This document shows, piece after piece, positions 1-64,000 of a DNA stretch of 64,000 bases; the first letter of the stretch is position 1; each line of letters opens with the position of its first letter. A program made the translations under genes and the position numbers. The DNA is from an uncultured Eubacteriales bacterium. GTDB lineage: Bacteria > Bacillota_I > Bacilli_A > RF39 > UBA660. The notes below the pieces were generated by a model, which was given only the letters and a program-made list of their open reading frames with translations, had not been told where the DNA came from and searched no databases. The stretch spans positions 78,181 to 142,180 of the forward strand of contig CAJJKI010000002.1 in NCBI GenBank assembly GCA_905188025.1, given 5' to 3'.

Positions 1-296
1 AGGTTACTAGTGTTAGTAGTGGACTAGAATGTATTAATTATACTAAAAATAAGAAATATGATTTGATATTTTTGGATCATATGATGCCTGAGATGGATGG
101 AATACATACACTATATAATTTAAAGAAGAGAGTTAGTGGATTTGATACTCCAGTAGTAGTACTTACAGCTAATGCTATTGAAGGATCAAAAGATATGTAT
201 TTGAAAGAAGGGTTTGTAGATTATTTATCAAAGCCTATTAATCAAGTAGAATTAGATAGAATATTAAGGGAACAATTACATATAGATGAGGAGTGA
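1..296 (+). CDS. response-regulator receiver (REC) domain, 5' end cut by window edge
   Basis: Frame open from base 3. The sequence ...KKYDLIFLDHMMPEMDG...PVVVLTANA...YLSKP fits CheY-like REC motifs. The stop overlaps the next start (GTGATG). Confidence 0.8.
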   Translation, partial: VTSVSSGLECINYTKNKKYDLIFLDHMMPEMDGIHTLYNLKKRVSGFDTPVVVLTANAIEGSKDMYLKEGFVDYLSKPINQVELDRILREQLHIDEE

Positions 297-1642
297 TGGT
301 TGTGAATCAGAGAATTAAAGAAATACTTAATGATTTGAAGATATTTAGGGGATATAAAATAGCTGATGATAAGGCTTTTTGTGAGAGAGTTGCTAAGAGA
401 CTTGGTAATTTACCTGAAGCAAGTTCATTATGTGGAGAATATGATGAACAAATAGAAGATGCTATTGAAAAAGAATATGAGAGAATGAAATCAGTATCTA
501 ATATAAATATAAATATAAATAGAGAAGTGACTCCTATAGTTAGTAGTGATGATGATATATTTAAAATATTTGGTACTGCTAGAACTCCTAATAGTCAAAA
601 TAAGAGTAATGTTAATGAAAGTAGTAGAGTAGATACTCCTATTGTACCTATCAATATAAAAGATGATAAACAAAAAGAAAAAACAGTAAGAGTTACTCCA
701 GTAGTTAGACCTAGAGTTAATACTGAGATGGTAGATAAAGGTAAAGAAAAGAAAGCAATAGATGAAGTTGATTTAAAAGATACTAAGGTAAGGGTATATG
801 ATATATTAAATAGTATGAGATTTTTAGGAGAGAAGATTATTTTAGAGAATGATGAATATTTTTGTGAGAGAGTAGCTAAGATAATACTTGATAGTGTCGA
901 TGATATAGATTTGATTGAATGTGGAGAATATGATAAAAATATAGAAAAAGTAATTAGAAGTGAGTATCAGGATTTAATAAATGGTAAATGGAAATTTAAA
1001 GAGAAGGAACCACTTGTTAAGATGAATATAGATATTGAAAATATAGATGGAATTAATGATATGAGACTATATGCAAAAGATTACTTATATAAATTAATGG
1101 AAGTATTGGGATATTCATATGATAATAAAAGCGATATAATAGAAAAGATAATTGGGTTGATTGAACCTAGTCATTATATTTTAATAGTTAATGGTAAATA
1201 TGAAGAATATATGAAAACTTTAATTATTTCTAGTAGTAAAGAATATGAAACTGTTTTAGATTCTTTTAGAGTTAATGGAAGATTTGCTTCTTTTACACAA
1301 GAAGAGAGATTAAATATGCTATTAGAGGCTTCTCAAATGGTAAAAGATATGAAGAATAATCAATTATTATCTAATGGAAATGATTTATATCAACAAATTA
1401 ATCAGATTATTGATGTAGTAATTAATAAACATTATTCTAAATTAAAGAATGATATTAATACTGCTAAGAATATAGGATTAGCTGCTGCTACAGCGGTATC
1501 TCCGGCTACTGTTGGAGCTATTTATGGTATATCTTCTTTATATAAGAGAGGAACTGCTGAAGCTGATTATAAACAGTTAGAAAATATACAGGGCATTAAT
1601 CAAATTTTACATGAAGAAGATAGTGGTAGAGGTAGAAGATAA
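296..1642 (+). CDS. hypothetical protein with internal duplication and hydrophobic C-terminal segment
   Basis: Long ORF translationally coupled to the REC gene. It has two copies of an FCERVAK...CGEYD..IE..I..EY module. No family recognised. Confidence 0.7.
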   Translation: MVVNQRIKEILNDLKIFRGYKIADDKAFCERVAKRLGNLPEASSLCGEYDEQIEDAIEKEYERMKSVSNINININREVTPIVSSDDDIFKIFGTARTPNSQNKSNVNESSRVDTPIVPINIKDDKQKEKTVRVTPVVRPRVNTEMVDKGKEKKAIDEVDLKDTKVRVYDILNSMRFLGEKIILENDEYFCERVAKIILDSVDDIDLIECGEYDKNIEKVIRSEYQDLINGKWKFKEKEPLVKMNIDIENIDGINDMRLYAKDYLYKLMEVLGYSYDNKSDIIEKIIGLIEPSHYILIVNGKYEEYMKTLIISSSKEYETVLDSFRVNGRFASFTQEERLNMLLEASQMVKDMKNNQLLSNGNDLYQQINQIIDVVINKHYSKLKNDINTAKNIGLAAATAVSPATVGAIYGISSLYKRGTAEADYKQLENIQGINQILHEEDSGRGRR

Positions 1643-1655
1643 ATAATTAAATGTG

Positions 1656-1695
1656 AAAGAGTACCTTACGATATGTTTGGTACTCTTTGTTTTTG
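1656..1695. terminator. intrinsic terminator between convergent genes
   Basis: AAAGAGTACC (1656-1665) pairs with GGTACTCTTT (1679-1688), followed by GTTTTT. Confidence 0.6.
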
Positions 1696-1766
1696 GGTTC
1701 TTTGTCAAATAGTTGGTGCAACCCAAAATAATGATAAAGAACCTCTTTTGATAAGTTGACTTTTAT

Positions 1767-4298
1767 TTATTTTATTTTGTTTTTTAATTTATATAGAATG
1801 TTCATAGCTTCTATTGGGGTTATTTCTAAGATATTTAATTCTTCTAATTCTTTTTCGATAGGGCTTTCTTTTGGTTCAAAATCTAGAGGGAGAGTTGTTT
1901 GAATAACAATATCTCTTTTAGCTTCTTTCTTTTCATATACTGATAAGATTTCTTCAGCACGATCAGTTACTTCTTTAGGAAGATTAGCTAGTTTTGCAAC
2001 ATTTATACCATAGCTTTTATCGATAGAGCCATCTTTTACTTTATGTAGGAATGTTATTTTTCCATCTTTTTCTTCAGCACTAACATGTTTGTTTTTAAGT
2101 TTATCAAGAGTATTTTCTAGATCAGTTAGTTCATGATAGTGAGTAGAGAAAAGGGTTTTACATGCTATTTTGTTGTTGATATATTCAAGAATAGCTTGAG
2201 CTAAACTCATACCATCGAATGTTGCTGTTCCGCGACCTAGTTCATCAAACAAGATAAGGCTATCAGGAGTAGCATTTTTTATGGCATTAGCAGCTTCAGT
2301 CATTTCTACCATGAAGGTAGATTCACCACTTACTAAATCATCACTAGCTCCGATACGAGTAAATATTTTATCAAAGATAGGGAGAATAGCTTTTTTAGCG
2401 GGAACATAGCATCCTATTTGAGCCATGATGGTAATTATTCCTAGTTCACGCATATAAGTAGATTTACCAGCCATGTTAGGACCAGTTATTAAGAGGATGG
2501 AAGTTTTAGGATCCATAATGATATCGTTAGGAATATAATTTTCATTGATTACTTTTTCTACGACAGGATGACGACCATCAATTATTTCTAGATTATGTTC
2601 TTTAGTTAGAGTAGGTCGAGTATAATTATATTTTTCACTGATAAGAGCGAATGATGATAAGACATCTATTTCACTGATAGTTTTAGCTATTTCTTGAATA
2701 ATATGAGTATATTCATTACAAGTATTACGAATATTAATGAATAGATCATACTCTAGATTAATTATTTTTTCTTCTGCTGATAGGACAAGATCTTCTTTTT
2801 CTTTGAGGATAGGGTTGATGAAACGTTCGCAGTTAGTTAATGTTTGTTTACGAATATAACCATATTCTTCTTTAACTAGTGGTAAGTTACCTTTGGATAT
2901 TTCTATGTAGTATCCGAAGACTTTATTGAATCCTACTTTAAGGTTTTTGATACCAGTTCTTTCTCTTTCTTCTTGTTCATAGTTACTGATGAAGTCTTTA
3001 CCACCACTACGAAGATCTTTTAATTCATCTAGTTCTTTATTATAGCCTGGTTTTATGAGATAGCCTTCTTTTAGAGTTTGTGGGGGTGTTTCATAGAGGG
3101 AAGACTCTAAAAGATTATATAAGTTAGAGATATCAGGAAGGGTTGTATAGTTGATAAGACTTAGGATCTTGTTAATTTCAGGTAATACTTTTAGGGATTC
3201 TTTTAGTTGGATTAGATCTCTAGCGTTGGCTGATCCTAGAGAGATACGACCACATAATCTTTCTAAATCATAGACGTCATATAGATACTTACGAAGATCT
3301 TCACTTAGAATAAATTCTTCGAGAAGAGTAGCTACGGTATCATAACGATGATTAATTTTATCTATATCAAGTAAAGGGGATTCAATCCAAGACTTTAATA
3401 GACGGCCTCCCATAGCAGTTTTAGTTTCATCTAGAAGCCATAAAAGAGAATACATTCTTTCTTTATTACGAATACTTTCAGTTAACTCTAAGTTTCTTTT
3501 GGTATGAATATCCATTTTTAAATATTCATTATTGATTCTTATAGATAGTTTTTGAAAGTGAGAGATATTTCTTTTTAGATTAATAGTTAAATAATATATT
3601 AAGTGTTTAGTACCTATTAAATATCTTTCATCAGTAATATTTTCAGTGATATAACTATAATTATTTTCTTCATATAGTGAGTCAGTTATTGTGATAGGGA
3701 GTTTATAGATATTTTTTAATGAAGAGATAATTTCTTTATTTACTTTAGAGTTGGCAATTATTTCTTTGATACCTAGATAGATTATTTTATTGATAATGAT
3801 ATTGGGATCTTGTTCTAAGACTTCTGAATAGATTTCACCAGTAGTTATATCAGCATATGTTAGGATGTAACAGTATCCTAATGAATAGAGGCTGGCTAAG
3901 TAATTGTTTTCTTTTTCATTTAAGGAATTGGCAGTGATGACTGATCCGGATGATATTACTTCAGTGATATCTCTTTTAACGATACCTTTAGCAGTTTTAG
4001 GATCTTCTAATTGTTCACATATAGCTACTTTATAGCCTTTTTTGATAAGTTTATCTATATAAATATCAACAGCATGATGGGGAACACCACACATTGGGAC
4101 TCTTTCTTCTAAACCGGCATTTCTTCCGGTAAGAGTTAATTCTAATTCATGGCTGACTAATTCAGCGTCTTCAAAGAACATTTCATAGAAGTCTCCTAAC
4201 CTGTATAAAATAATTGTATCGGGATTGTTTTCTTTTAATGATACATAGTGTTGCATCATTGGAGCTAATTTTGTTTTGTCTACTTCACATAATTTCAT
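1767..4298 (-). CDS. mutS: DNA mismatch repair protein MutS
   Basis: Contains PMMQHY, GDFYE, TGPNMAGKSTYMR Walker A, DELGRGT and STHYHEL motifs. The ATG at 4298 is preferred over the TTG at 4316. Confidence 0.95.
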   Translation of the reverse strand: MKLCEVDKTKLAPMMQHYVSLKENNPDTIILYRLGDFYEMFFEDAELVSHELELTLTGRNAGLEERVPMCGVPHHAVDIYIDKLIKKGYKVAICEQLEDPKTAKGIVKRDITEVISSGSVITANSLNEKENNYLASLYSLGYCYILTYADITTGEIYSEVLEQDPNIIINKIIYLGIKEIIANSKVNKEIISSLKNIYKLPITITDSLYEENNYSYITENITDERYLIGTKHLIYYLTINLKRNISHFQKLSIRINNEYLKMDIHTKRNLELTESIRNKERMYSLLWLLDETKTAMGGRLLKSWIESPLLDIDKINHRYDTVATLLEEFILSEDLRKYLYDVYDLERLCGRISLGSANARDLIQLKESLKVLPEINKILSLINYTTLPDISNLYNLLESSLYETPPQTLKEGYLIKPGYNKELDELKDLRSGGKDFISNYEQEERERTGIKNLKVGFNKVFGYYIEISKGNLPLVKEEYGYIRKQTLTNCERFINPILKEKEDLVLSAEEKIINLEYDLFINIRNTCNEYTHIIQEIAKTISEIDVLSSFALISEKYNYTRPTLTKEHNLEIIDGRHPVVEKVINENYIPNDIIMDPKTSILLITGPNMAGKSTYMRELGIITIMAQIGCYVPAKKAILPIFDKIFTRIGASDDLVSGESTFMVEMTEAANAIKNATPDSLILFDELGRGTATFDGMSLAQAILEYINNKIACKTLFSTHYHELTDLENTLDKLKNKHVSAEEKDGKITFLHKVKDGSIDKSYGINVAKLANLPKEVTDRAEEILSVYEKKEAKRDIVIQTTLPLDFEPKESPIEKELEELNILEITPIEAMNILYKLKNKIK

Positions 4299-4381
4299 AT
4301 TTATCACAACTTTCAATCCATATTATAGCAAAAAATAGAAGTTAAAATCAAGGAAATGTTAATAAGAATGAAAAAGAATCT

Positions 4382-5200
4382 CTAGGGAGACTCTGTGATA
4401 TTTTGGGATAGGGGTACTATTTTGTAACCTTTACTTAATATATAATCGATGATACTAGATAATTCTTGAGTGTTGTTTATGAGATAGATACTACCATTAG
4501 ATAGATTATTTTTTATTTGATTTAGATTAGTAGGAGTTGTATAGATAGAAGACATTTTATTATTTGAACAGTTGGATAGGGAAGTAGAATTCTTTTCAGT
4601 GAATAGGCAATAGATAGATTTATTATTAGATTTATTATTGATGATATTGTTAGCTATTAAGAGATTATCTTTAGTATATTTACCCATATTACCATAATTA
4701 TATATTTCATTATCTTTGATGGTATCTATTAAACTGATATTATTATTTAGATAGGTGCTATCTATGAAGAAATTTATGGGTACATGATATTTATTTATAG
4801 TAGTTAGAATGTTATCTAGGGTGTTACTGTTATTTAAAATATAGATGAGGGAGATATTTTTTTTATAGGGATTACCACTTATAAGATAGAGATTATAGTT
4901 ATTGTAGATAGAGTTATTTGGATATATGGCTTCATAGATGAGGAGAGAAGCGTCATATGAACTGAGTTTTTTCATGGATTTATAGCTAGCTTCTAGATTA
5001 ACTTCTTTACCAATATTGCCTGGTATGATAGTGTCATCTTTGATAATAGCATCAATAGGGGCGATGTTTAGATCATAAGCTTCATTTTTAATCTTTATCA
5101 TTATTTCATCTTGTTCCATAGAGACATCGATTATTTTTTCAGTATATAGAAAAGTAAAACAAAATAGACAGAATAGACCAATTATTTTAATAACTTTCAT
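4382..5200 (-). CDS. hypothetical N-terminally anchored, Asn-rich protein (possibly a degenerate polysaccharide-deacetylase-like fold)
   Basis: AGGTGA SD precedes the ATG, and a single N-terminal TM segment is present. The segment ISLIYILNNSN...HVPINFFIDS loosely resembles a NodB layout but lacks the catalytic Asp/His residues. Confidence 0.55.
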   Translation of the reverse strand: MKVIKIIGLFCLFCFTFLYTEKIIDVSMEQDEIMIKIKNEAYDLNIAPIDAIIKDDTIIPGNIGKEVNLEASYKSMKKLSSYDASLLIYEAIYPNNSIYNNYNLYLISGNPYKKNISLIYILNNSNTLDNILTTINKYHVPINFFIDSTYLNNNISLIDTIKDNEIYNYGNMGKYTKDNLLIANNIINNKSNNKSIYCLFTEKNSTSLSNCSNNKMSSIYTTPTNLNQIKNNLSNGSIYLINNTQELSSIIDYILSKGYKIVPLSQNITESP

Positions 5201-5290
5201 GTATGATCACCTAGTAAATGATATGAAAATAGTTGTTTACTTATACATTAATTTATGATAAGATTAAGTTAATAAAGTAGGTGATGTGAT

Positions 5291-5830
5291 ATGAATAATA
5301 AAGGATTTACTTTGATTGAATTATTGGCGGTTATTGTGATACTAGTGGGAATATCATTAACTGCAGTTATGGGGATTAGTGCTTCTTTAGAAAGAAGAGA
5401 TGAGAAAGAATGCTATGAACAGGTAGAGTTTGCAGTTAATGCAGCGAAGATATATTTTTCTTTAAATGATAATATAAAAGAAGTAACAGTGGGTACTTTA
5501 AAGAGTGATGGATACTTTGATAGTAAGAAGATTGATAAGCTTAGTATTTATGATAAGATAAGTATTGGTGGGGATAAGTATTTATTTAATGAAAACGAAG
5601 TAACTAATAAGATTAAATGTAGTAATAAAGGGGGAATAATACTAGGAGATTTAAATTATGATGAGAAGATAAATCAAGATGATTTAGATATTTTAGATAA
5701 ATATTTGAGAGGGGAAGGTATGGATGAAGATTTACTTAAATATGCTGATGTTAATAAAGATGGGTGGATTAATCAGAAAGATAGAGAATTAATGCAAAAG
5801 TATATTAATGGAGAGATTGATAAATTTTAG
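5291..5830 (+). CDS. type IV pilin/pseudopilin-like protein with C-terminal dockerin-type repeats
   Basis: Prepilin motif KG|FTLIELLAVIVIL at the N-terminus. The C-terminus has two Ca-binding dockerin-like repeats: DLNYDEKINQDDLDILDKYL and DVNKDGWINQKDRELMQKYI. Confidence 0.75.
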   Translation: MNNKGFTLIELLAVIVILVGISLTAVMGISASLERRDEKECYEQVEFAVNAAKIYFSLNDNIKEVTVGTLKSDGYFDSKKIDKLSIYDKISIGGDKYLFNENEVTNKIKCSNKGGIILGDLNYDEKINQDDLDILDKYLRGEGMDEDLLKYADVNKDGWINQKDRELMQKYINGEIDKF

Positions 5831-5832
5831 TA

Positions 5833-7359
5833 TTAGATAGAATCAATAGTTATTTTAGAAGATATGTTTTTAATAGTAGAGGTAATATGATCTTTATCTT
5901 CTTTGGATAAGAGGGGATTATTATTTAAGAGAGTGAGATAGTCTTTTACTTTAGAGAGAAGGCTATCTTCTTTTTTAGATAGATATAATTCATAGTAGGT
6001 TGTTAATAGAAGGATTTGGGCTTTGTCAAAGGAAGAGATTGATTCTAGTAATTGGATAGATTTTGACAAGTCTTTAGTTATTCCTAGAGAGGCACAGCCA
6101 GGGATATAGAAATTAGTTACTAAGTTTATTATATTCCAGGGATATAGAGTACTTTTAGGAGCAGTAGAACCAATAGTGAAATATTTATATGAGAGAGATA
6201 GATCTTTATTAGTACCTAGACCTTTTAGATAGAAGAGGCCTACTTTATTACAGGCCCAAGATTCTTCCATATTAGCACTAGCTAGGTAACAAGAGAAGGC
6301 TTTTTGATAGTCTTTTTTTTCTTCATATATTTTACCTAGATTATTATAGGCATAGGGATAGTTTCTAGAGATAGCTTTATTAAAGTAAGAGATAGCTTTA
6401 TCTAGATTTATTTCTTTATGGGGATTAGTACCTGATAGATAGCATAATCCGAGGGTATTTAGAGAAGAGACACTATTTAGAGATTCGGCTTTTTTGAGAT
6501 ATGACCAAGCTAGTGATAGGTCATCATTGGATAGAGAACCTATTTTTTTAGTTAGAATCATGTGAGCAAGAATCCAACAGGAAGTTGGATGATTATAATT
6601 AGCTGCTAATTCATGATAAGAATAAGCTAGTTCATAGTTAGGAGTACCTGAAATATAGCCCATGTATTCTAGATTACCTAGTTCATTTAAGGCATAAGGA
6701 TTATTCTTTGAAGCAAGGCTTTTTAATGATGGGATGAGACTGATGCCTTCAGAGAATTTTAATTCAAGATATTCTTTAAGGCTGTCTACAGATATATTAG
6801 TATTTCTTAATATTTCATCAATAGTAGTGTTTACTAAGTCTTTATCATAGATAGGTTGCTTCTTTTCTAGAATAGTAAAGAATAATACTTGACAGATACA
6901 TTCATAATAATTTTCTTCTTTTAAGAGATGGAGATAATTATTTTTGAAATTATATGGAACATATAGATCGTTTTTAATATATGGATGAATAGAGTAAGCT
7001 AGAGTTTTTAGACGAGAAGAAGTATTTAGGGAAGAGATGCTATCATATGAGGTTATTTGACCAGTCATTATAGATAAAAGATTATTAATGATAGGGATTA
7101 AGACTGATTTATCTTTAGACCATTTTTTTTGATAGATAAGATATATTTGTTTATAATTATTACCAATAGCACGATATCCAGTACAATAATTACCTACTGT
7201 AGTATCAGAAATATTTTCAATATTGAAGAGAATACAAAATATTTCAGTTTGAATAGCGGAAGACTTATTGATAGAGTTCTTTTTTATTTCATTAAAGAGA
7301 TTTCCTAAAGATAAATGATTAGGATTATTATTTAATTTTAGATATGTCACAAGTATCAC
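5833..7359 (-). CDS. Sel1/TPR-like repeat protein
   Basis: Repeated A..LG..Y..G.G...D...A..YF modules, e.g. NTLGLCYLSG...DKAISYFNKA and NKVGLFYLKGLGTNKDLSLSYKYF. GTG start. Confidence 0.7.
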   Translation of the reverse strand: MILVTYLKLNNNPNHLSLGNLFNEIKKNSINKSSAIQTEIFCILFNIENISDTTVGNYCTGYRAIGNNYKQIYLIYQKKWSKDKSVLIPIINNLLSIMTGQITSYDSISSLNTSSRLKTLAYSIHPYIKNDLYVPYNFKNNYLHLLKEENYYECICQVLFFTILEKKQPIYDKDLVNTTIDEILRNTNISVDSLKEYLELKFSEGISLIPSLKSLASKNNPYALNELGNLEYMGYISGTPNYELAYSYHELAANYNHPTSCWILAHMILTKKIGSLSNDDLSLAWSYLKKAESLNSVSSLNTLGLCYLSGTNPHKEINLDKAISYFNKAISRNYPYAYNNLGKIYEEKKDYQKAFSCYLASANMEESWACNKVGLFYLKGLGTNKDLSLSYKYFTIGSTAPKSTLYPWNIINLVTNFYIPGCASLGITKDLSKSIQLLESISSFDKAQILLLTTYYELYLSKKEDSLLSKVKDYLTLLNNNPLLSKEDKDHITSTIKNISSKITIDSI

Positions 7360-7476
7360 CTATCTATATAATAGCATATTTTGTGGATATTGTGAAGAAT
7401 TATTTTTGATGATGTGGACTATAGTAAGTTATCTTATGGATATGAAAGCGATATACTGTTAATAGGAGGAGAAAAA

Positions 7477-8712
7477 ATGAAAGTGCTTAAGAATTATAAA
7501 TCAATGATTATATTGATAGGTGCAATAATATTAGGGGGACTTGTTGGTTTATTATGGGGAGAGGGAGCTCAGGTATTGAGTCCTTTTGGAGATTTATTTT
7601 TAAATATGCTATTAATAATAGTAGTACCTTTGATATTTTTAACTATTACGGGATCTATATATAAGATGAAGCAACCTAAGAGGGTTGGAAAGATATTGGG
7701 AACAACGTTTTTAATATTTTTAATAACTTCAGTAGTAGCAGTATTTATAGGAATAGGTGCTACTTATAGTATGAGATTAGTTGATCCGGATGATGGTGAG
7801 AGAATTAAAGAGGGACTGGTTATTCAGGGAGAAGAGGAAGAAGTATCTACGGAGTTAAATATTTTAGATAAGACAGTAGAAGCAATATCAGTAAACGACT
7901 TTGTTAAATTATTATCTAGAGATAATATGATTGCTTTAATAGTGGTAGCAATACTTACAGGAATAGCAATGAGTATGAGTCCTGATAAGGCAAAGCCAAT
8001 GTATGAATTTATTGAGTCTGCTACGGAAGTGCTTATGAATTTTATTAAGATAGTTATGTATTATGCTCCAATTGGATTAGGTTGTTATTTTGCTGCTTTA
8101 GTAGGAACTTTTGGTAGTCAAATAGCAGTAGGATACTTTAAGACATTTATTATTTATTTAGTGGCTTCAGTAGTATTCTATTTTGTAGTATATTCAATAT
8201 ATGCTTATATTAGTGGAGGAAAGAAAGGCTTTAAGGCTTTTTGGAAGAATATAATTCCTTCTACGGTGACTTCACTTGCTACTTGTTCATCAGCAGCTTC
8301 AATGCCAGTAAATATAGAGTGTACTAAAAAGATGGGAGTACCTGATGATATAGCTGAGACTACAGTATCTTTAGGAACTAGCTTTCATAAAGATGGATCA
8401 GTTATGGGTAGTGTATTTAAGATAATGTTTTTAGTATATTTATTTAATGGTTTTGGAGATATATCAATACTAAAGATAATGGGAATAGCTTTAGTGGCTA
8501 CATTACTTGTAACAGCGGTACCAATAGGTGGAGGTACAATATCAGAGATGCTTATTATTACAATGCTTGGTTATCCAGTAGCAGCTTTACCGATACTAAC
8601 AATAATTGCTACAATAATAGATCCGCCAGCTACAGTGCTTAATGTAGTAGGAGATAGTGCTTCAGCAATGTTAACTAGTAGAATAGTTGATGGAAAAAAA
8701 TGGATTAAATAA
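7477..8712 (+). CDS. dicarboxylate/amino acid:cation symporter (DAACS family)
   Basis: Multi-TM protein with ATCSSAASMPV and DPPATVLNVVGDSASAM motifs typical of GltP/SstT-type carriers. GGAGGAG SD precedes the ATG at 7477. Confidence 0.9.
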   Translation: MKVLKNYKSMIILIGAIILGGLVGLLWGEGAQVLSPFGDLFLNMLLIIVVPLIFLTITGSIYKMKQPKRVGKILGTTFLIFLITSVVAVFIGIGATYSMRLVDPDDGERIKEGLVIQGEEEEVSTELNILDKTVEAISVNDFVKLLSRDNMIALIVVAILTGIAMSMSPDKAKPMYEFIESATEVLMNFIKIVMYYAPIGLGCYFAALVGTFGSQIAVGYFKTFIIYLVASVVFYFVVYSIYAYISGGKKGFKAFWKNIIPSTVTSLATCSSAASMPVNIECTKKMGVPDDIAETTVSLGTSFHKDGSVMGSVFKIMFLVYLFNGFGDISILKIMGIALVATLLVTAVPIGGGTISEMLIITMLGYPVAALPILTIIATIIDPPATVLNVVGDSASAMLTSRIVDGKKWIK

Positions 8713-8724
8713 AAAGAAAAAAGC

Positions 8725-9096
8725 TCATTTCTTAGAGGAATGAGCTTTGTAGATCATGATATGATTTATGATAGTAGCTATGTTGTGATCGTTTATTGTA
8801 ATATAGTTATCTTTTGATACATATATCTTTAATTCGCTACCAAGATTTTTTTCTACTTTAGTGATATCACTTAGATATGTTTTAAAGATTACTTCTTTTT
8901 TCTTTATGGGAGATATTCTTCCAGAACATCTTAAGTCTTCTTCTGAGTTGTTGATATTGCTAGGGTTACTTAATACAAATAGACGGATATTAGTTAAAAT
9001 GATAGTAAAAGTACTGTAATTATCTTTTTCATACATTTTAACGTCATCTATTATGTGTATTATTTCTTCGTTTTCTAATAAGTGAATATCGTACAT
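8725..9096 (-). CDS. hypothetical protein (possibly a bacterial PH-like domain)
   Basis: 123-codon ORF with its own ATG. No diagnostic motif. Confidence 0.5.
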   Translation of the reverse strand: MYDIHLLENEEIIHIIDDVKMYEKDNYSTFTIILTNIRLFVLSNPSNINNSEEDLRCSGRISPIKKKEVIFKTYLSDITKVEKNLGSELKIYVSKDNYITINDHNIATIINHIMIYKAHSSKK

Positions 9097-9170
9097 ATAA
9101 GACTCCTTTCAATAGTATTATATCATATTATTTAAATATCTATCAAAAAAACTCACTTAGTGAGTTAATA

Positions 9171-9407
9171 TTATTCTTCTTCGGGAATATCATCAAATAA
9201 TTTCTTAATAGGTATTTCTAAGCCGGATGCAATTCTTTCAACGGCGTCTAAAGAGAAGGTTGATGCCATTGTAAATGACTCAATTTCACGAATATATCCA
9301 TGAGATAAACCAGAAGCATCAGCTAATTCTTGTTGTGTCATTTTCTTTGCTTTACGGTATTTCTTAATATTATATCTAACGGTATCATAAATATTATATC
9401 TATTCAT
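9171..9407 (-). CDS. XRE-family helix-turn-helix transcriptional regulator
   Basis: KKMTQQELADASGLSHGYIREIE is a classic HTH_3 pattern. AAGAGGTGAA SD precedes the ATG at 9407. Confidence 0.85.
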   Translation of the reverse strand: MNRYNIYDTVRYNIKKYRKAKKMTQQELADASGLSHGYIREIESFTMASTFSLDAVERIASGLEIPIKKLFDDIPEEE

Positions 9408-9535
9408 GTATTCACCTCTTGTAAATATTTTCTCATAAATAAAATGAAAAATATGTAGAGGAATTGTATACATATCAAGGGATAAATCGACAATTTTTTT
9501 GCTTTTTTAGGCATATAATTATGATGGTGATTAAA

Positions 9536-10492
9536 ATGAATAAGTTATATATGGGAATAGATATTGGATCTATATCTACTAAAGGAGTTATTATTGATGA
9601 ATATGATAATATTATAGCTAGTTGTTATTTATATACGGAGGGTAATCCGATAAGGGCAGTGAAGATGGTTGTTAAGAAGATGAGGGATGAGATAGATTTA
9701 AATAAGTATCAGGTGGTATCGGTAGGGACGACGGGATCTGCTAGAAAGTTGATTGGTACAATGCTTGGGGCTAGTACAATTAAGAATGAGATAACGGCTC
9801 ATGCAGTGGGAACGATTAGATTGTATCCAAATGTTAGAACAATATTTGAGATAGGAGGGCAAGATTCAAAGATTACACTTGTTAATAACGGGATAGTGTG
9901 TGATTATGCGATGAATACATTATGTGCTGCTGGTACAGGGGCTTTTATATCATCTTTGGCTAAGAGACTGGATGTGAATATTGAAGATGTAGCAAGGGTG
10001 GCTTTTAGTAGTCAAAATAAAGTATCAATAGCTGCTAGGTGTACAGTATTTGCCGAATCTGATTTAATTCATAAAATACAAGCAGGGTATAAAAAAGAAG
10101 ATATAATAGCAGGAGTATGTAGAGCAGTAGCAGTTAACTATATAAATAATGTTGCTAAAGGAAAAAAGATAATGGCTCCGATAGTATTTAATGGAGGAGT
10201 TAGTAAGAATGCAGCAGTAGTTAGAGCATTTGAGGAAATAACTCATGAGAAGATAATAGTTAATAGAAATTCACATTTGATGGGAGCTTTTGGAATAGCT
10301 ATAATGGCTAAAGAAAGTAAAAAAGAAAGTGTATTTAACTTTGATATAGATAACTTAAGAGTAGAGACAAAAATAGTTAATTGTGGAAGATGTGCTAATA
10401 ACTGTGAAATAGTAGCAGTATATAAAAATGATAATTTAATTGATCATTATGGAAATAGATGTGAAAGAGGGAATTTAGTTAAAAATACATAA
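9536..10492 (+). CDS. BadF/BadG/BcrA/BcrD-type ATPase (acyl-CoA dehydratase activase-like) with C-terminal Cys cluster
   Basis: Contains GIDIGSISTKGV, GTTGSAR, EIGGQDSK, CAAGTGAF and RCTVFAESD motifs. C-terminal CGRCANNCE...NRCERG cluster. Confidence 0.8.
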   Translation: MNKLYMGIDIGSISTKGVIIDEYDNIIASCYLYTEGNPIRAVKMVVKKMRDEIDLNKYQVVSVGTTGSARKLIGTMLGASTIKNEITAHAVGTIRLYPNVRTIFEIGGQDSKITLVNNGIVCDYAMNTLCAAGTGAFISSLAKRLDVNIEDVARVAFSSQNKVSIAARCTVFAESDLIHKIQAGYKKEDIIAGVCRAVAVNYINNVAKGKKIMAPIVFNGGVSKNAAVVRAFEEITHEKIIVNRNSHLMGAFGIAIMAKESKKESVFNFDIDNLRVETKIVNCGRCANNCEIVAVYKNDNLIDHYGNRCERGNLVKNT

Positions 10493-10616
10493 AGATATAA
10501 AATAATTAGAATGATCTAGTTATTTTTTCTTTACTTAGATAGATATTTTTTGTAAATAAATGGATTATTATTGTATATAAAGATTTTTTTTAGTATAATT
10601 TTAGTATGAAGAAAGT

Positions 10617-11411
10617 ATGGTGAATATGAAACAGAGAACAATTAGTGCGATCATACTATTAATATTACTTGTAGGTAGTTTAGTTATTAGTAGTAAATTA
10701 TTTGGAATAGTAATGTTATTAGTAGCAGTACTAGGATTTAATGAGTTTTTTGATATAAAATATCATGATAAAGAAAAGAAACTTAAATATATAAAGATAT
10801 TAGGAATAATTAGTTTGATATTGATTACTTTAAATGAAACATTTTATAGTTTAGATTTAAGAACAGTTATCTTATTACCATTAATTATATTAAGTATACC
10901 AATAGTTATATATAATGATAATGAATTATATAGTATTAATGATTGTATGTATGTACTTGGAATAGTATATTTTTTAGGGCTATCTTTTGAGAATATAATA
11001 TATTTAAGAGATACTCAAATGGCTAAATGTATATTTATTTTTATCGTAGCTTTTATTACTGATACATATGCTTATATAGGAGGTAGTTTGGTTGGAAGAC
11101 ATAAACTTACTTCAATATCTCCGAAGAAGACAATAGAGGGTAGTGTTATAGGTACAGTAATGGGAGTACTTATAGGAAGTGTCTACTATTACAATGTAGT
11201 AGGAGGAGTATCAGTACCTATGACAATACTACTATGTTTGATATTAACAATATTATCAGAGATAGGAGATTTAATGTTTAGTAGTATAAAGAGATATTTT
11301 AATAAGAAAGATTATTCAAATTTGATTCCAGGACATGGAGGAGTATTAGATAGATTTGATAGTGTTATATATGTATCACTTGGTTTATCATTAATACTTA
11401 GTATGATGTAA
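10617..11411 (+). CDS. cdsA: phosphatidate cytidylyltransferase
   Basis: Multi-TM protein with PKKTIEGS and SSIKR...KD.S.LIPGHGGVLDRFDS signatures. Confidence 0.9.
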   Translation: MVNMKQRTISAIILLILLVGSLVISSKLFGIVMLLVAVLGFNEFFDIKYHDKEKKLKYIKILGIISLILITLNETFYSLDLRTVILLPLIILSIPIVIYNDNELYSINDCMYVLGIVYFLGLSFENIIYLRDTQMAKCIFIFIVAFITDTYAYIGGSLVGRHKLTSISPKKTIEGSVIGTVMGVLIGSVYYYNVVGGVSVPMTILLCLILTILSEIGDLMFSSIKRYFNKKDYSNLIPGHGGVLDRFDSVIYVSLGLSLILSMM

Positions 11412-11427
11412 GAGAAGGAGGAGGATT

Positions 11428-12471
11428 ATGTTATCACTTTTATGGTTTATTCTTATTTTAGGAGCAATAGTAGCTGTTCATGAATTTGGACATTTTATAT
11501 TTGCTAAGTTATCAAATATTTATGTATATGAATTTTCTATAGGTATGGGAAAGAAAATATTTGGAAAGAAACGTAAGGGAGGAGAAACGGAATTTTGTAT
11601 TAGAGCTGTTCCTTTAGGGGGATATGTAATGATAGCAGGAGAAGACGTTGAAGATGAAAAGATCCCTAAAGATAGACAAATGTGTAATAAGAATTTTATT
11701 AGAAGATTCTTAGTATTATTTGCAGGAGCTTTTAATAATTTTGTATTTGCTTTCTTAATGTTATTTATTAGTGCTTTAATATATGGAGCGGCTTCGACAA
11801 AGCCTTATATTGGAGAAGTAGCTGATGGATATCCTGCTAAAGAAGTAGGATTACAAGCTGGAGATTTAGTATTATCAATAGATAATGAAAAGATACATAA
11901 TTGGGATACAGCTTTAGTTAAATTACAGACTAATAAAGGAGAAACAATTACTTTTGAAGTAGAGAAGACTGATGGAACAATTAAAAAGTATGAAATTACT
12001 CCAGTAAAAGAAACTGATAAAGATGGAAACACTAGTTATAAATTTGGTATAGCTACAAGATATGAAAAAGAATATGGATTTGGTAAATCTTTGAAATATG
12101 CTTGTAATAAATTTATATCATTATTTACTAGTATGTGGGATACATTAAAATATTTATTTACTGGTAAGGTAGGAGTTAATCAATTATCAGGACCAGTAGG
12201 AATATATTCAATAGTAGATTCACAATCTAAACAAGGATTTGAAGCTATATTATATTTAGTAGCATATTTATCAATAAATGTAGGTATAATTAATTTATTA
12301 CCATTCCCAGCATTTGATGGAGGAAGAATATTATTCTTATTTATAGAGAAGATATTTAAAAAGCCTGTATCTAAGAAGACAGAGAATATTATACATACTA
12401 TTGGATTTATGTTAATTATAGGATTACTTATATATGTAACATTTAATGATCTTATTAGATTATTTAGATAA
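11428..12471 (+). CDS. rseP: RIP metalloprotease RseP (site-2 protease, M50 family)
   Basis: HEFGHF zinc motif, a PDZ-like middle region, and NLLPFPAFDGGR. Confidence 0.92.
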   Translation: MLSLLWFILILGAIVAVHEFGHFIFAKLSNIYVYEFSIGMGKKIFGKKRKGGETEFCIRAVPLGGYVMIAGEDVEDEKIPKDRQMCNKNFIRRFLVLFAGAFNNFVFAFLMLFISALIYGAASTKPYIGEVADGYPAKEVGLQAGDLVLSIDNEKIHNWDTALVKLQTNKGETITFEVEKTDGTIKKYEITPVKETDKDGNTSYKFGIATRYEKEYGFGKSLKYACNKFISLFTSMWDTLKYLFTGKVGVNQLSGPVGIYSIVDSQSKQGFEAILYLVAYLSINVGIINLLPFPAFDGGRILFLFIEKIFKKPVSKKTENIIHTIGFMLIIGLLIYVTFNDLIRLFR

Positions 12472-12491
12472 ATATATATTACAAAGACAAT

Positions 12492-12530
12492 AAAGATAAT
12501 ACTTATGGAAGTGTTATCTTTTTCTTTTTT
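12492..12530 (+). terminator. intrinsic terminator after rseP
   Basis: AAAGATAATAC pairs with GTGTTATCTTT (one G-U pair), followed by a T-run. Confidence 0.7.
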
Positions 12531-12597
12531 CTTGTTATAAAAAATAAAAATGGTACTAAAGTATTCTACTTAATTATCATTTTGAAGGTAAAAGTAT

Positions 12598-12993
12598 ATG
12601 GATAATGATAAGAATAAAAAGATAATTTTAGTGTTAGGAATATTAACAGTTATATTTACAATAATTGGTGGATCTTTAGCATACTTTTCGTGGATAAGCA
12701 GTGAATCACAAAAGGCAAATATTACTTTTGCTACAGGAGTAGATTTTCCTGATAGTAAATATTATGACGTTTACAAAGCTGCTAATGGAACCTCAATAAA
12801 CGCATTAACTGCATGCGATGGAGGAATATGTTATGGTTATTACGCGAGCTTTGTCTATACCAACAATCCATGGTTTAATCGTAGCGGTGGCTACAACATT
12901 GGTGCTAATGTGGGTGCCTTCGACTTCGTCAACACCTACGGTAGTGCCAGCCTCAGCAGATTTCGTTCGGTTGTTTCTTTCGTTGGAGCGTAG
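12598..12993 (+). CDS. small secreted or anchored protein with TasA/SipW-type signal-like N-terminus and a GC-rich CLec/FGE-like C-terminal tail
   Basis: The N-terminus ...IIGGSLAYFSW resembles the GGTLAYF signal class. The C-terminus NPWFNRSGGYNIGANVGAFDF...SRFRSVVS resembles the RGG...GFR tail of FGE-sulfatase/C-type-lectin-fold domains. Confidence 0.6.
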   Translation: MDNDKNKKIILVLGILTVIFTIIGGSLAYFSWISSESQKANITFATGVDFPDSKYYDVYKAANGTSINALTACDGGICYGYYASFVYTNNPWFNRSGGYNIGANVGAFDFVNTYGSASLSRFRSVVSFVGA

Positions 12994-13113
12994 TGATTTC
13001 ATATTATATTATGTATATGGAGATTGAGTTAATATTGATAGGGATGATGAGTAGGTAGAGGGAGTTTATCTATGATTTAACTTAATGAAAGGGAATATAA
13101 TTGTAGGGTAAGT

Positions 13114-13155
13114 AAAACCTCATCTTATAGATATGTGATAAGATGAGGTTTTTAG
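13114..13155. terminator. bidirectional intrinsic terminator
   Basis: AAAACCTCATCTTAT (13114-13128) pairs with ATAAGATGAGGTTTT (13138-13152). T/A runs flank both sides. Confidence 0.75.
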
Positions 13156-13167
13156 ATGGATATATTG

Positions 13168-13560
13168 TTATGAGATGAGGATATTTTTGAGAAGATTCTT
13201 TTTTTGATCTTCTTTAGGGAAGGAGATAGTTAAGATACCATTTTGATATAGAGCTTTTATATCTGATTCTCTTTTAATACCTATATAGAAACTACGTTTT
13301 ATTTCACCATATAGTCTTTCTCTTCTAATATATGTATCAGGAGAACTTGAGAGGGTATTTTTATTGGCATATATAGTTAGATAACCGTTATCATAGTTTA
13401 TCTTGATATTTTCTTTTTTTATACCAGGTAAGTCCATTTCTAAGATATAACGATTATCTTTTTCATATATATCTGTTTTCATATATTCTTTTTCTTTAGG
13501 ATAGGGATTATTGAATAAATCAAAATAATCATTTAAGTAATAATTTCTATTATGGTTCAT
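13168..13560 (-). CDS. Hsp20/alpha-crystallin family small heat-shock protein
   Basis: DIYEKDNRYILEMDLPGIKKENIKINYDNGYLTI...RRERLYGE..RSF....I.A.Y.NGILTI..PK matches the ACD pattern. Confidence 0.9.
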   Translation of the reverse strand: MNHNRNYYLNDYFDLFNNPYPKEKEYMKTDIYEKDNRYILEMDLPGIKKENIKINYDNGYLTIYANKNTLSSSPDTYIRRERLYGEIKRSFYIGIKRESDIKALYQNGILTISFPKEDQKKNLLKNILIS

Positions 13561-13684
13561 GTAATCATTCCTTTCAAGTTTATTATGGATAAGTTATATG
13601 AAAATAATACGATAATATAGTGTAAAATAATGATATATTATATATAAATAAAGAGAAATATGATATAATTATATGGGTGGTTAT

Positions 13685-14770
13685 ATGTATAATAGAGCAC
13701 TAGAAGTATTAAATATTTTATGTGATAAGGGTTATATAGCATATATAGTAGGAGGATATCCTAGAGATATGTTATTAGGAATAAAGACTAATGATATAGA
13801 TATTTGTACTAATGCTACTCCTAAGGAGATAATAGAAATATTTGATACGGATAATATTAGTGATACTAATTATGGATCGGTAAGAGTGATATATAAGAAT
13901 TATCACTTTGATGTGACTACTTTTAGGAAAGATATTAAGTATGAAAATAATCGTAGACCTGTAAAGGTTAAATATATTAATGATCTTAAGAAAGATTTAC
14001 TTAGAAGAGATTTTACTATTAATACTATGTGTATTGATAAAGATGGTAATTTGATAGATATGCTTGGTGCTAAGAGTGATATTGATAAGAGAATAATTAA
14101 GACAGTAGGAAATCCAAGATATCGTATTAAAGAAGATAGTTTAAGAATACTTAGAGCAATTCGTTTTGCAGGAGTACTTGATTTTGATATAGATAGTAAG
14201 ACATTTAATTATATAAGAAAATATGGATATTTACTTAAGAATTTATCATATTCTAGGAAGAAGGAAGAACTTAATAAGATATTTTCTTCAGTTAATAAGG
14301 AGAAGGCTAGAAGGTTAATTATAGATAGTGGAATAGATAAATATTTAGATATTAATAATTTAGAAGAAATAGTTCTATGTGATGATATAATTGGTATATG
14401 GAGTCAGTTAGAAGTAGATGATAGTTATCCATTCTCTAAGGTAGAGAAAGAGATGATTAAGAATATTAGAAGAATGAATCAAGAGGATTTTAATGAATAT
14501 ACAGTATATAAATATGGGTTATATGTATCTACTGTAGTAGGAAGTATTAAGGGAATTAGTTATAAGGAGATTAATGATATATATCATAATTTAGTTATTA
14601 CTTCTAGGAAGGATATAGATATTAAGGCTATGGATATAGCTAAGGCTCTTGATAGTAAGCCTGGGAGTTATATTAGTGATATATTTATTGATATTGAGAA
14701 AGAGATAGTAATGAAGAGACTTAAGAATGATAAGAAAGATATTATTAGATATATAAAGAAACATTATTAG
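13685..14770 (+). CDS. cca: CCA-adding tRNA nucleotidyltransferase (poly(A) polymerase family)
   Basis: IVGGYPRDMLLG...NDIDICTNATP, RRDFTIN and RILRAIRFA motifs. Confidence 0.85.
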   Translation: MYNRALEVLNILCDKGYIAYIVGGYPRDMLLGIKTNDIDICTNATPKEIIEIFDTDNISDTNYGSVRVIYKNYHFDVTTFRKDIKYENNRRPVKVKYINDLKKDLLRRDFTINTMCIDKDGNLIDMLGAKSDIDKRIIKTVGNPRYRIKEDSLRILRAIRFAGVLDFDIDSKTFNYIRKYGYLLKNLSYSRKKEELNKIFSSVNKEKARRLIIDSGIDKYLDINNLEEIVLCDDIIGIWSQLEVDDSYPFSKVEKEMIKNIRRMNQEDFNEYTVYKYGLYVSTVVGSIKGISYKEINDIYHNLVITSRKDIDIKAMDIAKALDSKPGSYISDIFIDIEKEIVMKRLKNDKKDIIRYIKKHY

Positions 14771-14778
14771 GAGGTTTT

Positions 14779-15750
14779 ATGGGATTATTTGATAAGATAA
14801 AGAAAGCTTTTAGTGGTAATAAAACACAAGAAGAGGTAGTTAATTATGATAAGGGGTTAGAGAAGAGTAGACGGGAGTTTGTTAGTCAATTAAGTAATTT
14901 ATCTAAGAAGTATAAGAATATTTCAGAAGATTATTTTGAAGAGTTAGAGAATATTTTAATAATGGCTGATATTGGTATTAATACGGTAATGACTTTTGTA
15001 GATAGATTAAAGGATAGGGTTAAGAAAGAGAAGATAACTGATAGTAATATTTTGAAAGAGATTATTGTAGATGAGTTGTTTGTAATGTATGTTGGAAATA
15101 ATATTATTGATAGTAAGATTCATTTTAGTAGTGAAGGACCTACGGTTATTTTGTTTGTGGGAGTTAATGGTGTTGGTAAGACTACGACGATTGGTAAGAT
15201 AGGGGCAATGTATAAGAATAAGGGTAAGAAAGTGATGATGGTAGCAGGAGATACTTTTAGAGCTGGTGCTAGGGAACAACTAGAACTATGGGGAGAGAAA
15301 ACTGGTATTAGAGTTATTAGTAATGCTTCAAGTGATCCTGCAGCAGTTATGTATGATGCACTAGAGATAGCTAAGAAAGAAGAATATGATTTAGTACTTA
15401 TTGATACAGCTGGTAGACTACAAAATAAGAGTAATTTGATGGATGAACTGGCGAAGATTAATAGAGTAGTTAAAAAAATTATTCCTGAAGCTCCACATGA
15501 GACATTATTAGTGATAGATGCTACTACGGGACAAAATGGTATTAGTCAAGCTAAAGCTTTTAAAGAGATAACTAATATAACAGGAATAGTACTTACTAAA
15601 TTAGATGGTACTGCTAAAGGGGGAATAGTATTAGCTATTAAAGAAGAAGTAAATATTCCAGTTAAATATGTAGGACTAGGTGAAGGAGCAAACCAAATAG
15701 AAGCTTTTGATATAGAGAAATATATATATGGATTATTTAAAGATTTATAG
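14779..15750 (+). CDS. ftsY: signal recognition particle receptor FtsY
   Basis: GVNGVGKTTTIGK, DTAGR and TKLDGTAKGG motifs. Confidence 0.95.
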   Translation: MGLFDKIKKAFSGNKTQEEVVNYDKGLEKSRREFVSQLSNLSKKYKNISEDYFEELENILIMADIGINTVMTFVDRLKDRVKKEKITDSNILKEIIVDELFVMYVGNNIIDSKIHFSSEGPTVILFVGVNGVGKTTTIGKIGAMYKNKGKKVMMVAGDTFRAGAREQLELWGEKTGIRVISNASSDPAAVMYDALEIAKKEEYDLVLIDTAGRLQNKSNLMDELAKINRVVKKIIPEAPHETLLVIDATTGQNGISQAKAFKEITNITGIVLTKLDGTAKGGIVLAIKEEVNIPVKYVGLGEGANQIEAFDIEKYIYGLFKDL

Positions 15751-15766
15751 AGAGGAATAAAAGGAT

Positions 15767-16012
15767 ATGGATAAGAAAAAGATAAAAATATTTATGATAA
15801 TGTCTTTATTAGGAGCATTATTATTACTTGGTCTTGTGTTTGTTAATACAGCTTTTCTATCAGCATTTATGTTATGGCTAGCATTATTTATATTTAGTAT
15901 TTGTTATTATATAAAAGATGATGAGAAGTATCTTTTATTATATGGATTATTTCTTATTGGAGTATTACTAGTAATAGGAGCAGTAATATATATGGTTATG
16001 AGGGTTAGATAA
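15767..16012 (+). CDS. small hypothetical membrane protein
   Basis: 81 codons, three hydrophobic segments, AGAGGA SD. Confidence 0.5.
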   Translation: MDKKKIKIFMIMSLLGALLLLGLVFVNTAFLSAFMLWLALFIFSICYYIKDDEKYLLLYGLFLIGVLLVIGAVIYMVMRVR

Positions 16013-16305
16013 TGGAAGAACAAGAATTACTTATAATGTTATATGACTATTATGGAGAGTTATTTAATGAACAACAAAGAGAATATTTTGAAAGATATTA
16101 TTTTGATAATTTATCATTAGCAGAGATAGCAGAGAATACTGATAAGAGTAGGAATGCTATTCATAAAGGAATAAAAGCAGTATGTAGTAAATTATATGAA
16201 TATGAAAAGATACTAGGAATGTATGAGAAGAGTAAGAAGATTAGAGAGATAATTAAAGAAGTTGATGATGAGAAGATAAAACATGAATTGGAGGAGTTAT
16301 TATGA
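16012..16305 (+). CDS. ylxM: YlxM-like putative DNA-binding protein (UPF0122)
   Basis: LYDYYGELFNEQQREYFERYYFDNLSLAEIAE...SRNAIHKGIK matches the family normally found between ftsY and ffh. Confidence 0.85.
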   Translation: MEEQELLIMLYDYYGELFNEQQREYFERYYFDNLSLAEIAENTDKSRNAIHKGIKAVCSKLYEYEKILGMYEKSKKIREIIKEVDDEKIKHELEELL

Positions 16306-16469
16306 AAAATAAATTACCTGTATTAATAGAAGATAATGAATTACCTAGAAATAATTTAGATAATAATACAAGAAATAATAATTCTTTAGGATATGTAAGT
16401 GTTTTATATATAATTTCAATACTAGTGACTAGTTTTAGTGTTGCAGTAGTAATGGTATTAGGAAAGTAG
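16302..16469 (+). CDS. small hypothetical membrane protein (55 aa, not in the ORF track)
   Basis: ATGA overlap with the ylxM stop, GGAGGAG SD upstream, C-terminal TM segment VSVLYIISILVTSFSVAVVMVL. Confidence 0.4.
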   Translation: MKNKLPVLIEDNELPRNNLDNNTRNNNSLGYVSVLYIISILVTSFSVAVVMVLGK

Positions 16470-16477
16470 ATGGTATT

Positions 16478-17398
16478 ATGAATAATGAGAGTATATTAGA
16501 GAAATATGGAGAGAATTTAACAGAAGTTAAATATTTAGTAAATCCAGCAGTAGCAAGAGATAAAGAACTTAAGGAATTAGTAATGGTTTTACTTACTCCA
16601 GAGAAGTCAGCTTGTTTAGTAGGTAAGCCTGGTATTGGTAAGACTGCTATAGTAGAAGGACTTGCTTATAGGATTCAAATGGGAGATATGCCAAATGCTT
16701 TAAAGGGATATTCAGTATATAAGATTAGTACTCCGTCATTAGTAGGTAGTACTACTGGTGAAAATAGAGTAATGGAATTAATGAAAGAATTACAAACTAA
16801 AGATAAGATTATTATTTTTATAGATGAGATTCATATGCTTATGGGAGGTAGTAATCAAGGACCAATGGACTTGGCTAATATGTTTAAAGAAGGATTAGGT
16901 AGAGGTACAGTTAAGTTAATTGGTGCTACGACGGTAGATGAATATGAAAGATATATTCTTCGTGATAAGGCTTTTGTTAGAAGATTTGAAAGAATAGATA
17001 TATCAGAACCTACTCAAGAAATGTGTGTTCAAATTCTTATGAGAACGATACCAAAGATTGAGATTCAAACAGGGGTTAAATTTAATTATACGGATTTTAT
17101 AAAAGAGAATGTATGTAAATTTATAGTTAATATGACTAGTGAATATAAGAGAGTATATGAAATATCTAGTAGATATCCTGATATAGCTTTAACAGTACTT
17201 AGACAATGTTTTTCAGCAGCTTTATTTGATAATAGTAATGAAGTAAAGTTTAGACATATATATGAAGCAGTTAAGTCTACTAAGGCAGTATATCCGGACG
17301 TAATTAGAAAAGAGTTAATAGTATTTAAGGATGCATTTAAAGATGAACTTACTAGTGAAGGGGTAGAGGTAATAATACCGGAAGAGACTTCAAGATAG
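16478..17398 (+). CDS. stand-alone Clp/Hsp100-type AAA+ D1 module (no N-domain, M-domain or D2)
   Basis: GKPGIGKTAIVEGLAYRI, IIFIDEIHMLMG, LIGATTVDEYERYILRDKAFVRRFERIDISEP. This is the ClpA/B/C D1 signature in a protein of only 306 aa. Confidence 0.75.
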   Translation: MNNESILEKYGENLTEVKYLVNPAVARDKELKELVMVLLTPEKSACLVGKPGIGKTAIVEGLAYRIQMGDMPNALKGYSVYKISTPSLVGSTTGENRVMELMKELQTKDKIIIFIDEIHMLMGGSNQGPMDLANMFKEGLGRGTVKLIGATTVDEYERYILRDKAFVRRFERIDISEPTQEMCVQILMRTIPKIEIQTGVKFNYTDFIKENVCKFIVNMTSEYKRVYEISSRYPDIALTVLRQCFSAALFDNSNEVKFRHIYEAVKSTKAVYPDVIRKELIVFKDAFKDELTSEGVEVIIPEETSR

Positions 17399-17448
17399 TA
17401 ATAATAATAAATGAGATGAATGATAATACAATTAAATAGGAGGTAGAA

Positions 17449-18921
17449 ATGAAGTTAGATAGTTTATTTGAAAATATTCCTAATGAAGTTTTAAAGGGAA
17501 GTATGGATACGGAGATATTAGATATTGCATATGATTCAAGGCAAGTGAAAGATAATTATTTATTTGTAGCAATAGTAGGAAATGATCAAGATGGTCATGA
17601 TTATATTGAATCTGCAATAGATAATGGGGCTACAGCAGTTTTAGTATCTAAAGATATTGAAGTATCTAGGGATGTAACAGTTATTAAAGTAAAAGATACA
17701 AGAAGTATTTTATCAAAGTTATCAATGAGATTATTTAAGTTTCCACAAAATAAGATGAAAACAATAGCTATAACTGGTACTAAGGGAAAGACTACAGTTA
17801 GTTTTATGATCAAGAAAATAATTGAAATGTCAGGAAAGAAATGTGGTCTTATAGGTACTACAGGAGTATATATTGGGAAGAAGTATTATCCTATTAAGAA
17901 TACTACTCCAGAATCTTATGATACTTTAAAATATATGAATGAGATGGTTCATGATAAGATAGAATATATGGTAATGGAAGTATCTAGTCAAGCTCTTAAA
18001 TATGATAGAGTAAATGATATTGTTTTTGATTTTGGTGTATTTACTAATTTAACACAAGATCATATAGGCCCAGGAGAGCACTCTAGTATGGATGATTATA
18101 TAGATAGTAAAGGGAAACTATTTAGGCAATGTAATCATGGAGTTCTTAATATAGATGATGATCACTTTTATGATATGATTCAAAGAGGAGATAGCTCTAT
18201 TAATACATATGGATATAATGAAAAGGCTGATTTAAGAGCAGTTAAGTTAGATTTAGTGAGAGATGGTCATTTTGTAGGTATTAAGTTAGAGACAGCAGGA
18301 GTAATTAATGATACTTTTATGATTAGTAGTCCTGGAGAATTTTCTTCTTATAATGCAATGGCTGCTATACTTACATGTCATATGTTAGGGATAGATACTG
18401 ATTGTATCAAAGAAGCTCTTAGTAACTTTTCAGTTAAAGGAAGAGTAGAACCAGTATGGGTATCAGATGATTTTACTTTATTAATAGATTATGCTCATAA
18501 TGGAGTTAGTACTAAAAGTATTCTTAGTACTATTAGAAAATATGATCCAGGAAGAATAGTAACTATTTTTGGATGTGGTGGTAATAGAAGTAAAGATCGA
18601 AGATATGAAATGGGAGAAATAGCTTCTAAGTATTCAGATTTTTGTATAATTACTGAAGATAATAATCGTTATGAAGAATTTGATGATATAGCTAAAGATA
18701 TTATGAAGAATTTTGATAAGAAATGTGATCATGTTATTATTCCTGATAGAAAAGAAGCTATTAAGTATGCAATAGAGAATGGTAAAAAGGGAGATATTAT
18801 TATGCTTATTGGAAAGGGACATGAAGATTATAAAGAAATTAAAGGAGTAAGATATCCTTTTGATGAGCGTGTAGTAATTAAAGAAATATTAGAAGAACTT
18901 GGTAGAAAGAAAAGTAATTAG
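17449..18921 (+). CDS. murE: UDP-N-acetylmuramoyl-L-alanyl-D-glutamate ligase MurE (amino-acid specificity not resolved)
   Basis: GTKGKTT P-loop, Mur ligase central and C-terminal domain pattern, EDNNRYE in place of the DNPR motif. Confidence 0.92.
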   Translation: MKLDSLFENIPNEVLKGSMDTEILDIAYDSRQVKDNYLFVAIVGNDQDGHDYIESAIDNGATAVLVSKDIEVSRDVTVIKVKDTRSILSKLSMRLFKFPQNKMKTIAITGTKGKTTVSFMIKKIIEMSGKKCGLIGTTGVYIGKKYYPIKNTTPESYDTLKYMNEMVHDKIEYMVMEVSSQALKYDRVNDIVFDFGVFTNLTQDHIGPGEHSSMDDYIDSKGKLFRQCNHGVLNIDDDHFYDMIQRGDSSINTYGYNEKADLRAVKLDLVRDGHFVGIKLETAGVINDTFMISSPGEFSSYNAMAAILTCHMLGIDTDCIKEALSNFSVKGRVEPVWVSDDFTLLIDYAHNGVSTKSILSTIRKYDPGRIVTIFGCGGNRSKDRRYEMGEIASKYSDFCIITEDNNRYEEFDDIAKDIMKNFDKKCDHVIIPDRKEAIKYAIENGKKGDIIMLIGKGHEDYKEIKGVRYPFDERVVIKEILEELGRKKSN

Positions 18922-18929
18922 ATATAAAT

Positions 18930-18962
18930 AAACTCTTCACAAAAATAGTGAGGAGTTTTATT
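18930..18962 (+). terminator. probable intrinsic terminator after murE
   Basis: AAACTCTTCAC pairs with GTGAGGAGTTT (one wobble), followed by TTTTA. Confidence 0.55.
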
Positions 18963-19076
18963 AAGTGATAGATAGTTAGATTATTATAATAAATATTTAT
19001 TTAAGTGATGGACTAAATTGTAATGATTTGATAAAATATTATTATAATAAGTGGATTATGATAAGTGGTGATATAA

Positions 19077-21023
19077 ATGTATTTTAATAATAAAGGTAAT
19101 ACTAATATTGATAATGAATTTAATGAAAAAAAATTTAAATTATTTCGCTTTAATTTTAGTAGTAAGAATATTTTGTTAATAGTAGTTGGAATAATTCTCT
19201 TGATATTTGGAATAGTATTTTTTGTTAGACTAGGTAGTAAGAATAGAGTTACTTATTATTTAGAGCTTAATGGAGAAGAATTAGTTACTATTTATAAGGG
19301 TAATGAATATATAGAACCTGGATATATTGGAAGAGATAGTAAGGGAAATGATCTAACTCAAGAAGTAATGATAGATAGTAATGTAGACACTAGTAATATT
19401 GGAGATTATCAGATAGTATATACTTTACATGATAAGTCTTTAAAGAGATATATAACAGTTACTGATAAGCCAGTAGGGGCTACTTATATATATTTAAAGG
19501 GAGATAATACGATATATCTTAATATAGGTGAAGAATATAAGGAACCTGGATATTTAGTAATAGATTCTATTGATAGTAGTCTTACGGATAAAGTAGTAGT
19601 TTATAATAAGATAGATACTAGTAAGAAGGGAACTTATCAGGTAGTATATACAGTAACTAATTCTACAGGAGTTACTACTAGTGCTAAGAGAACAGTTATT
19701 GTAATGGATGGAAATATATCACTGTCTTTAGATAATGATGGGTATACTAATAAAGAGGTTGAAATAAATATCTATATTATGGATAATTATTTTGATTATC
19801 TTTTGTTACCTGATGGTAATAAAATAAAAGATAAGAGTTATACATATAAAGTTAGTGAGAATGGAGAATATAAGTTTATTAGTTATAATAAGACTGGTAA
19901 GGGGACAGAGTCTAGTATAACTGTATCTAATATTGATAGAGAAGGGCCAACTGGTACATGTAGTGGAAGTTATGGAGATGGAAAAAGTAATATTATCGTA
20001 AATGCACAGGATAAGGCTGGTATAGGGAAGTACTCTATTAATAGGAATAGTTATAGTAGTAATAATATTACAGTTAATAAAGAATATAGTAAGGTAACAG
20101 TAACGGTATATGATAAGTTAGGTAATAGTAGGGATATAACATGTAATTTGAGTAAGAAGAGTACACCAGTACCATCTAGTTCTAGTAGTAGTGTTAATCC
20201 TCCGATAACTCCAGGTAGTAATAAGAATGTTAAATATAATGTAACTAGTGACACAATTAATGTATGGATAGAAGCAGTATCTAATTATTATGTATCACAT
20301 ATTTGGGTAAAGGATGCTTATAATCAAATGAAGACAGCAGTACCTAATAATTTTGGTAATGAGTTATGGAAGGCATCAGATATACTTAATAATGCTATTA
20401 ATAGTCATGGATACCAAAATAAGATTATAGTAGCAGTTAATGGAAGTGGATTCGTTTTAAAAGATACATATGACGTTGGATATTATTATGCTAATATAGC
20501 TTTTAATATGACTAGTGTTAGTCCAATAGTTATAGTGGAAGGAAAGGTACTTAGGGATATATCTAGTGGTAATATTCCTAGTAGTAAACATATTACTTAT
20601 GGACTTAAGAAAGATGGATATTTAAGCTACTATAAATATGAGAAGGGTACTAATAGTAGTAATAATATTAATACTTCAAAGAAGATTATTAGTGATGGAG
20701 TACTTAATACAATAGCATTTAATCCAGTACTTGTTGATAATGGAAATGTAGCTAGTAGTGATACTTCTCCGAATATAAGACAAGGATTTTGTCAGATAGA
20801 TAAGAATAATTTTATCTTTATTACTAATAATGATGGATCTAGAAGTAATGGATTTAGTTTTAAGAGAATGGGAGAATATATGGTTTCTTTAGGATGCAAG
20901 ATGGGATTTAATCTAGATGGGGGAGGATCTACAACGTTATTATTTAAGGACAAGGATGGTAGTGTTAAGGCTTTAGTAGGTAACTCTAGAAAGATAGCAG
21001 ATATAGTATATTTTCATGAATAA
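19077..21023 (+). CDS. membrane-anchored protein with two Ig-like (DUF5011-type) repeats and a C-terminal phosphodiester glycosidase (DUF2233/NAGPA-like) domain
   Basis: Repeated G.EY.EPGY...D....LT..V......DTS..G.YQ.VYT modules. C-terminal NGSGF...NLDGGGSTTL. Confidence 0.75.
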   Translation: MYFNNKGNTNIDNEFNEKKFKLFRFNFSSKNILLIVVGIILLIFGIVFFVRLGSKNRVTYYLELNGEELVTIYKGNEYIEPGYIGRDSKGNDLTQEVMIDSNVDTSNIGDYQIVYTLHDKSLKRYITVTDKPVGATYIYLKGDNTIYLNIGEEYKEPGYLVIDSIDSSLTDKVVVYNKIDTSKKGTYQVVYTVTNSTGVTTSAKRTVIVMDGNISLSLDNDGYTNKEVEINIYIMDNYFDYLLLPDGNKIKDKSYTYKVSENGEYKFISYNKTGKGTESSITVSNIDREGPTGTCSGSYGDGKSNIIVNAQDKAGIGKYSINRNSYSSNNITVNKEYSKVTVTVYDKLGNSRDITCNLSKKSTPVPSSSSSSVNPPITPGSNKNVKYNVTSDTINVWIEAVSNYYVSHIWVKDAYNQMKTAVPNNFGNELWKASDILNNAINSHGYQNKIIVAVNGSGFVLKDTYDVGYYYANIAFNMTSVSPIVIVEGKVLRDISSGNIPSSKHITYGLKKDGYLSYYKYEKGTNSSNNINTSKKIISDGVLNTIAFNPVLVDNGNVASSDTSPNIRQGFCQIDKNNFIFITNNDGSRSNGFSFKRMGEYMVSLGCKMGFNLDGGGSTTLLFKDKDGSVKALVGNSRKIADIVYFHE

Positions 21024-21026
21024 AAA

Positions 21027-21085
21027 AAAGATTACTCTTGTTAAAATGAACTTTAGGGGGTTCATTTATAGAGTAATCTTTTTAT
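21027..21085. terminator. bidirectional intrinsic terminator
   Basis: AAAGATTACTCT (21027-21038) pairs with AGAGTAATCTTT (21070-21081). There is an inner ATGAAC/GTTCAT pairing and flanking A/T runs. Confidence 0.75.
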
Positions 21086-21093
21086 GATATAGT

Positions 21094-21660
21094 TTATAGT
21101 ATTTTATCAATGATACCATAATCTAGAGCTTCAGGAGCAGTCATGTAATAATCTCTATCGGTATCTTTTTCAATTTGTTTGATATTTCTTTTGGTATTTT
21201 TTGATAGGATACTATTGATCTTGGTACGTAGTGAAAGGATTCTTTTGGCTACAATATCTATTTCAGTAGCTTGGCCTTTGACGCCACCGAGGGGTTGATG
21301 GATCATTACTTCACTATTGGGAAGGCAATATCTTTTACCTTTTTTACCACATGATAATAGAAATGCAGCCATAGATGCACACATACCAACACAAGTTGTT
21401 GATACATCACTTTTGATAAAGTTCATAGTGTCATATATAGCCATACCGGAAGTGATAGAACCTCCAGGAGAGTTAATATATAGAGAGATATCTTCATTGC
21501 TGATACTATCAAGGTAGAGGAGTTGAGCAATGACAACGTTAGCTAGATCATCATCTATTTCCCCACTTAATAAGATTATACGATTTTTGAGAAGACGTGA
21601 ATAGATATCATAAGCACGTTCTCCCATATTATTTTTTTCAATTACTGTTGGAATTAACAT
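21094..21660 (-). CDS. clpP: ATP-dependent Clp protease proteolytic subunit
   Basis: [32 protein letters not shown] (active-site Ser), MIHQPLGG. Confidence 0.97.
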
Positions 21661-21779
21661 TTTATCACCTAGTAATATTGTAGTACAAAATGATATGGTG
21701 TGATAGATAAAGGAGTCGACAAATAATTTAGATTTATGATAAAATAATTATAGATAGATATTATATATATGGAGGTATT

Positions 21780-22322
21780 ATGAAGATAGAGAATATTAAA
21801 GTAGGGAGACTTAGATGCAACTGCTATATATTGGATATAGATGATAGGGTATTAGTAATTGATCCAGGAGATGAATTTTCTAGGATAGAGAAAGTTATTG
21901 GTGATAGGGAAGTAGTTGGGGTTGTTATTACGCATCATCATTTTGATCATGTAGGAGCATTAGATGAAGTAGTTAATAAATATAAGTGTAAGGTATATGA
22001 TGGGTATAATTTATTAGAGGGAGTTAATGAGATAGATAGATTTAAGTTTGAAGTGATATATACTCCTGGACATAAGGAAGATTTGATTACGATTTATTTT
22101 AAGGATGATAAGGTAATGTTTACGGGGGATTTTCTTTTTAAAGATAGTATTGGAAGATGTGATCTAGATGGTAGTAGCATGGATGATATGCTTAAATCTA
22201 TTGATAAGATAAAGAAGTATCCAAGGGATATAGTAGTGTATCCAGGACATGGAGTAAGTACTACTTTAGGGTATGAGATAGATAATAATATATATTTTAG
22301 AAGTGATGGAAAATATATTTGA
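21780..22322 (+). CDS. MBL-fold metallo-hydrolase
   Basis: VVITHHHFDHVGA motif, plus downstream TPGH and PGHG. Confidence 0.9.
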   Translation: MKIENIKVGRLRCNCYILDIDDRVLVIDPGDEFSRIEKVIGDREVVGVVITHHHFDHVGALDEVVNKYKCKVYDGYNLLEGVNEIDRFKFEVIYTPGHKEDLITIYFKDDKVMFTGDFLFKDSIGRCDLDGSSMDDMLKSIDKIKKYPRDIVVYPGHGVSTTLGYEIDNNIYFRSDGKYI

Positions 22323-22391
22323 CAAAGTGATATAGATAATTGCTTTTGTTAATGATAGTAATAGAGTATACTATGAATAGATAGGAGGATT

Positions 22392-23357
22392 ATGAAAAAG
22401 AAAAATATTTTTAAGATTGTGGGTTTGGTTATGATAGGAATTATTTTGATAGTATTAGTAGACTTTATATGTGCTAAATATTTTAGGACTAGACCACTTA
22501 TTGCTAAGAAGGAGGTAGTAGCATATTATATTGATGGAGAGAAGAATACAGTGCCTTTGGAATCAGGAATAGTATATAAGTCATTATTTGCTGATGTATA
22601 TTATTGTGATACGACAGTAGATACATATGATAGTGAATATCATATGGAAAGGGAACAGAAAATAATTAGATATTATTTAAAGAAGGGGGAAGTATTTACT
22701 TGTAAGAGTTCTATTAGTTATTATCCAGGTGATGAAGGAATAAAGAATTATGTTGATATGGATAATCCTAGTGATATGGAATATATTAAGAGTATTGCTA
22801 AAGATTTATATAATCAGAAATTAGATGGACTGTATGATGTTAATAATAAGATGGGTGTTATGATCTATAATTTTTTAGGATATCCGATTAATACTAGATA
22901 CCAAGATGTTTATATGTTTAATATTAATGATTTTAGTAAGGATCCAATAAAACTCTTGATAGATGGATTTGATATGGCTTGGAGAAGTATTAATTATAAG
23001 TCATCACCTAGTGGTAATATTTTTAGTTTTTATTATACTTGTGGATATAGAGATCAATGGGGTGGATATAGGAAGTATAGTGAAGAAGATTGTAAGAATA
23101 ATAAGGATACAACGGGTATATATGTATTTAGGATTAATAGTATAAATGATTATGAGAAGATTAATTTTTATAAGGAAGATAATAGTTATTTAGAGGAGTA
23201 TCCAGAGAGTTATTTTAGTATTCAAGAAGTTACTAGTGATACTGAGATGATTATTAAGATGGTACTTACTAAGAATAAACAGACAGAAGTTGATAAAATA
23301 ATATATGTTAAATGGAATTTTATTACTGATAAGAGTGAGGAAATAGAATATGAATAA
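22392..23357 (+). CDS. hypothetical N-terminally anchored protein
   Basis: ORF with AGGAGGA SD and one N-terminal TM segment. No family recognised. Confidence 0.55.
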   Translation: MKKKNIFKIVGLVMIGIILIVLVDFICAKYFRTRPLIAKKEVVAYYIDGEKNTVPLESGIVYKSLFADVYYCDTTVDTYDSEYHMEREQKIIRYYLKKGEVFTCKSSISYYPGDEGIKNYVDMDNPSDMEYIKSIAKDLYNQKLDGLYDVNNKMGVMIYNFLGYPINTRYQDVYMFNINDFSKDPIKLLIDGFDMAWRSINYKSSPSGNIFSFYYTCGYRDQWGGYRKYSEEDCKNNKDTTGIYVFRINSINDYEKINFYKEDNSYLEEYPESYFSIQEVTSDTEMIIKMVLTKNKQTEVDKIIYVKWNFITDKSEEIEYE

Positions 23358-23949
23358 GAGTATTGGTGATAGAATATATTCTCTTAGGAAGAAGCTAGGG
23401 TTATCTCAAGAAGAATTTGCTAATAGGATTGGTGTAACTAGACAAGTTGTTAGTAAATGGGAGATGAATCAAGTAATACCACTTACTGATAAGTTAGAGA
23501 AGATTAGTGAAGAATTTAATATTAGTTATGATGAGATATTAAGGGATATGGATAGTAAGAAGAAAAATAATATTATTAAATATATATTAGTATTTTTAGG
23601 GATAATTATTATAGAGATAGTAATAATTATTATATATACTTATATGTTAGATAAGAAAGATATGGAATATAAGTGTGTTGGTACTAGGACATATTATGTT
23701 GATAGGGTATATGATAGTGATGATGATAATTATAAGTATGTAACATTTATTGATAGAGATAATCAAGTTAATAATATTAAGGTTAGAAAGATAGTAGTTA
23801 ATAATATAGAAGTTGGTAATAGATATGAATTTGTATATAGAAGTAATGATATGGATACTAGTATTGATGAGATAATTAATGATAAGATAGTTAATATTAT
23901 TAAGAGTAATAAAGAGGATGAATGGATAGATATAGTTAATTGTAGATAG
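23350..23949 (+). CDS. XRE-type HTH protein with a transmembrane segment
   Basis: LRKKLGLSQEEFANRIGVTRQVVSKWE HTH followed by the TM segment IIKYILVFLGIIIIEIVIIIIY. The start overlaps the upstream gene. Confidence 0.8.
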   Translation: MNKSIGDRIYSLRKKLGLSQEEFANRIGVTRQVVSKWEMNQVIPLTDKLEKISEEFNISYDEILRDMDSKKKNNIIKYILVFLGIIIIEIVIIIIYTYMLDKKDMEYKCVGTRTYYVDRVYDSDDDNYKYVTFIDRDNQVNNIKVRKIVVNNIEVGNRYEFVYRSNDMDTSIDEIINDKIVNIIKSNKEDEWIDIVNCR

Positions 23950-24027
23950 ATCATGTTTAATAGACATGATTTTTCTATGAATAGATATATGGTTAGTGGG
24001 CATACTATAGGAGAAAGGAATGGTTAT

Positions 24028-24246
24028 ATGGAAGAGTATAAAGTAGTACCTGAGGTTATTACAGGGAAGGATTTGAATTATATAAGTGATATGTTTGAAT
24101 GGAATTATATGGCTTTTAAGAGTAGTCATTTAATGATAGATAAGTGTCAGGATGAGAATATTAAGATGCTTATAGGTAAGGGAAATGAGATATTTAAGAA
24201 GAATATGGAAATGGGTTTAGGTATACTAGGAGGGAAAGATGAATAG
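24028..24246 (+). CDS. small spore-coat-associated protein (partner of the CotF-like protein)
   Basis: GGAGAAAGGA SD precedes the ATG at 24028. ITGKDLNYISDMFEWNYMAFKS resembles the short proteins paired with Coat_F genes (YraD/YraF-type pairs). Confidence 0.5.
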   Translation: MEEYKVVPEVITGKDLNYISDMFEWNYMAFKSSHLMIDKCQDENIKMLIGKGNEIFKKNMEMGLGILGGKDE

Positions 24247-24562
24247 TAAGATTAGTAATCCAAAGGTAGAGGTTAGTAAAGGGATAGGATTTAATGATAA
24301 GGATTATATTACATGGCTTTTGAATATACTTAAAGAGATGGAGAAGAATTATGTTATTATGATGAGTGAAGCTAGTAATGAGAAATTATATGATAAGTAT
24401 ATGGAATGTTTTATTGAGATGGCTGTATTACAAAGAGAAGTATATGAAGAAATGTTTAGACATGGATGGTATCAAGTAGAGGTAATGGAAGAAGAGAAAA
24501 TACAAGAGAAGAAAGTCATGTTAGAGAGAATGTATAATGAATTAGAGATAGCTCAGGATTAG
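24239..24562 (+). CDS. CotF-like (Coat_F domain) spore coat protein
   Basis: NDKDYITWLLNILKEMEKNYVIMMSEASNEKLY...REVYEEMFRHGWY matches the Coat_F helix-bundle pattern. Confidence 0.65.
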   Translation: MNSKISNPKVEVSKGIGFNDKDYITWLLNILKEMEKNYVIMMSEASNEKLYDKYMECFIEMAVLQREVYEEMFRHGWYQVEVMEEEKIQEKKVMLERMYNELEIAQD

Positions 24563-24637
24563 TAATTCCTGGCTTTTTTCTTGACAAATTGATATAAATA
24601 GAGTATTATATTTAGGCGATTTACGGGGGTACTAGTG

Positions 24638-25393
24638 ATGGAAGAATATAGAAGAGTATATACAATGTCTAATGAGAATATTGGGTCATATAAAGAATTA
24701 TATGATTTTGATGGAGCTAGATTACTTACAGTACTTGGTAGTGGAGACCAGTACTTTAATAGTTTATTATATGGAGTAAGCGACGCTACGATATTTGATA
24801 TTAATTATACGGCATGGTTATATTTTAGAATTAAATATAAAGCTATAAAGATACTTAGTTATGAAGAATTTATTAAAGTATTTGTACTTAGAGATATGTA
24901 TGATATAGAAGTATATAATAAGATTGTTCAAGTACTTGATTATGAAGAGATTAATTATTATGTATATTTAGTTAATTCTTTTAATAATATGATATATAGT
25001 AGTCAATGCTTTTATCCTAATGTTATAATTACTAGTTGTGATAGTTGGAAAGATAGGGAAGAATTGAATCCTTATTTGAATAGAGATAATTATTATAAAT
25101 TACAAGAGGTACTTAATAAAAGAGAGATGCCTAGGTTTGTGATAGGAAACTTTATGAATATGAAAATAGAAGATGGTTATGATATATTACTTTTATCTAA
25201 TATATATGACTATATTGATAGAGATATGGATAGATATATAGAGAATGTTTATGGATATAAGGCGCAAGCTTTGGTTAATTATAGTTGGTTTTTTAATGAT
25301 AGAGATAAAGAGTTTATAAGAAGAGGAATGTCTTTAGATAAAGTAAAGGGGTTAATGAAGAGTGATAATTATGTGTTATCACTTAAAAGATAG
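24638..25393 (+). CDS. DUF3419/BtaA-like putative SAM-dependent transferase
   Basis: LLTVLGSGDQYFNSLLYGVSDATIFDIN..AWLYFRIKYKAIKILSYEEFIKVF resembles the DUF3419 N-terminal signature. Confidence 0.55.
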   Translation: MEEYRRVYTMSNENIGSYKELYDFDGARLLTVLGSGDQYFNSLLYGVSDATIFDINYTAWLYFRIKYKAIKILSYEEFIKVFVLRDMYDIEVYNKIVQVLDYEEINYYVYLVNSFNNMIYSSQCFYPNVIITSCDSWKDREELNPYLNRDNYYKLQEVLNKREMPRFVIGNFMNMKIEDGYDILLLSNIYDYIDRDMDRYIENVYGYKAQALVNYSWFFNDRDKEFIRRGMSLDKVKGLMKSDNYVLSLKR

Positions 25394-25404
25394 GAGGGTT
25401 ATAT

Positions 25405-26043
25405 ATGATATACTATGATAAGAATGGCGAGTGTGTAGAATTTAGGAAAAAGAAAAATCTTGGTAAGAAAGTTTATTTAATTAATGATCAGGAATGTGTT
25501 AAGATAGGAATTGATCCTAAACTAGTTAGTTTAGATACTTTAGAATGTATACAAGAGATGGGATTAGAAGGAGTTTATAAAGTTAGAGACTTTTTATATT
25601 CACAAGATGGGGTATTTAAAGCTTATATAATGAAATATTATAAACCAGAAGATATTAATTTTTTTGATATGGATATAGATTATACGATAGAGAATTATTT
25701 AAGACTTAAGAGAGTAGTAGAAGAATTTACTGAGAAGAAGATATTTATGGTAGATTTAAATCCTGATAATGTTATTGTTAATAGAGATGGATTAACGATA
25801 ATAGATACTGATTTATATGTTATTAGTAAATTTATTTCTAGTGATAGGATAGAACTTAATAATTTAAAGGCTTTAAGATATATATTTACACAGTTATATA
25901 TAGAAAATTGGGAAAAGTATTATGGTACTGATTGTATTTTAAAAGCATATAATATATTTGAATTAAATCCTGATGCTACGGTGAAGAAATTACAAAGATA
26001 TAATAGACTTGTTGATAAGATGCATGGTTATAGGGGATTATAA
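25405..26043 (+). CDS. minimal protein-kinase-fold protein (paralog A)
   Basis: DLNPDNVIV (HxDxxxxN-like catalytic loop) and IIDTDLY (DxD metal loop). Starts MIYYD... Confidence 0.5.
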   Translation: MIYYDKNGECVEFRKKKNLGKKVYLINDQECVKIGIDPKLVSLDTLECIQEMGLEGVYKVRDFLYSQDGVFKAYIMKYYKPEDINFFDMDIDYTIENYLRLKRVVEEFTEKKIFMVDLNPDNVIVNRDGLTIIDTDLYVISKFISSDRIELNNLKALRYIFTQLYIENWEKYYGTDCILKAYNIFELNPDATVKKLQRYNRLVDKMHGYRGL

Positions 26044-26723
26044 TGATATATTATGATGAAGATGGTAATGCTAAGATAATTAATAAGGGAAGAAAATTTT
26101 ATCAAGTACATGATGGTGATATGGAATATATTAAGAGTAGTAAGATATATAGTGGAATATATCGATTAGGACTTGATAAGTGTATTAAGATACTAGATGA
26201 TAAGAATAATGTTGACTTAGAAATGATGAAGACTGTTAGAGGATTAAATATAGCAGGATTATATCAACTTAGAGATTTTCTATTTAATATGGATGATAAG
26301 TTTGTAGCATATATGATGGATTATTATAAAAGAGAGAATATAGATCTTTTTAGTCAAGGAGTAGATTATACGATATATAATTATTTGAGATTAGAGAGAG
26401 CAATGAAACTACTAGGAGATAATTTGATATGTGTTAATGATTTACATGATGGGAATGTAATACTTACGGATAGTGAAATTATAATGATAGATATAGATAA
26501 TTATTATAGAGGAGATAAAGAAGAGAAAGTTAAGAGATATAATTTAAGAAGACTTAATGAATTATTTATTACTTTATATAAATGTGATCTAGTTCATTAT
26601 TATGGAAGATACTATAAGAGTGTTGAAGGAAGTATTGAAGAAGTATTTACTTCTAGTGATAAGATGGTTAAGACTTTATCAAAATATAAATGTCCAGGAG
26701 AATATTTTATGAAATGGCTTTAG
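26043..26723 (+). CDS. minimal protein-kinase-fold protein (paralog B)
   Basis: TAATG overlap with paralog A. Collinear similarity: MIYYD.DG, YQLRDFLF, DYTIYNYLRLERA, DLHDGNVIL, MIDIDNYY. Confidence 0.5.
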   Translation: MIYYDEDGNAKIINKGRKFYQVHDGDMEYIKSSKIYSGIYRLGLDKCIKILDDKNNVDLEMMKTVRGLNIAGLYQLRDFLFNMDDKFVAYMMDYYKRENIDLFSQGVDYTIYNYLRLERAMKLLGDNLICVNDLHDGNVILTDSEIIMIDIDNYYRGDKEEKVKRYNLRRLNELFITLYKCDLVHYYGRYYKSVEGSIEEVFTSSDKMVKTLSKYKCPGEYFMKWL

Positions 26724-26886
26724 AAATATAATTTTATATTATGTTACTGGGGCTTTTTTTATTGTATAGGGAAGTTCTTTAAGAAACTAAATAGATTTTA
26801 AAAAGTATGCTCATAAATATTGTTTATATAATAGTAAGGAAATAGAGATAGATATTTATAAATGATATGAGTGTAGAATATTATTA

Positions 26887-26916
26887 TTGACAGGTATTTA
26901 TTATTTTTGATATGAT
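26887..26916 (+). promoter_or_regulatory. sigma-A-type promoter for fhs
   Basis: TTGACA, 18 nt spacer, TATGAT, about 25 nt upstream of the fhs ATG. Confidence 0.4.
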
Positions 26917-26941
26917 TGTATATAGATAGGGAGGTAGTGAG

Positions 26942-28603
26942 ATGACTGATATAGAGATTGCTAGAAATACTAAATTAAAGAGAATAGAGGAAGTAGCTCA
27001 GGAGATAGGGCTAGATGATGAAGATATTGAGTTATATGGAAAATATAAATGTAAGATAGATAATCATATATATGATAGGTATAAGGATAAGAAAGATGGT
27101 AAGTTGATACTGGTGACGGCGATTAGTCCTACTCCTTTAGGAGAGGGAAAAACTACTATGTCGATTGCTTTAGCTGATGGACTTAGAAAGATAGGAAAGA
27201 AAGCAATATTGGCACTTAGAGAACCTTCTTTAGGACCCGTTTTTGGGATAAAGGGAGGAGCTACTGGTGGTGGTATGGTTCAAGTGGCTCCGATGGAAGA
27301 TATTAATTTGCATTTTACAGGAGATATTCATGCAATTACAGCTGCTAATAATTTGTTATCTGCAATGATTGATAATCATATGTATTTTGGTAATAAGTTA
27401 GGGATAAAGAAAGTTGTTTGGAAGAGATGTATGGATCTTAATGATAGACAATTAAGGGAAGTAGATACAGGTTTGTCAGGAGAAGCAAAGATAGTTCCTA
27501 GAAGAGATAAATTTGATATAACAGTAGCTTCTGAAGTAATGGCTATTTTATGTTTAGCAAAAGACATGGATGATTTAAAGAAAAGACTTGGTAATATAAT
27601 AATTGGTTATAATGAAGAAGGTAAGGAAGTATTTGCTCGTGATTTGAAAGCTCATGGTAGTATGGCAGTACTTTTGAAAGATGCTATTAAACCTAATTTA
27701 GTTCAATCACTAGAGCATACTCCAGCAATTATTCACGGAGGACCTTTTGCTAATATAGCTCATGGCTGCAATAGTGTTATAGCTACGAAGATGGCTTTAA
27801 AACTAGGAGACTATGTAATTACGGAAGCAGGATTTGGAGCAGACTTAGGATGCGAAAAATTCTTGGATATAAAATGTAGAATGAATGGACTTGTACCTGA
27901 TGCGGTAGTATTAGTAGCTACAATTAAAGCTTTGAAATATCATGGTGGAGTAGAGAAAGACAAGGTATTTGAAGAAAATATTCCTGCTATGGAACAAGGA
28001 ATGGATAACTTATTTAAACATATAGATAATATTAAGAATAAATTTGGTCTTAATGTAATAGTTGCTATTAATAAGTATAGTCAAGATAGTGATAAAGAGA
28101 TAGAGTATTTAAGAAGTAAGTTAGATGAAAAAGGTATAGGACTTAGTCTTGTAACAGGATGGGCTGATGGTGGAGAAGGCGCTAAAGATATAGCTCAAAA
28201 GATTGTTTCTTTAGTAGAAGAGCCAGAAGAGTTTAAATTTATGTATGATCTAGAAGATGATATTAAGACTAAGATAGAGAAAGTTGCTAAGAAGATATAC
28301 TATGCTAAGGGAGTAGAATATAGTAGTGAGGCTTTGGAAGAGATAGATAGATTAGAGAAATTAGGATATGGAAATTATCCAGTATGTATAGCTAAGACAC
28401 AATATTCTTTATCAGATGATCCAAAGAATTTGAAATGTGATGATGAATATACTATTAAGGTAAGGGGTGTTGAGATAAAGAATGGTGCTGGATTTATTGT
28501 AGTACTTGCTGGTAGTATTATGACAATGCCTGGATTACCTAGAGTGCCTGCTGCTGAAGCAATAGATATTGATAGTGCTGGTATTATTACGGGAATATTT
28601 TAA
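26942..28603 (+). CDS. fhs: formate--tetrahydrofolate ligase
   Basis: PTPLGEGKTT, full-length collinear FTHFS pattern, C-terminal PGLP. Confidence 0.97.
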   Translation: MTDIEIARNTKLKRIEEVAQEIGLDDEDIELYGKYKCKIDNHIYDRYKDKKDGKLILVTAISPTPLGEGKTTMSIALADGLRKIGKKAILALREPSLGPVFGIKGGATGGGMVQVAPMEDINLHFTGDIHAITAANNLLSAMIDNHMYFGNKLGIKKVVWKRCMDLNDRQLREVDTGLSGEAKIVPRRDKFDITVASEVMAILCLAKDMDDLKKRLGNIIIGYNEEGKEVFARDLKAHGSMAVLLKDAIKPNLVQSLEHTPAIIHGGPFANIAHGCNSVIATKMALKLGDYVITEAGFGADLGCEKFLDIKCRMNGLVPDAVVLVATIKALKYHGGVEKDKVFEENIPAMEQGMDNLFKHIDNIKNKFGLNVIVAINKYSQDSDKEIEYLRSKLDEKGIGLSLVTGWADGGEGAKDIAQKIVSLVEEPEEFKFMYDLEDDIKTKIEKVAKKIYYAKGVEYSSEALEEIDRLEKLGYGNYPVCIAKTQYSLSDDPKNLKCDDEYTIKVRGVEIKNGAGFIVVLAGSIMTMPGLPRVPAAEAIDIDSAGIITGIF

Positions 28604-28616
28604 TTTATAAAAATGA

Positions 28617-28656
28617 AAGAGAATTATAATGTGTGAATTATGATTCTTTTTTGTTT
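28617..28656 (+). terminator. intrinsic terminator after fhs
   Basis: 14-bp stem, 28617-28630 with 28637-28650 (two G-U pairs), loop GTGTGA, then a T-run. Confidence 0.7.
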
Positions 28657-28830
28657 ATAAGGGAAGTGCTTTTTATTTATGTAAATGTATTAAATATGCG
28701 AGAATATATATAATATTTAAAATATATAAAAATATATATGAATGTATAAAAATATGGTTACTTTTTTGATATGAATTTACTTAGGAGTTATTTTTAGGTA
28801 TAATGTAGATAAGATTAGGAGGATATGGTT

Positions 28831-29586
28831 ATGGAATATGAGAAGATAACTGATGAGATAGTTAATTTTATTAGAGATTATTATGAAGAGAATAAGTTAT
28901 ATGGGGCAGTATTGGGTATTAGTGGAGGAAAGGATTCAGCAGTAGTTTTGGCTCTTTTGTGTAAGGCTCTTGGTAGTGAGAGGGTTGTTGGTTTGACGAT
29001 GCCTTGTTATTCAAATGAGGAAGATATGAATGATGCGAGAATGCTTAGTGAATATTATGGGAATAGATTATATAATATAGATTTATCGGGGGTATATGAT
29101 AAGTTTAAGTATGAGGTTAGTAAGGCTGGTATTAGTGATCAGGAATGTAAGAATAGTGATATTAATGTTAAGCCTAGGATGAGAATGATGAGTTTATATT
29201 ATATGGCTGCTATGTTAAGTGATATAGAGAAGAGGCCTTACTTGGTAGTGGGTACTAGTAACAAGAGTGAGTTATATGTTGGGTATTTTACTAAGGGAGG
29301 AGATTCTGTTCATGATATAGCTCCAATAGGGGATTTACTGGTATCTGAAGTGATAAAGGTAGGGGCAGTATTGGGAGTGCCTGAAGGGGTTTTATACAAG
29401 ACTCCTAGTGATGGATTATCTGGTATGAGTGATGAAGATAAGTTGGGAGTAAGCTACAATGATATTGAAAGATATATATTGGGAGATGATACTCTTGATA
29501 AGGATATAGCTTTAAAGATAGAGAGAATGCATAATAATAGTAGACATAAATTTATAATACCAATGTATAAAAAGAATAGAGGATAG
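28831..29586 (+). CDS. nadE: ammonia-dependent NAD+ synthetase
   Basis: GISGGKDSAV PP-loop. AGGAGGA SD is best spaced for the ATG at 28831. Confidence 0.9.
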   Translation: MEYEKITDEIVNFIRDYYEENKLYGAVLGISGGKDSAVVLALLCKALGSERVVGLTMPCYSNEEDMNDARMLSEYYGNRLYNIDLSGVYDKFKYEVSKAGISDQECKNSDINVKPRMRMMSLYYMAAMLSDIEKRPYLVVGTSNKSELYVGYFTKGGDSVHDIAPIGDLLVSEVIKVGAVLGVPEGVLYKTPSDGLSGMSDEDKLGVSYNDIERYILGDDTLDKDIALKIERMHNNSRHKFIIPMYKKNRG

Positions 29587-29588
29587 AT

Positions 29589-30155
29589 ATGAGAGTAGGT
29601 ATATATGTAGGTAGTTTTGATCCGGTACATAAAGGTCATAAGATGGTAGTTGATTATTTACTTAATAATGATTATGTTGACAAGGTTTTAGTGATACCTA
29701 CTGGTGCTTATTGGGATAAGACTGGGATAATTCCTGTTAATTATAGAATAGATATGTGGAACTATTATAAGAGTGATAGGATTGTTGTTGATAAGAGATA
29801 TAATGATATAGAGTATACATATATGATTTTAGATATATTAGAAAGAGAATGTGATGATGAATTATATTTAATTATTGGGGCTGATAATGTAATTAATTTT
29901 GATAAATGGAAGAATTATCAGAAGATATTAGAAAGAAAAATATTAGTTATTCCTAGAGAGAATATAGAGATGGATAAATATTTTAGTAGATATGAGAAGA
30001 AAGATAATTTTATAATAGTAGAGGGGTTTAAGGAAGTGGATATATCTTCGAAGGAGATTAGGGGACTACTTCATGATGGAAAGTATGATGAAGTAGAGAA
30101 GTATTTAGATAAAGAGATAATAGAATATATTAAGAAGAATGATTTGTATAGATAG
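29589..30155 (+). CDS. nadD: nicotinate-nucleotide adenylyltransferase
   Basis: GIYVGSFDPVHKGH (H/TxGH) and ISSKEIR motifs. Confidence 0.85.
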   Translation: MRVGIYVGSFDPVHKGHKMVVDYLLNNDYVDKVLVIPTGAYWDKTGIIPVNYRIDMWNYYKSDRIVVDKRYNDIEYTYMILDILERECDDELYLIIGADNVINFDKWKNYQKILERKILVIPRENIEMDKYFSRYEKKDNFIIVEGFKEVDISSKEIRGLLHDGKYDEVEKYLDKEIIEYIKKNDLYR

Positions 30156-30274
30156 ATTGTTTGAAGAAGATAGATTTTTGGGAAAATGAATACATAATAG
30201 ATACATGAATTATGGATCTATTTTTTTGCAAATGGATAATTTTATAAAAATACAAACAAATGTATGAAAATATA

Positions 30275-30303
30275 TTGACAATATAATTTTGTTATGGTAG
30301 TAT
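30275..30303 (+). promoter_or_regulatory. sigma-A-type promoter in the long nadD-uvrB spacer
   Basis: TTGACA, 17 nt spacer, TAGTAT. It lies about 415 nt upstream of the uvrB ATG. Confidence 0.4.
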
Positions 30304-30557
30304 TGGTGTAGTGGTTGTTGATAACTATAAATAAATATAAATTTATTATTGGTGATGAAAATAATAATGAAATTTTTGTAGATTATGATAAGATAGTGTA
30401 TGGTATAAAAAGAATATTAGTGTTTGATAGTTTGGATGAATTAAATAATAAGAATAATAAAATTTTATTAGAAAAAAATAATAGGGAATAGTTATTTAGA
30501 ATTGTTTAGTTTGAAAGATAGTGCGTGTTAAATTAAATACAAATACAATAATAGATC

Positions 30558-30585
30558 TTTTCAATTTATAATTTTCAATTTATAA
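30558..30585. repeat. perfect tandem duplication, 14 bp x 2
   Basis: TTTTCAATTTATAA TTTTCAATTTATAA. Confidence 0.9.
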
Positions 30586-30610
30586 AGATTTTTGCTTTTA
30601 TAGAAGAAAG

Positions 30611-30639
30611 TCAACTTGTTCTATTTTGAAACAAGTTGA
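30611..30639. promoter_or_regulatory. perfect 10-bp inverted repeat upstream of uvrB (operator or RNA hairpin)
   Basis: TCAACTTGTT, 9 nt spacer, AACAAGTTGA. No flanking T-run on either strand. Confidence 0.4.
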
Positions 30640-30718
30640 AGTATATGATATTATTTTGTAAAAAATTAAAAAGGAATGATTTATGTATAACTAGAAAAAA
30701 TGTGGGAGGTATGATGAT

Positions 30719-32671
30719 ATGTTTAACTTAGTAAGTAAATATAAACCTAGTGGTGATCAACCTAAGGCAATAGAAGAACTTGTTAAAGGAGTAAAAGAGG
30801 GGAAGAGGGATCAGGTACTTTTAGGAGCTACTGGTACTGGTAAGACTTTTACAATAGCTAATGTAATTAAAGAAGTTGATAAACCTACTTTGATACTTGC
30901 TCATAATAAGACTCTTGCTGGGCAATTATATAGTGAGTTTAAAGAATTATTTCCTGATAATGCTGTTGAATACTTTGTATCTTACTATGATTATTATCAA
31001 CCGGAAGCATATGTTCCTAGTACTGATACATATATTGAGAAAGATGCTAAGATAAATGATGAGATAGATGAACTTAGACATAAAGCTACTTCTAGTTTAT
31101 TATCGAGAAGAGACGTTATAGTAATAGCTTCTGTATCATGTATATATGGTATTGGTGAAGTTGAAGAATATAAGAAAAAGATGCTAACTATAAATAAAGG
31201 AGATATAGTTGAAAGAAATAAAATACTAGAAAAATTAGTAGAAATGTTATATGAGAGAAGTAGTTTTGATTTAAAGAGAGGAACATTTAGAGTAAGGGGA
31301 GACGTTGTAGAATTAATTCCAGCTTATGAAAGAAAGAATGGTATTATGATCGAGTTCTTTGGGGATGAAGTTGATCGTATATGTGAATTTGATACAGTTA
31401 CAGGAACAGTTCTTAAAGAGAAGAAAAGTGTTTCAATATTTCCGGCTTCTCACTTTGTAACTAGTGATGATAAATTAAAAGAAGCAGTAGATAGAATTAG
31501 AAAAGAATTAGAAGAGAGAAGACAATACTTTTTAGATAATAATAAATTAATAGAAGAACAGAGACTTAGGGAGAGAGTTAATTATGATACGGAAATGTTA
31601 CTTGAAACTGGTTTTTGTAGAGGAGTAGAAAACTATTCAAGACATTTAGCTTTGAGAGGAGAAGGAGAGACTCCAACTACTTTAATCGATTTCTTTCCTA
31701 AAGACTTTTTACTAGTAGTAGATGAATCACATGTAACACTTCCACAGGTAAGAGGAATGTATAATGGAGATAGAGCTAGAAAGATGAATCTTGTTGATTA
31801 TGGATTTAGATTACCTAGTGCACTTGATAATAGGCCTCTTAAATTTGATGAGTTTGAGAAAAAAATTAATCAGGCAATATATGTAAGTGCTACTCCTGGA
31901 GATTATGAACTTGAACTTGTTCATGATAAATATGTTGAACAAATTATTAGACCAACAGGATTACTTGATCCAATTATTGAAGTAAGGGGTAGTAAGAATC
32001 AAATAGATGATTTGGTTAAAGAGATAGATGATCGTAAGAGTAAGAATGAAAGAGTACTTATTACTACTTTAACTATTAAGATGGCTGAAGAATTGACTAG
32101 TTACTTGAAAGATATAGATATAAAGGTAGCTTATTTACATAATGAAGTAAAAACTTTACAAAGAATGAAAATTATTCGTGATTTACGTCTTGGAGTATAT
32201 GACGTGGTAGTGGGAATTAATTTACTTCGTGAAGGAATAGATATTCCGGAAGTATCACTTATTGCTATTATGGATGCGGATAAACAAGGATTCTTGAGAA
32301 GTGAAAGAAGTTTGATTCAAACAATTGGTAGGTGTGCTAGAAATGAGCATGGTAAAGTAATAATGTATGCTGATACAATTAGTGATTCAATGAGAGTAGC
32401 AATAGATGAAACGGCTAGAAGAAGAAAGATTCAAGAAGAATATAATCAAGAACATGGTATAGTACCTAAAACTATAATTAAAGAGATTAGAGAGTTAATA
32501 TCTAATGAAGATACTGAGGGTAAGAAAGAAAGAAAAGAAAAGATGAGTAAGAAAGAAAAAGTAAACTTAATAGATAAGCTTACTAAGGAGATGGAGACAG
32601 CTGCTAAGAATCTTGATTTTGAAAAGGCTATGGAACTTAGAGATATAATTTTTGAATTAGAAAGTGAATAA
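30719..32671 (+). CDS. uvrB: excinuclease ABC subunit B
   Basis: [15 protein letters not shown] and C-terminal UVR domain ([11 protein letters not shown]). Confidence 0.97.
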
Positions 32672-32715
32672 AAGAAGAGATTTAATAACATTTGCATTAT
32701 TAAACTCTTCTTTTT
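32672..32715. terminator. bidirectional terminator between uvrB and ftsW
   Basis: AAGAAGAGATTTAATAA pairs with TTATTAAACTCTTCTT (one mismatch), followed by a T-run. Confidence 0.75.
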
Positions 32716-33805
32716 ATTTGTTATTATATTTAGAAATATTTAAGAGAATACCAATACTGGTCATAGATACTAGAAGGCTAGATCCACCATATGACAGGAA
32801 TGGAAGGGTTACTCCAGTAACAGGAATTAGGCCTACTACTACCATGAGATTTAGAATTGTTTGAAAGGCAAATGAGAATGATATACCAAATGCTAGATAT
32901 TTGGCAAAGTTATCTTCTTGTTTTAAAGCAATAGAGATACCACGATAGATAATGATTATGAATAGAGAAGATACAATGAGGACACCTGCAAAGCCTAACT
33001 CTTCACTGATTATAGAGAAGATGAAATCTGTTTGTGGTTCAGGTAGATAGAAGTGTTTTTGAATAGAGTTACCTAGTCCCATACCGAGAAGGCCTCCAGG
33101 TCCAATAGCATAAAGAGATTGTATTATTTGGAAGCCACTACCTAATGGATCAGCCCAGGGATTAATGAATGAGACAATTCTTTCTAAACGATATGGTGCA
33201 ATGATTACTAGGACTACAATACCAATGAGACCTAATACTCCAATTTTGATGAAGAAACTCATATTTACTCCGGATACAAAGAGAATAGCTATTATAGTCA
33301 TAACTAGAATTACACCAGTACCAAAGTCTGGTTGTAGCATGATTAATCCAAAGAGAAAGAAGACAATTAATAGGATTGGTAAAACTGATGATTTAATATC
33401 TTTTATTTTGTTATTAGTTAAATATTTGGAGGTAAAAATGATTAAGCCTAACTTGGCAAATTCACTTGGTTGAATACCAAAAGAGCCTATACCAAACCAA
33501 CTTCTTGATCCGTTTCTGATAGTACCAATACCTGGTATTAATACTAGTACTAAAAGAACAGTACATATTAAGAGAATAAGATTACTGTATTTATAATATA
33601 TTTGATAGTTTATTTTTGATATGATAGAGATGATTATATATCCTAGAAATAAGAAGATAGCTTGTGATTTTAAATATTTATAGGGATCATTAAATTTATA
33701 ATTTGCCCATATATTAGAAGAAGAATATATCATTAAAAGGCCAAATAATGATAAGATAATGACGGTTATTAATAAAGATTTATCTATTTTTTTCATAAGT
33801 ATCAT
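32714..33805 (-). CDS. ftsW: SEDS-family peptidoglycan polymerase (FtsW/RodA/SpoVE)
   Basis: About 10 TM segments. QPSEFAK, PDFGT and GVTLPFLSYGGSS motifs. Confidence 0.92.
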   Translation of the reverse strand: MILMKKIDKSLLITVIILSLFGLLMIYSSSNIWANYKFNDPYKYLKSQAIFLFLGYIIISIISKINYQIYYKYSNLILLICTVLLVLVLIPGIGTIRNGSRSWFGIGSFGIQPSEFAKLGLIIFTSKYLTNNKIKDIKSSVLPILLIVFFLFGLIMLQPDFGTGVILVMTIIAILFVSGVNMSFFIKIGVLGLIGIVVLVIIAPYRLERIVSFINPWADPLGSGFQIIQSLYAIGPGGLLGMGLGNSIQKHFYLPEPQTDFIFSIISEELGFAGVLIVSSLFIIIIYRGISIALKQEDNFAKYLAFGISFSFAFQTILNLMVVVGLIPVTGVTLPFLSYGGSSLLVSMTSIGILLNISKYNNK

Positions 33806-33857
33806 CCTTATTAAAATATATGTTTATGAATAATAAAAAAACACATCAAATGATGTG

Positions 33858-34850
33858 TTATAACCATACTCCATATATTAGGGCTAATAGACATAGAATG
33901 AATCCTGCTATCCAAAATAGTTTAACGATATCTGATTCACGCCATCCTAATCTTTCAAAGTGGTGATGGATAGGGGTCATTAGGAATACTTTCTTTTTTA
34001 ATAGTACTACGGAAGTGATTTGGATAATTACGGATAATGTTTCTATTACAAATATTCCACCAATAACTGCTAAAGAAAATTCGTGGTTAGTAAGAATAGC
34101 AATGGTAGCTAGAGTAGCTCCGAGAGTTAAACTTCCAGTATCTCCCATAAATACTTTAGCGGGATTAGTGTTATATACGAGGAATCCCATGATGGAACCT
34201 ACGAGGATGAAACAAAAGATACCCATATCTTGATAACCTTCTATCCAGTAGCTGCCCCAAGCAATTAGACCAAAAGCAAGAAAGGCAATAGCGGATAAGC
34301 CACCTGCTAGACCATCTAAGCCATCAGTTAGATTTACAGCATTGGATGAACCTACTAATAATAGTAAGATGAATACTCCATAGAACCAGTCTAGATTCCA
34401 TTTAATATGAAGTAATGTTATTTCTAAAACTGAAGTAGCATTAGTGTATTTACGATATAGAATGTAAAAAATTAATGCAACGATGAATTGTAGAAATAAT
34501 TTTTGTATTTGAGTTAAACCTTTATTACGATTTTGTTTGATACTTAAATAATCATCAAGGAAACCAATTAAACTATAAGATATAAAGACAAACATAACAA
34601 TTAATAAGTTAACAGAAAAGTTTAGTTTGTTAGTTGCTATTAAGATAATTACAGTAATAATGGTAGGAATAATAAATATTAAGCCTCCCATAGTTGGAGT
34701 TCCTGATTTTCTTTGATGGGCTTCTACATATACATTAATTCTTTGACCTGCTTTTATTTTCTTTAGGATAGGTATTAAGATTAGGCCAAACGCTGTTGAT
34801 AAGAGAAAGCCAATCATTAAAGCAAATAATGATTTTGTTAAAGTTAGCAT
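33858..34850 (-). CDS. mraY: phospho-N-acetylmuramoyl-pentapeptide transferase
   Basis: GTPTMGG, NAVNLTDGLDGLA, GDTGSL and PIHHHFE motifs. Confidence 0.95.
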   Translation of the reverse strand: MLTLTKSLFALMIGFLLSTAFGLILIPILKKIKAGQRINVYVEAHQRKSGTPTMGGLIFIIPTIITVIILIATNKLNFSVNLLIVMFVFISYSLIGFLDDYLSIKQNRNKGLTQIQKLFLQFIVALIFYILYRKYTNATSVLEITLLHIKWNLDWFYGVFILLLLVGSSNAVNLTDGLDGLAGGLSAIAFLAFGLIAWGSYWIEGYQDMGIFCFILVGSIMGFLVYNTNPAKVFMGDTGSLTLGATLATIAILTNHEFSLAVIGGIFVIETLSVIIQITSVVLLKKKVFLMTPIHHHFERLGWRESDIVKLFWIAGFILCLLALIYGVWL

Positions 34851-34930
34851 AATTCACTTCCTTTTCATAGATTATTATATCATAAAAACTATTATAATAT
34901 TTAAAATTATAAAGACTTTACACGTTGTTG

Positions 34931-35959
34931 TCAATCTCCTAGGAGAACTTTGATGGTTGAATTTATAGGGATAATGGTATTTGGACTTGGTGATATGGCT
35001 TTTATGATGGTACCAGTACCGGCATAGTTTACAGTAAAGCTTTTTAGTTCTTTTTTAGCGCTGTCAAGTGGCATGTTAATAACGTTAGGGACAGTAGCAT
35101 ATTTAGTGTCATACCAATTATAAGTTTTTTCTAGGGTGTAATCTGACTTTGGTATTTGTAATTTATCAATGATATCTATCATGATATTTTTAGCGATAGG
35201 GGCTGAGATAGTTCCTCCATATTGGGTTACGCCTTTAGGATTATCTACGGCTACATATACGACGGCTTGGGGGTTATCGGCAGGGAGAAATCCAATGAAT
35301 GATAGGATATAGTTGCCTGATAGATAATGGCCATCTTTTACTTTTTGAGCAGTACCAGTTTTTCCTCCAACACGATATCCTTCGATATAAGCATTTCTTC
35401 CAGTACCATAGGCTACAACGGTTTCTAGGGTCATACGGACAGTTTGGCTGCTTTCATTTGAGATGACTTTTCTAACTATTTGTGGTTTATTTTCTTTGAT
35501 TATTTCATTGGTATTTGGTTCGATGATTCTTTTTACGACATATGGCTTATATAAAGTTCCTCCATTAATGGCAGCGGATACGGCAGTGATTTGTTGTATT
35601 GCGCTAACACTTATTCCTTGACCAAAAGCAGTAGTGGCTAGTTCTACAGGGCCAACATTTTTTAGATTAAAGAGAATACCTGATGATTCACCATTTAGAT
35701 CGATACCAGTTTTTTTACCAAAACCAAAGTTATTGATATATTTGAATAATCTTTCTTTACCTAATTTATTACCTAATGATACAAAGCCTGGGTTGCAAGA
35801 GTTTTGGACTACTTGTAAATATGTTTGGGTACCATGCCCTCCGTGACGCCAACATTTGATACGAGCTCCATCTACGTTGATACTACCACTATCATGGAAG
35901 GTATCATTTAATAAATCAACAGTTTTTTCTTCAACAGATGAAGCTAGGGTGATTATTTT
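34931..35959 (-). pseudogene. class B penicillin-binding protein (SpoVD/FtsI-like), C-terminal segment of a split gene
   Basis: Uninterrupted open frame of 342 codons with no start codon. It begins K-IITLASSVEEK and contains QNSCNPGF (SxN), GGKTGTAQ (KTG) and a C-terminal PASTA-like domain. The ORF track shows only its last 167 aa, from an internal Met. Confidence 0.9.
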
Positions 35960-35971
35960 GAAAATAACCTC
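35946..35971. other. left element/host junction (attL-type site)
   Basis: AGGGTGATTATT-TT-GAAAATAACCTC. Host PBP sequence matches up to 35959. The arms share a GGT.ATT core as an imperfect dyad. Confidence 0.7.
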
Positions 35972-35994
35972 CGAAAACGATACCTAAATAAAGT

Positions 35995-36025
35995 AAAAAA
36001 GACTAGATTACCATATAACCTAGTC
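35995..36025 (-). terminator. weak intrinsic terminator after the recombinase gene
   Basis: On the minus strand, GACTAG-13 nt-CTAGTC followed by TTTTTT. The stem overlaps the recombinase stop codon. Confidence 0.45.
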
Positions 36026-37750
36026 AATGTCACAACTTAAGTATATATTAATTTTAAAACTATTTCTTTGGAAATCAGATCTTCCTAGATCTAATGTTTC
36101 AACTTCTTTACTAAATATTGGCGAGTATTTATCATCATCTATATGTCTAGCACATTTTCCAGTAGGAATTGGTTTTTTCAATAAATTCAGATAAATTTTT
36201 AACATTAATTTATGTCTATCATTGTCCTCCTTATAGACTATAATTTCCTCCAAAAACTTATCTACAAATTCACTAACATTATTTTTATAATCAACTTGCT
36301 TTTTAATAGCATCTTCAATAATATTGATATTACCAAAACTATCAGACATAATCTTTCTTTCTTGTTCTATTTTTCCAATCCTTATATTTAAAGATGATAT
36401 ATCTTCATTATATTTATCATTTCTTTCTTTAAATTCTAGATTATTAATACTACCATCAATATTCAATTCTAATAACTTTTCTTTTTTTGTTTCAATAGTT
36501 TTGATTTCTTTTTTTAATTTTGAAATTTCAAATTGATAATTGTTATCTTTTTTTAAATTAGAATAATAATCTAACATTTCTTTTATAATTTCATTTTTAT
36601 TATTAAATACTTGTTCCATAATAATTACAAAAATATTATTCAAGTCCATTTCTGCAATTATTGGACTTTCACAAGCATCTAGTCTATATTTTACATAATT
36701 ACCACAAGCCCATCTAGGCTTCGTTTGTTTTCTTTTGCTTGACATTCTCTGGTAAGAAACATTGTGTTCACTACAAAATATTTTTGTGGTATAACAATAT
36801 TTTCTTTCGGCTCTTTTGGCATTGCCATTACTTGCTTTCATTAGTGTACTTCTGCTATCTAATATCTCATTTACACGATTCCATAATTCTTCACTAATTA
36901 TGGCTGGTATTGATTCATCTTTATATATTACTTGTTCTTCTATTGGTATATAAACTCTTTGTTTAGTTCTGTAATCAATAATTTCAGTAGTATGTCCACG
37001 ATAAAAACCTTTATATTTAGGATTCTGTATAATTCTTTTTAATGTATCCTTATCATAAATATTTCCTTTATAATTATTTATACCTTGCCTGTGTAATTCC
37101 ATTGCTAATTTATAAAACCCATATTTACCAGTAGCATATAATTCAAAAATTTTTCTTATTTTTTTTGCTTCTTCTTCTACAATTACTAATTTAGCATCAT
37201 CTTTTTTATAACCAGTAATTATATTAGAACCTAAAACTCTACCTTTTTTTATTGCTTCTTTGTGTCCCCATTTAACACGAGAAGAAAGTCTTTTGACTTC
37301 TTCTTGAGCAACACTTCCCATCATATTAAGTATAAATTCAGAGTTAGGATCATAAGTATTTATTCCATTTGATTGAAAATATACACCAACATCATTAGCA
37401 AGTAATTCTTGTGTATATTTGATACTATCAGATAAATTTCTAGAAAATCTAGAAACTTCTTTTGTAACTATTAAATCAAAATAGCCAGATTTAGCATCAT
37501 CAATCATTTGTAAAAATTTTTTTCTTCGTTTAACAGTGCTACCACTAATACCTTCATCTATGTAACCATTAACATAAGTCCAATTTTTATTTGACTTTAT
37601 AAAATTTTCAAAAAAAGATATTTGATTATCTAAAGAGTTTAATTGTTCATCACTTTCAGTAGAAACACGGGCATAAAAAGTAACTCTTAAAGGTAGTTCG
37701 GCAATATTTTTGCCTTTTAAGATTTCTTCTCTGACTTTATAGAATCTCAT
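36020..37750 (-). CDS. large serine recombinase (SpoIVCA/CisA/TndX class)
   Basis: Resolvase catalytic domain (VTFYARVSTESDEQ..SLDNQ, TKEVSRFSRN), a recombinase domain, a Cys-containing zinc-ribbon-like region (CSEHNV...WACGNY) and a long coiled-coil. GGAGGTAG SD. Confidence 0.95.
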   Translation of the reverse strand: MRFYKVREEILKGKNIAELPLRVTFYARVSTESDEQLNSLDNQISFFENFIKSNKNWTYVNGYIDEGISGSTVKRRKKFLQMIDDAKSGYFDLIVTKEVSRFSRNLSDSIKYTQELLANDVGVYFQSNGINTYDPNSEFILNMMGSVAQEEVKRLSSRVKWGHKEAIKKGRVLGSNIITGYKKDDAKLVIVEEEAKKIRKIFELYATGKYGFYKLAMELHRQGINNYKGNIYDKDTLKRIIQNPKYKGFYRGHTTEIIDYRTKQRVYIPIEEQVIYKDESIPAIISEELWNRVNEILDSRSTLMKASNGNAKRAERKYCYTTKIFCSEHNVSYQRMSSKRKQTKPRWACGNYVKYRLDACESPIIAEMDLNNIFVIIMEQVFNNKNEIIKEMLDYYSNLKKDNNYQFEISKLKKEIKTIETKKEKLLELNIDGSINNLEFKERNDKYNEDISSLNIRIGKIEQERKIMSDSFGNINIIEDAIKKQVDYKNNVSEFVDKFLEEIIVYKEDNDRHKLMLKIYLNLLKKPIPTGKCARHIDDDKYSPIFSKEVETLDLGRSDFQRNSFKINIYLSCDID

Positions 37751-37761
37751 AATCTACCTCC

Positions 37762-37920
37762 TTAGCAACTTTTTACCTCTTTACTACAACGATTAATTTT
37801 CTCATAAATAATTTTACAAACTTCATCATATTGTTGTTCAGTTATTACACCTTGATCATATAATTTTTTATTTATTATCAATTCATATTCAAGGATTGTT
37901 ATTCTTGGAGTTTCAAACAT
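37762..37920 (-). CDS. small SHOCT-like protein (52 aa, not in the ORF track); candidate recombinase accessory or directionality factor
   Basis: Strong GGAGGTG SD precedes the ATG at 37920. LYDQGVITEQQYDEV resembles the SHOCT motif. The gene ends 11 nt before the recombinase ATG. Confidence 0.5.
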   Translation of the reverse strand: MFETPRITILEYELIINKKLYDQGVITEQQYDEVCKIIYEKINRCSKEVKSC

Positions 37921-37948
37921 ATAAAAACACCTCCACTAATGGAAGTGT
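37921..37948 (-). terminator. hairpin plus U-run between the cargo operon and the small ORF; its 3' arm contains the small ORF's SD
   Basis: On the minus strand, ACACTTCCA-TTAG-TGGAGGTGT followed by TTTTTAT-ATG. Confidence 0.45.
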
Positions 37949-38007
37949 ATGATTTTAAGATAAATCTAATTACTGATTGTATTTTATTTGACATTTTTAT
38001 TTAATAT

Positions 38008-38394
38008 TTAAAAATATGTTTTTTTTAATTTTTTTGACATTTTTTCATCATCAATTGAATGTATTGAATGATTTCCTAATTTACAGAAATTTCTTACTTC
38101 TTGTTTGATTTTTCTTACTTTGTTTTCTGTTGAAAAAACATAAAAAAGTTTCACAAAATTAATTTTACTATTAAAACAAGAATTCATTTTATATTTTATT
38201 CCTTCCCAATCATTATTGGCATTACCAATCCATGACTCTCCTTGATATAAAGTATAGATTAATCTAAATTTTTCTTTTTCGTCTAATTCTTTTTGCTTTT
38301 CATCAATAACTATTAAATTGTTTTTTATTAAATTTTCTATGAATTCCCAATTATCAAAACAAACTGGAAATAAAACCAACATATAATGTTGCAT
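38008..38394 (-). CDS. nucleoside-diphosphate-kinase-like fold protein (tentative)
   Basis: The C-terminus KLGNHSIHSIDDEKMSKKLKKTYF parallels NDK's [22 protein letters not shown], including the catalytic-His position. The N-terminus VLFPVCFDNWEFIENLIKNN parallels IMIKPDGV...I..F. The start is uncertain (ATG 38394 or TTG 38418). Confidence 0.4.
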   Translation of the reverse strand: MQHYMLVLFPVCFDNWEFIENLIKNNLIVIDEKQKELDEKEKFRLIYTLYQGESWIGNANNDWEGIKYKMNSCFNSKINFVKLFYVFSTENKVRKIKQEVRNFCKLGNHSIHSIDDEKMSKKLKKTYF

Positions 38395-38401
38395 ATTGTT
38401 A

Positions 38402-38920
38402 CTATTGTATAATCTCAATTATTTCAGCTGGAGATATACGTTCGACTCCAGTTATTGATTGAATTGCCATTTGATGAAAAACAAAAATAATACATTCATA
38501 ATTGCTATATTTCTTAATTACTCCTTGAATTCTTTTTTTCAAATGTTCTTTTGATTCCCAGTTTACTATTCTATCAACTGGTGGAATACCATTATTTTTA
38601 ATATAATCTTTATAATATTCTTTCATTTCTTTAGCCTTATATTGATATGTATTATCAGGTTCCCACTCTCTCAAATCAGGTTCTATTTTTATATCTAATC
38701 CTGTTTCTTTTGATATAATTGCAGCTGTTTGCAATGCCCTAGTATATGGTGAAGACACAATAAGTGTTGCTTCTTTTAAACGTGGATCTTTAGATGTCTT
38801 TATTACATCTTCAATGTACTCTTCATCTAATTTAGCCAAATCATGTCCATGTCCAATGAAATTATGGAAATCACCATAACTATAGTCTGCTTTACCATGT
38901 CGTATCATAAAAATTTTCAT
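38402..38920 (-). CDS. histidine phosphatase (phosphoglycerate-mutase-like) family protein
   Basis: MIRHGKADYS (RHG), SSPYTRALQTAAI and a distal FHQ His. AAGGAGA SD. Confidence 0.85.
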   Translation of the reverse strand: MKIFMIRHGKADYSYGDFHNFIGHGHDLAKLDEEYIEDVIKTSKDPRLKEATLIVSSPYTRALQTAAIISKETGLDIKIEPDLREWEPDNTYQYKAKEMKEYYKDYIKNNGIPPVDRIVNWESKEHLKKRIQGVIKKYSNYECIIFVFHQMAIQSITGVERISPAEIIEIIQ

Positions 38921-38924
38921 ATAT

Positions 38925-39518
38925 TCATCTCCTTAATTTTAATAGTTTGCATATATGCTCGCTAGCATACTCTTTATTTTTTCCAGTTGTGTCAATAAAC
39001 TCTTTTTTTGATTCTAATGTCATTATATCATAAAATTCGTTTTGATAAAATTCAAAATCATTTTTAATCCATTTACTTTGTAAAATTTTGTTTCTGCTTA
39101 GATTTCTTTTTAACTTTTCACTTGGATCTGCTGTTAAAATAAATGTTACATCCGGTTTAATATACCACGTTTGATCTATCATTTCTCTATATATTCTAAG
39201 TGCATTATCATAGCCGTTGTATTTATCTAATTTTAAAAAGGCATAGGAAACCGCCAAAATTGAAAGATAACTTCTTTCCATAAATACTATTTTATCATGT
39301 TTCAAAAATGATGATGCTAATATCATTCTCTCTTTCTCTATTTCGAAGAAAATTTGTTGATTTTTTAGTTCTTCTTCTATGTTCTTTGATGGTTTTGGTG
39401 ACAGTGGATGATCCATAAATTCCTCAATTATTTCGACATTAGGAATTTCATTCAAAATTTTTGATGTAGTAGTCTTGCCAGAATTAGATGTTCCCTCTAT
39501 CACATATAAATTTTTCAT
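38925..39518 (-). CDS. P-loop kinase, deoxynucleoside/nucleoside-monophosphate kinase-like
   Basis: IEGTSNSGKTTT Walker A, an ERSYLS..AVSYAF (DRS-like) segment, and a LID-like R/K-rich region KLKRNLSRNK. Confidence 0.6.
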   Translation of the reverse strand: MKNLYVIEGTSNSGKTTTSKILNEIPNVEIIEEFMDHPLSPKPSKNIEEELKNQQIFFEIEKERMILASSFLKHDKIVFMERSYLSILAVSYAFLKLDKYNGYDNALRIYREMIDQTWYIKPDVTFILTADPSEKLKRNLSRNKILQSKWIKNDFEFYQNEFYDIMTLESKKEFIDTTGKNKEYASEHICKLLKLRR

Positions 39519-39527
39519 TATATATCA

Positions 39528-48020: not shown

Positions 48021-49731
48021 ATTTATTAGTGATGTAGTAGAGAAAGTTACTAATAAAGAGCCTTGGTATAAATATTATGGAAATAATAATGATATTAAAT
48101 ATCCTGATATGACTATATTTGAACTTATTAATAAGACTGCTGAATCATATCCATTTAATTATGCATATGAATATTATGGAAAGAAAGTTACTTATAGAGA
48201 ATTTATTTATAAGATTAAGAAGTGTGCTAGTGCTCTTATAGAGTTAGGAGTACATGAAGGAGATAGGGTTACTATATGTATGCCTAATACTCCAGTAGCT
48301 ATTATTACTTTTTATGCAATTAATTATATAGGGGCTACTGCTAGTATGATACATCCTTTATCTAGTAGTAGTGAGATAGAATATTATTTAAATGAATCAA
48401 ATAGTAAATATATATTAACAATAGATTTAGTGTATGATAAGCTTATGAGTATTGTTGATAAGACAGGTATTGATAAGATTATTGTTAGTAGTGTATCTGA
48501 TGATATGAGTAATTTCAAGAGAGTAATGTATTGGTTCTTTTCAGGTAGAAAGAATAAGATTGAGAAGAATGATAAAGCAATATTTTATAATGATTTGATA
48601 AAGTTAGGAATAGATTATAAGGAATTACAACCAGTAAAGAAGAGTGTAGATGATGAAGCTGTTATTTTATATAGTGGAGGTACTACTGGTAGTCCTAAAG
48701 GGATAATTCTTAGTAATATGAATTTTAATGCATTAGCTATGCAATGTCATATAGCATGTGATCCTGCTAGAGAGGGAGATTCTATATTAGCTGTTTTACC
48801 AATATTTCATGGGTTTGGATTGGGAGTATCAATACATACACCTTTATATATAGGAATGAAAGTTATTCTAGTACCAGATTTTAGTCCTAGAAAGTTTGGT
48901 GGGTTAATTAAGAAATATAATCCTAATTTTATTACAGGAGTACCTACTTTATATGAGGCTTTATTAAAGGTAAAGTTAGGAAAAAGATCACTTACACATT
49001 TGAACTGTGTTGTTAGTGGAGGAGATACTTTAATACCTGAATTTAAAAAACAAATAGATGAATATCTTAGAAATCATGGATCAAAAGCACAAATAAGATG
49101 TGGATATGGACTTACGGAATGTACAGGGGCTTGTTGTTTGAATCCTAGAAGAGAATATCGTGATAATAGTATAGGTATTCCAATGCCTAATATGGATTTT
49201 AAGATAGTGAAGATTGGTACTAAACAACAGGCTGATTTTTATCAAGATGGAGAGATATGTATAAGTGGTCCTACGGTTATGAAAGGATACTTGAATGATA
49301 AAGAAGAGACTAAGAAAGTATTAGTAAAACATAGTGATGGAAAGATATGGCTTCATACTGGAGATATTGGTTGTATGGATGAAGATGGATTTGTATATTT
49401 TAAGCAAAGACTTAAGAGACTGATAGTATCTTCTGGATATAATGTATATCCTAGTTATATAGAAAATGTACTAATGGGATTAAGCGAGATAGATAGTTGT
49501 GTAGTTATTGGAGTACCTCATCCATATAAAAAACAAGTTGCTAAAGCATATATAGTTTTAAAAGATGGAGTAAAATTAACAGTAGCTTTAAAGAAGAAGA
49601 TTAAACGTCATTGTGAGACTAATTTAGCTAGGTATTCATGGCCATATGAATATGAATTTAGGGATAAATTACCTAAAACACTGGTAGGTAAAGTAGCATA
49701 TAAGGAGTTGGAGAAAGAGAATCATGTATAA
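47989..49731 (+). CDS. AMP-dependent acyl-CoA synthetase/ligase
   Basis: ILYSGGTTGSPKGI (AMP-binding P-loop), GYGLTE and TGDIG motifs. Overlaps the upstream gene by 32 nt. Confidence 0.9.
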   Translation: MIKSLLVGISRFISDVVEKVTNKEPWYKYYGNNNDIKYPDMTIFELINKTAESYPFNYAYEYYGKKVTYREFIYKIKKCASALIELGVHEGDRVTICMPNTPVAIITFYAINYIGATASMIHPLSSSSEIEYYLNESNSKYILTIDLVYDKLMSIVDKTGIDKIIVSSVSDDMSNFKRVMYWFFSGRKNKIEKNDKAIFYNDLIKLGIDYKELQPVKKSVDDEAVILYSGGTTGSPKGIILSNMNFNALAMQCHIACDPAREGDSILAVLPIFHGFGLGVSIHTPLYIGMKVILVPDFSPRKFGGLIKKYNPNFITGVPTLYEALLKVKLGKRSLTHLNCVVSGGDTLIPEFKKQIDEYLRNHGSKAQIRCGYGLTECTGACCLNPRREYRDNSIGIPMPNMDFKIVKIGTKQQADFYQDGEICISGPTVMKGYLNDKEETKKVLVKHSDGKIWLHTGDIGCMDEDGFVYFKQRLKRLIVSSGYNVYPSYIENVLMGLSEIDSCVVIGVPHPYKKQVAKAYIVLKDGVKLTVALKKKIKRHCETNLARYSWPYEYEFRDKLPKTLVGKVAYKELEKENHV

Positions 49732-50572
49732 AATAATGGATGGAAAGTTAATTAAAAAGCAAATACTAGAAGAACTTAAGAATAAAGTTAGTGAAATGGA
49801 AGAGAAGCCTAGTTTAGTAGTTATTCAAATAGGGGATAATGATGCTAGTAATGTATATATTAAGCAAAAGGCTAAGATGGCTGATTATATAGGATATGGA
49901 TATAGACATATTAAGTTAGATGAAAATGTTAGTGAGGAAGAAGTTCTTAAGATTATTGATGAGCTTAATCAAGATAAGAAGGTTAATGGAGTAATGGTAC
50001 AAATGCCACTACCTAGACATATTAATACTGATAAGGTACAAAATGCTGTTATACCTAGTAAGGATGTAGATGGATTATCTGATTATAATGCAGGATTATT
50101 ATTTCACAATAAAGAAGCTTTATATTCTTGTACTCCTTATGGGGTAATGGAATTGTTTAAGAGATATAATATTTCTTTAGAGGGACGTCATGCTGTAGTA
50201 GTAGGTAGAAGTAATTTAGTAGGTAAACCTATGGCAATGATGCTACTTAATGCAGGGGCTACGGTTACTGTATGTCATTCTAAGACAGTTGATTTAAAGA
50301 AATATACAAAGAAAGCTGATATTTTGATTAGTTGTGTTGGTAAAGCTAATTTTATTACTAAAGAGATGGTTAAGAAGGGCAGTATTGTAATTGACGTAGG
50401 TATTACTAGAGGAATCAATGGATTATGTGGAGACGTAGACTTTGATGAGGTGGCTCCTTCTACTAAATATATTACACCAGTACCTGGAGGTGTAGGACCA
50501 ATGACGGTAGCTATGCTAGGTATGAATGTAATGGAAGCTTATATGAAACAAAAGGAGGAAGAAAATGTATAA
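49724..50572 (+). CDS. folD: bifunctional methylenetetrahydrofolate dehydrogenase/cyclohydrolase
   Basis: VQMPLP, VVVGRSNLVGKPM and PVPGGVGPMT motifs. Confidence 0.95.
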   Translation: MYKIMDGKLIKKQILEELKNKVSEMEEKPSLVVIQIGDNDASNVYIKQKAKMADYIGYGYRHIKLDENVSEEEVLKIIDELNQDKKVNGVMVQMPLPRHINTDKVQNAVIPSKDVDGLSDYNAGLLFHNKEALYSCTPYGVMELFKRYNISLEGRHAVVVGRSNLVGKPMAMMLLNAGATVTVCHSKTVDLKKYTKKADILISCVGKANFITKEMVKKGSIVIDVGITRGINGLCGDVDFDEVAPSTKYITPVPGGVGPMTVAMLGMNVMEAYMKQKEEENV

Positions 50573-51260
50573 ATTATGTTATTTATTTATTCTTTATTTA
50601 ATGTATGCTTGTCTTGGATGGATAATGGAAGTAATTAATTCATATATTCAAAAGAAAAGATTTATTAATAGAGGATTTATGATAGGTCCTTATTGTCCAA
50701 TATATGGTACAGGAGTATTACTAATTATATATTTATTAAAGAATTATACAGGTAATTTTTTAGTACTTTTTGTTTTAGCTATGGCTGTATGTATGTCACT
50801 AGAATATTTAACTAGTTTAGTAATGGAATGGTTATTTAATGCTAGATGGTGGGATTATAGTAATCGTAAATTTAATATTAATGGTAGAGTATGTTTAGAG
50901 ACTGCTATTCCTTTTGGACTTGGTGGATTACTTATTATGTATGTAATTAATCCATTATTTACAGGATTATTAGATAAGGGTAGTGAGAAGTTTATTATAA
51001 TACTTGGAATAATCTTGATGGTGATATTCTTTACTGATTTAGTTATATCTTTCTTTGTAATTTTGAAATATCGTAAGGCTGGAGTAGAAAACTTTAAGGA
51101 TGATACGGAAGAGATGAGTAAGAAGGTGCATGATTATTTGGTAAATCATTCTTACTTGACAAAGAGATTTGTAGAATCATTCCCTAATGCAAAGATAAGA
51201 GTAGAGAAATTTAAGAAATTATACGAGAAAAGAAAAAAGAAGATTATGAAGAATAAGTAA
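50565..51260 (+). CDS. membrane protein, PF06541 (CmpB/DUF1113)-like
   Basis: GWIMEV...GPYCPIYG...EY..S..ME..F...WWDYS pattern. Confidence 0.6.
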   Translation: MYKLCYLFILYLMYACLGWIMEVINSYIQKKRFINRGFMIGPYCPIYGTGVLLIIYLLKNYTGNFLVLFVLAMAVCMSLEYLTSLVMEWLFNARWWDYSNRKFNINGRVCLETAIPFGLGGLLIMYVINPLFTGLLDKGSEKFIIILGIILMVIFFTDLVISFFVILKYRKAGVENFKDDTEEMSKKVHDYLVNHSYLTKRFVESFPNAKIRVEKFKKLYEKRKKKIMKNK

Positions 51261-51308
51261 TTAGATTATATGTAATTTAATGAGATTGCTTTTATGGATG
51301 AAATAATT

Positions 51309-51340
51309 AGAAGAATTATAGAAAGATTCTTCTTTTTTTG
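51309..51340 (+). terminator. intrinsic terminator
   Basis: AGAAGAAT-9 nt-ATTCTTCT followed by T7. Confidence 0.75.
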
Positions 51341-51408
51341 ATATAATTATTATGAGTAAGTGATAAGTAAATATTGATAAATATAAATAATTTTACTGGA
51401 GGTGTGTG

Positions 51409-52473
51409 ATGAATATTAGAGATAAGTTTATGCAAATGATAATGTTAGGTATGGATATAGAGAGTCTTAATGATGAAGTAATTAGGCTTATTAGAGATTA
51501 TAAAATAGGGGGAATTGTATTATATAAGAAGAATTATCATGATATAGATTCAATGAGGGATTTGATTAATAAGATAAAGAAGATTAATGAAGGGAATATA
51601 CCATTATTTATAGCTATTGATCAGGAGAATGGTAGAGTTAATCGTATGCCTGATGAGATAGAGAGGATATATAGTCCTTTGAGACAGGTAAAGACTGGGA
51701 AGATAGAGATAGTTAATAAATGTGATGAGATAACTGGAGAATTGCTTAATAAAGTGGGAGTTAATATGAATTTAGCTCCAGTATTAGATATTAATTATGA
51801 TGATAGTAAGATTATTGGTAACAGGAGTTATGGAACAAGTCTTCATGAAGTTATTAAGTATGGTATATCTAGTATGATTAATTATAAGAATATGGGAATA
51901 ATACCAGTAGTTAAACATTTTCCAGGACATGGACTTGTTAATGGAGATAGTCATTATTTGATTCCGATGATTAATGATGCTAAGAAGATGGAAGATGATC
52001 TAGAAGTGTATGAGAATGCTATTAATAATGGATGCGAGGTAATAATGATAGGTCATTTAAAGGTTAAAGGATATGGTAGGGAACCTGCTAGTATTAATAA
52101 GAATATTATAGAGAAGTGTTTAATAGATAGATATAATTATCAGGGATTAATTATTACTGATGACTTGAGAATGAATACGATGAAGTATATATATGGTATT
52201 AAAAATATGGTTAATAAGAGTATTCAAGCGGGATCAAATATACTTATGATTAAATATAAGAAGAGAGATACTAAAAAGTTATATGATGAATTATATAAGA
52301 TGGTAGATAAAGAGAAGATTAGTCATGAACTGATAGAGAATAGTTATCAAAAGATTATTAATATTAAGAATAAGTATAAGATAAGTAATGATATATCTAG
52401 TGAAGTTATTGATATAGATAGAATTAATAAAGAGATAAGAGAAGTTAATGGGGAGATAGAAAAGTTTAGTTAA
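51409..52473 (+). CDS. glycoside hydrolase family 3 beta-N-acetylhexosaminidase (NagZ-like)
   Basis: IDQENGRV, KHFPGHG and ITDDLRM motifs. Confidence 0.85.
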   Translation: MNIRDKFMQMIMLGMDIESLNDEVIRLIRDYKIGGIVLYKKNYHDIDSMRDLINKIKKINEGNIPLFIAIDQENGRVNRMPDEIERIYSPLRQVKTGKIEIVNKCDEITGELLNKVGVNMNLAPVLDINYDDSKIIGNRSYGTSLHEVIKYGISSMINYKNMGIIPVVKHFPGHGLVNGDSHYLIPMINDAKKMEDDLEVYENAINNGCEVIMIGHLKVKGYGREPASINKNIIEKCLIDRYNYQGLIITDDLRMNTMKYIYGIKNMVNKSIQAGSNILMIKYKKRDTKKLYDELYKMVDKEKISHELIENSYQKIINIKNKYKISNDISSEVIDIDRINKEIREVNGEIEKFS

Positions 52474-52686
52474 TTAGTTCGGTTTAATATGAAAAAGTCC
52501 GGTTGGAAGTGGAAATTTTAAAAATATAGATACTATAATACTGAATTAATGGGATAAATTCTTATAAATTGCTTGCATAATGGGATAAATTATGATATAT
52601 TTAATGGGACCCAAGTAGAAGTAATTTGATAGATAAACGTTTTTTTAGAGAAAAAAAGCGTTTTTTTCCGTTGTTTGGAGGTGTTT

Positions 52687-54696
52687 ATGGAGTTACCAAA
52701 AGAAGAGGTAAGACTAGAAGAGAAAAGACTTGATGATACGATTAAACTGATAAGAGGAAAGATATCAGTACTAGGACAAGAGTTATATGACAGAGATGAT
52801 AAAGTCTTAGAATTTAAGAAGTTTATGTGGGATAATAGAGCGGATATGGATCCTAGTGAACTAAAGACGATGATGAGTGATAATGACTTAGAGATTAGTA
52901 TGATGATGAAGAAGGGGGAATACTTACAAAAATTATATAAGATACAAAATAATCCATATTTTGGAAGAATAGTATTTAGTGATGGGATTAATAAAGATAA
53001 TGTATATATAGGAATTACTCATGTAACGGATGATAATAATAACTATTATGTACATGATTGGAGAAGTCCAATATGTAATTTATTTTATGATTATGAAGTA
53101 GGTAAGGCTAGTTATATGGCTCCGATGGGGAAAATTGAAGGGGAAATTACTTTAAAGAGACAGTATACGATAAAAGATGGAAAGTTATTACATATATTTG
53201 ATAATAATACGAATATAGATGATGAGTTATTACAGGAAGTATTAGCTAGTGCGGATAATGATAAGATGAAGAATATAGTTAATACAATACAAGCAGAACA
53301 AAATACAGTTATTAGGAATACTGATGATAAGAATTTGATAGTACAGGGAATTGCAGGATCAGGAAAGACTTCAGTAGCTCTTCATAGAATAGCATTCTTA
53401 TTATATAAGATAGAGAATTTGAATTCTAATAATGTACTGATATTTTCTCCTAATAAGATATTTTCTGAGTATATTAGTAATGTACTTCCGGAGCTTGGAG
53501 AGAGTAATACGATGCAAACTACTATTAATGATTTTCTTGATATGGAGATTAAAGAGTTTCGTCATGTAGAGACATTTACAGCATTTATAGAGAGAAGTTA
53601 TCAGGATAGAGAAGATTATGAGTTTATTAAATATAAACAAAGTGATAGAGTATATGATGATATAGATGAATATATAAATAGTATGTGTGAGAAGGCAAGA
53701 TTCTTGGATGATTTATTTATGAGAGACTATAGTTATACGAAGAGTGAACTTGATTATATGTTAAATGTTAGATATGAAAAGTTTCCTTTAGGGGAAAGAA
53801 TTAAGTTTATGGCAGAGAAGATTAGTGAGAATAATTTTAATGGTAGTATATCTAGAAGTAAAAAAATCATGAGAGAATTATATGATAGGATAAATATTGA
53901 AAGAGATTTGGTTAAGATATATATAGATTTCTTTAATAGTAGATATAGTAAGATAAAGAAAGATATTAGTTATATTAAGAATGATAAAGATATGTTACAT
54001 TATGATGATGCTTGTTTATATGTATATATGAAGTGTAAGTTATATGGATATAATTATAATACTTATATTAAAGAGATAGTTATTGATGAAGCGCAAGATT
54101 ATTCTTTAGGACAATTAAAGTTAATTAGTAAGATATTTAGAAATGCTAGTTATACGATACTGGGAGATATTAATCAAACTATTAATCCATACTATAGATA
54201 TGAGAGTTTAGAAGATATTAAGAAGATACTTCCTGATAGTAAATATATAGAGCTTACTAAGACATATAGAAGTAGTGAAGAGATAGTAGAATATAGTAAT
54301 AGAGTACTTGGACTTAATCATGTTACTGCTATTAGAAGGAATAAGCCAGTACCAGTAGATGAGGTAGTTGAAGGGGAACTTAATAGTCAGTTAAGACATG
54401 ATATAGAGGAATGTAAGCTTCATGGTAAGAGTATAGCTATAATTACTAAGAATCAAGATGAATGTGATAAGATTTATAAGATGCTTAGTGATACGGGTAT
54501 TAGTAAGATAGATAATAGTAGTAAGAAGTTTAATAGAAAGTTTATTGTAGTACCGGTATATATGGCTAAAGGATTAGAATTTGATAGTGTAATAATATAT
54601 ACGGATAAGAATAATAAGTATACTAAGGATGAGAAATATTTATATTATGTAGCTATTACGAGAGCACAGCATAAGTTAATAGTATATAATCAATAA
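52687..54696 (+). CDS. helD: HelD-type (helicase IV / UvrD-like) ATPase
   Basis: GIAGSGKTSVALHRIAFLLY, IDEAQDY and C-terminal AKGLEFD...YVAITRA. GGAGGTG SD precedes the ATG at 52687. Confidence 0.85.
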   Translation: MELPKEEVRLEEKRLDDTIKLIRGKISVLGQELYDRDDKVLEFKKFMWDNRADMDPSELKTMMSDNDLEISMMMKKGEYLQKLYKIQNNPYFGRIVFSDGINKDNVYIGITHVTDDNNNYYVHDWRSPICNLFYDYEVGKASYMAPMGKIEGEITLKRQYTIKDGKLLHIFDNNTNIDDELLQEVLASADNDKMKNIVNTIQAEQNTVIRNTDDKNLIVQGIAGSGKTSVALHRIAFLLYKIENLNSNNVLIFSPNKIFSEYISNVLPELGESNTMQTTINDFLDMEIKEFRHVETFTAFIERSYQDREDYEFIKYKQSDRVYDDIDEYINSMCEKARFLDDLFMRDYSYTKSELDYMLNVRYEKFPLGERIKFMAEKISENNFNGSISRSKKIMRELYDRINIERDLVKIYIDFFNSRYSKIKKDISYIKNDKDMLHYDDACLYVYMKCKLYGYNYNTYIKEIVIDEAQDYSLGQLKLISKIFRNASYTILGDINQTINPYYRYESLEDIKKILPDSKYIELTKTYRSSEEIVEYSNRVLGLNHVTAIRRNKPVPVDEVVEGELNSQLRHDIEECKLHGKSIAIITKNQDECDKIYKMLSDTGISKIDNSSKKFNRKFIVVPVYMAKGLEFDSVIIYTDKNNKYTKDEKYLYYVAITRAQHKLIVYNQ

Positions 54697-54711
54697 GATA
54701 TAGATATAGAA

Positions 54712-54758
54712 AAGAGATTAAGTTAACTATAGGAGTAGTTAAGGCTTAATCTTTTTAT
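54712..54758. terminator. terminator between convergent genes
   Basis: AGATTAAG(TTAACT)...(AGTTAA)GGCTTAATCT followed by TTTTT. Confidence 0.7.
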
Positions 54759-56483
54759 TTATTTTTCTTGGATGGGAGAGGTGAATGATGAGATGGAGTC
54801 ACGAAGACGAGGATGTTTTATTACAAAGTGAATAGTGGGATTAGTACTTTTTGAGATGATAGTGTAGTTATTGATAAGATTAATTATAGTGATATTATTA
54901 AATGTTTTATGATGGGATAATGATACATGGTAGTTTTTATTTTGATCTTGATATTTGATAGTAGAATTTAAGTGATCTAGATATTCTTTTTTAGTGTATG
55001 TGATGGGAGTTGGGTAGAAGATATTTTCTAGTGATAGGTGAAGGTTGTCAGTACTAGTATTATTTATTTCATAGATATTATCAGTGATAGAGTTATTTTC
55101 TAGTATTTTTTTAGTATGTGATATTTCTTCATGATAGTAAGAGATTATTTTAGTTTGATCATGAACTGGGACTTTGTTTCTTTTTAATATTTTTCTTAGA
55201 AGAGATTCACTTATTGTGAAGAGGGGAAGACTTGAGTAAGTTCTTACTCTTTCAGTATTTATATTGGTACTAGAAGATAAGAATGATTTATAAGCAATAT
55301 TAGATTCTTCACGATAGATATCCATTAGAGGACTGGCTTTTTTTAGAAGAATATTAGATTTTTCTTGATAGAAAGCTAGTTCTTTTTTGTTAGTAGTTAG
55401 ATAATATTTACCTAGATGATGATTATTAGTAAGAGATTCTCCAGTAAGGGCACATACTCCAGAGACATAGTTTAGGTGATTATAGATATTATTTTTATTA
55501 TCTTTGAAATAGTATGGGGATACTTGATTAGTCATATAGATAGGGATCCAGCTTAAGAGACCTAGCATCATTTCATTAAAGGGACGATTTAGATTATGAA
55601 TGATATTTAGATGAAGGCCTTTTTTTAGACACATAGCAATAGCAAACATCCATTTTTTACCGAATTCTATATCTTTAGCCATATCTTCCATAGGCATATC
55701 ACTACACATAAAGATATCAGAATTATTTTTAGATAGGACTGTAGCTTTAAAGAAATCTAGTTCTCCTTGCTTCATTTCTTCAAGACCATAATAGTGCCTT
55801 GTTTTAGCACGATAGAGGGGAATGTTGGGTACTTTTAATTCATCAAATTTAATATCTTTGATATAGTCAGATAAATTAAAGTTATCTAGATTATTTAGAA
55901 ATGTACTGATATAGTTAATTTTTTCTTTTTGATAGAATGAATCATTAGTTAGATAATTATAGATTACTTCAGAGATATTTTTTTTATTTATAGAGATAGA
56001 TTTATCTAAGAGAGAAGAGATTAGTTGAATACTATTGGGGGTATTATATTTAGAATTTATATAGTTAGATACTTTTAGAGAGAATGATTTTGGATCAGAG
56101 GGTTTTGATTTACCATAACGAATACGAGATATGTGAGAGGGATCAAAAGAAATATATTTAGCCATATCATTTGTATTTATATTTAGAGTAATGATAAGAG
56201 TATTGAGATTAGTACTTAGATTTTCATAATTAAAATTATTATTAAGAGAAGTAGTTAATTCTTTTAGGATAGTATCTTCGGTTAGAGGAGTATTACTTTT
56301 TTTAGAGAGAATGCTTAATGATTTAGCAAGAGAATTAATTTGAGGGCTATTTATACTAGGGGTTCTTTTACCACTACGATATCTACTTATAACGGACTCT
56401 GATATATTAGAGAGTATAGATAGTTCTTTTGAAGTAGAATTAGTTTCTTTTAAATATTTATTTAATATATCTTTAAATTGCAT
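54759..56483 (-). CDS. large regulator-like protein with two N-terminal HTH modules
   Basis: SKELSILSNISESVISRYRSGKRTP and NDMAKYISFDPSHISRIRYGKSKP, then about 430 aa of unknown domain. AGGTGA SD precedes the ATG at 56483. Confidence 0.6.
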   Translation of the reverse strand: MQFKDILNKYLKETNSTSKELSILSNISESVISRYRSGKRTPSINSPQINSLAKSLSILSKKSNTPLTEDTILKELTTSLNNNFNYENLSTNLNTLIITLNINTNDMAKYISFDPSHISRIRYGKSKPSDPKSFSLKVSNYINSKYNTPNSIQLISSLLDKSISINKKNISEVIYNYLTNDSFYQKEKINYISTFLNNLDNFNLSDYIKDIKFDELKVPNIPLYRAKTRHYYGLEEMKQGELDFFKATVLSKNNSDIFMCSDMPMEDMAKDIEFGKKWMFAIAMCLKKGLHLNIIHNLNRPFNEMMLGLLSWIPIYMTNQVSPYYFKDNKNNIYNHLNYVSGVCALTGESLTNNHHLGKYYLTTNKKELAFYQEKSNILLKKASPLMDIYREESNIAYKSFLSSSTNINTERVRTYSSLPLFTISESLLRKILKRNKVPVHDQTKIISYYHEEISHTKKILENNSITDNIYEINNTSTDNLHLSLENIFYPTPITYTKKEYLDHLNSTIKYQDQNKNYHVSLSHHKTFNNITIINLINNYTIISKSTNPTIHFVIKHPRLRDSISSFTSPIQEK

Positions 56484-56613
56484 AATTATCACCTAATGGT
56501 ATTATACTATAAAAAATGAGAGTTGTCAGTTAAAACATTGTTTTAGATGGCAAGAATATTTATTTATATTGATAAATAGATTATACTATAGATAGTAGTG
56601 GTAAAGGAGAGTT

Positions 56614-57759
56614 ATGATGGAAGATAAGAATAAGAAGAAAATAGATAATAAGAAGAATGATGAGATAGTTGTGAATTTTAAGTTAGATAAGAAGAAACTA
56701 TTATATATTTTGGGGGGAATAGGAGTAGTTTTAATTATAGTAGTGGGAGTACTACTAGGAGTAAATGGGGGAGATAAGGTGAAGATAGTTAAGAGTGAAG
56801 TACAAGAAATTACTTTAGAAGATTATTCAACGGAAGTATTTTCAATGAAGATACCTAAAGGTTGGACAGTACAGTCAGGTGGTCAGGGTATATACTATGC
56901 TATTAGAGTAACTGATCCAAAGGATGAGAATAATCAAGTATTTTTAATGTTAAAGATACAGCCAATATTAAAAAGTCAGTCTGCTAAGAAGGCTTGGCAA
57001 GATTATGCGATACTAGCTGGAGGTGCTCAATATAATCTATTTAGTAAAGCTCCAGTATTAGAAAGTGCTACTACAGAGGGATTTTTCCAAGTATTTGGAG
57101 ATGTTAGTAGTTTTGCAAATAATATAGAGCCAAGTTTAGCTAGTTTTAAATTTCCAACATTTAATAATTTTACTAAATTAGAAGAAAGTGAATCACAAGC
57201 ATCACTTAAGAGTGTGGCAATGGATAGTAAAGTTCTTAGAGCAACATTTACTGGAAGTAAGGGAGAAGCTGGAGAAGGAATGTTTTTGGCAACAGTAGTT
57301 AATTTTGGTAATTCTTATCAAATGGGTGTTGATATGGGTTATTATATGATATATGATATTACAGCAATTACTTCAAAGAAAGATGAATTTATTAATTATC
57401 AAGATATATTAATGAAGTGTGTTAATTCAATAGAATTTACTGATAGTTATGTTAAGAAGACAATAGATGATAGTAATGCACAAACACAACAGTCTTTACA
57501 AATTAATGCACAAGTGCAAGCAGCTTTTGATTCATATATGAGTGCTTGGAATAATAGAAGTAAGACATATGATATTATGAGTCAAAAACAAAGTGATGCT
57601 ACACTAGGATATGAAAGAGTATATGATACAGATACTGGAGAGATATATAAAGCATATAATGGATTTACTGATGATTATAGTGGTAATAGATATAAGAGTG
57701 TAACTGATGATATGTATACTAAGAGTACTAGTGGATATATTGAAAAAATAGGTGGATAG
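56614..57759 (+). CDS. hypothetical N-terminally anchored protein
   Basis: Lys-rich N-terminus plus a TM segment, AGGAGAG SD. No family recognised. Confidence 0.55.
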   Translation: MMEDKNKKKIDNKKNDEIVVNFKLDKKKLLYILGGIGVVLIIVVGVLLGVNGGDKVKIVKSEVQEITLEDYSTEVFSMKIPKGWTVQSGGQGIYYAIRVTDPKDENNQVFLMLKIQPILKSQSAKKAWQDYAILAGGAQYNLFSKAPVLESATTEGFFQVFGDVSSFANNIEPSLASFKFPTFNNFTKLEESESQASLKSVAMDSKVLRATFTGSKGEAGEGMFLATVVNFGNSYQMGVDMGYYMIYDITAITSKKDEFINYQDILMKCVNSIEFTDSYVKKTIDDSNAQTQQSLQINAQVQAAFDSYMSAWNNRSKTYDIMSQKQSDATLGYERVYDTDTGEIYKAYNGFTDDYSGNRYKSVTDDMYTKSTSGYIEKIGG

Positions 57760-57761
57760 TA

Positions 57762-58718
57762 ATGAAGAAGAAAATTATATATATAGTTGGAGGGATACTA
57801 TTAACGGTACTAGTAATAGTAGGAATAATATTATTAGTTAATAGAGGTGGTAATGGTATTAATCTAAGTAAGTATCCAGATACATTACTAGGAGAAGTAT
57901 TAAAAAATAAGAATATTAAGATGGAAGATAATCCATATAAGAAGTTTATGGGAGGAGAGATACTAAGTAAGGATACTTGGTTTAATGAATATACTTTTAT
58001 TACAGGTAATAAAGCTTATATCTTTGATCCTGATAAATTAAAGAATGGATTAGTTAGTTATAAATTAGTATATACTATTCCTAGTAATATAAAGATAGTT
58101 AATATAGGAACACCATATGGAGCTGATATATATTTTTATAGTGATGATGATCATAAGTATAGAGTAAGAGATACTAATATAGATAATGATATTAAAGATG
58201 AATATAGTATGTTTGATAAGGCTACTTATGGAGAATTTGGAGATTATTCTTTTAATAAAGAGAATTATACTGTAAGTAGATATAAACAAAAAGTAGATTA
58301 TGATATTATATGTAATATGTTTTATGTTAAAGATAATATTTTATATGAATTAGTAGAAGAATACTATCATTATCAAGAGAAGAGGTGGGTACCTTTTAAG
58401 ATAGAAAAAGTAGAGGGTAACTATGAGGGAGAAAAGATATTAGATATATATAATGATAGAATTATTAGAACTGATAAGGGATTCTATGAGATAGTTAAAT
58501 ATTATGATAAGGATGGTAATGTTAAGACTACTACTTTAAAGATGGAGTTACCTAGTAAGTATTATGATGAAGTATTAACTTTTACATATGAATATGTTAT
58601 TTTAAATGATTATACTTTAATACCTATAAATGATATAGTTACTAAGAGAAAGAAAGAATATAAGTATAATTATTATGTAGATAAATTTGAAGAGACATTA
58701 GAAAAATTTGTAGAATAA
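57762..58718 (+). CDS. hypothetical N-terminally anchored protein
   Basis: Starts 2 nt after the upstream stop. One TM segment. No family recognised. Confidence 0.55.
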   Translation: MKKKIIYIVGGILLTVLVIVGIILLVNRGGNGINLSKYPDTLLGEVLKNKNIKMEDNPYKKFMGGEILSKDTWFNEYTFITGNKAYIFDPDKLKNGLVSYKLVYTIPSNIKIVNIGTPYGADIYFYSDDDHKYRVRDTNIDNDIKDEYSMFDKATYGEFGDYSFNKENYTVSRYKQKVDYDIICNMFYVKDNILYELVEEYYHYQEKRWVPFKIEKVEGNYEGEKILDIYNDRIIRTDKGFYEIVKYYDKDGNVKTTTLKMELPSKYYDEVLTFTYEYVILNDYTLIPINDIVTKRKKEYKYNYYVDKFEETLEKFVE

Positions 58719-58850
58719 ATTAATTTCCTCAAGAGAGATAGTGTATGCTATCTTTTTTACTTTTATGTGTTAAAGAATATTTTAGACATATATTATTGTT
58801 GACTTAGTAAAGGTTATTAGCTATAATATATGGTACTTGGAGATGATATT

Positions 58851-59327
58851 ATGAATGAAGAAATCTTAAAGAAAGAGATGGAAATTAATCATTTATCTAT
58901 AAATTATAAAAGAGTACAAAGAAGACTTGATGATAAAAAGATTAAAAATAGAAAGAGAATAATTGTTGATACGTTATTTTTAACTACATCAATAGTATTA
59001 TATACAGTACTTAGACCAATTTCTTTTGCAGGAGGGTTAACTGCTTTAGGAGTTAGTCAATTGGCTTTTAACTTAATTTCTTATAAAAAATTTGGTTCAA
59101 GAATTAAAGAATATGGTAAAAGAGTAAGATTAAATGAAAAATTAGTACAAATGGAAAAAGAAATGCCTTTATTAAATAAAGAATTAAATGATATGAAAGA
59201 GAAGAGCTTAGAATATAAAGAAAATGTTTGTTATAAGAAAGAAACTCAGAAATTATCAGTAATAAATAATAATAATAATAAAGTTAAAGTAAGAAGATTA
59301 GTTAAAGATAATAATAGTAACTTGTAA
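58851..59327 (+). CDS. hypothetical two-TM coiled-coil protein (paralog 1)
   Basis: GGAGA SD precedes the ATG at 58851. Central hydrophobic hairpin, then LNKELNDMKEKSLEYKE and the C-terminal tail NKVKVRRLVKDNNSNL. Confidence 0.55.
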   Translation: MNEEILKKEMEINHLSINYKRVQRRLDDKKIKNRKRIIVDTLFLTTSIVLYTVLRPISFAGGLTALGVSQLAFNLISYKKFGSRIKEYGKRVRLNEKLVQMEKEMPLLNKELNDMKEKSLEYKENVCYKKETQKLSVINNNNNKVKVRRLVKDNNSNL

Positions 59328-59402
59328 GATAATTATATTATTAACTGTCTTGATCAGATAAATAACTTAAGTTATAATATTTAATAGTTTTGGAGGTTAA
59401 TT

Positions 59403-59981
59403 ATGAATAAAAATTTAGTACAGATGGATGATAATTCAGCATTTGTAAGTGATGAAAATGGAAATGTTTCTTTAGTTAGAAGTGAAAATGATGAAGTTAA
59501 ATTAGAAGATATTTTGAATGTGGAAAATGAGCTTGAGACTTCTACTTATCAATATGAGTTAATAAAAGATGAACTTGAAGAACTAAAATTGAAGTTTTCT
59601 TATGGAAAAATGGCTAATGTAGGTGCTTTGCTTTGTGGAGCTTATATTTGTGGTATGAATGTAATTCTTTCTGGGCCATTAAATCTTGGTTTATTTGGTG
59701 GAATAACAGGTTACCTTATGGGTAAAGGATTCAGTCTTTTAGTATTTGGTTCAAGAGTAGGTAGAAATAAAAAGAAGAAACAACTTAGTGATGAAAAATT
59801 AGAAATAGAAGGAAAAATAATTGAACTAAATAAAGAGTTAGAGAATATGAAAGAAAAAGTATCATATGAAAAGAAATCTATTGATACAGTTGAATATAAT
59901 TATGAGTTACCATTAGCAATTAATAATGTAAACAAAGTTAAAGTTAGAAAATTAGTTAAAGATAATAATAAGAATAGTTAG
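59403..59981 (+). CDS. hypothetical two-TM coiled-coil protein (paralog 2)
   Basis: GGAGG SD. LNKELENMKEKVSYEKK and the C-terminal tail NKVKVRKLVKDNNKNS match paralog 1. Confidence 0.55.
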   Translation: MNKNLVQMDDNSAFVSDENGNVSLVRSENDEVKLEDILNVENELETSTYQYELIKDELEELKLKFSYGKMANVGALLCGAYICGMNVILSGPLNLGLFGGITGYLMGKGFSLLVFGSRVGRNKKKKQLSDEKLEIEGKIIELNKELENMKEKVSYEKKSIDTVEYNYELPLAINNVNKVKVRKLVKDNNKNS

Positions 59982-59989
59982 AAATGTGT

Positions 59990-60018
59990 TTGACATGGAT
60001 AATACTAAGTGATATAAT
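59990..60018 (+). promoter_or_regulatory. consensus sigma-A promoter
   Basis: TTGACA, 17 nt spacer, TATAAT (perfect hexamers). Confidence 0.65.
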
Positions 60019-60024
60019 GGTGTT

Positions 60025-60135
60025 AATTTAATGAGAAAAGCGATGATGGGCTTGGAAACCTAGTAGCTATATAGATTGAGAGATTCTTAGGAATAAATAA
60101 AGTGGAACCGCGGTTAGAGATAATCGTCTTTATAT
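60025..60135 (+). promoter_or_regulatory. T-box riboswitch leader, glycine specifier (GGC), short glyQS type
   Basis: T-box core AAAGTGGAACCGCGG (60099-60113) and GGC at 60049-60051 in a GATGGGCTTGG context. The downstream terminator helix is weak or unclear. Confidence 0.7.
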
Positions 60136-60169
60136 GGTAAGGATCTTTTTATTTATCTTTCGGGGGGAT

Positions 60170-60556
60170 ATGATGATAAATAATTATTTGTTTTTGTTTA
60201 TGTATGATATAGGGCTTAGTCTTGGTAAATTGATAGATTTAGATGAAGAATTTTATCAGGATATAGTTAACTTTTTATTAGGATTTGATCATAGTGAAGT
60301 GAATGATGTGATTAATAAAATGTTATGTATTGATAGAAAATTAAATGATGGAGATAAGATTATTTTTCCAGTACCAAGTGATTCTAATGAATTAGCTGAT
60401 TATATGAATAGTGTAATATATAATGGTAAGAAGTTATCTAGAGTATTTGATCAGGTTGGATTTGAAGATACACAAAAGATAGCTAAATTGACGGAAGAAT
60501 TTATTAGTTATTTATATATATTAGCTGATATGAAAAAGAAGAGATTACGTAGTTAA
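60170..60556 (+). CDS. hypothetical protein, first gene after the Gly T-box
   Basis: GGGGGG SD precedes the ATG at 60170. No family recognised. Confidence 0.55.
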   Translation: MMINNYLFLFMYDIGLSLGKLIDLDEEFYQDIVNFLLGFDHSEVNDVINKMLCIDRKLNDGDKIIFPVPSDSNELADYMNSVIYNGKKLSRVFDQVGFEDTQKIAKLTEEFISYLYILADMKKKRLRS

Positions 60557-60570
60557 TTAGGAGTGATAAT

Positions 60571-60978
60571 ATGCTTAATTTAGAACATGTAAAAGAACAG
60601 TTAAATAAATGGAGTTTTAATTATGATAATAATATAGTACCAGGACATAGTACTTATAAAGTTAAATGGGTTTTACCAATGGGGCCAGTAATGGTTATTG
60701 CATCTGAGAAAGCTACATCATATTTATTTGGATTTAATGGGGAAGGAATATATATTTTTCCTGTTAAAGGTAATTGGGATATATTAGATTGTTGTTTAAT
60801 TGAATGGAAGAATATTATAAAGTTTGAGATTAGGAAGGGTATTTTACTTGAGAATACGATGAATATTACTACTAATGAAATGAAGGTGTCATTAAAGATA
60901 AATAAGGTAGTAGCTGGTAATTCTTGGGTTAAAGAGAATATTAAGAATTTAGAAGAGTTAAATTATTATAAAAAATAG
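60571..60978 (+). CDS. hypothetical protein (possibly a PH-like fold)
   Basis: AGGAGTG SD. No family recognised. Confidence 0.55.
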   Translation: MLNLEHVKEQLNKWSFNYDNNIVPGHSTYKVKWVLPMGPVMVIASEKATSYLFGFNGEGIYIFPVKGNWDILDCCLIEWKNIIKFEIRKGILLENTMNITTNEMKVSLKINKVVAGNSWVKENIKNLEELNYYKK

Positions 60979-60993
60979 AGAGGAATGATAAAG

Positions 60994-62367
60994 ATGAAAG
61001 ATAATAATATGCAGGAATTAGTTAATTATTGTAAGCAATATGGATTTATATTTCAAGGTAGTGAAATATATGGAGGATTAGCTAATACATGGGATTTTGG
61101 GCCAGTAGGAGTTGAACTTAAAAAGAATATTAAAAATGCTTGGATGAAAAGATTTGTTCAAGAAGATGTTAATAATGTTGGACTTGATTCAGCTATTTTA
61201 ATGAATCCTAAGACATGGGAAGCTTCAGGACATATTAGTACTTTTAGTGATCCATTAATTGATTGTAAACATTGTAAAACTAGATATAGAGCTGATAAGT
61301 TAGTAGAAGATGATGGATGTGACATGGCTGGTGCTATGAATGATGAAGAATTAATTAAATATATATATGATCATAAGATAGTTTGTCCTAAATGCGGAAA
61401 ATTAGATTATACTGATATTAGAAAATTTAATTTAATGTTTAAAACGTTTCAAGGAGTTACTGAAGATAATAAAAGTACAGTATATTTAAGACCAGAAACT
61501 GCTCAAGGAATATTTGTAGATTTTCTTAATGTACAAAGAAGTATGCGTTTAAAAGTTCCTTTTGGAATAGGTCAAGTGGGAAAAAGTTTTAGAAATGAAA
61601 TAACTCCAGGTAATTTTATATTTAGAGTTAGAGAATTTGAACAAATGGAATTAGAATTCTTTTGTAAACCAGGTACTGAACTTGATTGGTTTAAATATTA
61701 TAAAGATGCTTGTAAAAAATTCTTATTAGATTTAGGAATAAAAGAAGAAGATTTAAGACTTAGAGATCATGATCCTGAAGAATTGTGTTTTTATAGTAAT
61801 GCTACTACGGATATAGAATATAAATTCCCATTTGGATGGGGAGAATTATGGGGTATTGCTAGTAGAACTGATTACGACTTAAAACAACACCAAGAATATA
61901 GTGGAGTTAGCCAATTATATTTAGATCCTGAAACTAATGAAAAATATATACCTTATGTAATAGAACCATCTTTAGGAGTAGAAAGACTATTTTTAACTAT
62001 TTTATGTAATGGATATAAAAAAGAAGAATTAGAGAATGGTGATATAAGGGAAGTAATGAAATTGCATCCTTATTTAGCTCCTTATAAATGTGCAGTATTA
62101 CCATTAGTTAAAAAATATCATAGTGATAAAGCTATGGAAGTATATAGAAGTCTTTCTAAGAAATTTATGACAAGCTATGACGAAGCAGGATCTATAGGAA
62201 AAAGATATCGTAGACAAGATGCTATAGGTACACCATTTGCTATTACTATAGATGATAATACTATAAATGAAGGAATGGTTACTATAAGAGATAGAGATAC
62301 TATGGAACAAGTAACTATTAAATTAGAAGAAATAGAAAAATATATAGAAGAAAGAATAAAGTTTTAA
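60994..62367 (+). CDS. glyQS: glycine--tRNA ligase (homodimeric GlyQS type)
   Basis: [39 protein letters not shown] and [10 protein letters not shown] motifs. The start is 60985 or 60994; the SD favours 60994. Confidence 0.95.
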
Positions 62368-62375
62368 TATCTGTA

Positions 62376-62402
62376 AAGAGAATAAATATTATTCTTTTTT
62401 CT
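62376..62402 (+). terminator. intrinsic terminator after glyQS
   Basis: AAGAGAATAA-ATA-TTATTCTTTT followed by a T-run. Confidence 0.7.
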
Positions 62403-62453
62403 TGTTTTATAAAGTTATTTATAATATAATATTCTTAGTAAAGGAGAATAATT

Positions 62454-64000
62454 ATGGATAGTGAAAGGTCTTTTAAAAATAAAAATCTTTTAGTAATAGT
62501 TTTTGAAATAATAGTAATTATATTAGGAGTAGGAGGAATTACATTTGCTACTAGTAAATTACTTAATGATAAAACACAAACGGAAGTTAAAGCTGGAGAA
62601 TATAATATAGATTATGTTGGAGATAAGGAAATATCTTTTAAAGAAATAGAACCAATGGATGATAAGTTAGTTAATATAGATACTAAAGATAATGTAATTA
62701 GAATAGAGTTTTCATTAAGAGGAGTATCTACTAATAAAGATGATAAGTTGATATATGATATAATGCTTAATGAAATGAATATAGATTGTAGTTTACTTAA
62801 TGAATATACAAAGTGGAATTTATATAAGAATGGTAAATTATTATCTAATGGTAGTTTATCTCCTAGTTTTGATGGGAATGTATTAGGAGATAATATGAGA
62901 CTTACTAATATACAAGAAGATTTACCTAAATATAATAAAGATTATGATAAATATGTTTTAATATTTTGGATAAGTGAAAGTTGTGATAATTTACTTACTT
63001 GTGAAAAGATAGATCAAAGTAGTATAGCTAATAGTAAGATGAGTATGAAAGTATTTGTAGCTTTATATGGAGGAGCTAAGAAGAAGTTTGAGAGAGTTCC
63101 TAATTATGATAATACTTGTGCTAATAAACCAATACTTTATAATAATATGATAGCAGTTAATTATAAAGGTGGTGATTGGTATGTAGCTGATAAAGATAAT
63201 AAGGATAAGAATAATTTATGGTATAGTTATAGTGATAAGAAGTGGGCTAATGCTGTAGTTGTTAAGAATAATAAATATAATAATACTGGTATGTTAGTAG
63301 ATAAGAATGATATACTGGGATATTATGTATGGATACCAAGATACAAATATAAGACTTGGAATGTAGAAGATAGTGTTAATGATACATATAAGGCTTATGA
63401 TGAAGGAATAGATATTATATTTGAGAATGGTGTTAATAAAGTTAATGTAGATAGTTATAAGAATGATCAATATATTACTCATCCAGCTTTTGGAGATAAT
63501 TTAACTGGTTTTTGGATTAGTAAGTATGAAATTAGTAAGAATGATGATGGATATGTAAGTAAGAGTGATATAGAGAGTTATCGTAATGATACATTAGATA
63601 ATTATAAGAATATAATTAATAATTTAACTAATGATTATGCTTTAGGTGATAAAGCTAGTAGTATGATAGTTAATAATTTAGAATGGGGATCAGTATTATA
63701 TTTATCACATAGTAAATATGGTGTATGTGATGGAGATGGATGCTCTAGTATAGGTAATAATGATACTTATAAAGCTGGTAATAATAAACAAGATACTACT
63801 ACTAGAAATGTATATGGAGTATATGATATGTCTGGTGGAGCTCAAGAATATGTTATTGGTAATTATAAGATAGGTAGTGCTACTTATGAAGTTAAGTTAA
63901 GTAATGGAGCAACTTGGTATAATGGTAGTGGGATGTCATATGATAGAGAATATCTACTAAGAGGGGGTATGAATAATGGATTATTCTGCTTTGGTGATCT
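62454..64000 (+). CDS. N-terminally anchored protein with FGE-sulfatase/C-type-lectin-like domain, 3' end beyond the window (not in the ORF track)
   Basis: AAGGAG SD precedes the ATG at 62454, and the frame stays open to the window end (checked by hand). FWISKYEIS, VYGVYDMSGGAQEYV and LLRGGMNNG match FGE-sulfatase-type motifs (xYEVT, GLxDMxGNvWEW, RGGSW). Confidence 0.8.
   Translation, partial: MDSERSFKNKNLLVIVFEIIVIILGVGGITFATSKLLNDKTQTEVKAGEYNIDYVGDKEISFKEIEPMDDKLVNIDTKDNVIRIEFSLRGVSTNKDDKLIYDIMLNEMNIDCSLLNEYTKWNLYKNGKLLSNGSLSPSFDGNVLGDNMRLTNIQEDLPKYNKDYDKYVLIFWISESCDNLLTCEKIDQSSIANSKMSMKVFVALYGGAKKKFERVPNYDNTCANKPILYNNMIAVNYKGGDWYVADKDNKDKNNLWYSYSDKKWANAVVVKNNKYNNTGMLVDKNDILGYYVWIPRYKYKTWNVEDSVNDTYKAYDEGIDIIFENGVNKVNVDSYKNDQYITHPAFGDNLTGFWISKYEISKNDDGYVSKSDIESYRNDTLDNYKNIINNLTNDYALGDKASSMIVNNLEWGSVLYLSHSKYGVCDGDGCSSIGNNDTYKAGNNKQDTTTRNVYGVYDMSGGAQEYVIGNYKIGSATYEVKLSNGATWYNGSGMSYDREYLLRGGMNNGLFCFGD

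Follow-up and report, generated by a model that had tools for sequence, protein, structure and literature searches.

Two groups of described DGRs come closest to the locus analyzed here. The first is formed by the MSL-type DGRs ("Architecture D", Wu et al. 2018), which include the Legionella DGR and in which the target gene is followed by the template repeat (TR), the MSL gene, avd and the reverse transcriptase (RT) gene. MSL is a described class of DGR accessory genes, and it always co-occurs with avd (PMC5758913). The second is the DGR of Treponema denticola, which acts on TvpA and seven remote targets. It is a cellular, non-phage system, its targets are secreted or surface proteins with a C-terminal variable domain of the FGE-type C-type-lectin (CLec) class, and several remote paralogous targets are scattered over the genome (PMC5758913; PMC6328139).

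Here we describe a stretch of DNA of 64 kb, referred to below as the window, which contains a small gene whose 3' end, at 12841-12984, is probably the variable region (VR) of a truncated remote DGR target that has by now become a fossil; this reading is based on comparisons between sequences. The system concerned is of an already known kind, namely cellular DGRs of the MSL type that have FGE/CLec targets and remote paralogs, and our findings leave the knowledge of the DGR mechanism unchanged. By analogy, the window target may be closest in its logic to Treponema TvpA and the remote targets of that system. There are differences, however: the Treponema DGR has an HRDC accessory gene, whereas the family studied here has MSL and bAvd; the targets in this family are 550-1250 aa long and have a TasA-like leader; and the window copy is a truncated remnant for which no TR was found. 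The family shares the order target-TR-MSL-avd-RT with the MSL-type DGRs, but the window has none of these components, and the TR of the recovered cassettes ends differently from the window VR. Likewise, the resemblance to TaqVP (PDB 5VF4), Mtd and TvpA comprises the C-terminal VR, the W..RGG...FR.V framework and the FGE-type CLec class, but the window ORF, for which neither Pfam nor the PDB gave a match and which gives no confident model, corresponds only to the last third of the domain.

The gene in question, ORF 12598..12993 on the plus strand, encodes 131 aa (the coordinates include the stop codon) and ends in the C-terminal tail quoted in the preliminary description of this DNA. It is located between the genes for RseP (11428-12471) and HSP20 (13168-13560, minus strand), an arrangement that is kept in many gut-metagenome contigs. 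The preliminary description, made from the letters alone, had called the 3' end a DGR variable region because of its composition, and the figures on which this was based could all be reproduced. Thus, G+C at 12841-12990 amounts to 74/150, or about 49%, against 28.1% for the whole window; C is the third base in 22 of the last 50 codons, compared with 2 of the first 50; and the longest run of NNC codons is 8. The segment 12844-12993 has the highest GC content of any 150 nt in the 64 kb (49.3%; mean 28.1%, sd 5.0), which is about 4.2 sd above the mean. C-ending codons make up 5.7% across the window's stop-to-stop ORFs of 150 aa or more, no 50-codon window in these ORFs matches 22/50 (the maximum, 19, is reached in minus-strand ORFs), and the binomial probability of 22/50 is ~7e-15. 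The GC skew of the plus strand is very strong across the whole window, often 0.3-0.7, and as a result minus-strand genes are far richer in C-ending codons than plus-strand genes. Since this skew favors the minus strand, the NNC enrichment of the plus-strand VR is even more exceptional. Because the GC-rich composition is poor in stop codons, the region is also open in two other frames, 12805..13002 (minus strand) and 12818..13027 (plus strand). Both of these frames, considered artefacts in the preliminary description, are present and show no sign of coding, and we regard them as by-products of the composition. A search of Rfam over the whole 64-kb window gave nothing at the gathering threshold, and a scan for promoters and terminators around ORF 12598..12993 gave results at chance level.

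The 131-aa protein obtained only noise, and no family match, when compared with Pfam, NCBIfam and the PDB sequences, and 20 relatives were found for it in a search of 5.8 billion proteins. In the closest relatives the first ~77 residues are essentially identical and the last ~50 are wildly variable on a fixed framework, which in the alignment of the 20 relatives reads WY.DYA.FV....PWF.RGG.Y..GA.AGAF.F....G.A.....FRSV.S. Scans of species-representative genomes and metagenomes, in which trimmed alignments were used, added 70 further loci, and our comparison set comprises 95 loci. The family is present in multiple copies in MAGs of low-GC gut "uncultured Bacilli/Tenericutes" (Clostridium sp. CAG:914, Ca. 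Onthousia, UBA5348), with 5-11 paralogous tails per MAG. Normal members, of 550-1250 aa, start with the same leader as the window ORF, continue with a long middle part and end in an FGE-sulfatase-like domain that contains the tail. A profile of 47 such full-length C-terminal domains had a single match among PDB sequences, TaqVP 5VF4 (E=0.0015), a DGR variable protein with the FGE-type C-type-lectin fold (PMC6328139), and PF03781 (FGE-sulfatase) is matched by 24 of the 47 domains. The likeness of the tail to FGE-sulfatase/C-type-lectin proteins that had been noticed earlier is therefore found again in the full-length relatives. In viral contigs the family profile detected no relatives and the FRSVVSFVG-class VR 3' end had 0 matches; judged from these searches, the family shows no sign of a phage association.

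Several relatives have the target gene next to a cassette. The 667-aa target of L034 precedes a TR, an ORF of 146 aa that resembles MutS domain I, Avd and an RT with the motif YMDD. In L087, L088 and L089 the target is followed by a TR, MSL (PF01624, 119 aa), bAvd (PF22296, 118 aa) and RT (PF00078, 342 aa), and five additional contigs, L091-L095, contain MSL-bAvd-RT; it is to all these contigs that the order target-TR-MSL-avd-RT given above refers, MSL being the 119-aa MutS domain I. The MSL-bAvd-RT cassettes of L087/L088 and L091-L095 belong to close relatives, from the same studies or samples. All 15 TR/VR mismatches in the L034 core are at adenines, as are 24 of the 27 TR/VR mismatches of L088, where the remaining 3 are at the edges. 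Within the family, the GC content is 43-53% for the TRs and 53-57% for the VRs, against 27% for the loci. Because TRs and VRs are GC-rich across the family, the GC-rich, NNC-rich appearance of the window tail is normal for its VRs. By the evidence of these TR/VR pairs, we regard the family as a real DGR target family.

Some of these contigs also show how cassettes and assemblies behave. L091-L095, which are independent Logan contigs, all start at one nucleotide, at the last 5 bases of the TR (CCCCG|AGACTAC), and many target contigs stop in or beside the VR. Such a common start is to be expected where assemblies break at a repeat, and systematic breaks at TR/VR repeats hide the linkage between target and cassette. 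On L032, a 1786-bp scaffold of Clostridium sp. CAG:914, two near-identical TR copies (~790-921 and 1111-1290) lie ~320 nt apart, both downstream of one target.

In the window, the GC-rich, NNC-rich segment 12841..12984 lines up codon for codon with the VRs of the family and with the TR of L088. Repeat and homolog searches agree with the earlier statement that TR and RT are absent from the window: within the 64 kb there is no TR-like repeat of 12841-12984, and no homologs of RT, Avd or MSL were found, including by tblastn with the L034 proteins. The ORFs of the window with a YxDD-like motif, considered as RT candidates, correspond to MraY, a UvrD-like helicase and an unassigned ORF of 384 aa without an RT match. 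The VR ends in an adenine-free stretch (12961..12986, TTTCGTTCGGTTGTTTCTTTCGTTGG) of the FRSVVSFVG class, and it is here that the TR/VR homology of the relatives stops. This end was seen at VR ends only (15 loci) and never in a TR in the 95 loci examined. The recovered TRs finish in ...TCCCCG|AGACTAC, unlike the ...TCYTTCG end of the window VR, and a search for the cognate TR via MSL homologs led to the intact cassettes L087-L095, all with a ...TCCCCG TR end. Since the recovered TR ends differ from that of the window class, the TR serving this class is still missing; the nearest one recovered, that of L088, is 74% identical to the window VR over 100 nt, with many non-adenine mismatches.

As the cognate TR was not found, we infer that a DGR wrote the tail from its homology and with the help of a heterologous TR, which stands in for the cognate one. 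With the adenine columns taken from this stand-in, the L088 TR, the differences between the window VR and that of the full-length allele L069 fall in 20 of 39 TR-adenine columns vs 12 of 93 others (p=9e-6), those between L010 and the window VR in 21 of 37 adenine columns vs 15 of 95 others (p=6e-6), and among four FRSVVS-class VRs 35 of 39 adenine columns vary vs 23 of 96 others (p=9e-13). Between lineages, variation is thus concentrated at template adenines, and the flanks are conserved (98.6-98.9% identity, in L083 and L069). The variable-region call made in the preliminary description is borne out by these adenine-biased allele differences and by the alignment of the tail with VRs that lie beside complete cassettes, as in L034 and L087/L088, where adenine-specific TR/VR pairs are accompanied by Avd or bAvd and RT.

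It could be argued that the block has nothing to do with a DGR and is a recent horizontal fragment, or a compositional accident of a tail rich in Gly, Ala and Asn; it is compositionally foreign to a genome of 28% GC, and the window is without TR or RT. However, the 3' ends of full-length genes, both at this locus and in paralogs, are colinear with the block, the relatives have adjacent TRs that differ at adenines only, GC-richness is common to all TRs and VRs of the family, and the flanks are native, with 98.6-98.9% identity across strains. We therefore consider this possibility extremely improbable, and already effectively refuted.

Why the ORF is so short becomes clear from its alleles. Positions 1-9805 of L083 correspond to window positions 2780-12582 at 98.9% identity and are followed, at the end of the contig, by the N-terminus of a full-length target, and positions 1374-11668 of L069 correspond to 12732-22988 at 98.6% and come after the last 556 residues of a full-length target. 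Both contigs come from one metagenome. These flank matches imply that a strain of the same species has a target of ~700 aa in the slot between RseP and HSP20. No allele of this locus with an adjacent cassette was found, and a target in this slot without an adjacent cassette is a remote target. The homology to L083 on the N-terminal side stops at 12723 and that to L069 on the C-terminal side begins at 12732, immediately before the junction at 12733..12747, a 15-nt sequence (ACAGGAGTAGATTTT) that encodes TGVDF. The same 15-mer is present near the N-terminus of the full-length relative L090 ("FATGVDFSCS") and again ~98 codons before the C-terminus in L069, L066 and L067 ("YTGVDFPDSK"). On the basis of homologs, synteny and the full-length allele seen in L083 and L069, ORF 12598..12993 as a whole is interpreted as an internally deleted, direct-repeat deletion allele of a DGR target gene, in which the end of the signal peptide is fused to the last ~85 residues. 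The internal deletion would be roughly 1.7-1.9 kb, so that about four-fifths of the length of the gene is gone and only the last third of the CLec domain is retained. The same junction occurs in the diverged alleles of the window, L010, L011, L012 and L013, and the start codon and upstream region of this short form are conserved.

Upstream of the junction, codons 1-45 (12598..12732) form an N-terminal leader like that of the full-length targets, with a basic N-terminus, a hydrophobic helix and the motif "GGSLAYFS", common to L083, L084, L074 and L086 at 82-97%; the AlphaFold2 (AF2) model of the 131-aa protein has a single helix, of residues 2-36. This leader may resemble a SipW/TasA-type signal peptide. 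An assignment as SipW-type is not claimed for the 131-aa ORF, which had no NCBIfam match of this kind. Downstream of the junction, 12748..12840 corresponds to the retained pre-VR scaffold (PDSKYYDVYK...ACDGGICYGY), whose columns are nearly invariant in the family, and 12832..12840 is the site of a second, in-frame deletion of 33 nt between the imperfect repeats TATGGTTAT and TATGGTGAT. The full-length allele L069 scores 25.4 bits against PF03781 (cutoff 23.3), and the match lies wholly within the part deleted from the window ORF, which explains why the 131-aa ORF matches nothing and looked too short for a CLec fold. That remark of the preliminary description was thus to the point: the PF03781-matching segment is absent because it was deleted. 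The beta1/alpha1/alpha2 elements that the CLec fold requires at its N-terminal side (PMC6328139) also belong to the deleted part, so the window ORF does not hold a complete CLec domain.

Downstream of the gene there is a conserved element of 81 nt (13016..13096, plus strand; GTTAATATTGATAGGG...GAGTTTATCTATGATTTAA...), which at remote loci is found after the stop codon of the target. It is 85% identical to L074 11131-11211, where it is located 3' of a decayed TR/MSL remnant, and partially matches L007 783-842 (~80%), after the target stop. It may mark the outer boundary of a cassette loss, or it may be a common 3' UTR of the target gene family.

From these data, the following history can be proposed. 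As seen in the relatives, a GC-rich TR packed with AAC and AAT codons lies downstream of a target, followed by MSL, bAvd and RT; reverse transcription of the TR misincorporates bases opposite adenines, and the resulting cDNA replaces the homologous 3' end of target genes, giving NNC and NNT codons on the conserved W..RGG..GA.AG.F...FR.V framework of an FGE-type C-type-lectin domain. A remote target of ~700 aa would have been cut to 131 aa by deletion between the two 15-nt direct repeats. The last rewriting of its VR was presumably by a DGR with a TR ending like ...TTYCGTTCGGTTGTTTCC; the cognate TR of 12841-12984 is predicted to be ~135 nt long, to match at the non-adenine positions and to have the end TTYCGTTCGGTTGTTTCY. 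The writing cassette would lie outside the window and may have been lost from the strain. The VR would now be a fossil that is fixed in the lineage and subject to ordinary point mutation, and its decay would be visible in the loss of 33 + 3 nt in the window and of 12 nt in sister alleles, in the breaking of the RGG motif, and in the pseudogene found in some strains.

The present state of the VR supports the last part of this history. A single VR state ("...YTNNPWFNRGG...FDFVNTYGSASLS...") is found in the P0001-P0005 clusters and in L001-L006, L012-L015, L063 and L064, and one variant, P0003, recurs without any difference in 15 contigs, which come from at least 6 samples; turnover of the VR among close strains was not observed. 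Samples that carry the window strain include ERZ27242831 and ERZ28616656. Among six alleles of this lineage the variable columns are not enriched for adenines (7/39 vs 12/96), and synonymous divergence within the lineage reaches 0.10 over codons 1-80. The comparison among strains that the preliminary description suggested shows adenine-biased variation between lineages and a fixed VR within the window lineage. The 33-nt deletion is carried by the window, L001-L006 and L013-L015 but not by L010, L011, L012, L063, L064 and L069. The segment that it removes, GLSEVNKWYGD, contains six residues (L, S, E, W, Y and D) that are invariant in the family. A 12-nt deletion is found in L001, L012, L063 and L064. 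The window lineage also has the framework substitutions RGG->RSG and GCC->ACC and a 3-nt deletion, and in L063 and L064 a GGA->TGA change creates a stop codon just before the VR. The scaffold of the target is thus incomplete (deletions of 1.7-1.9 kb and 33 nt, RGG->RSG, stops in sisters); in the window itself the reading frame remains open. The preliminary description had left a choice between a remote or orphan target and a relic; the fixed VR, the deletions, the stops, the full-length remote allele and the failure to find a cognate TR together best support a relic or orphan, and the window gene is most likely a fossil.

How tails of different status look within one genome can be seen in the MAG CANQIL01, which contributes 11 of the loci L034-L060 and has 11 paralogous CLec tails. 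Two of the 11 match the resident TR: that of the cis target L034 and that of the remote target L047, which differs from the L034 TR at 17 adenines and 3 other positions. These two tails have 56-59% GC and 22-23 NNC codons out of 45, whereas the other nine have 41-51% GC, 3-19 NNC codons and 21-41 non-adenine mismatches, which suggests that many of the tails belong to former or differently templated targets. The window tail is intermediate between the two classes, with 49% GC and 19 NNC codons. Orphan tails appear to be common in the clade.

L047 also bears on the possibility that the 131-aa gene is a live remote target, still diversified in trans by a cassette outside the 64-kb window. Remote targets are established for cellular DGRs (PMC5758913), and L047, with its 17 adenine and 3 other mismatches, is one such match to the L034 TR. 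Close relatives that come from the same studies or samples have intact MSL-bAvd-RT cassettes (L087/L088, L091-L095), the VR still has 49% GC and 19-22 NNC codons, near the values of TR-matched VRs, and the ORF is open. Nevertheless, a single VR state is found in every allele of the lineage, with a variant that is identical in 15 contigs; the changes within the lineage are ordinary non-adenine substitutions and indels; conserved scaffold has been deleted and sister alleles have a stop codon; and none of the 95 loci has a TR with the 3' end of the window VR, the recovered cassettes ending in ...TCCCCG. We therefore judge continued diversification in trans to be very unlikely.

Another question is whether the truncated gene was without function from the start. 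In codons 1-80, the window and L011 differ by 10.5 synonymous and 2.5 non-synonymous changes (pN/pS ~0.06). A value this low suggests that selection maintained the short form for a time and that its function was not lost at once; gene conversion with full-length paralogs as donors could give the same picture. Three unrelated VR states are found on the short form. Either it was functional and still diversified for a time, or gene conversion imported selected sequence. L010, a contig of 636 bp from the QWCB01 metagenome, contains a short-form gene of which the first 261 nt equal L013 except for one base, with a different VR and without the 33-nt deletion; its downstream part resembles that of L074 and L088, and the contig breaks off 22 nt into a TR. 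If L010 is not chimeric, short forms can be live cis-targets. We do not rely on this 636-bp contig as proof of a cis cassette beside a short form, because ~110 nt are common to the short form and the full-length paralogs and a chimeric assembly is therefore possible.

These observations raise the possibility that the signal peptide plus the ~85-97 residues up to and including the VR form a functional secreted protein that is under selection, which may be a minimal variable protein. This would be in line with the junction shared by the diverged alleles of the window, L010, L011, L012 and L013, with their pN/pS of ~0.06 over codons 1-80, with the three unrelated VR states among them, and with the conserved start codon and upstream region. 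On the other hand, both the N-terminal beta1/alpha1/alpha2 elements of the CLec fold (PMC6328139) and the PF03781-matching segment lie in the deleted part, AlphaFold2 gives no confident fold (pLDDT 39 for the window protein and 36 for P0018, of 216 aa), the window sub-lineage has lost 11 more residues, six of them family-invariant, some strains have a stop codon, and gene conversion from full-length paralogs that have both halves can yield a low pN/pS. We consider a selected mini-protein unlikely, and it seems to us quite unlikely, though short of the doubt that attaches to diversification in trans, that the 131-143-aa short form is a "mini" variable protein that was maintained by purifying selection and was rewritten by a DGR after its truncation, a reading to which the three unrelated VR states on one deletion junction, and the position of one of them (L010) just upstream of a TR, would point. 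If true, it would be the smallest DGR-diversified scaffold known, and the VR-bearing sub-structure would be functional without the rest of the lectin fold.

If, as we prefer, the window gene is a fossil, the locus would illustrate how a DGR target dies: a repeat-mediated internal deletion would be followed by loss of turnover, by small in-frame deletions and, in some strains, by stops. It would also mean that a DGR leaves a compositional imprint, a 3' tail rich in GC and packed with NNC codons within an AT-rich genome, that is recognizable from raw sequence without the retroelement and outlives the activity that wrote it. The family could serve as a natural series in which declining GC and NNC content is used to date when DGR activity was lost. 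More generally, genomes of low-GC gut Bacilli have 5-11 paralogous CLec tails, some of which match an extant TR, and their cassettes are polymorphic or decayed.

Examples of such cassettes were found at other loci. L009 and L087 appear to represent the same chromosomal neighborhood (downstream genes of 214 aa, ~320 aa and 92 aa, and YtxH). The block TR-MSL-bAvd-RT-PDDEXK_2 is present in L087 and absent in L009, and the cassette thus appears to be polymorphic between strains. In L074, a decayed cassette (10618-10700 and 10902-11147) adjoins a full-length target of 691 aa: ~85 nt of its TR remain after an internal deletion, the MSL gene has been shortened to 81-90 aa, and Avd and RT are missing. 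At the S20/GPR/SpoIIP locus, L007 has a target with a normal VR, and in another strain (L090, 213-1082) a 149-aa N-terminal target fragment is followed by a DUF285 fragment; the latter is a second case of decay of a target gene.

Two further genes of the window may be mentioned. At 62454-64000 (plus strand), and running off the end of the window, lies another paralog of the target family, a distant one, which is 29% identical to the 686-aa L074 target, colinear with it (E=1e-17), and shares the motifs HPAF..G.W..K.E, EWG..YLSHSKYG and YDMSGGA.EYV; its visible part has 26% GC (33% in the last 150 nt), no VR signature and no match in Pfam. At 5285-5827 (plus strand), a protein of 181 aa has a prepilin-type methylation motif (PF07963) at its N-terminus and a type I dockerin (PF00404) at its C-terminus, a pairing that is unusual.
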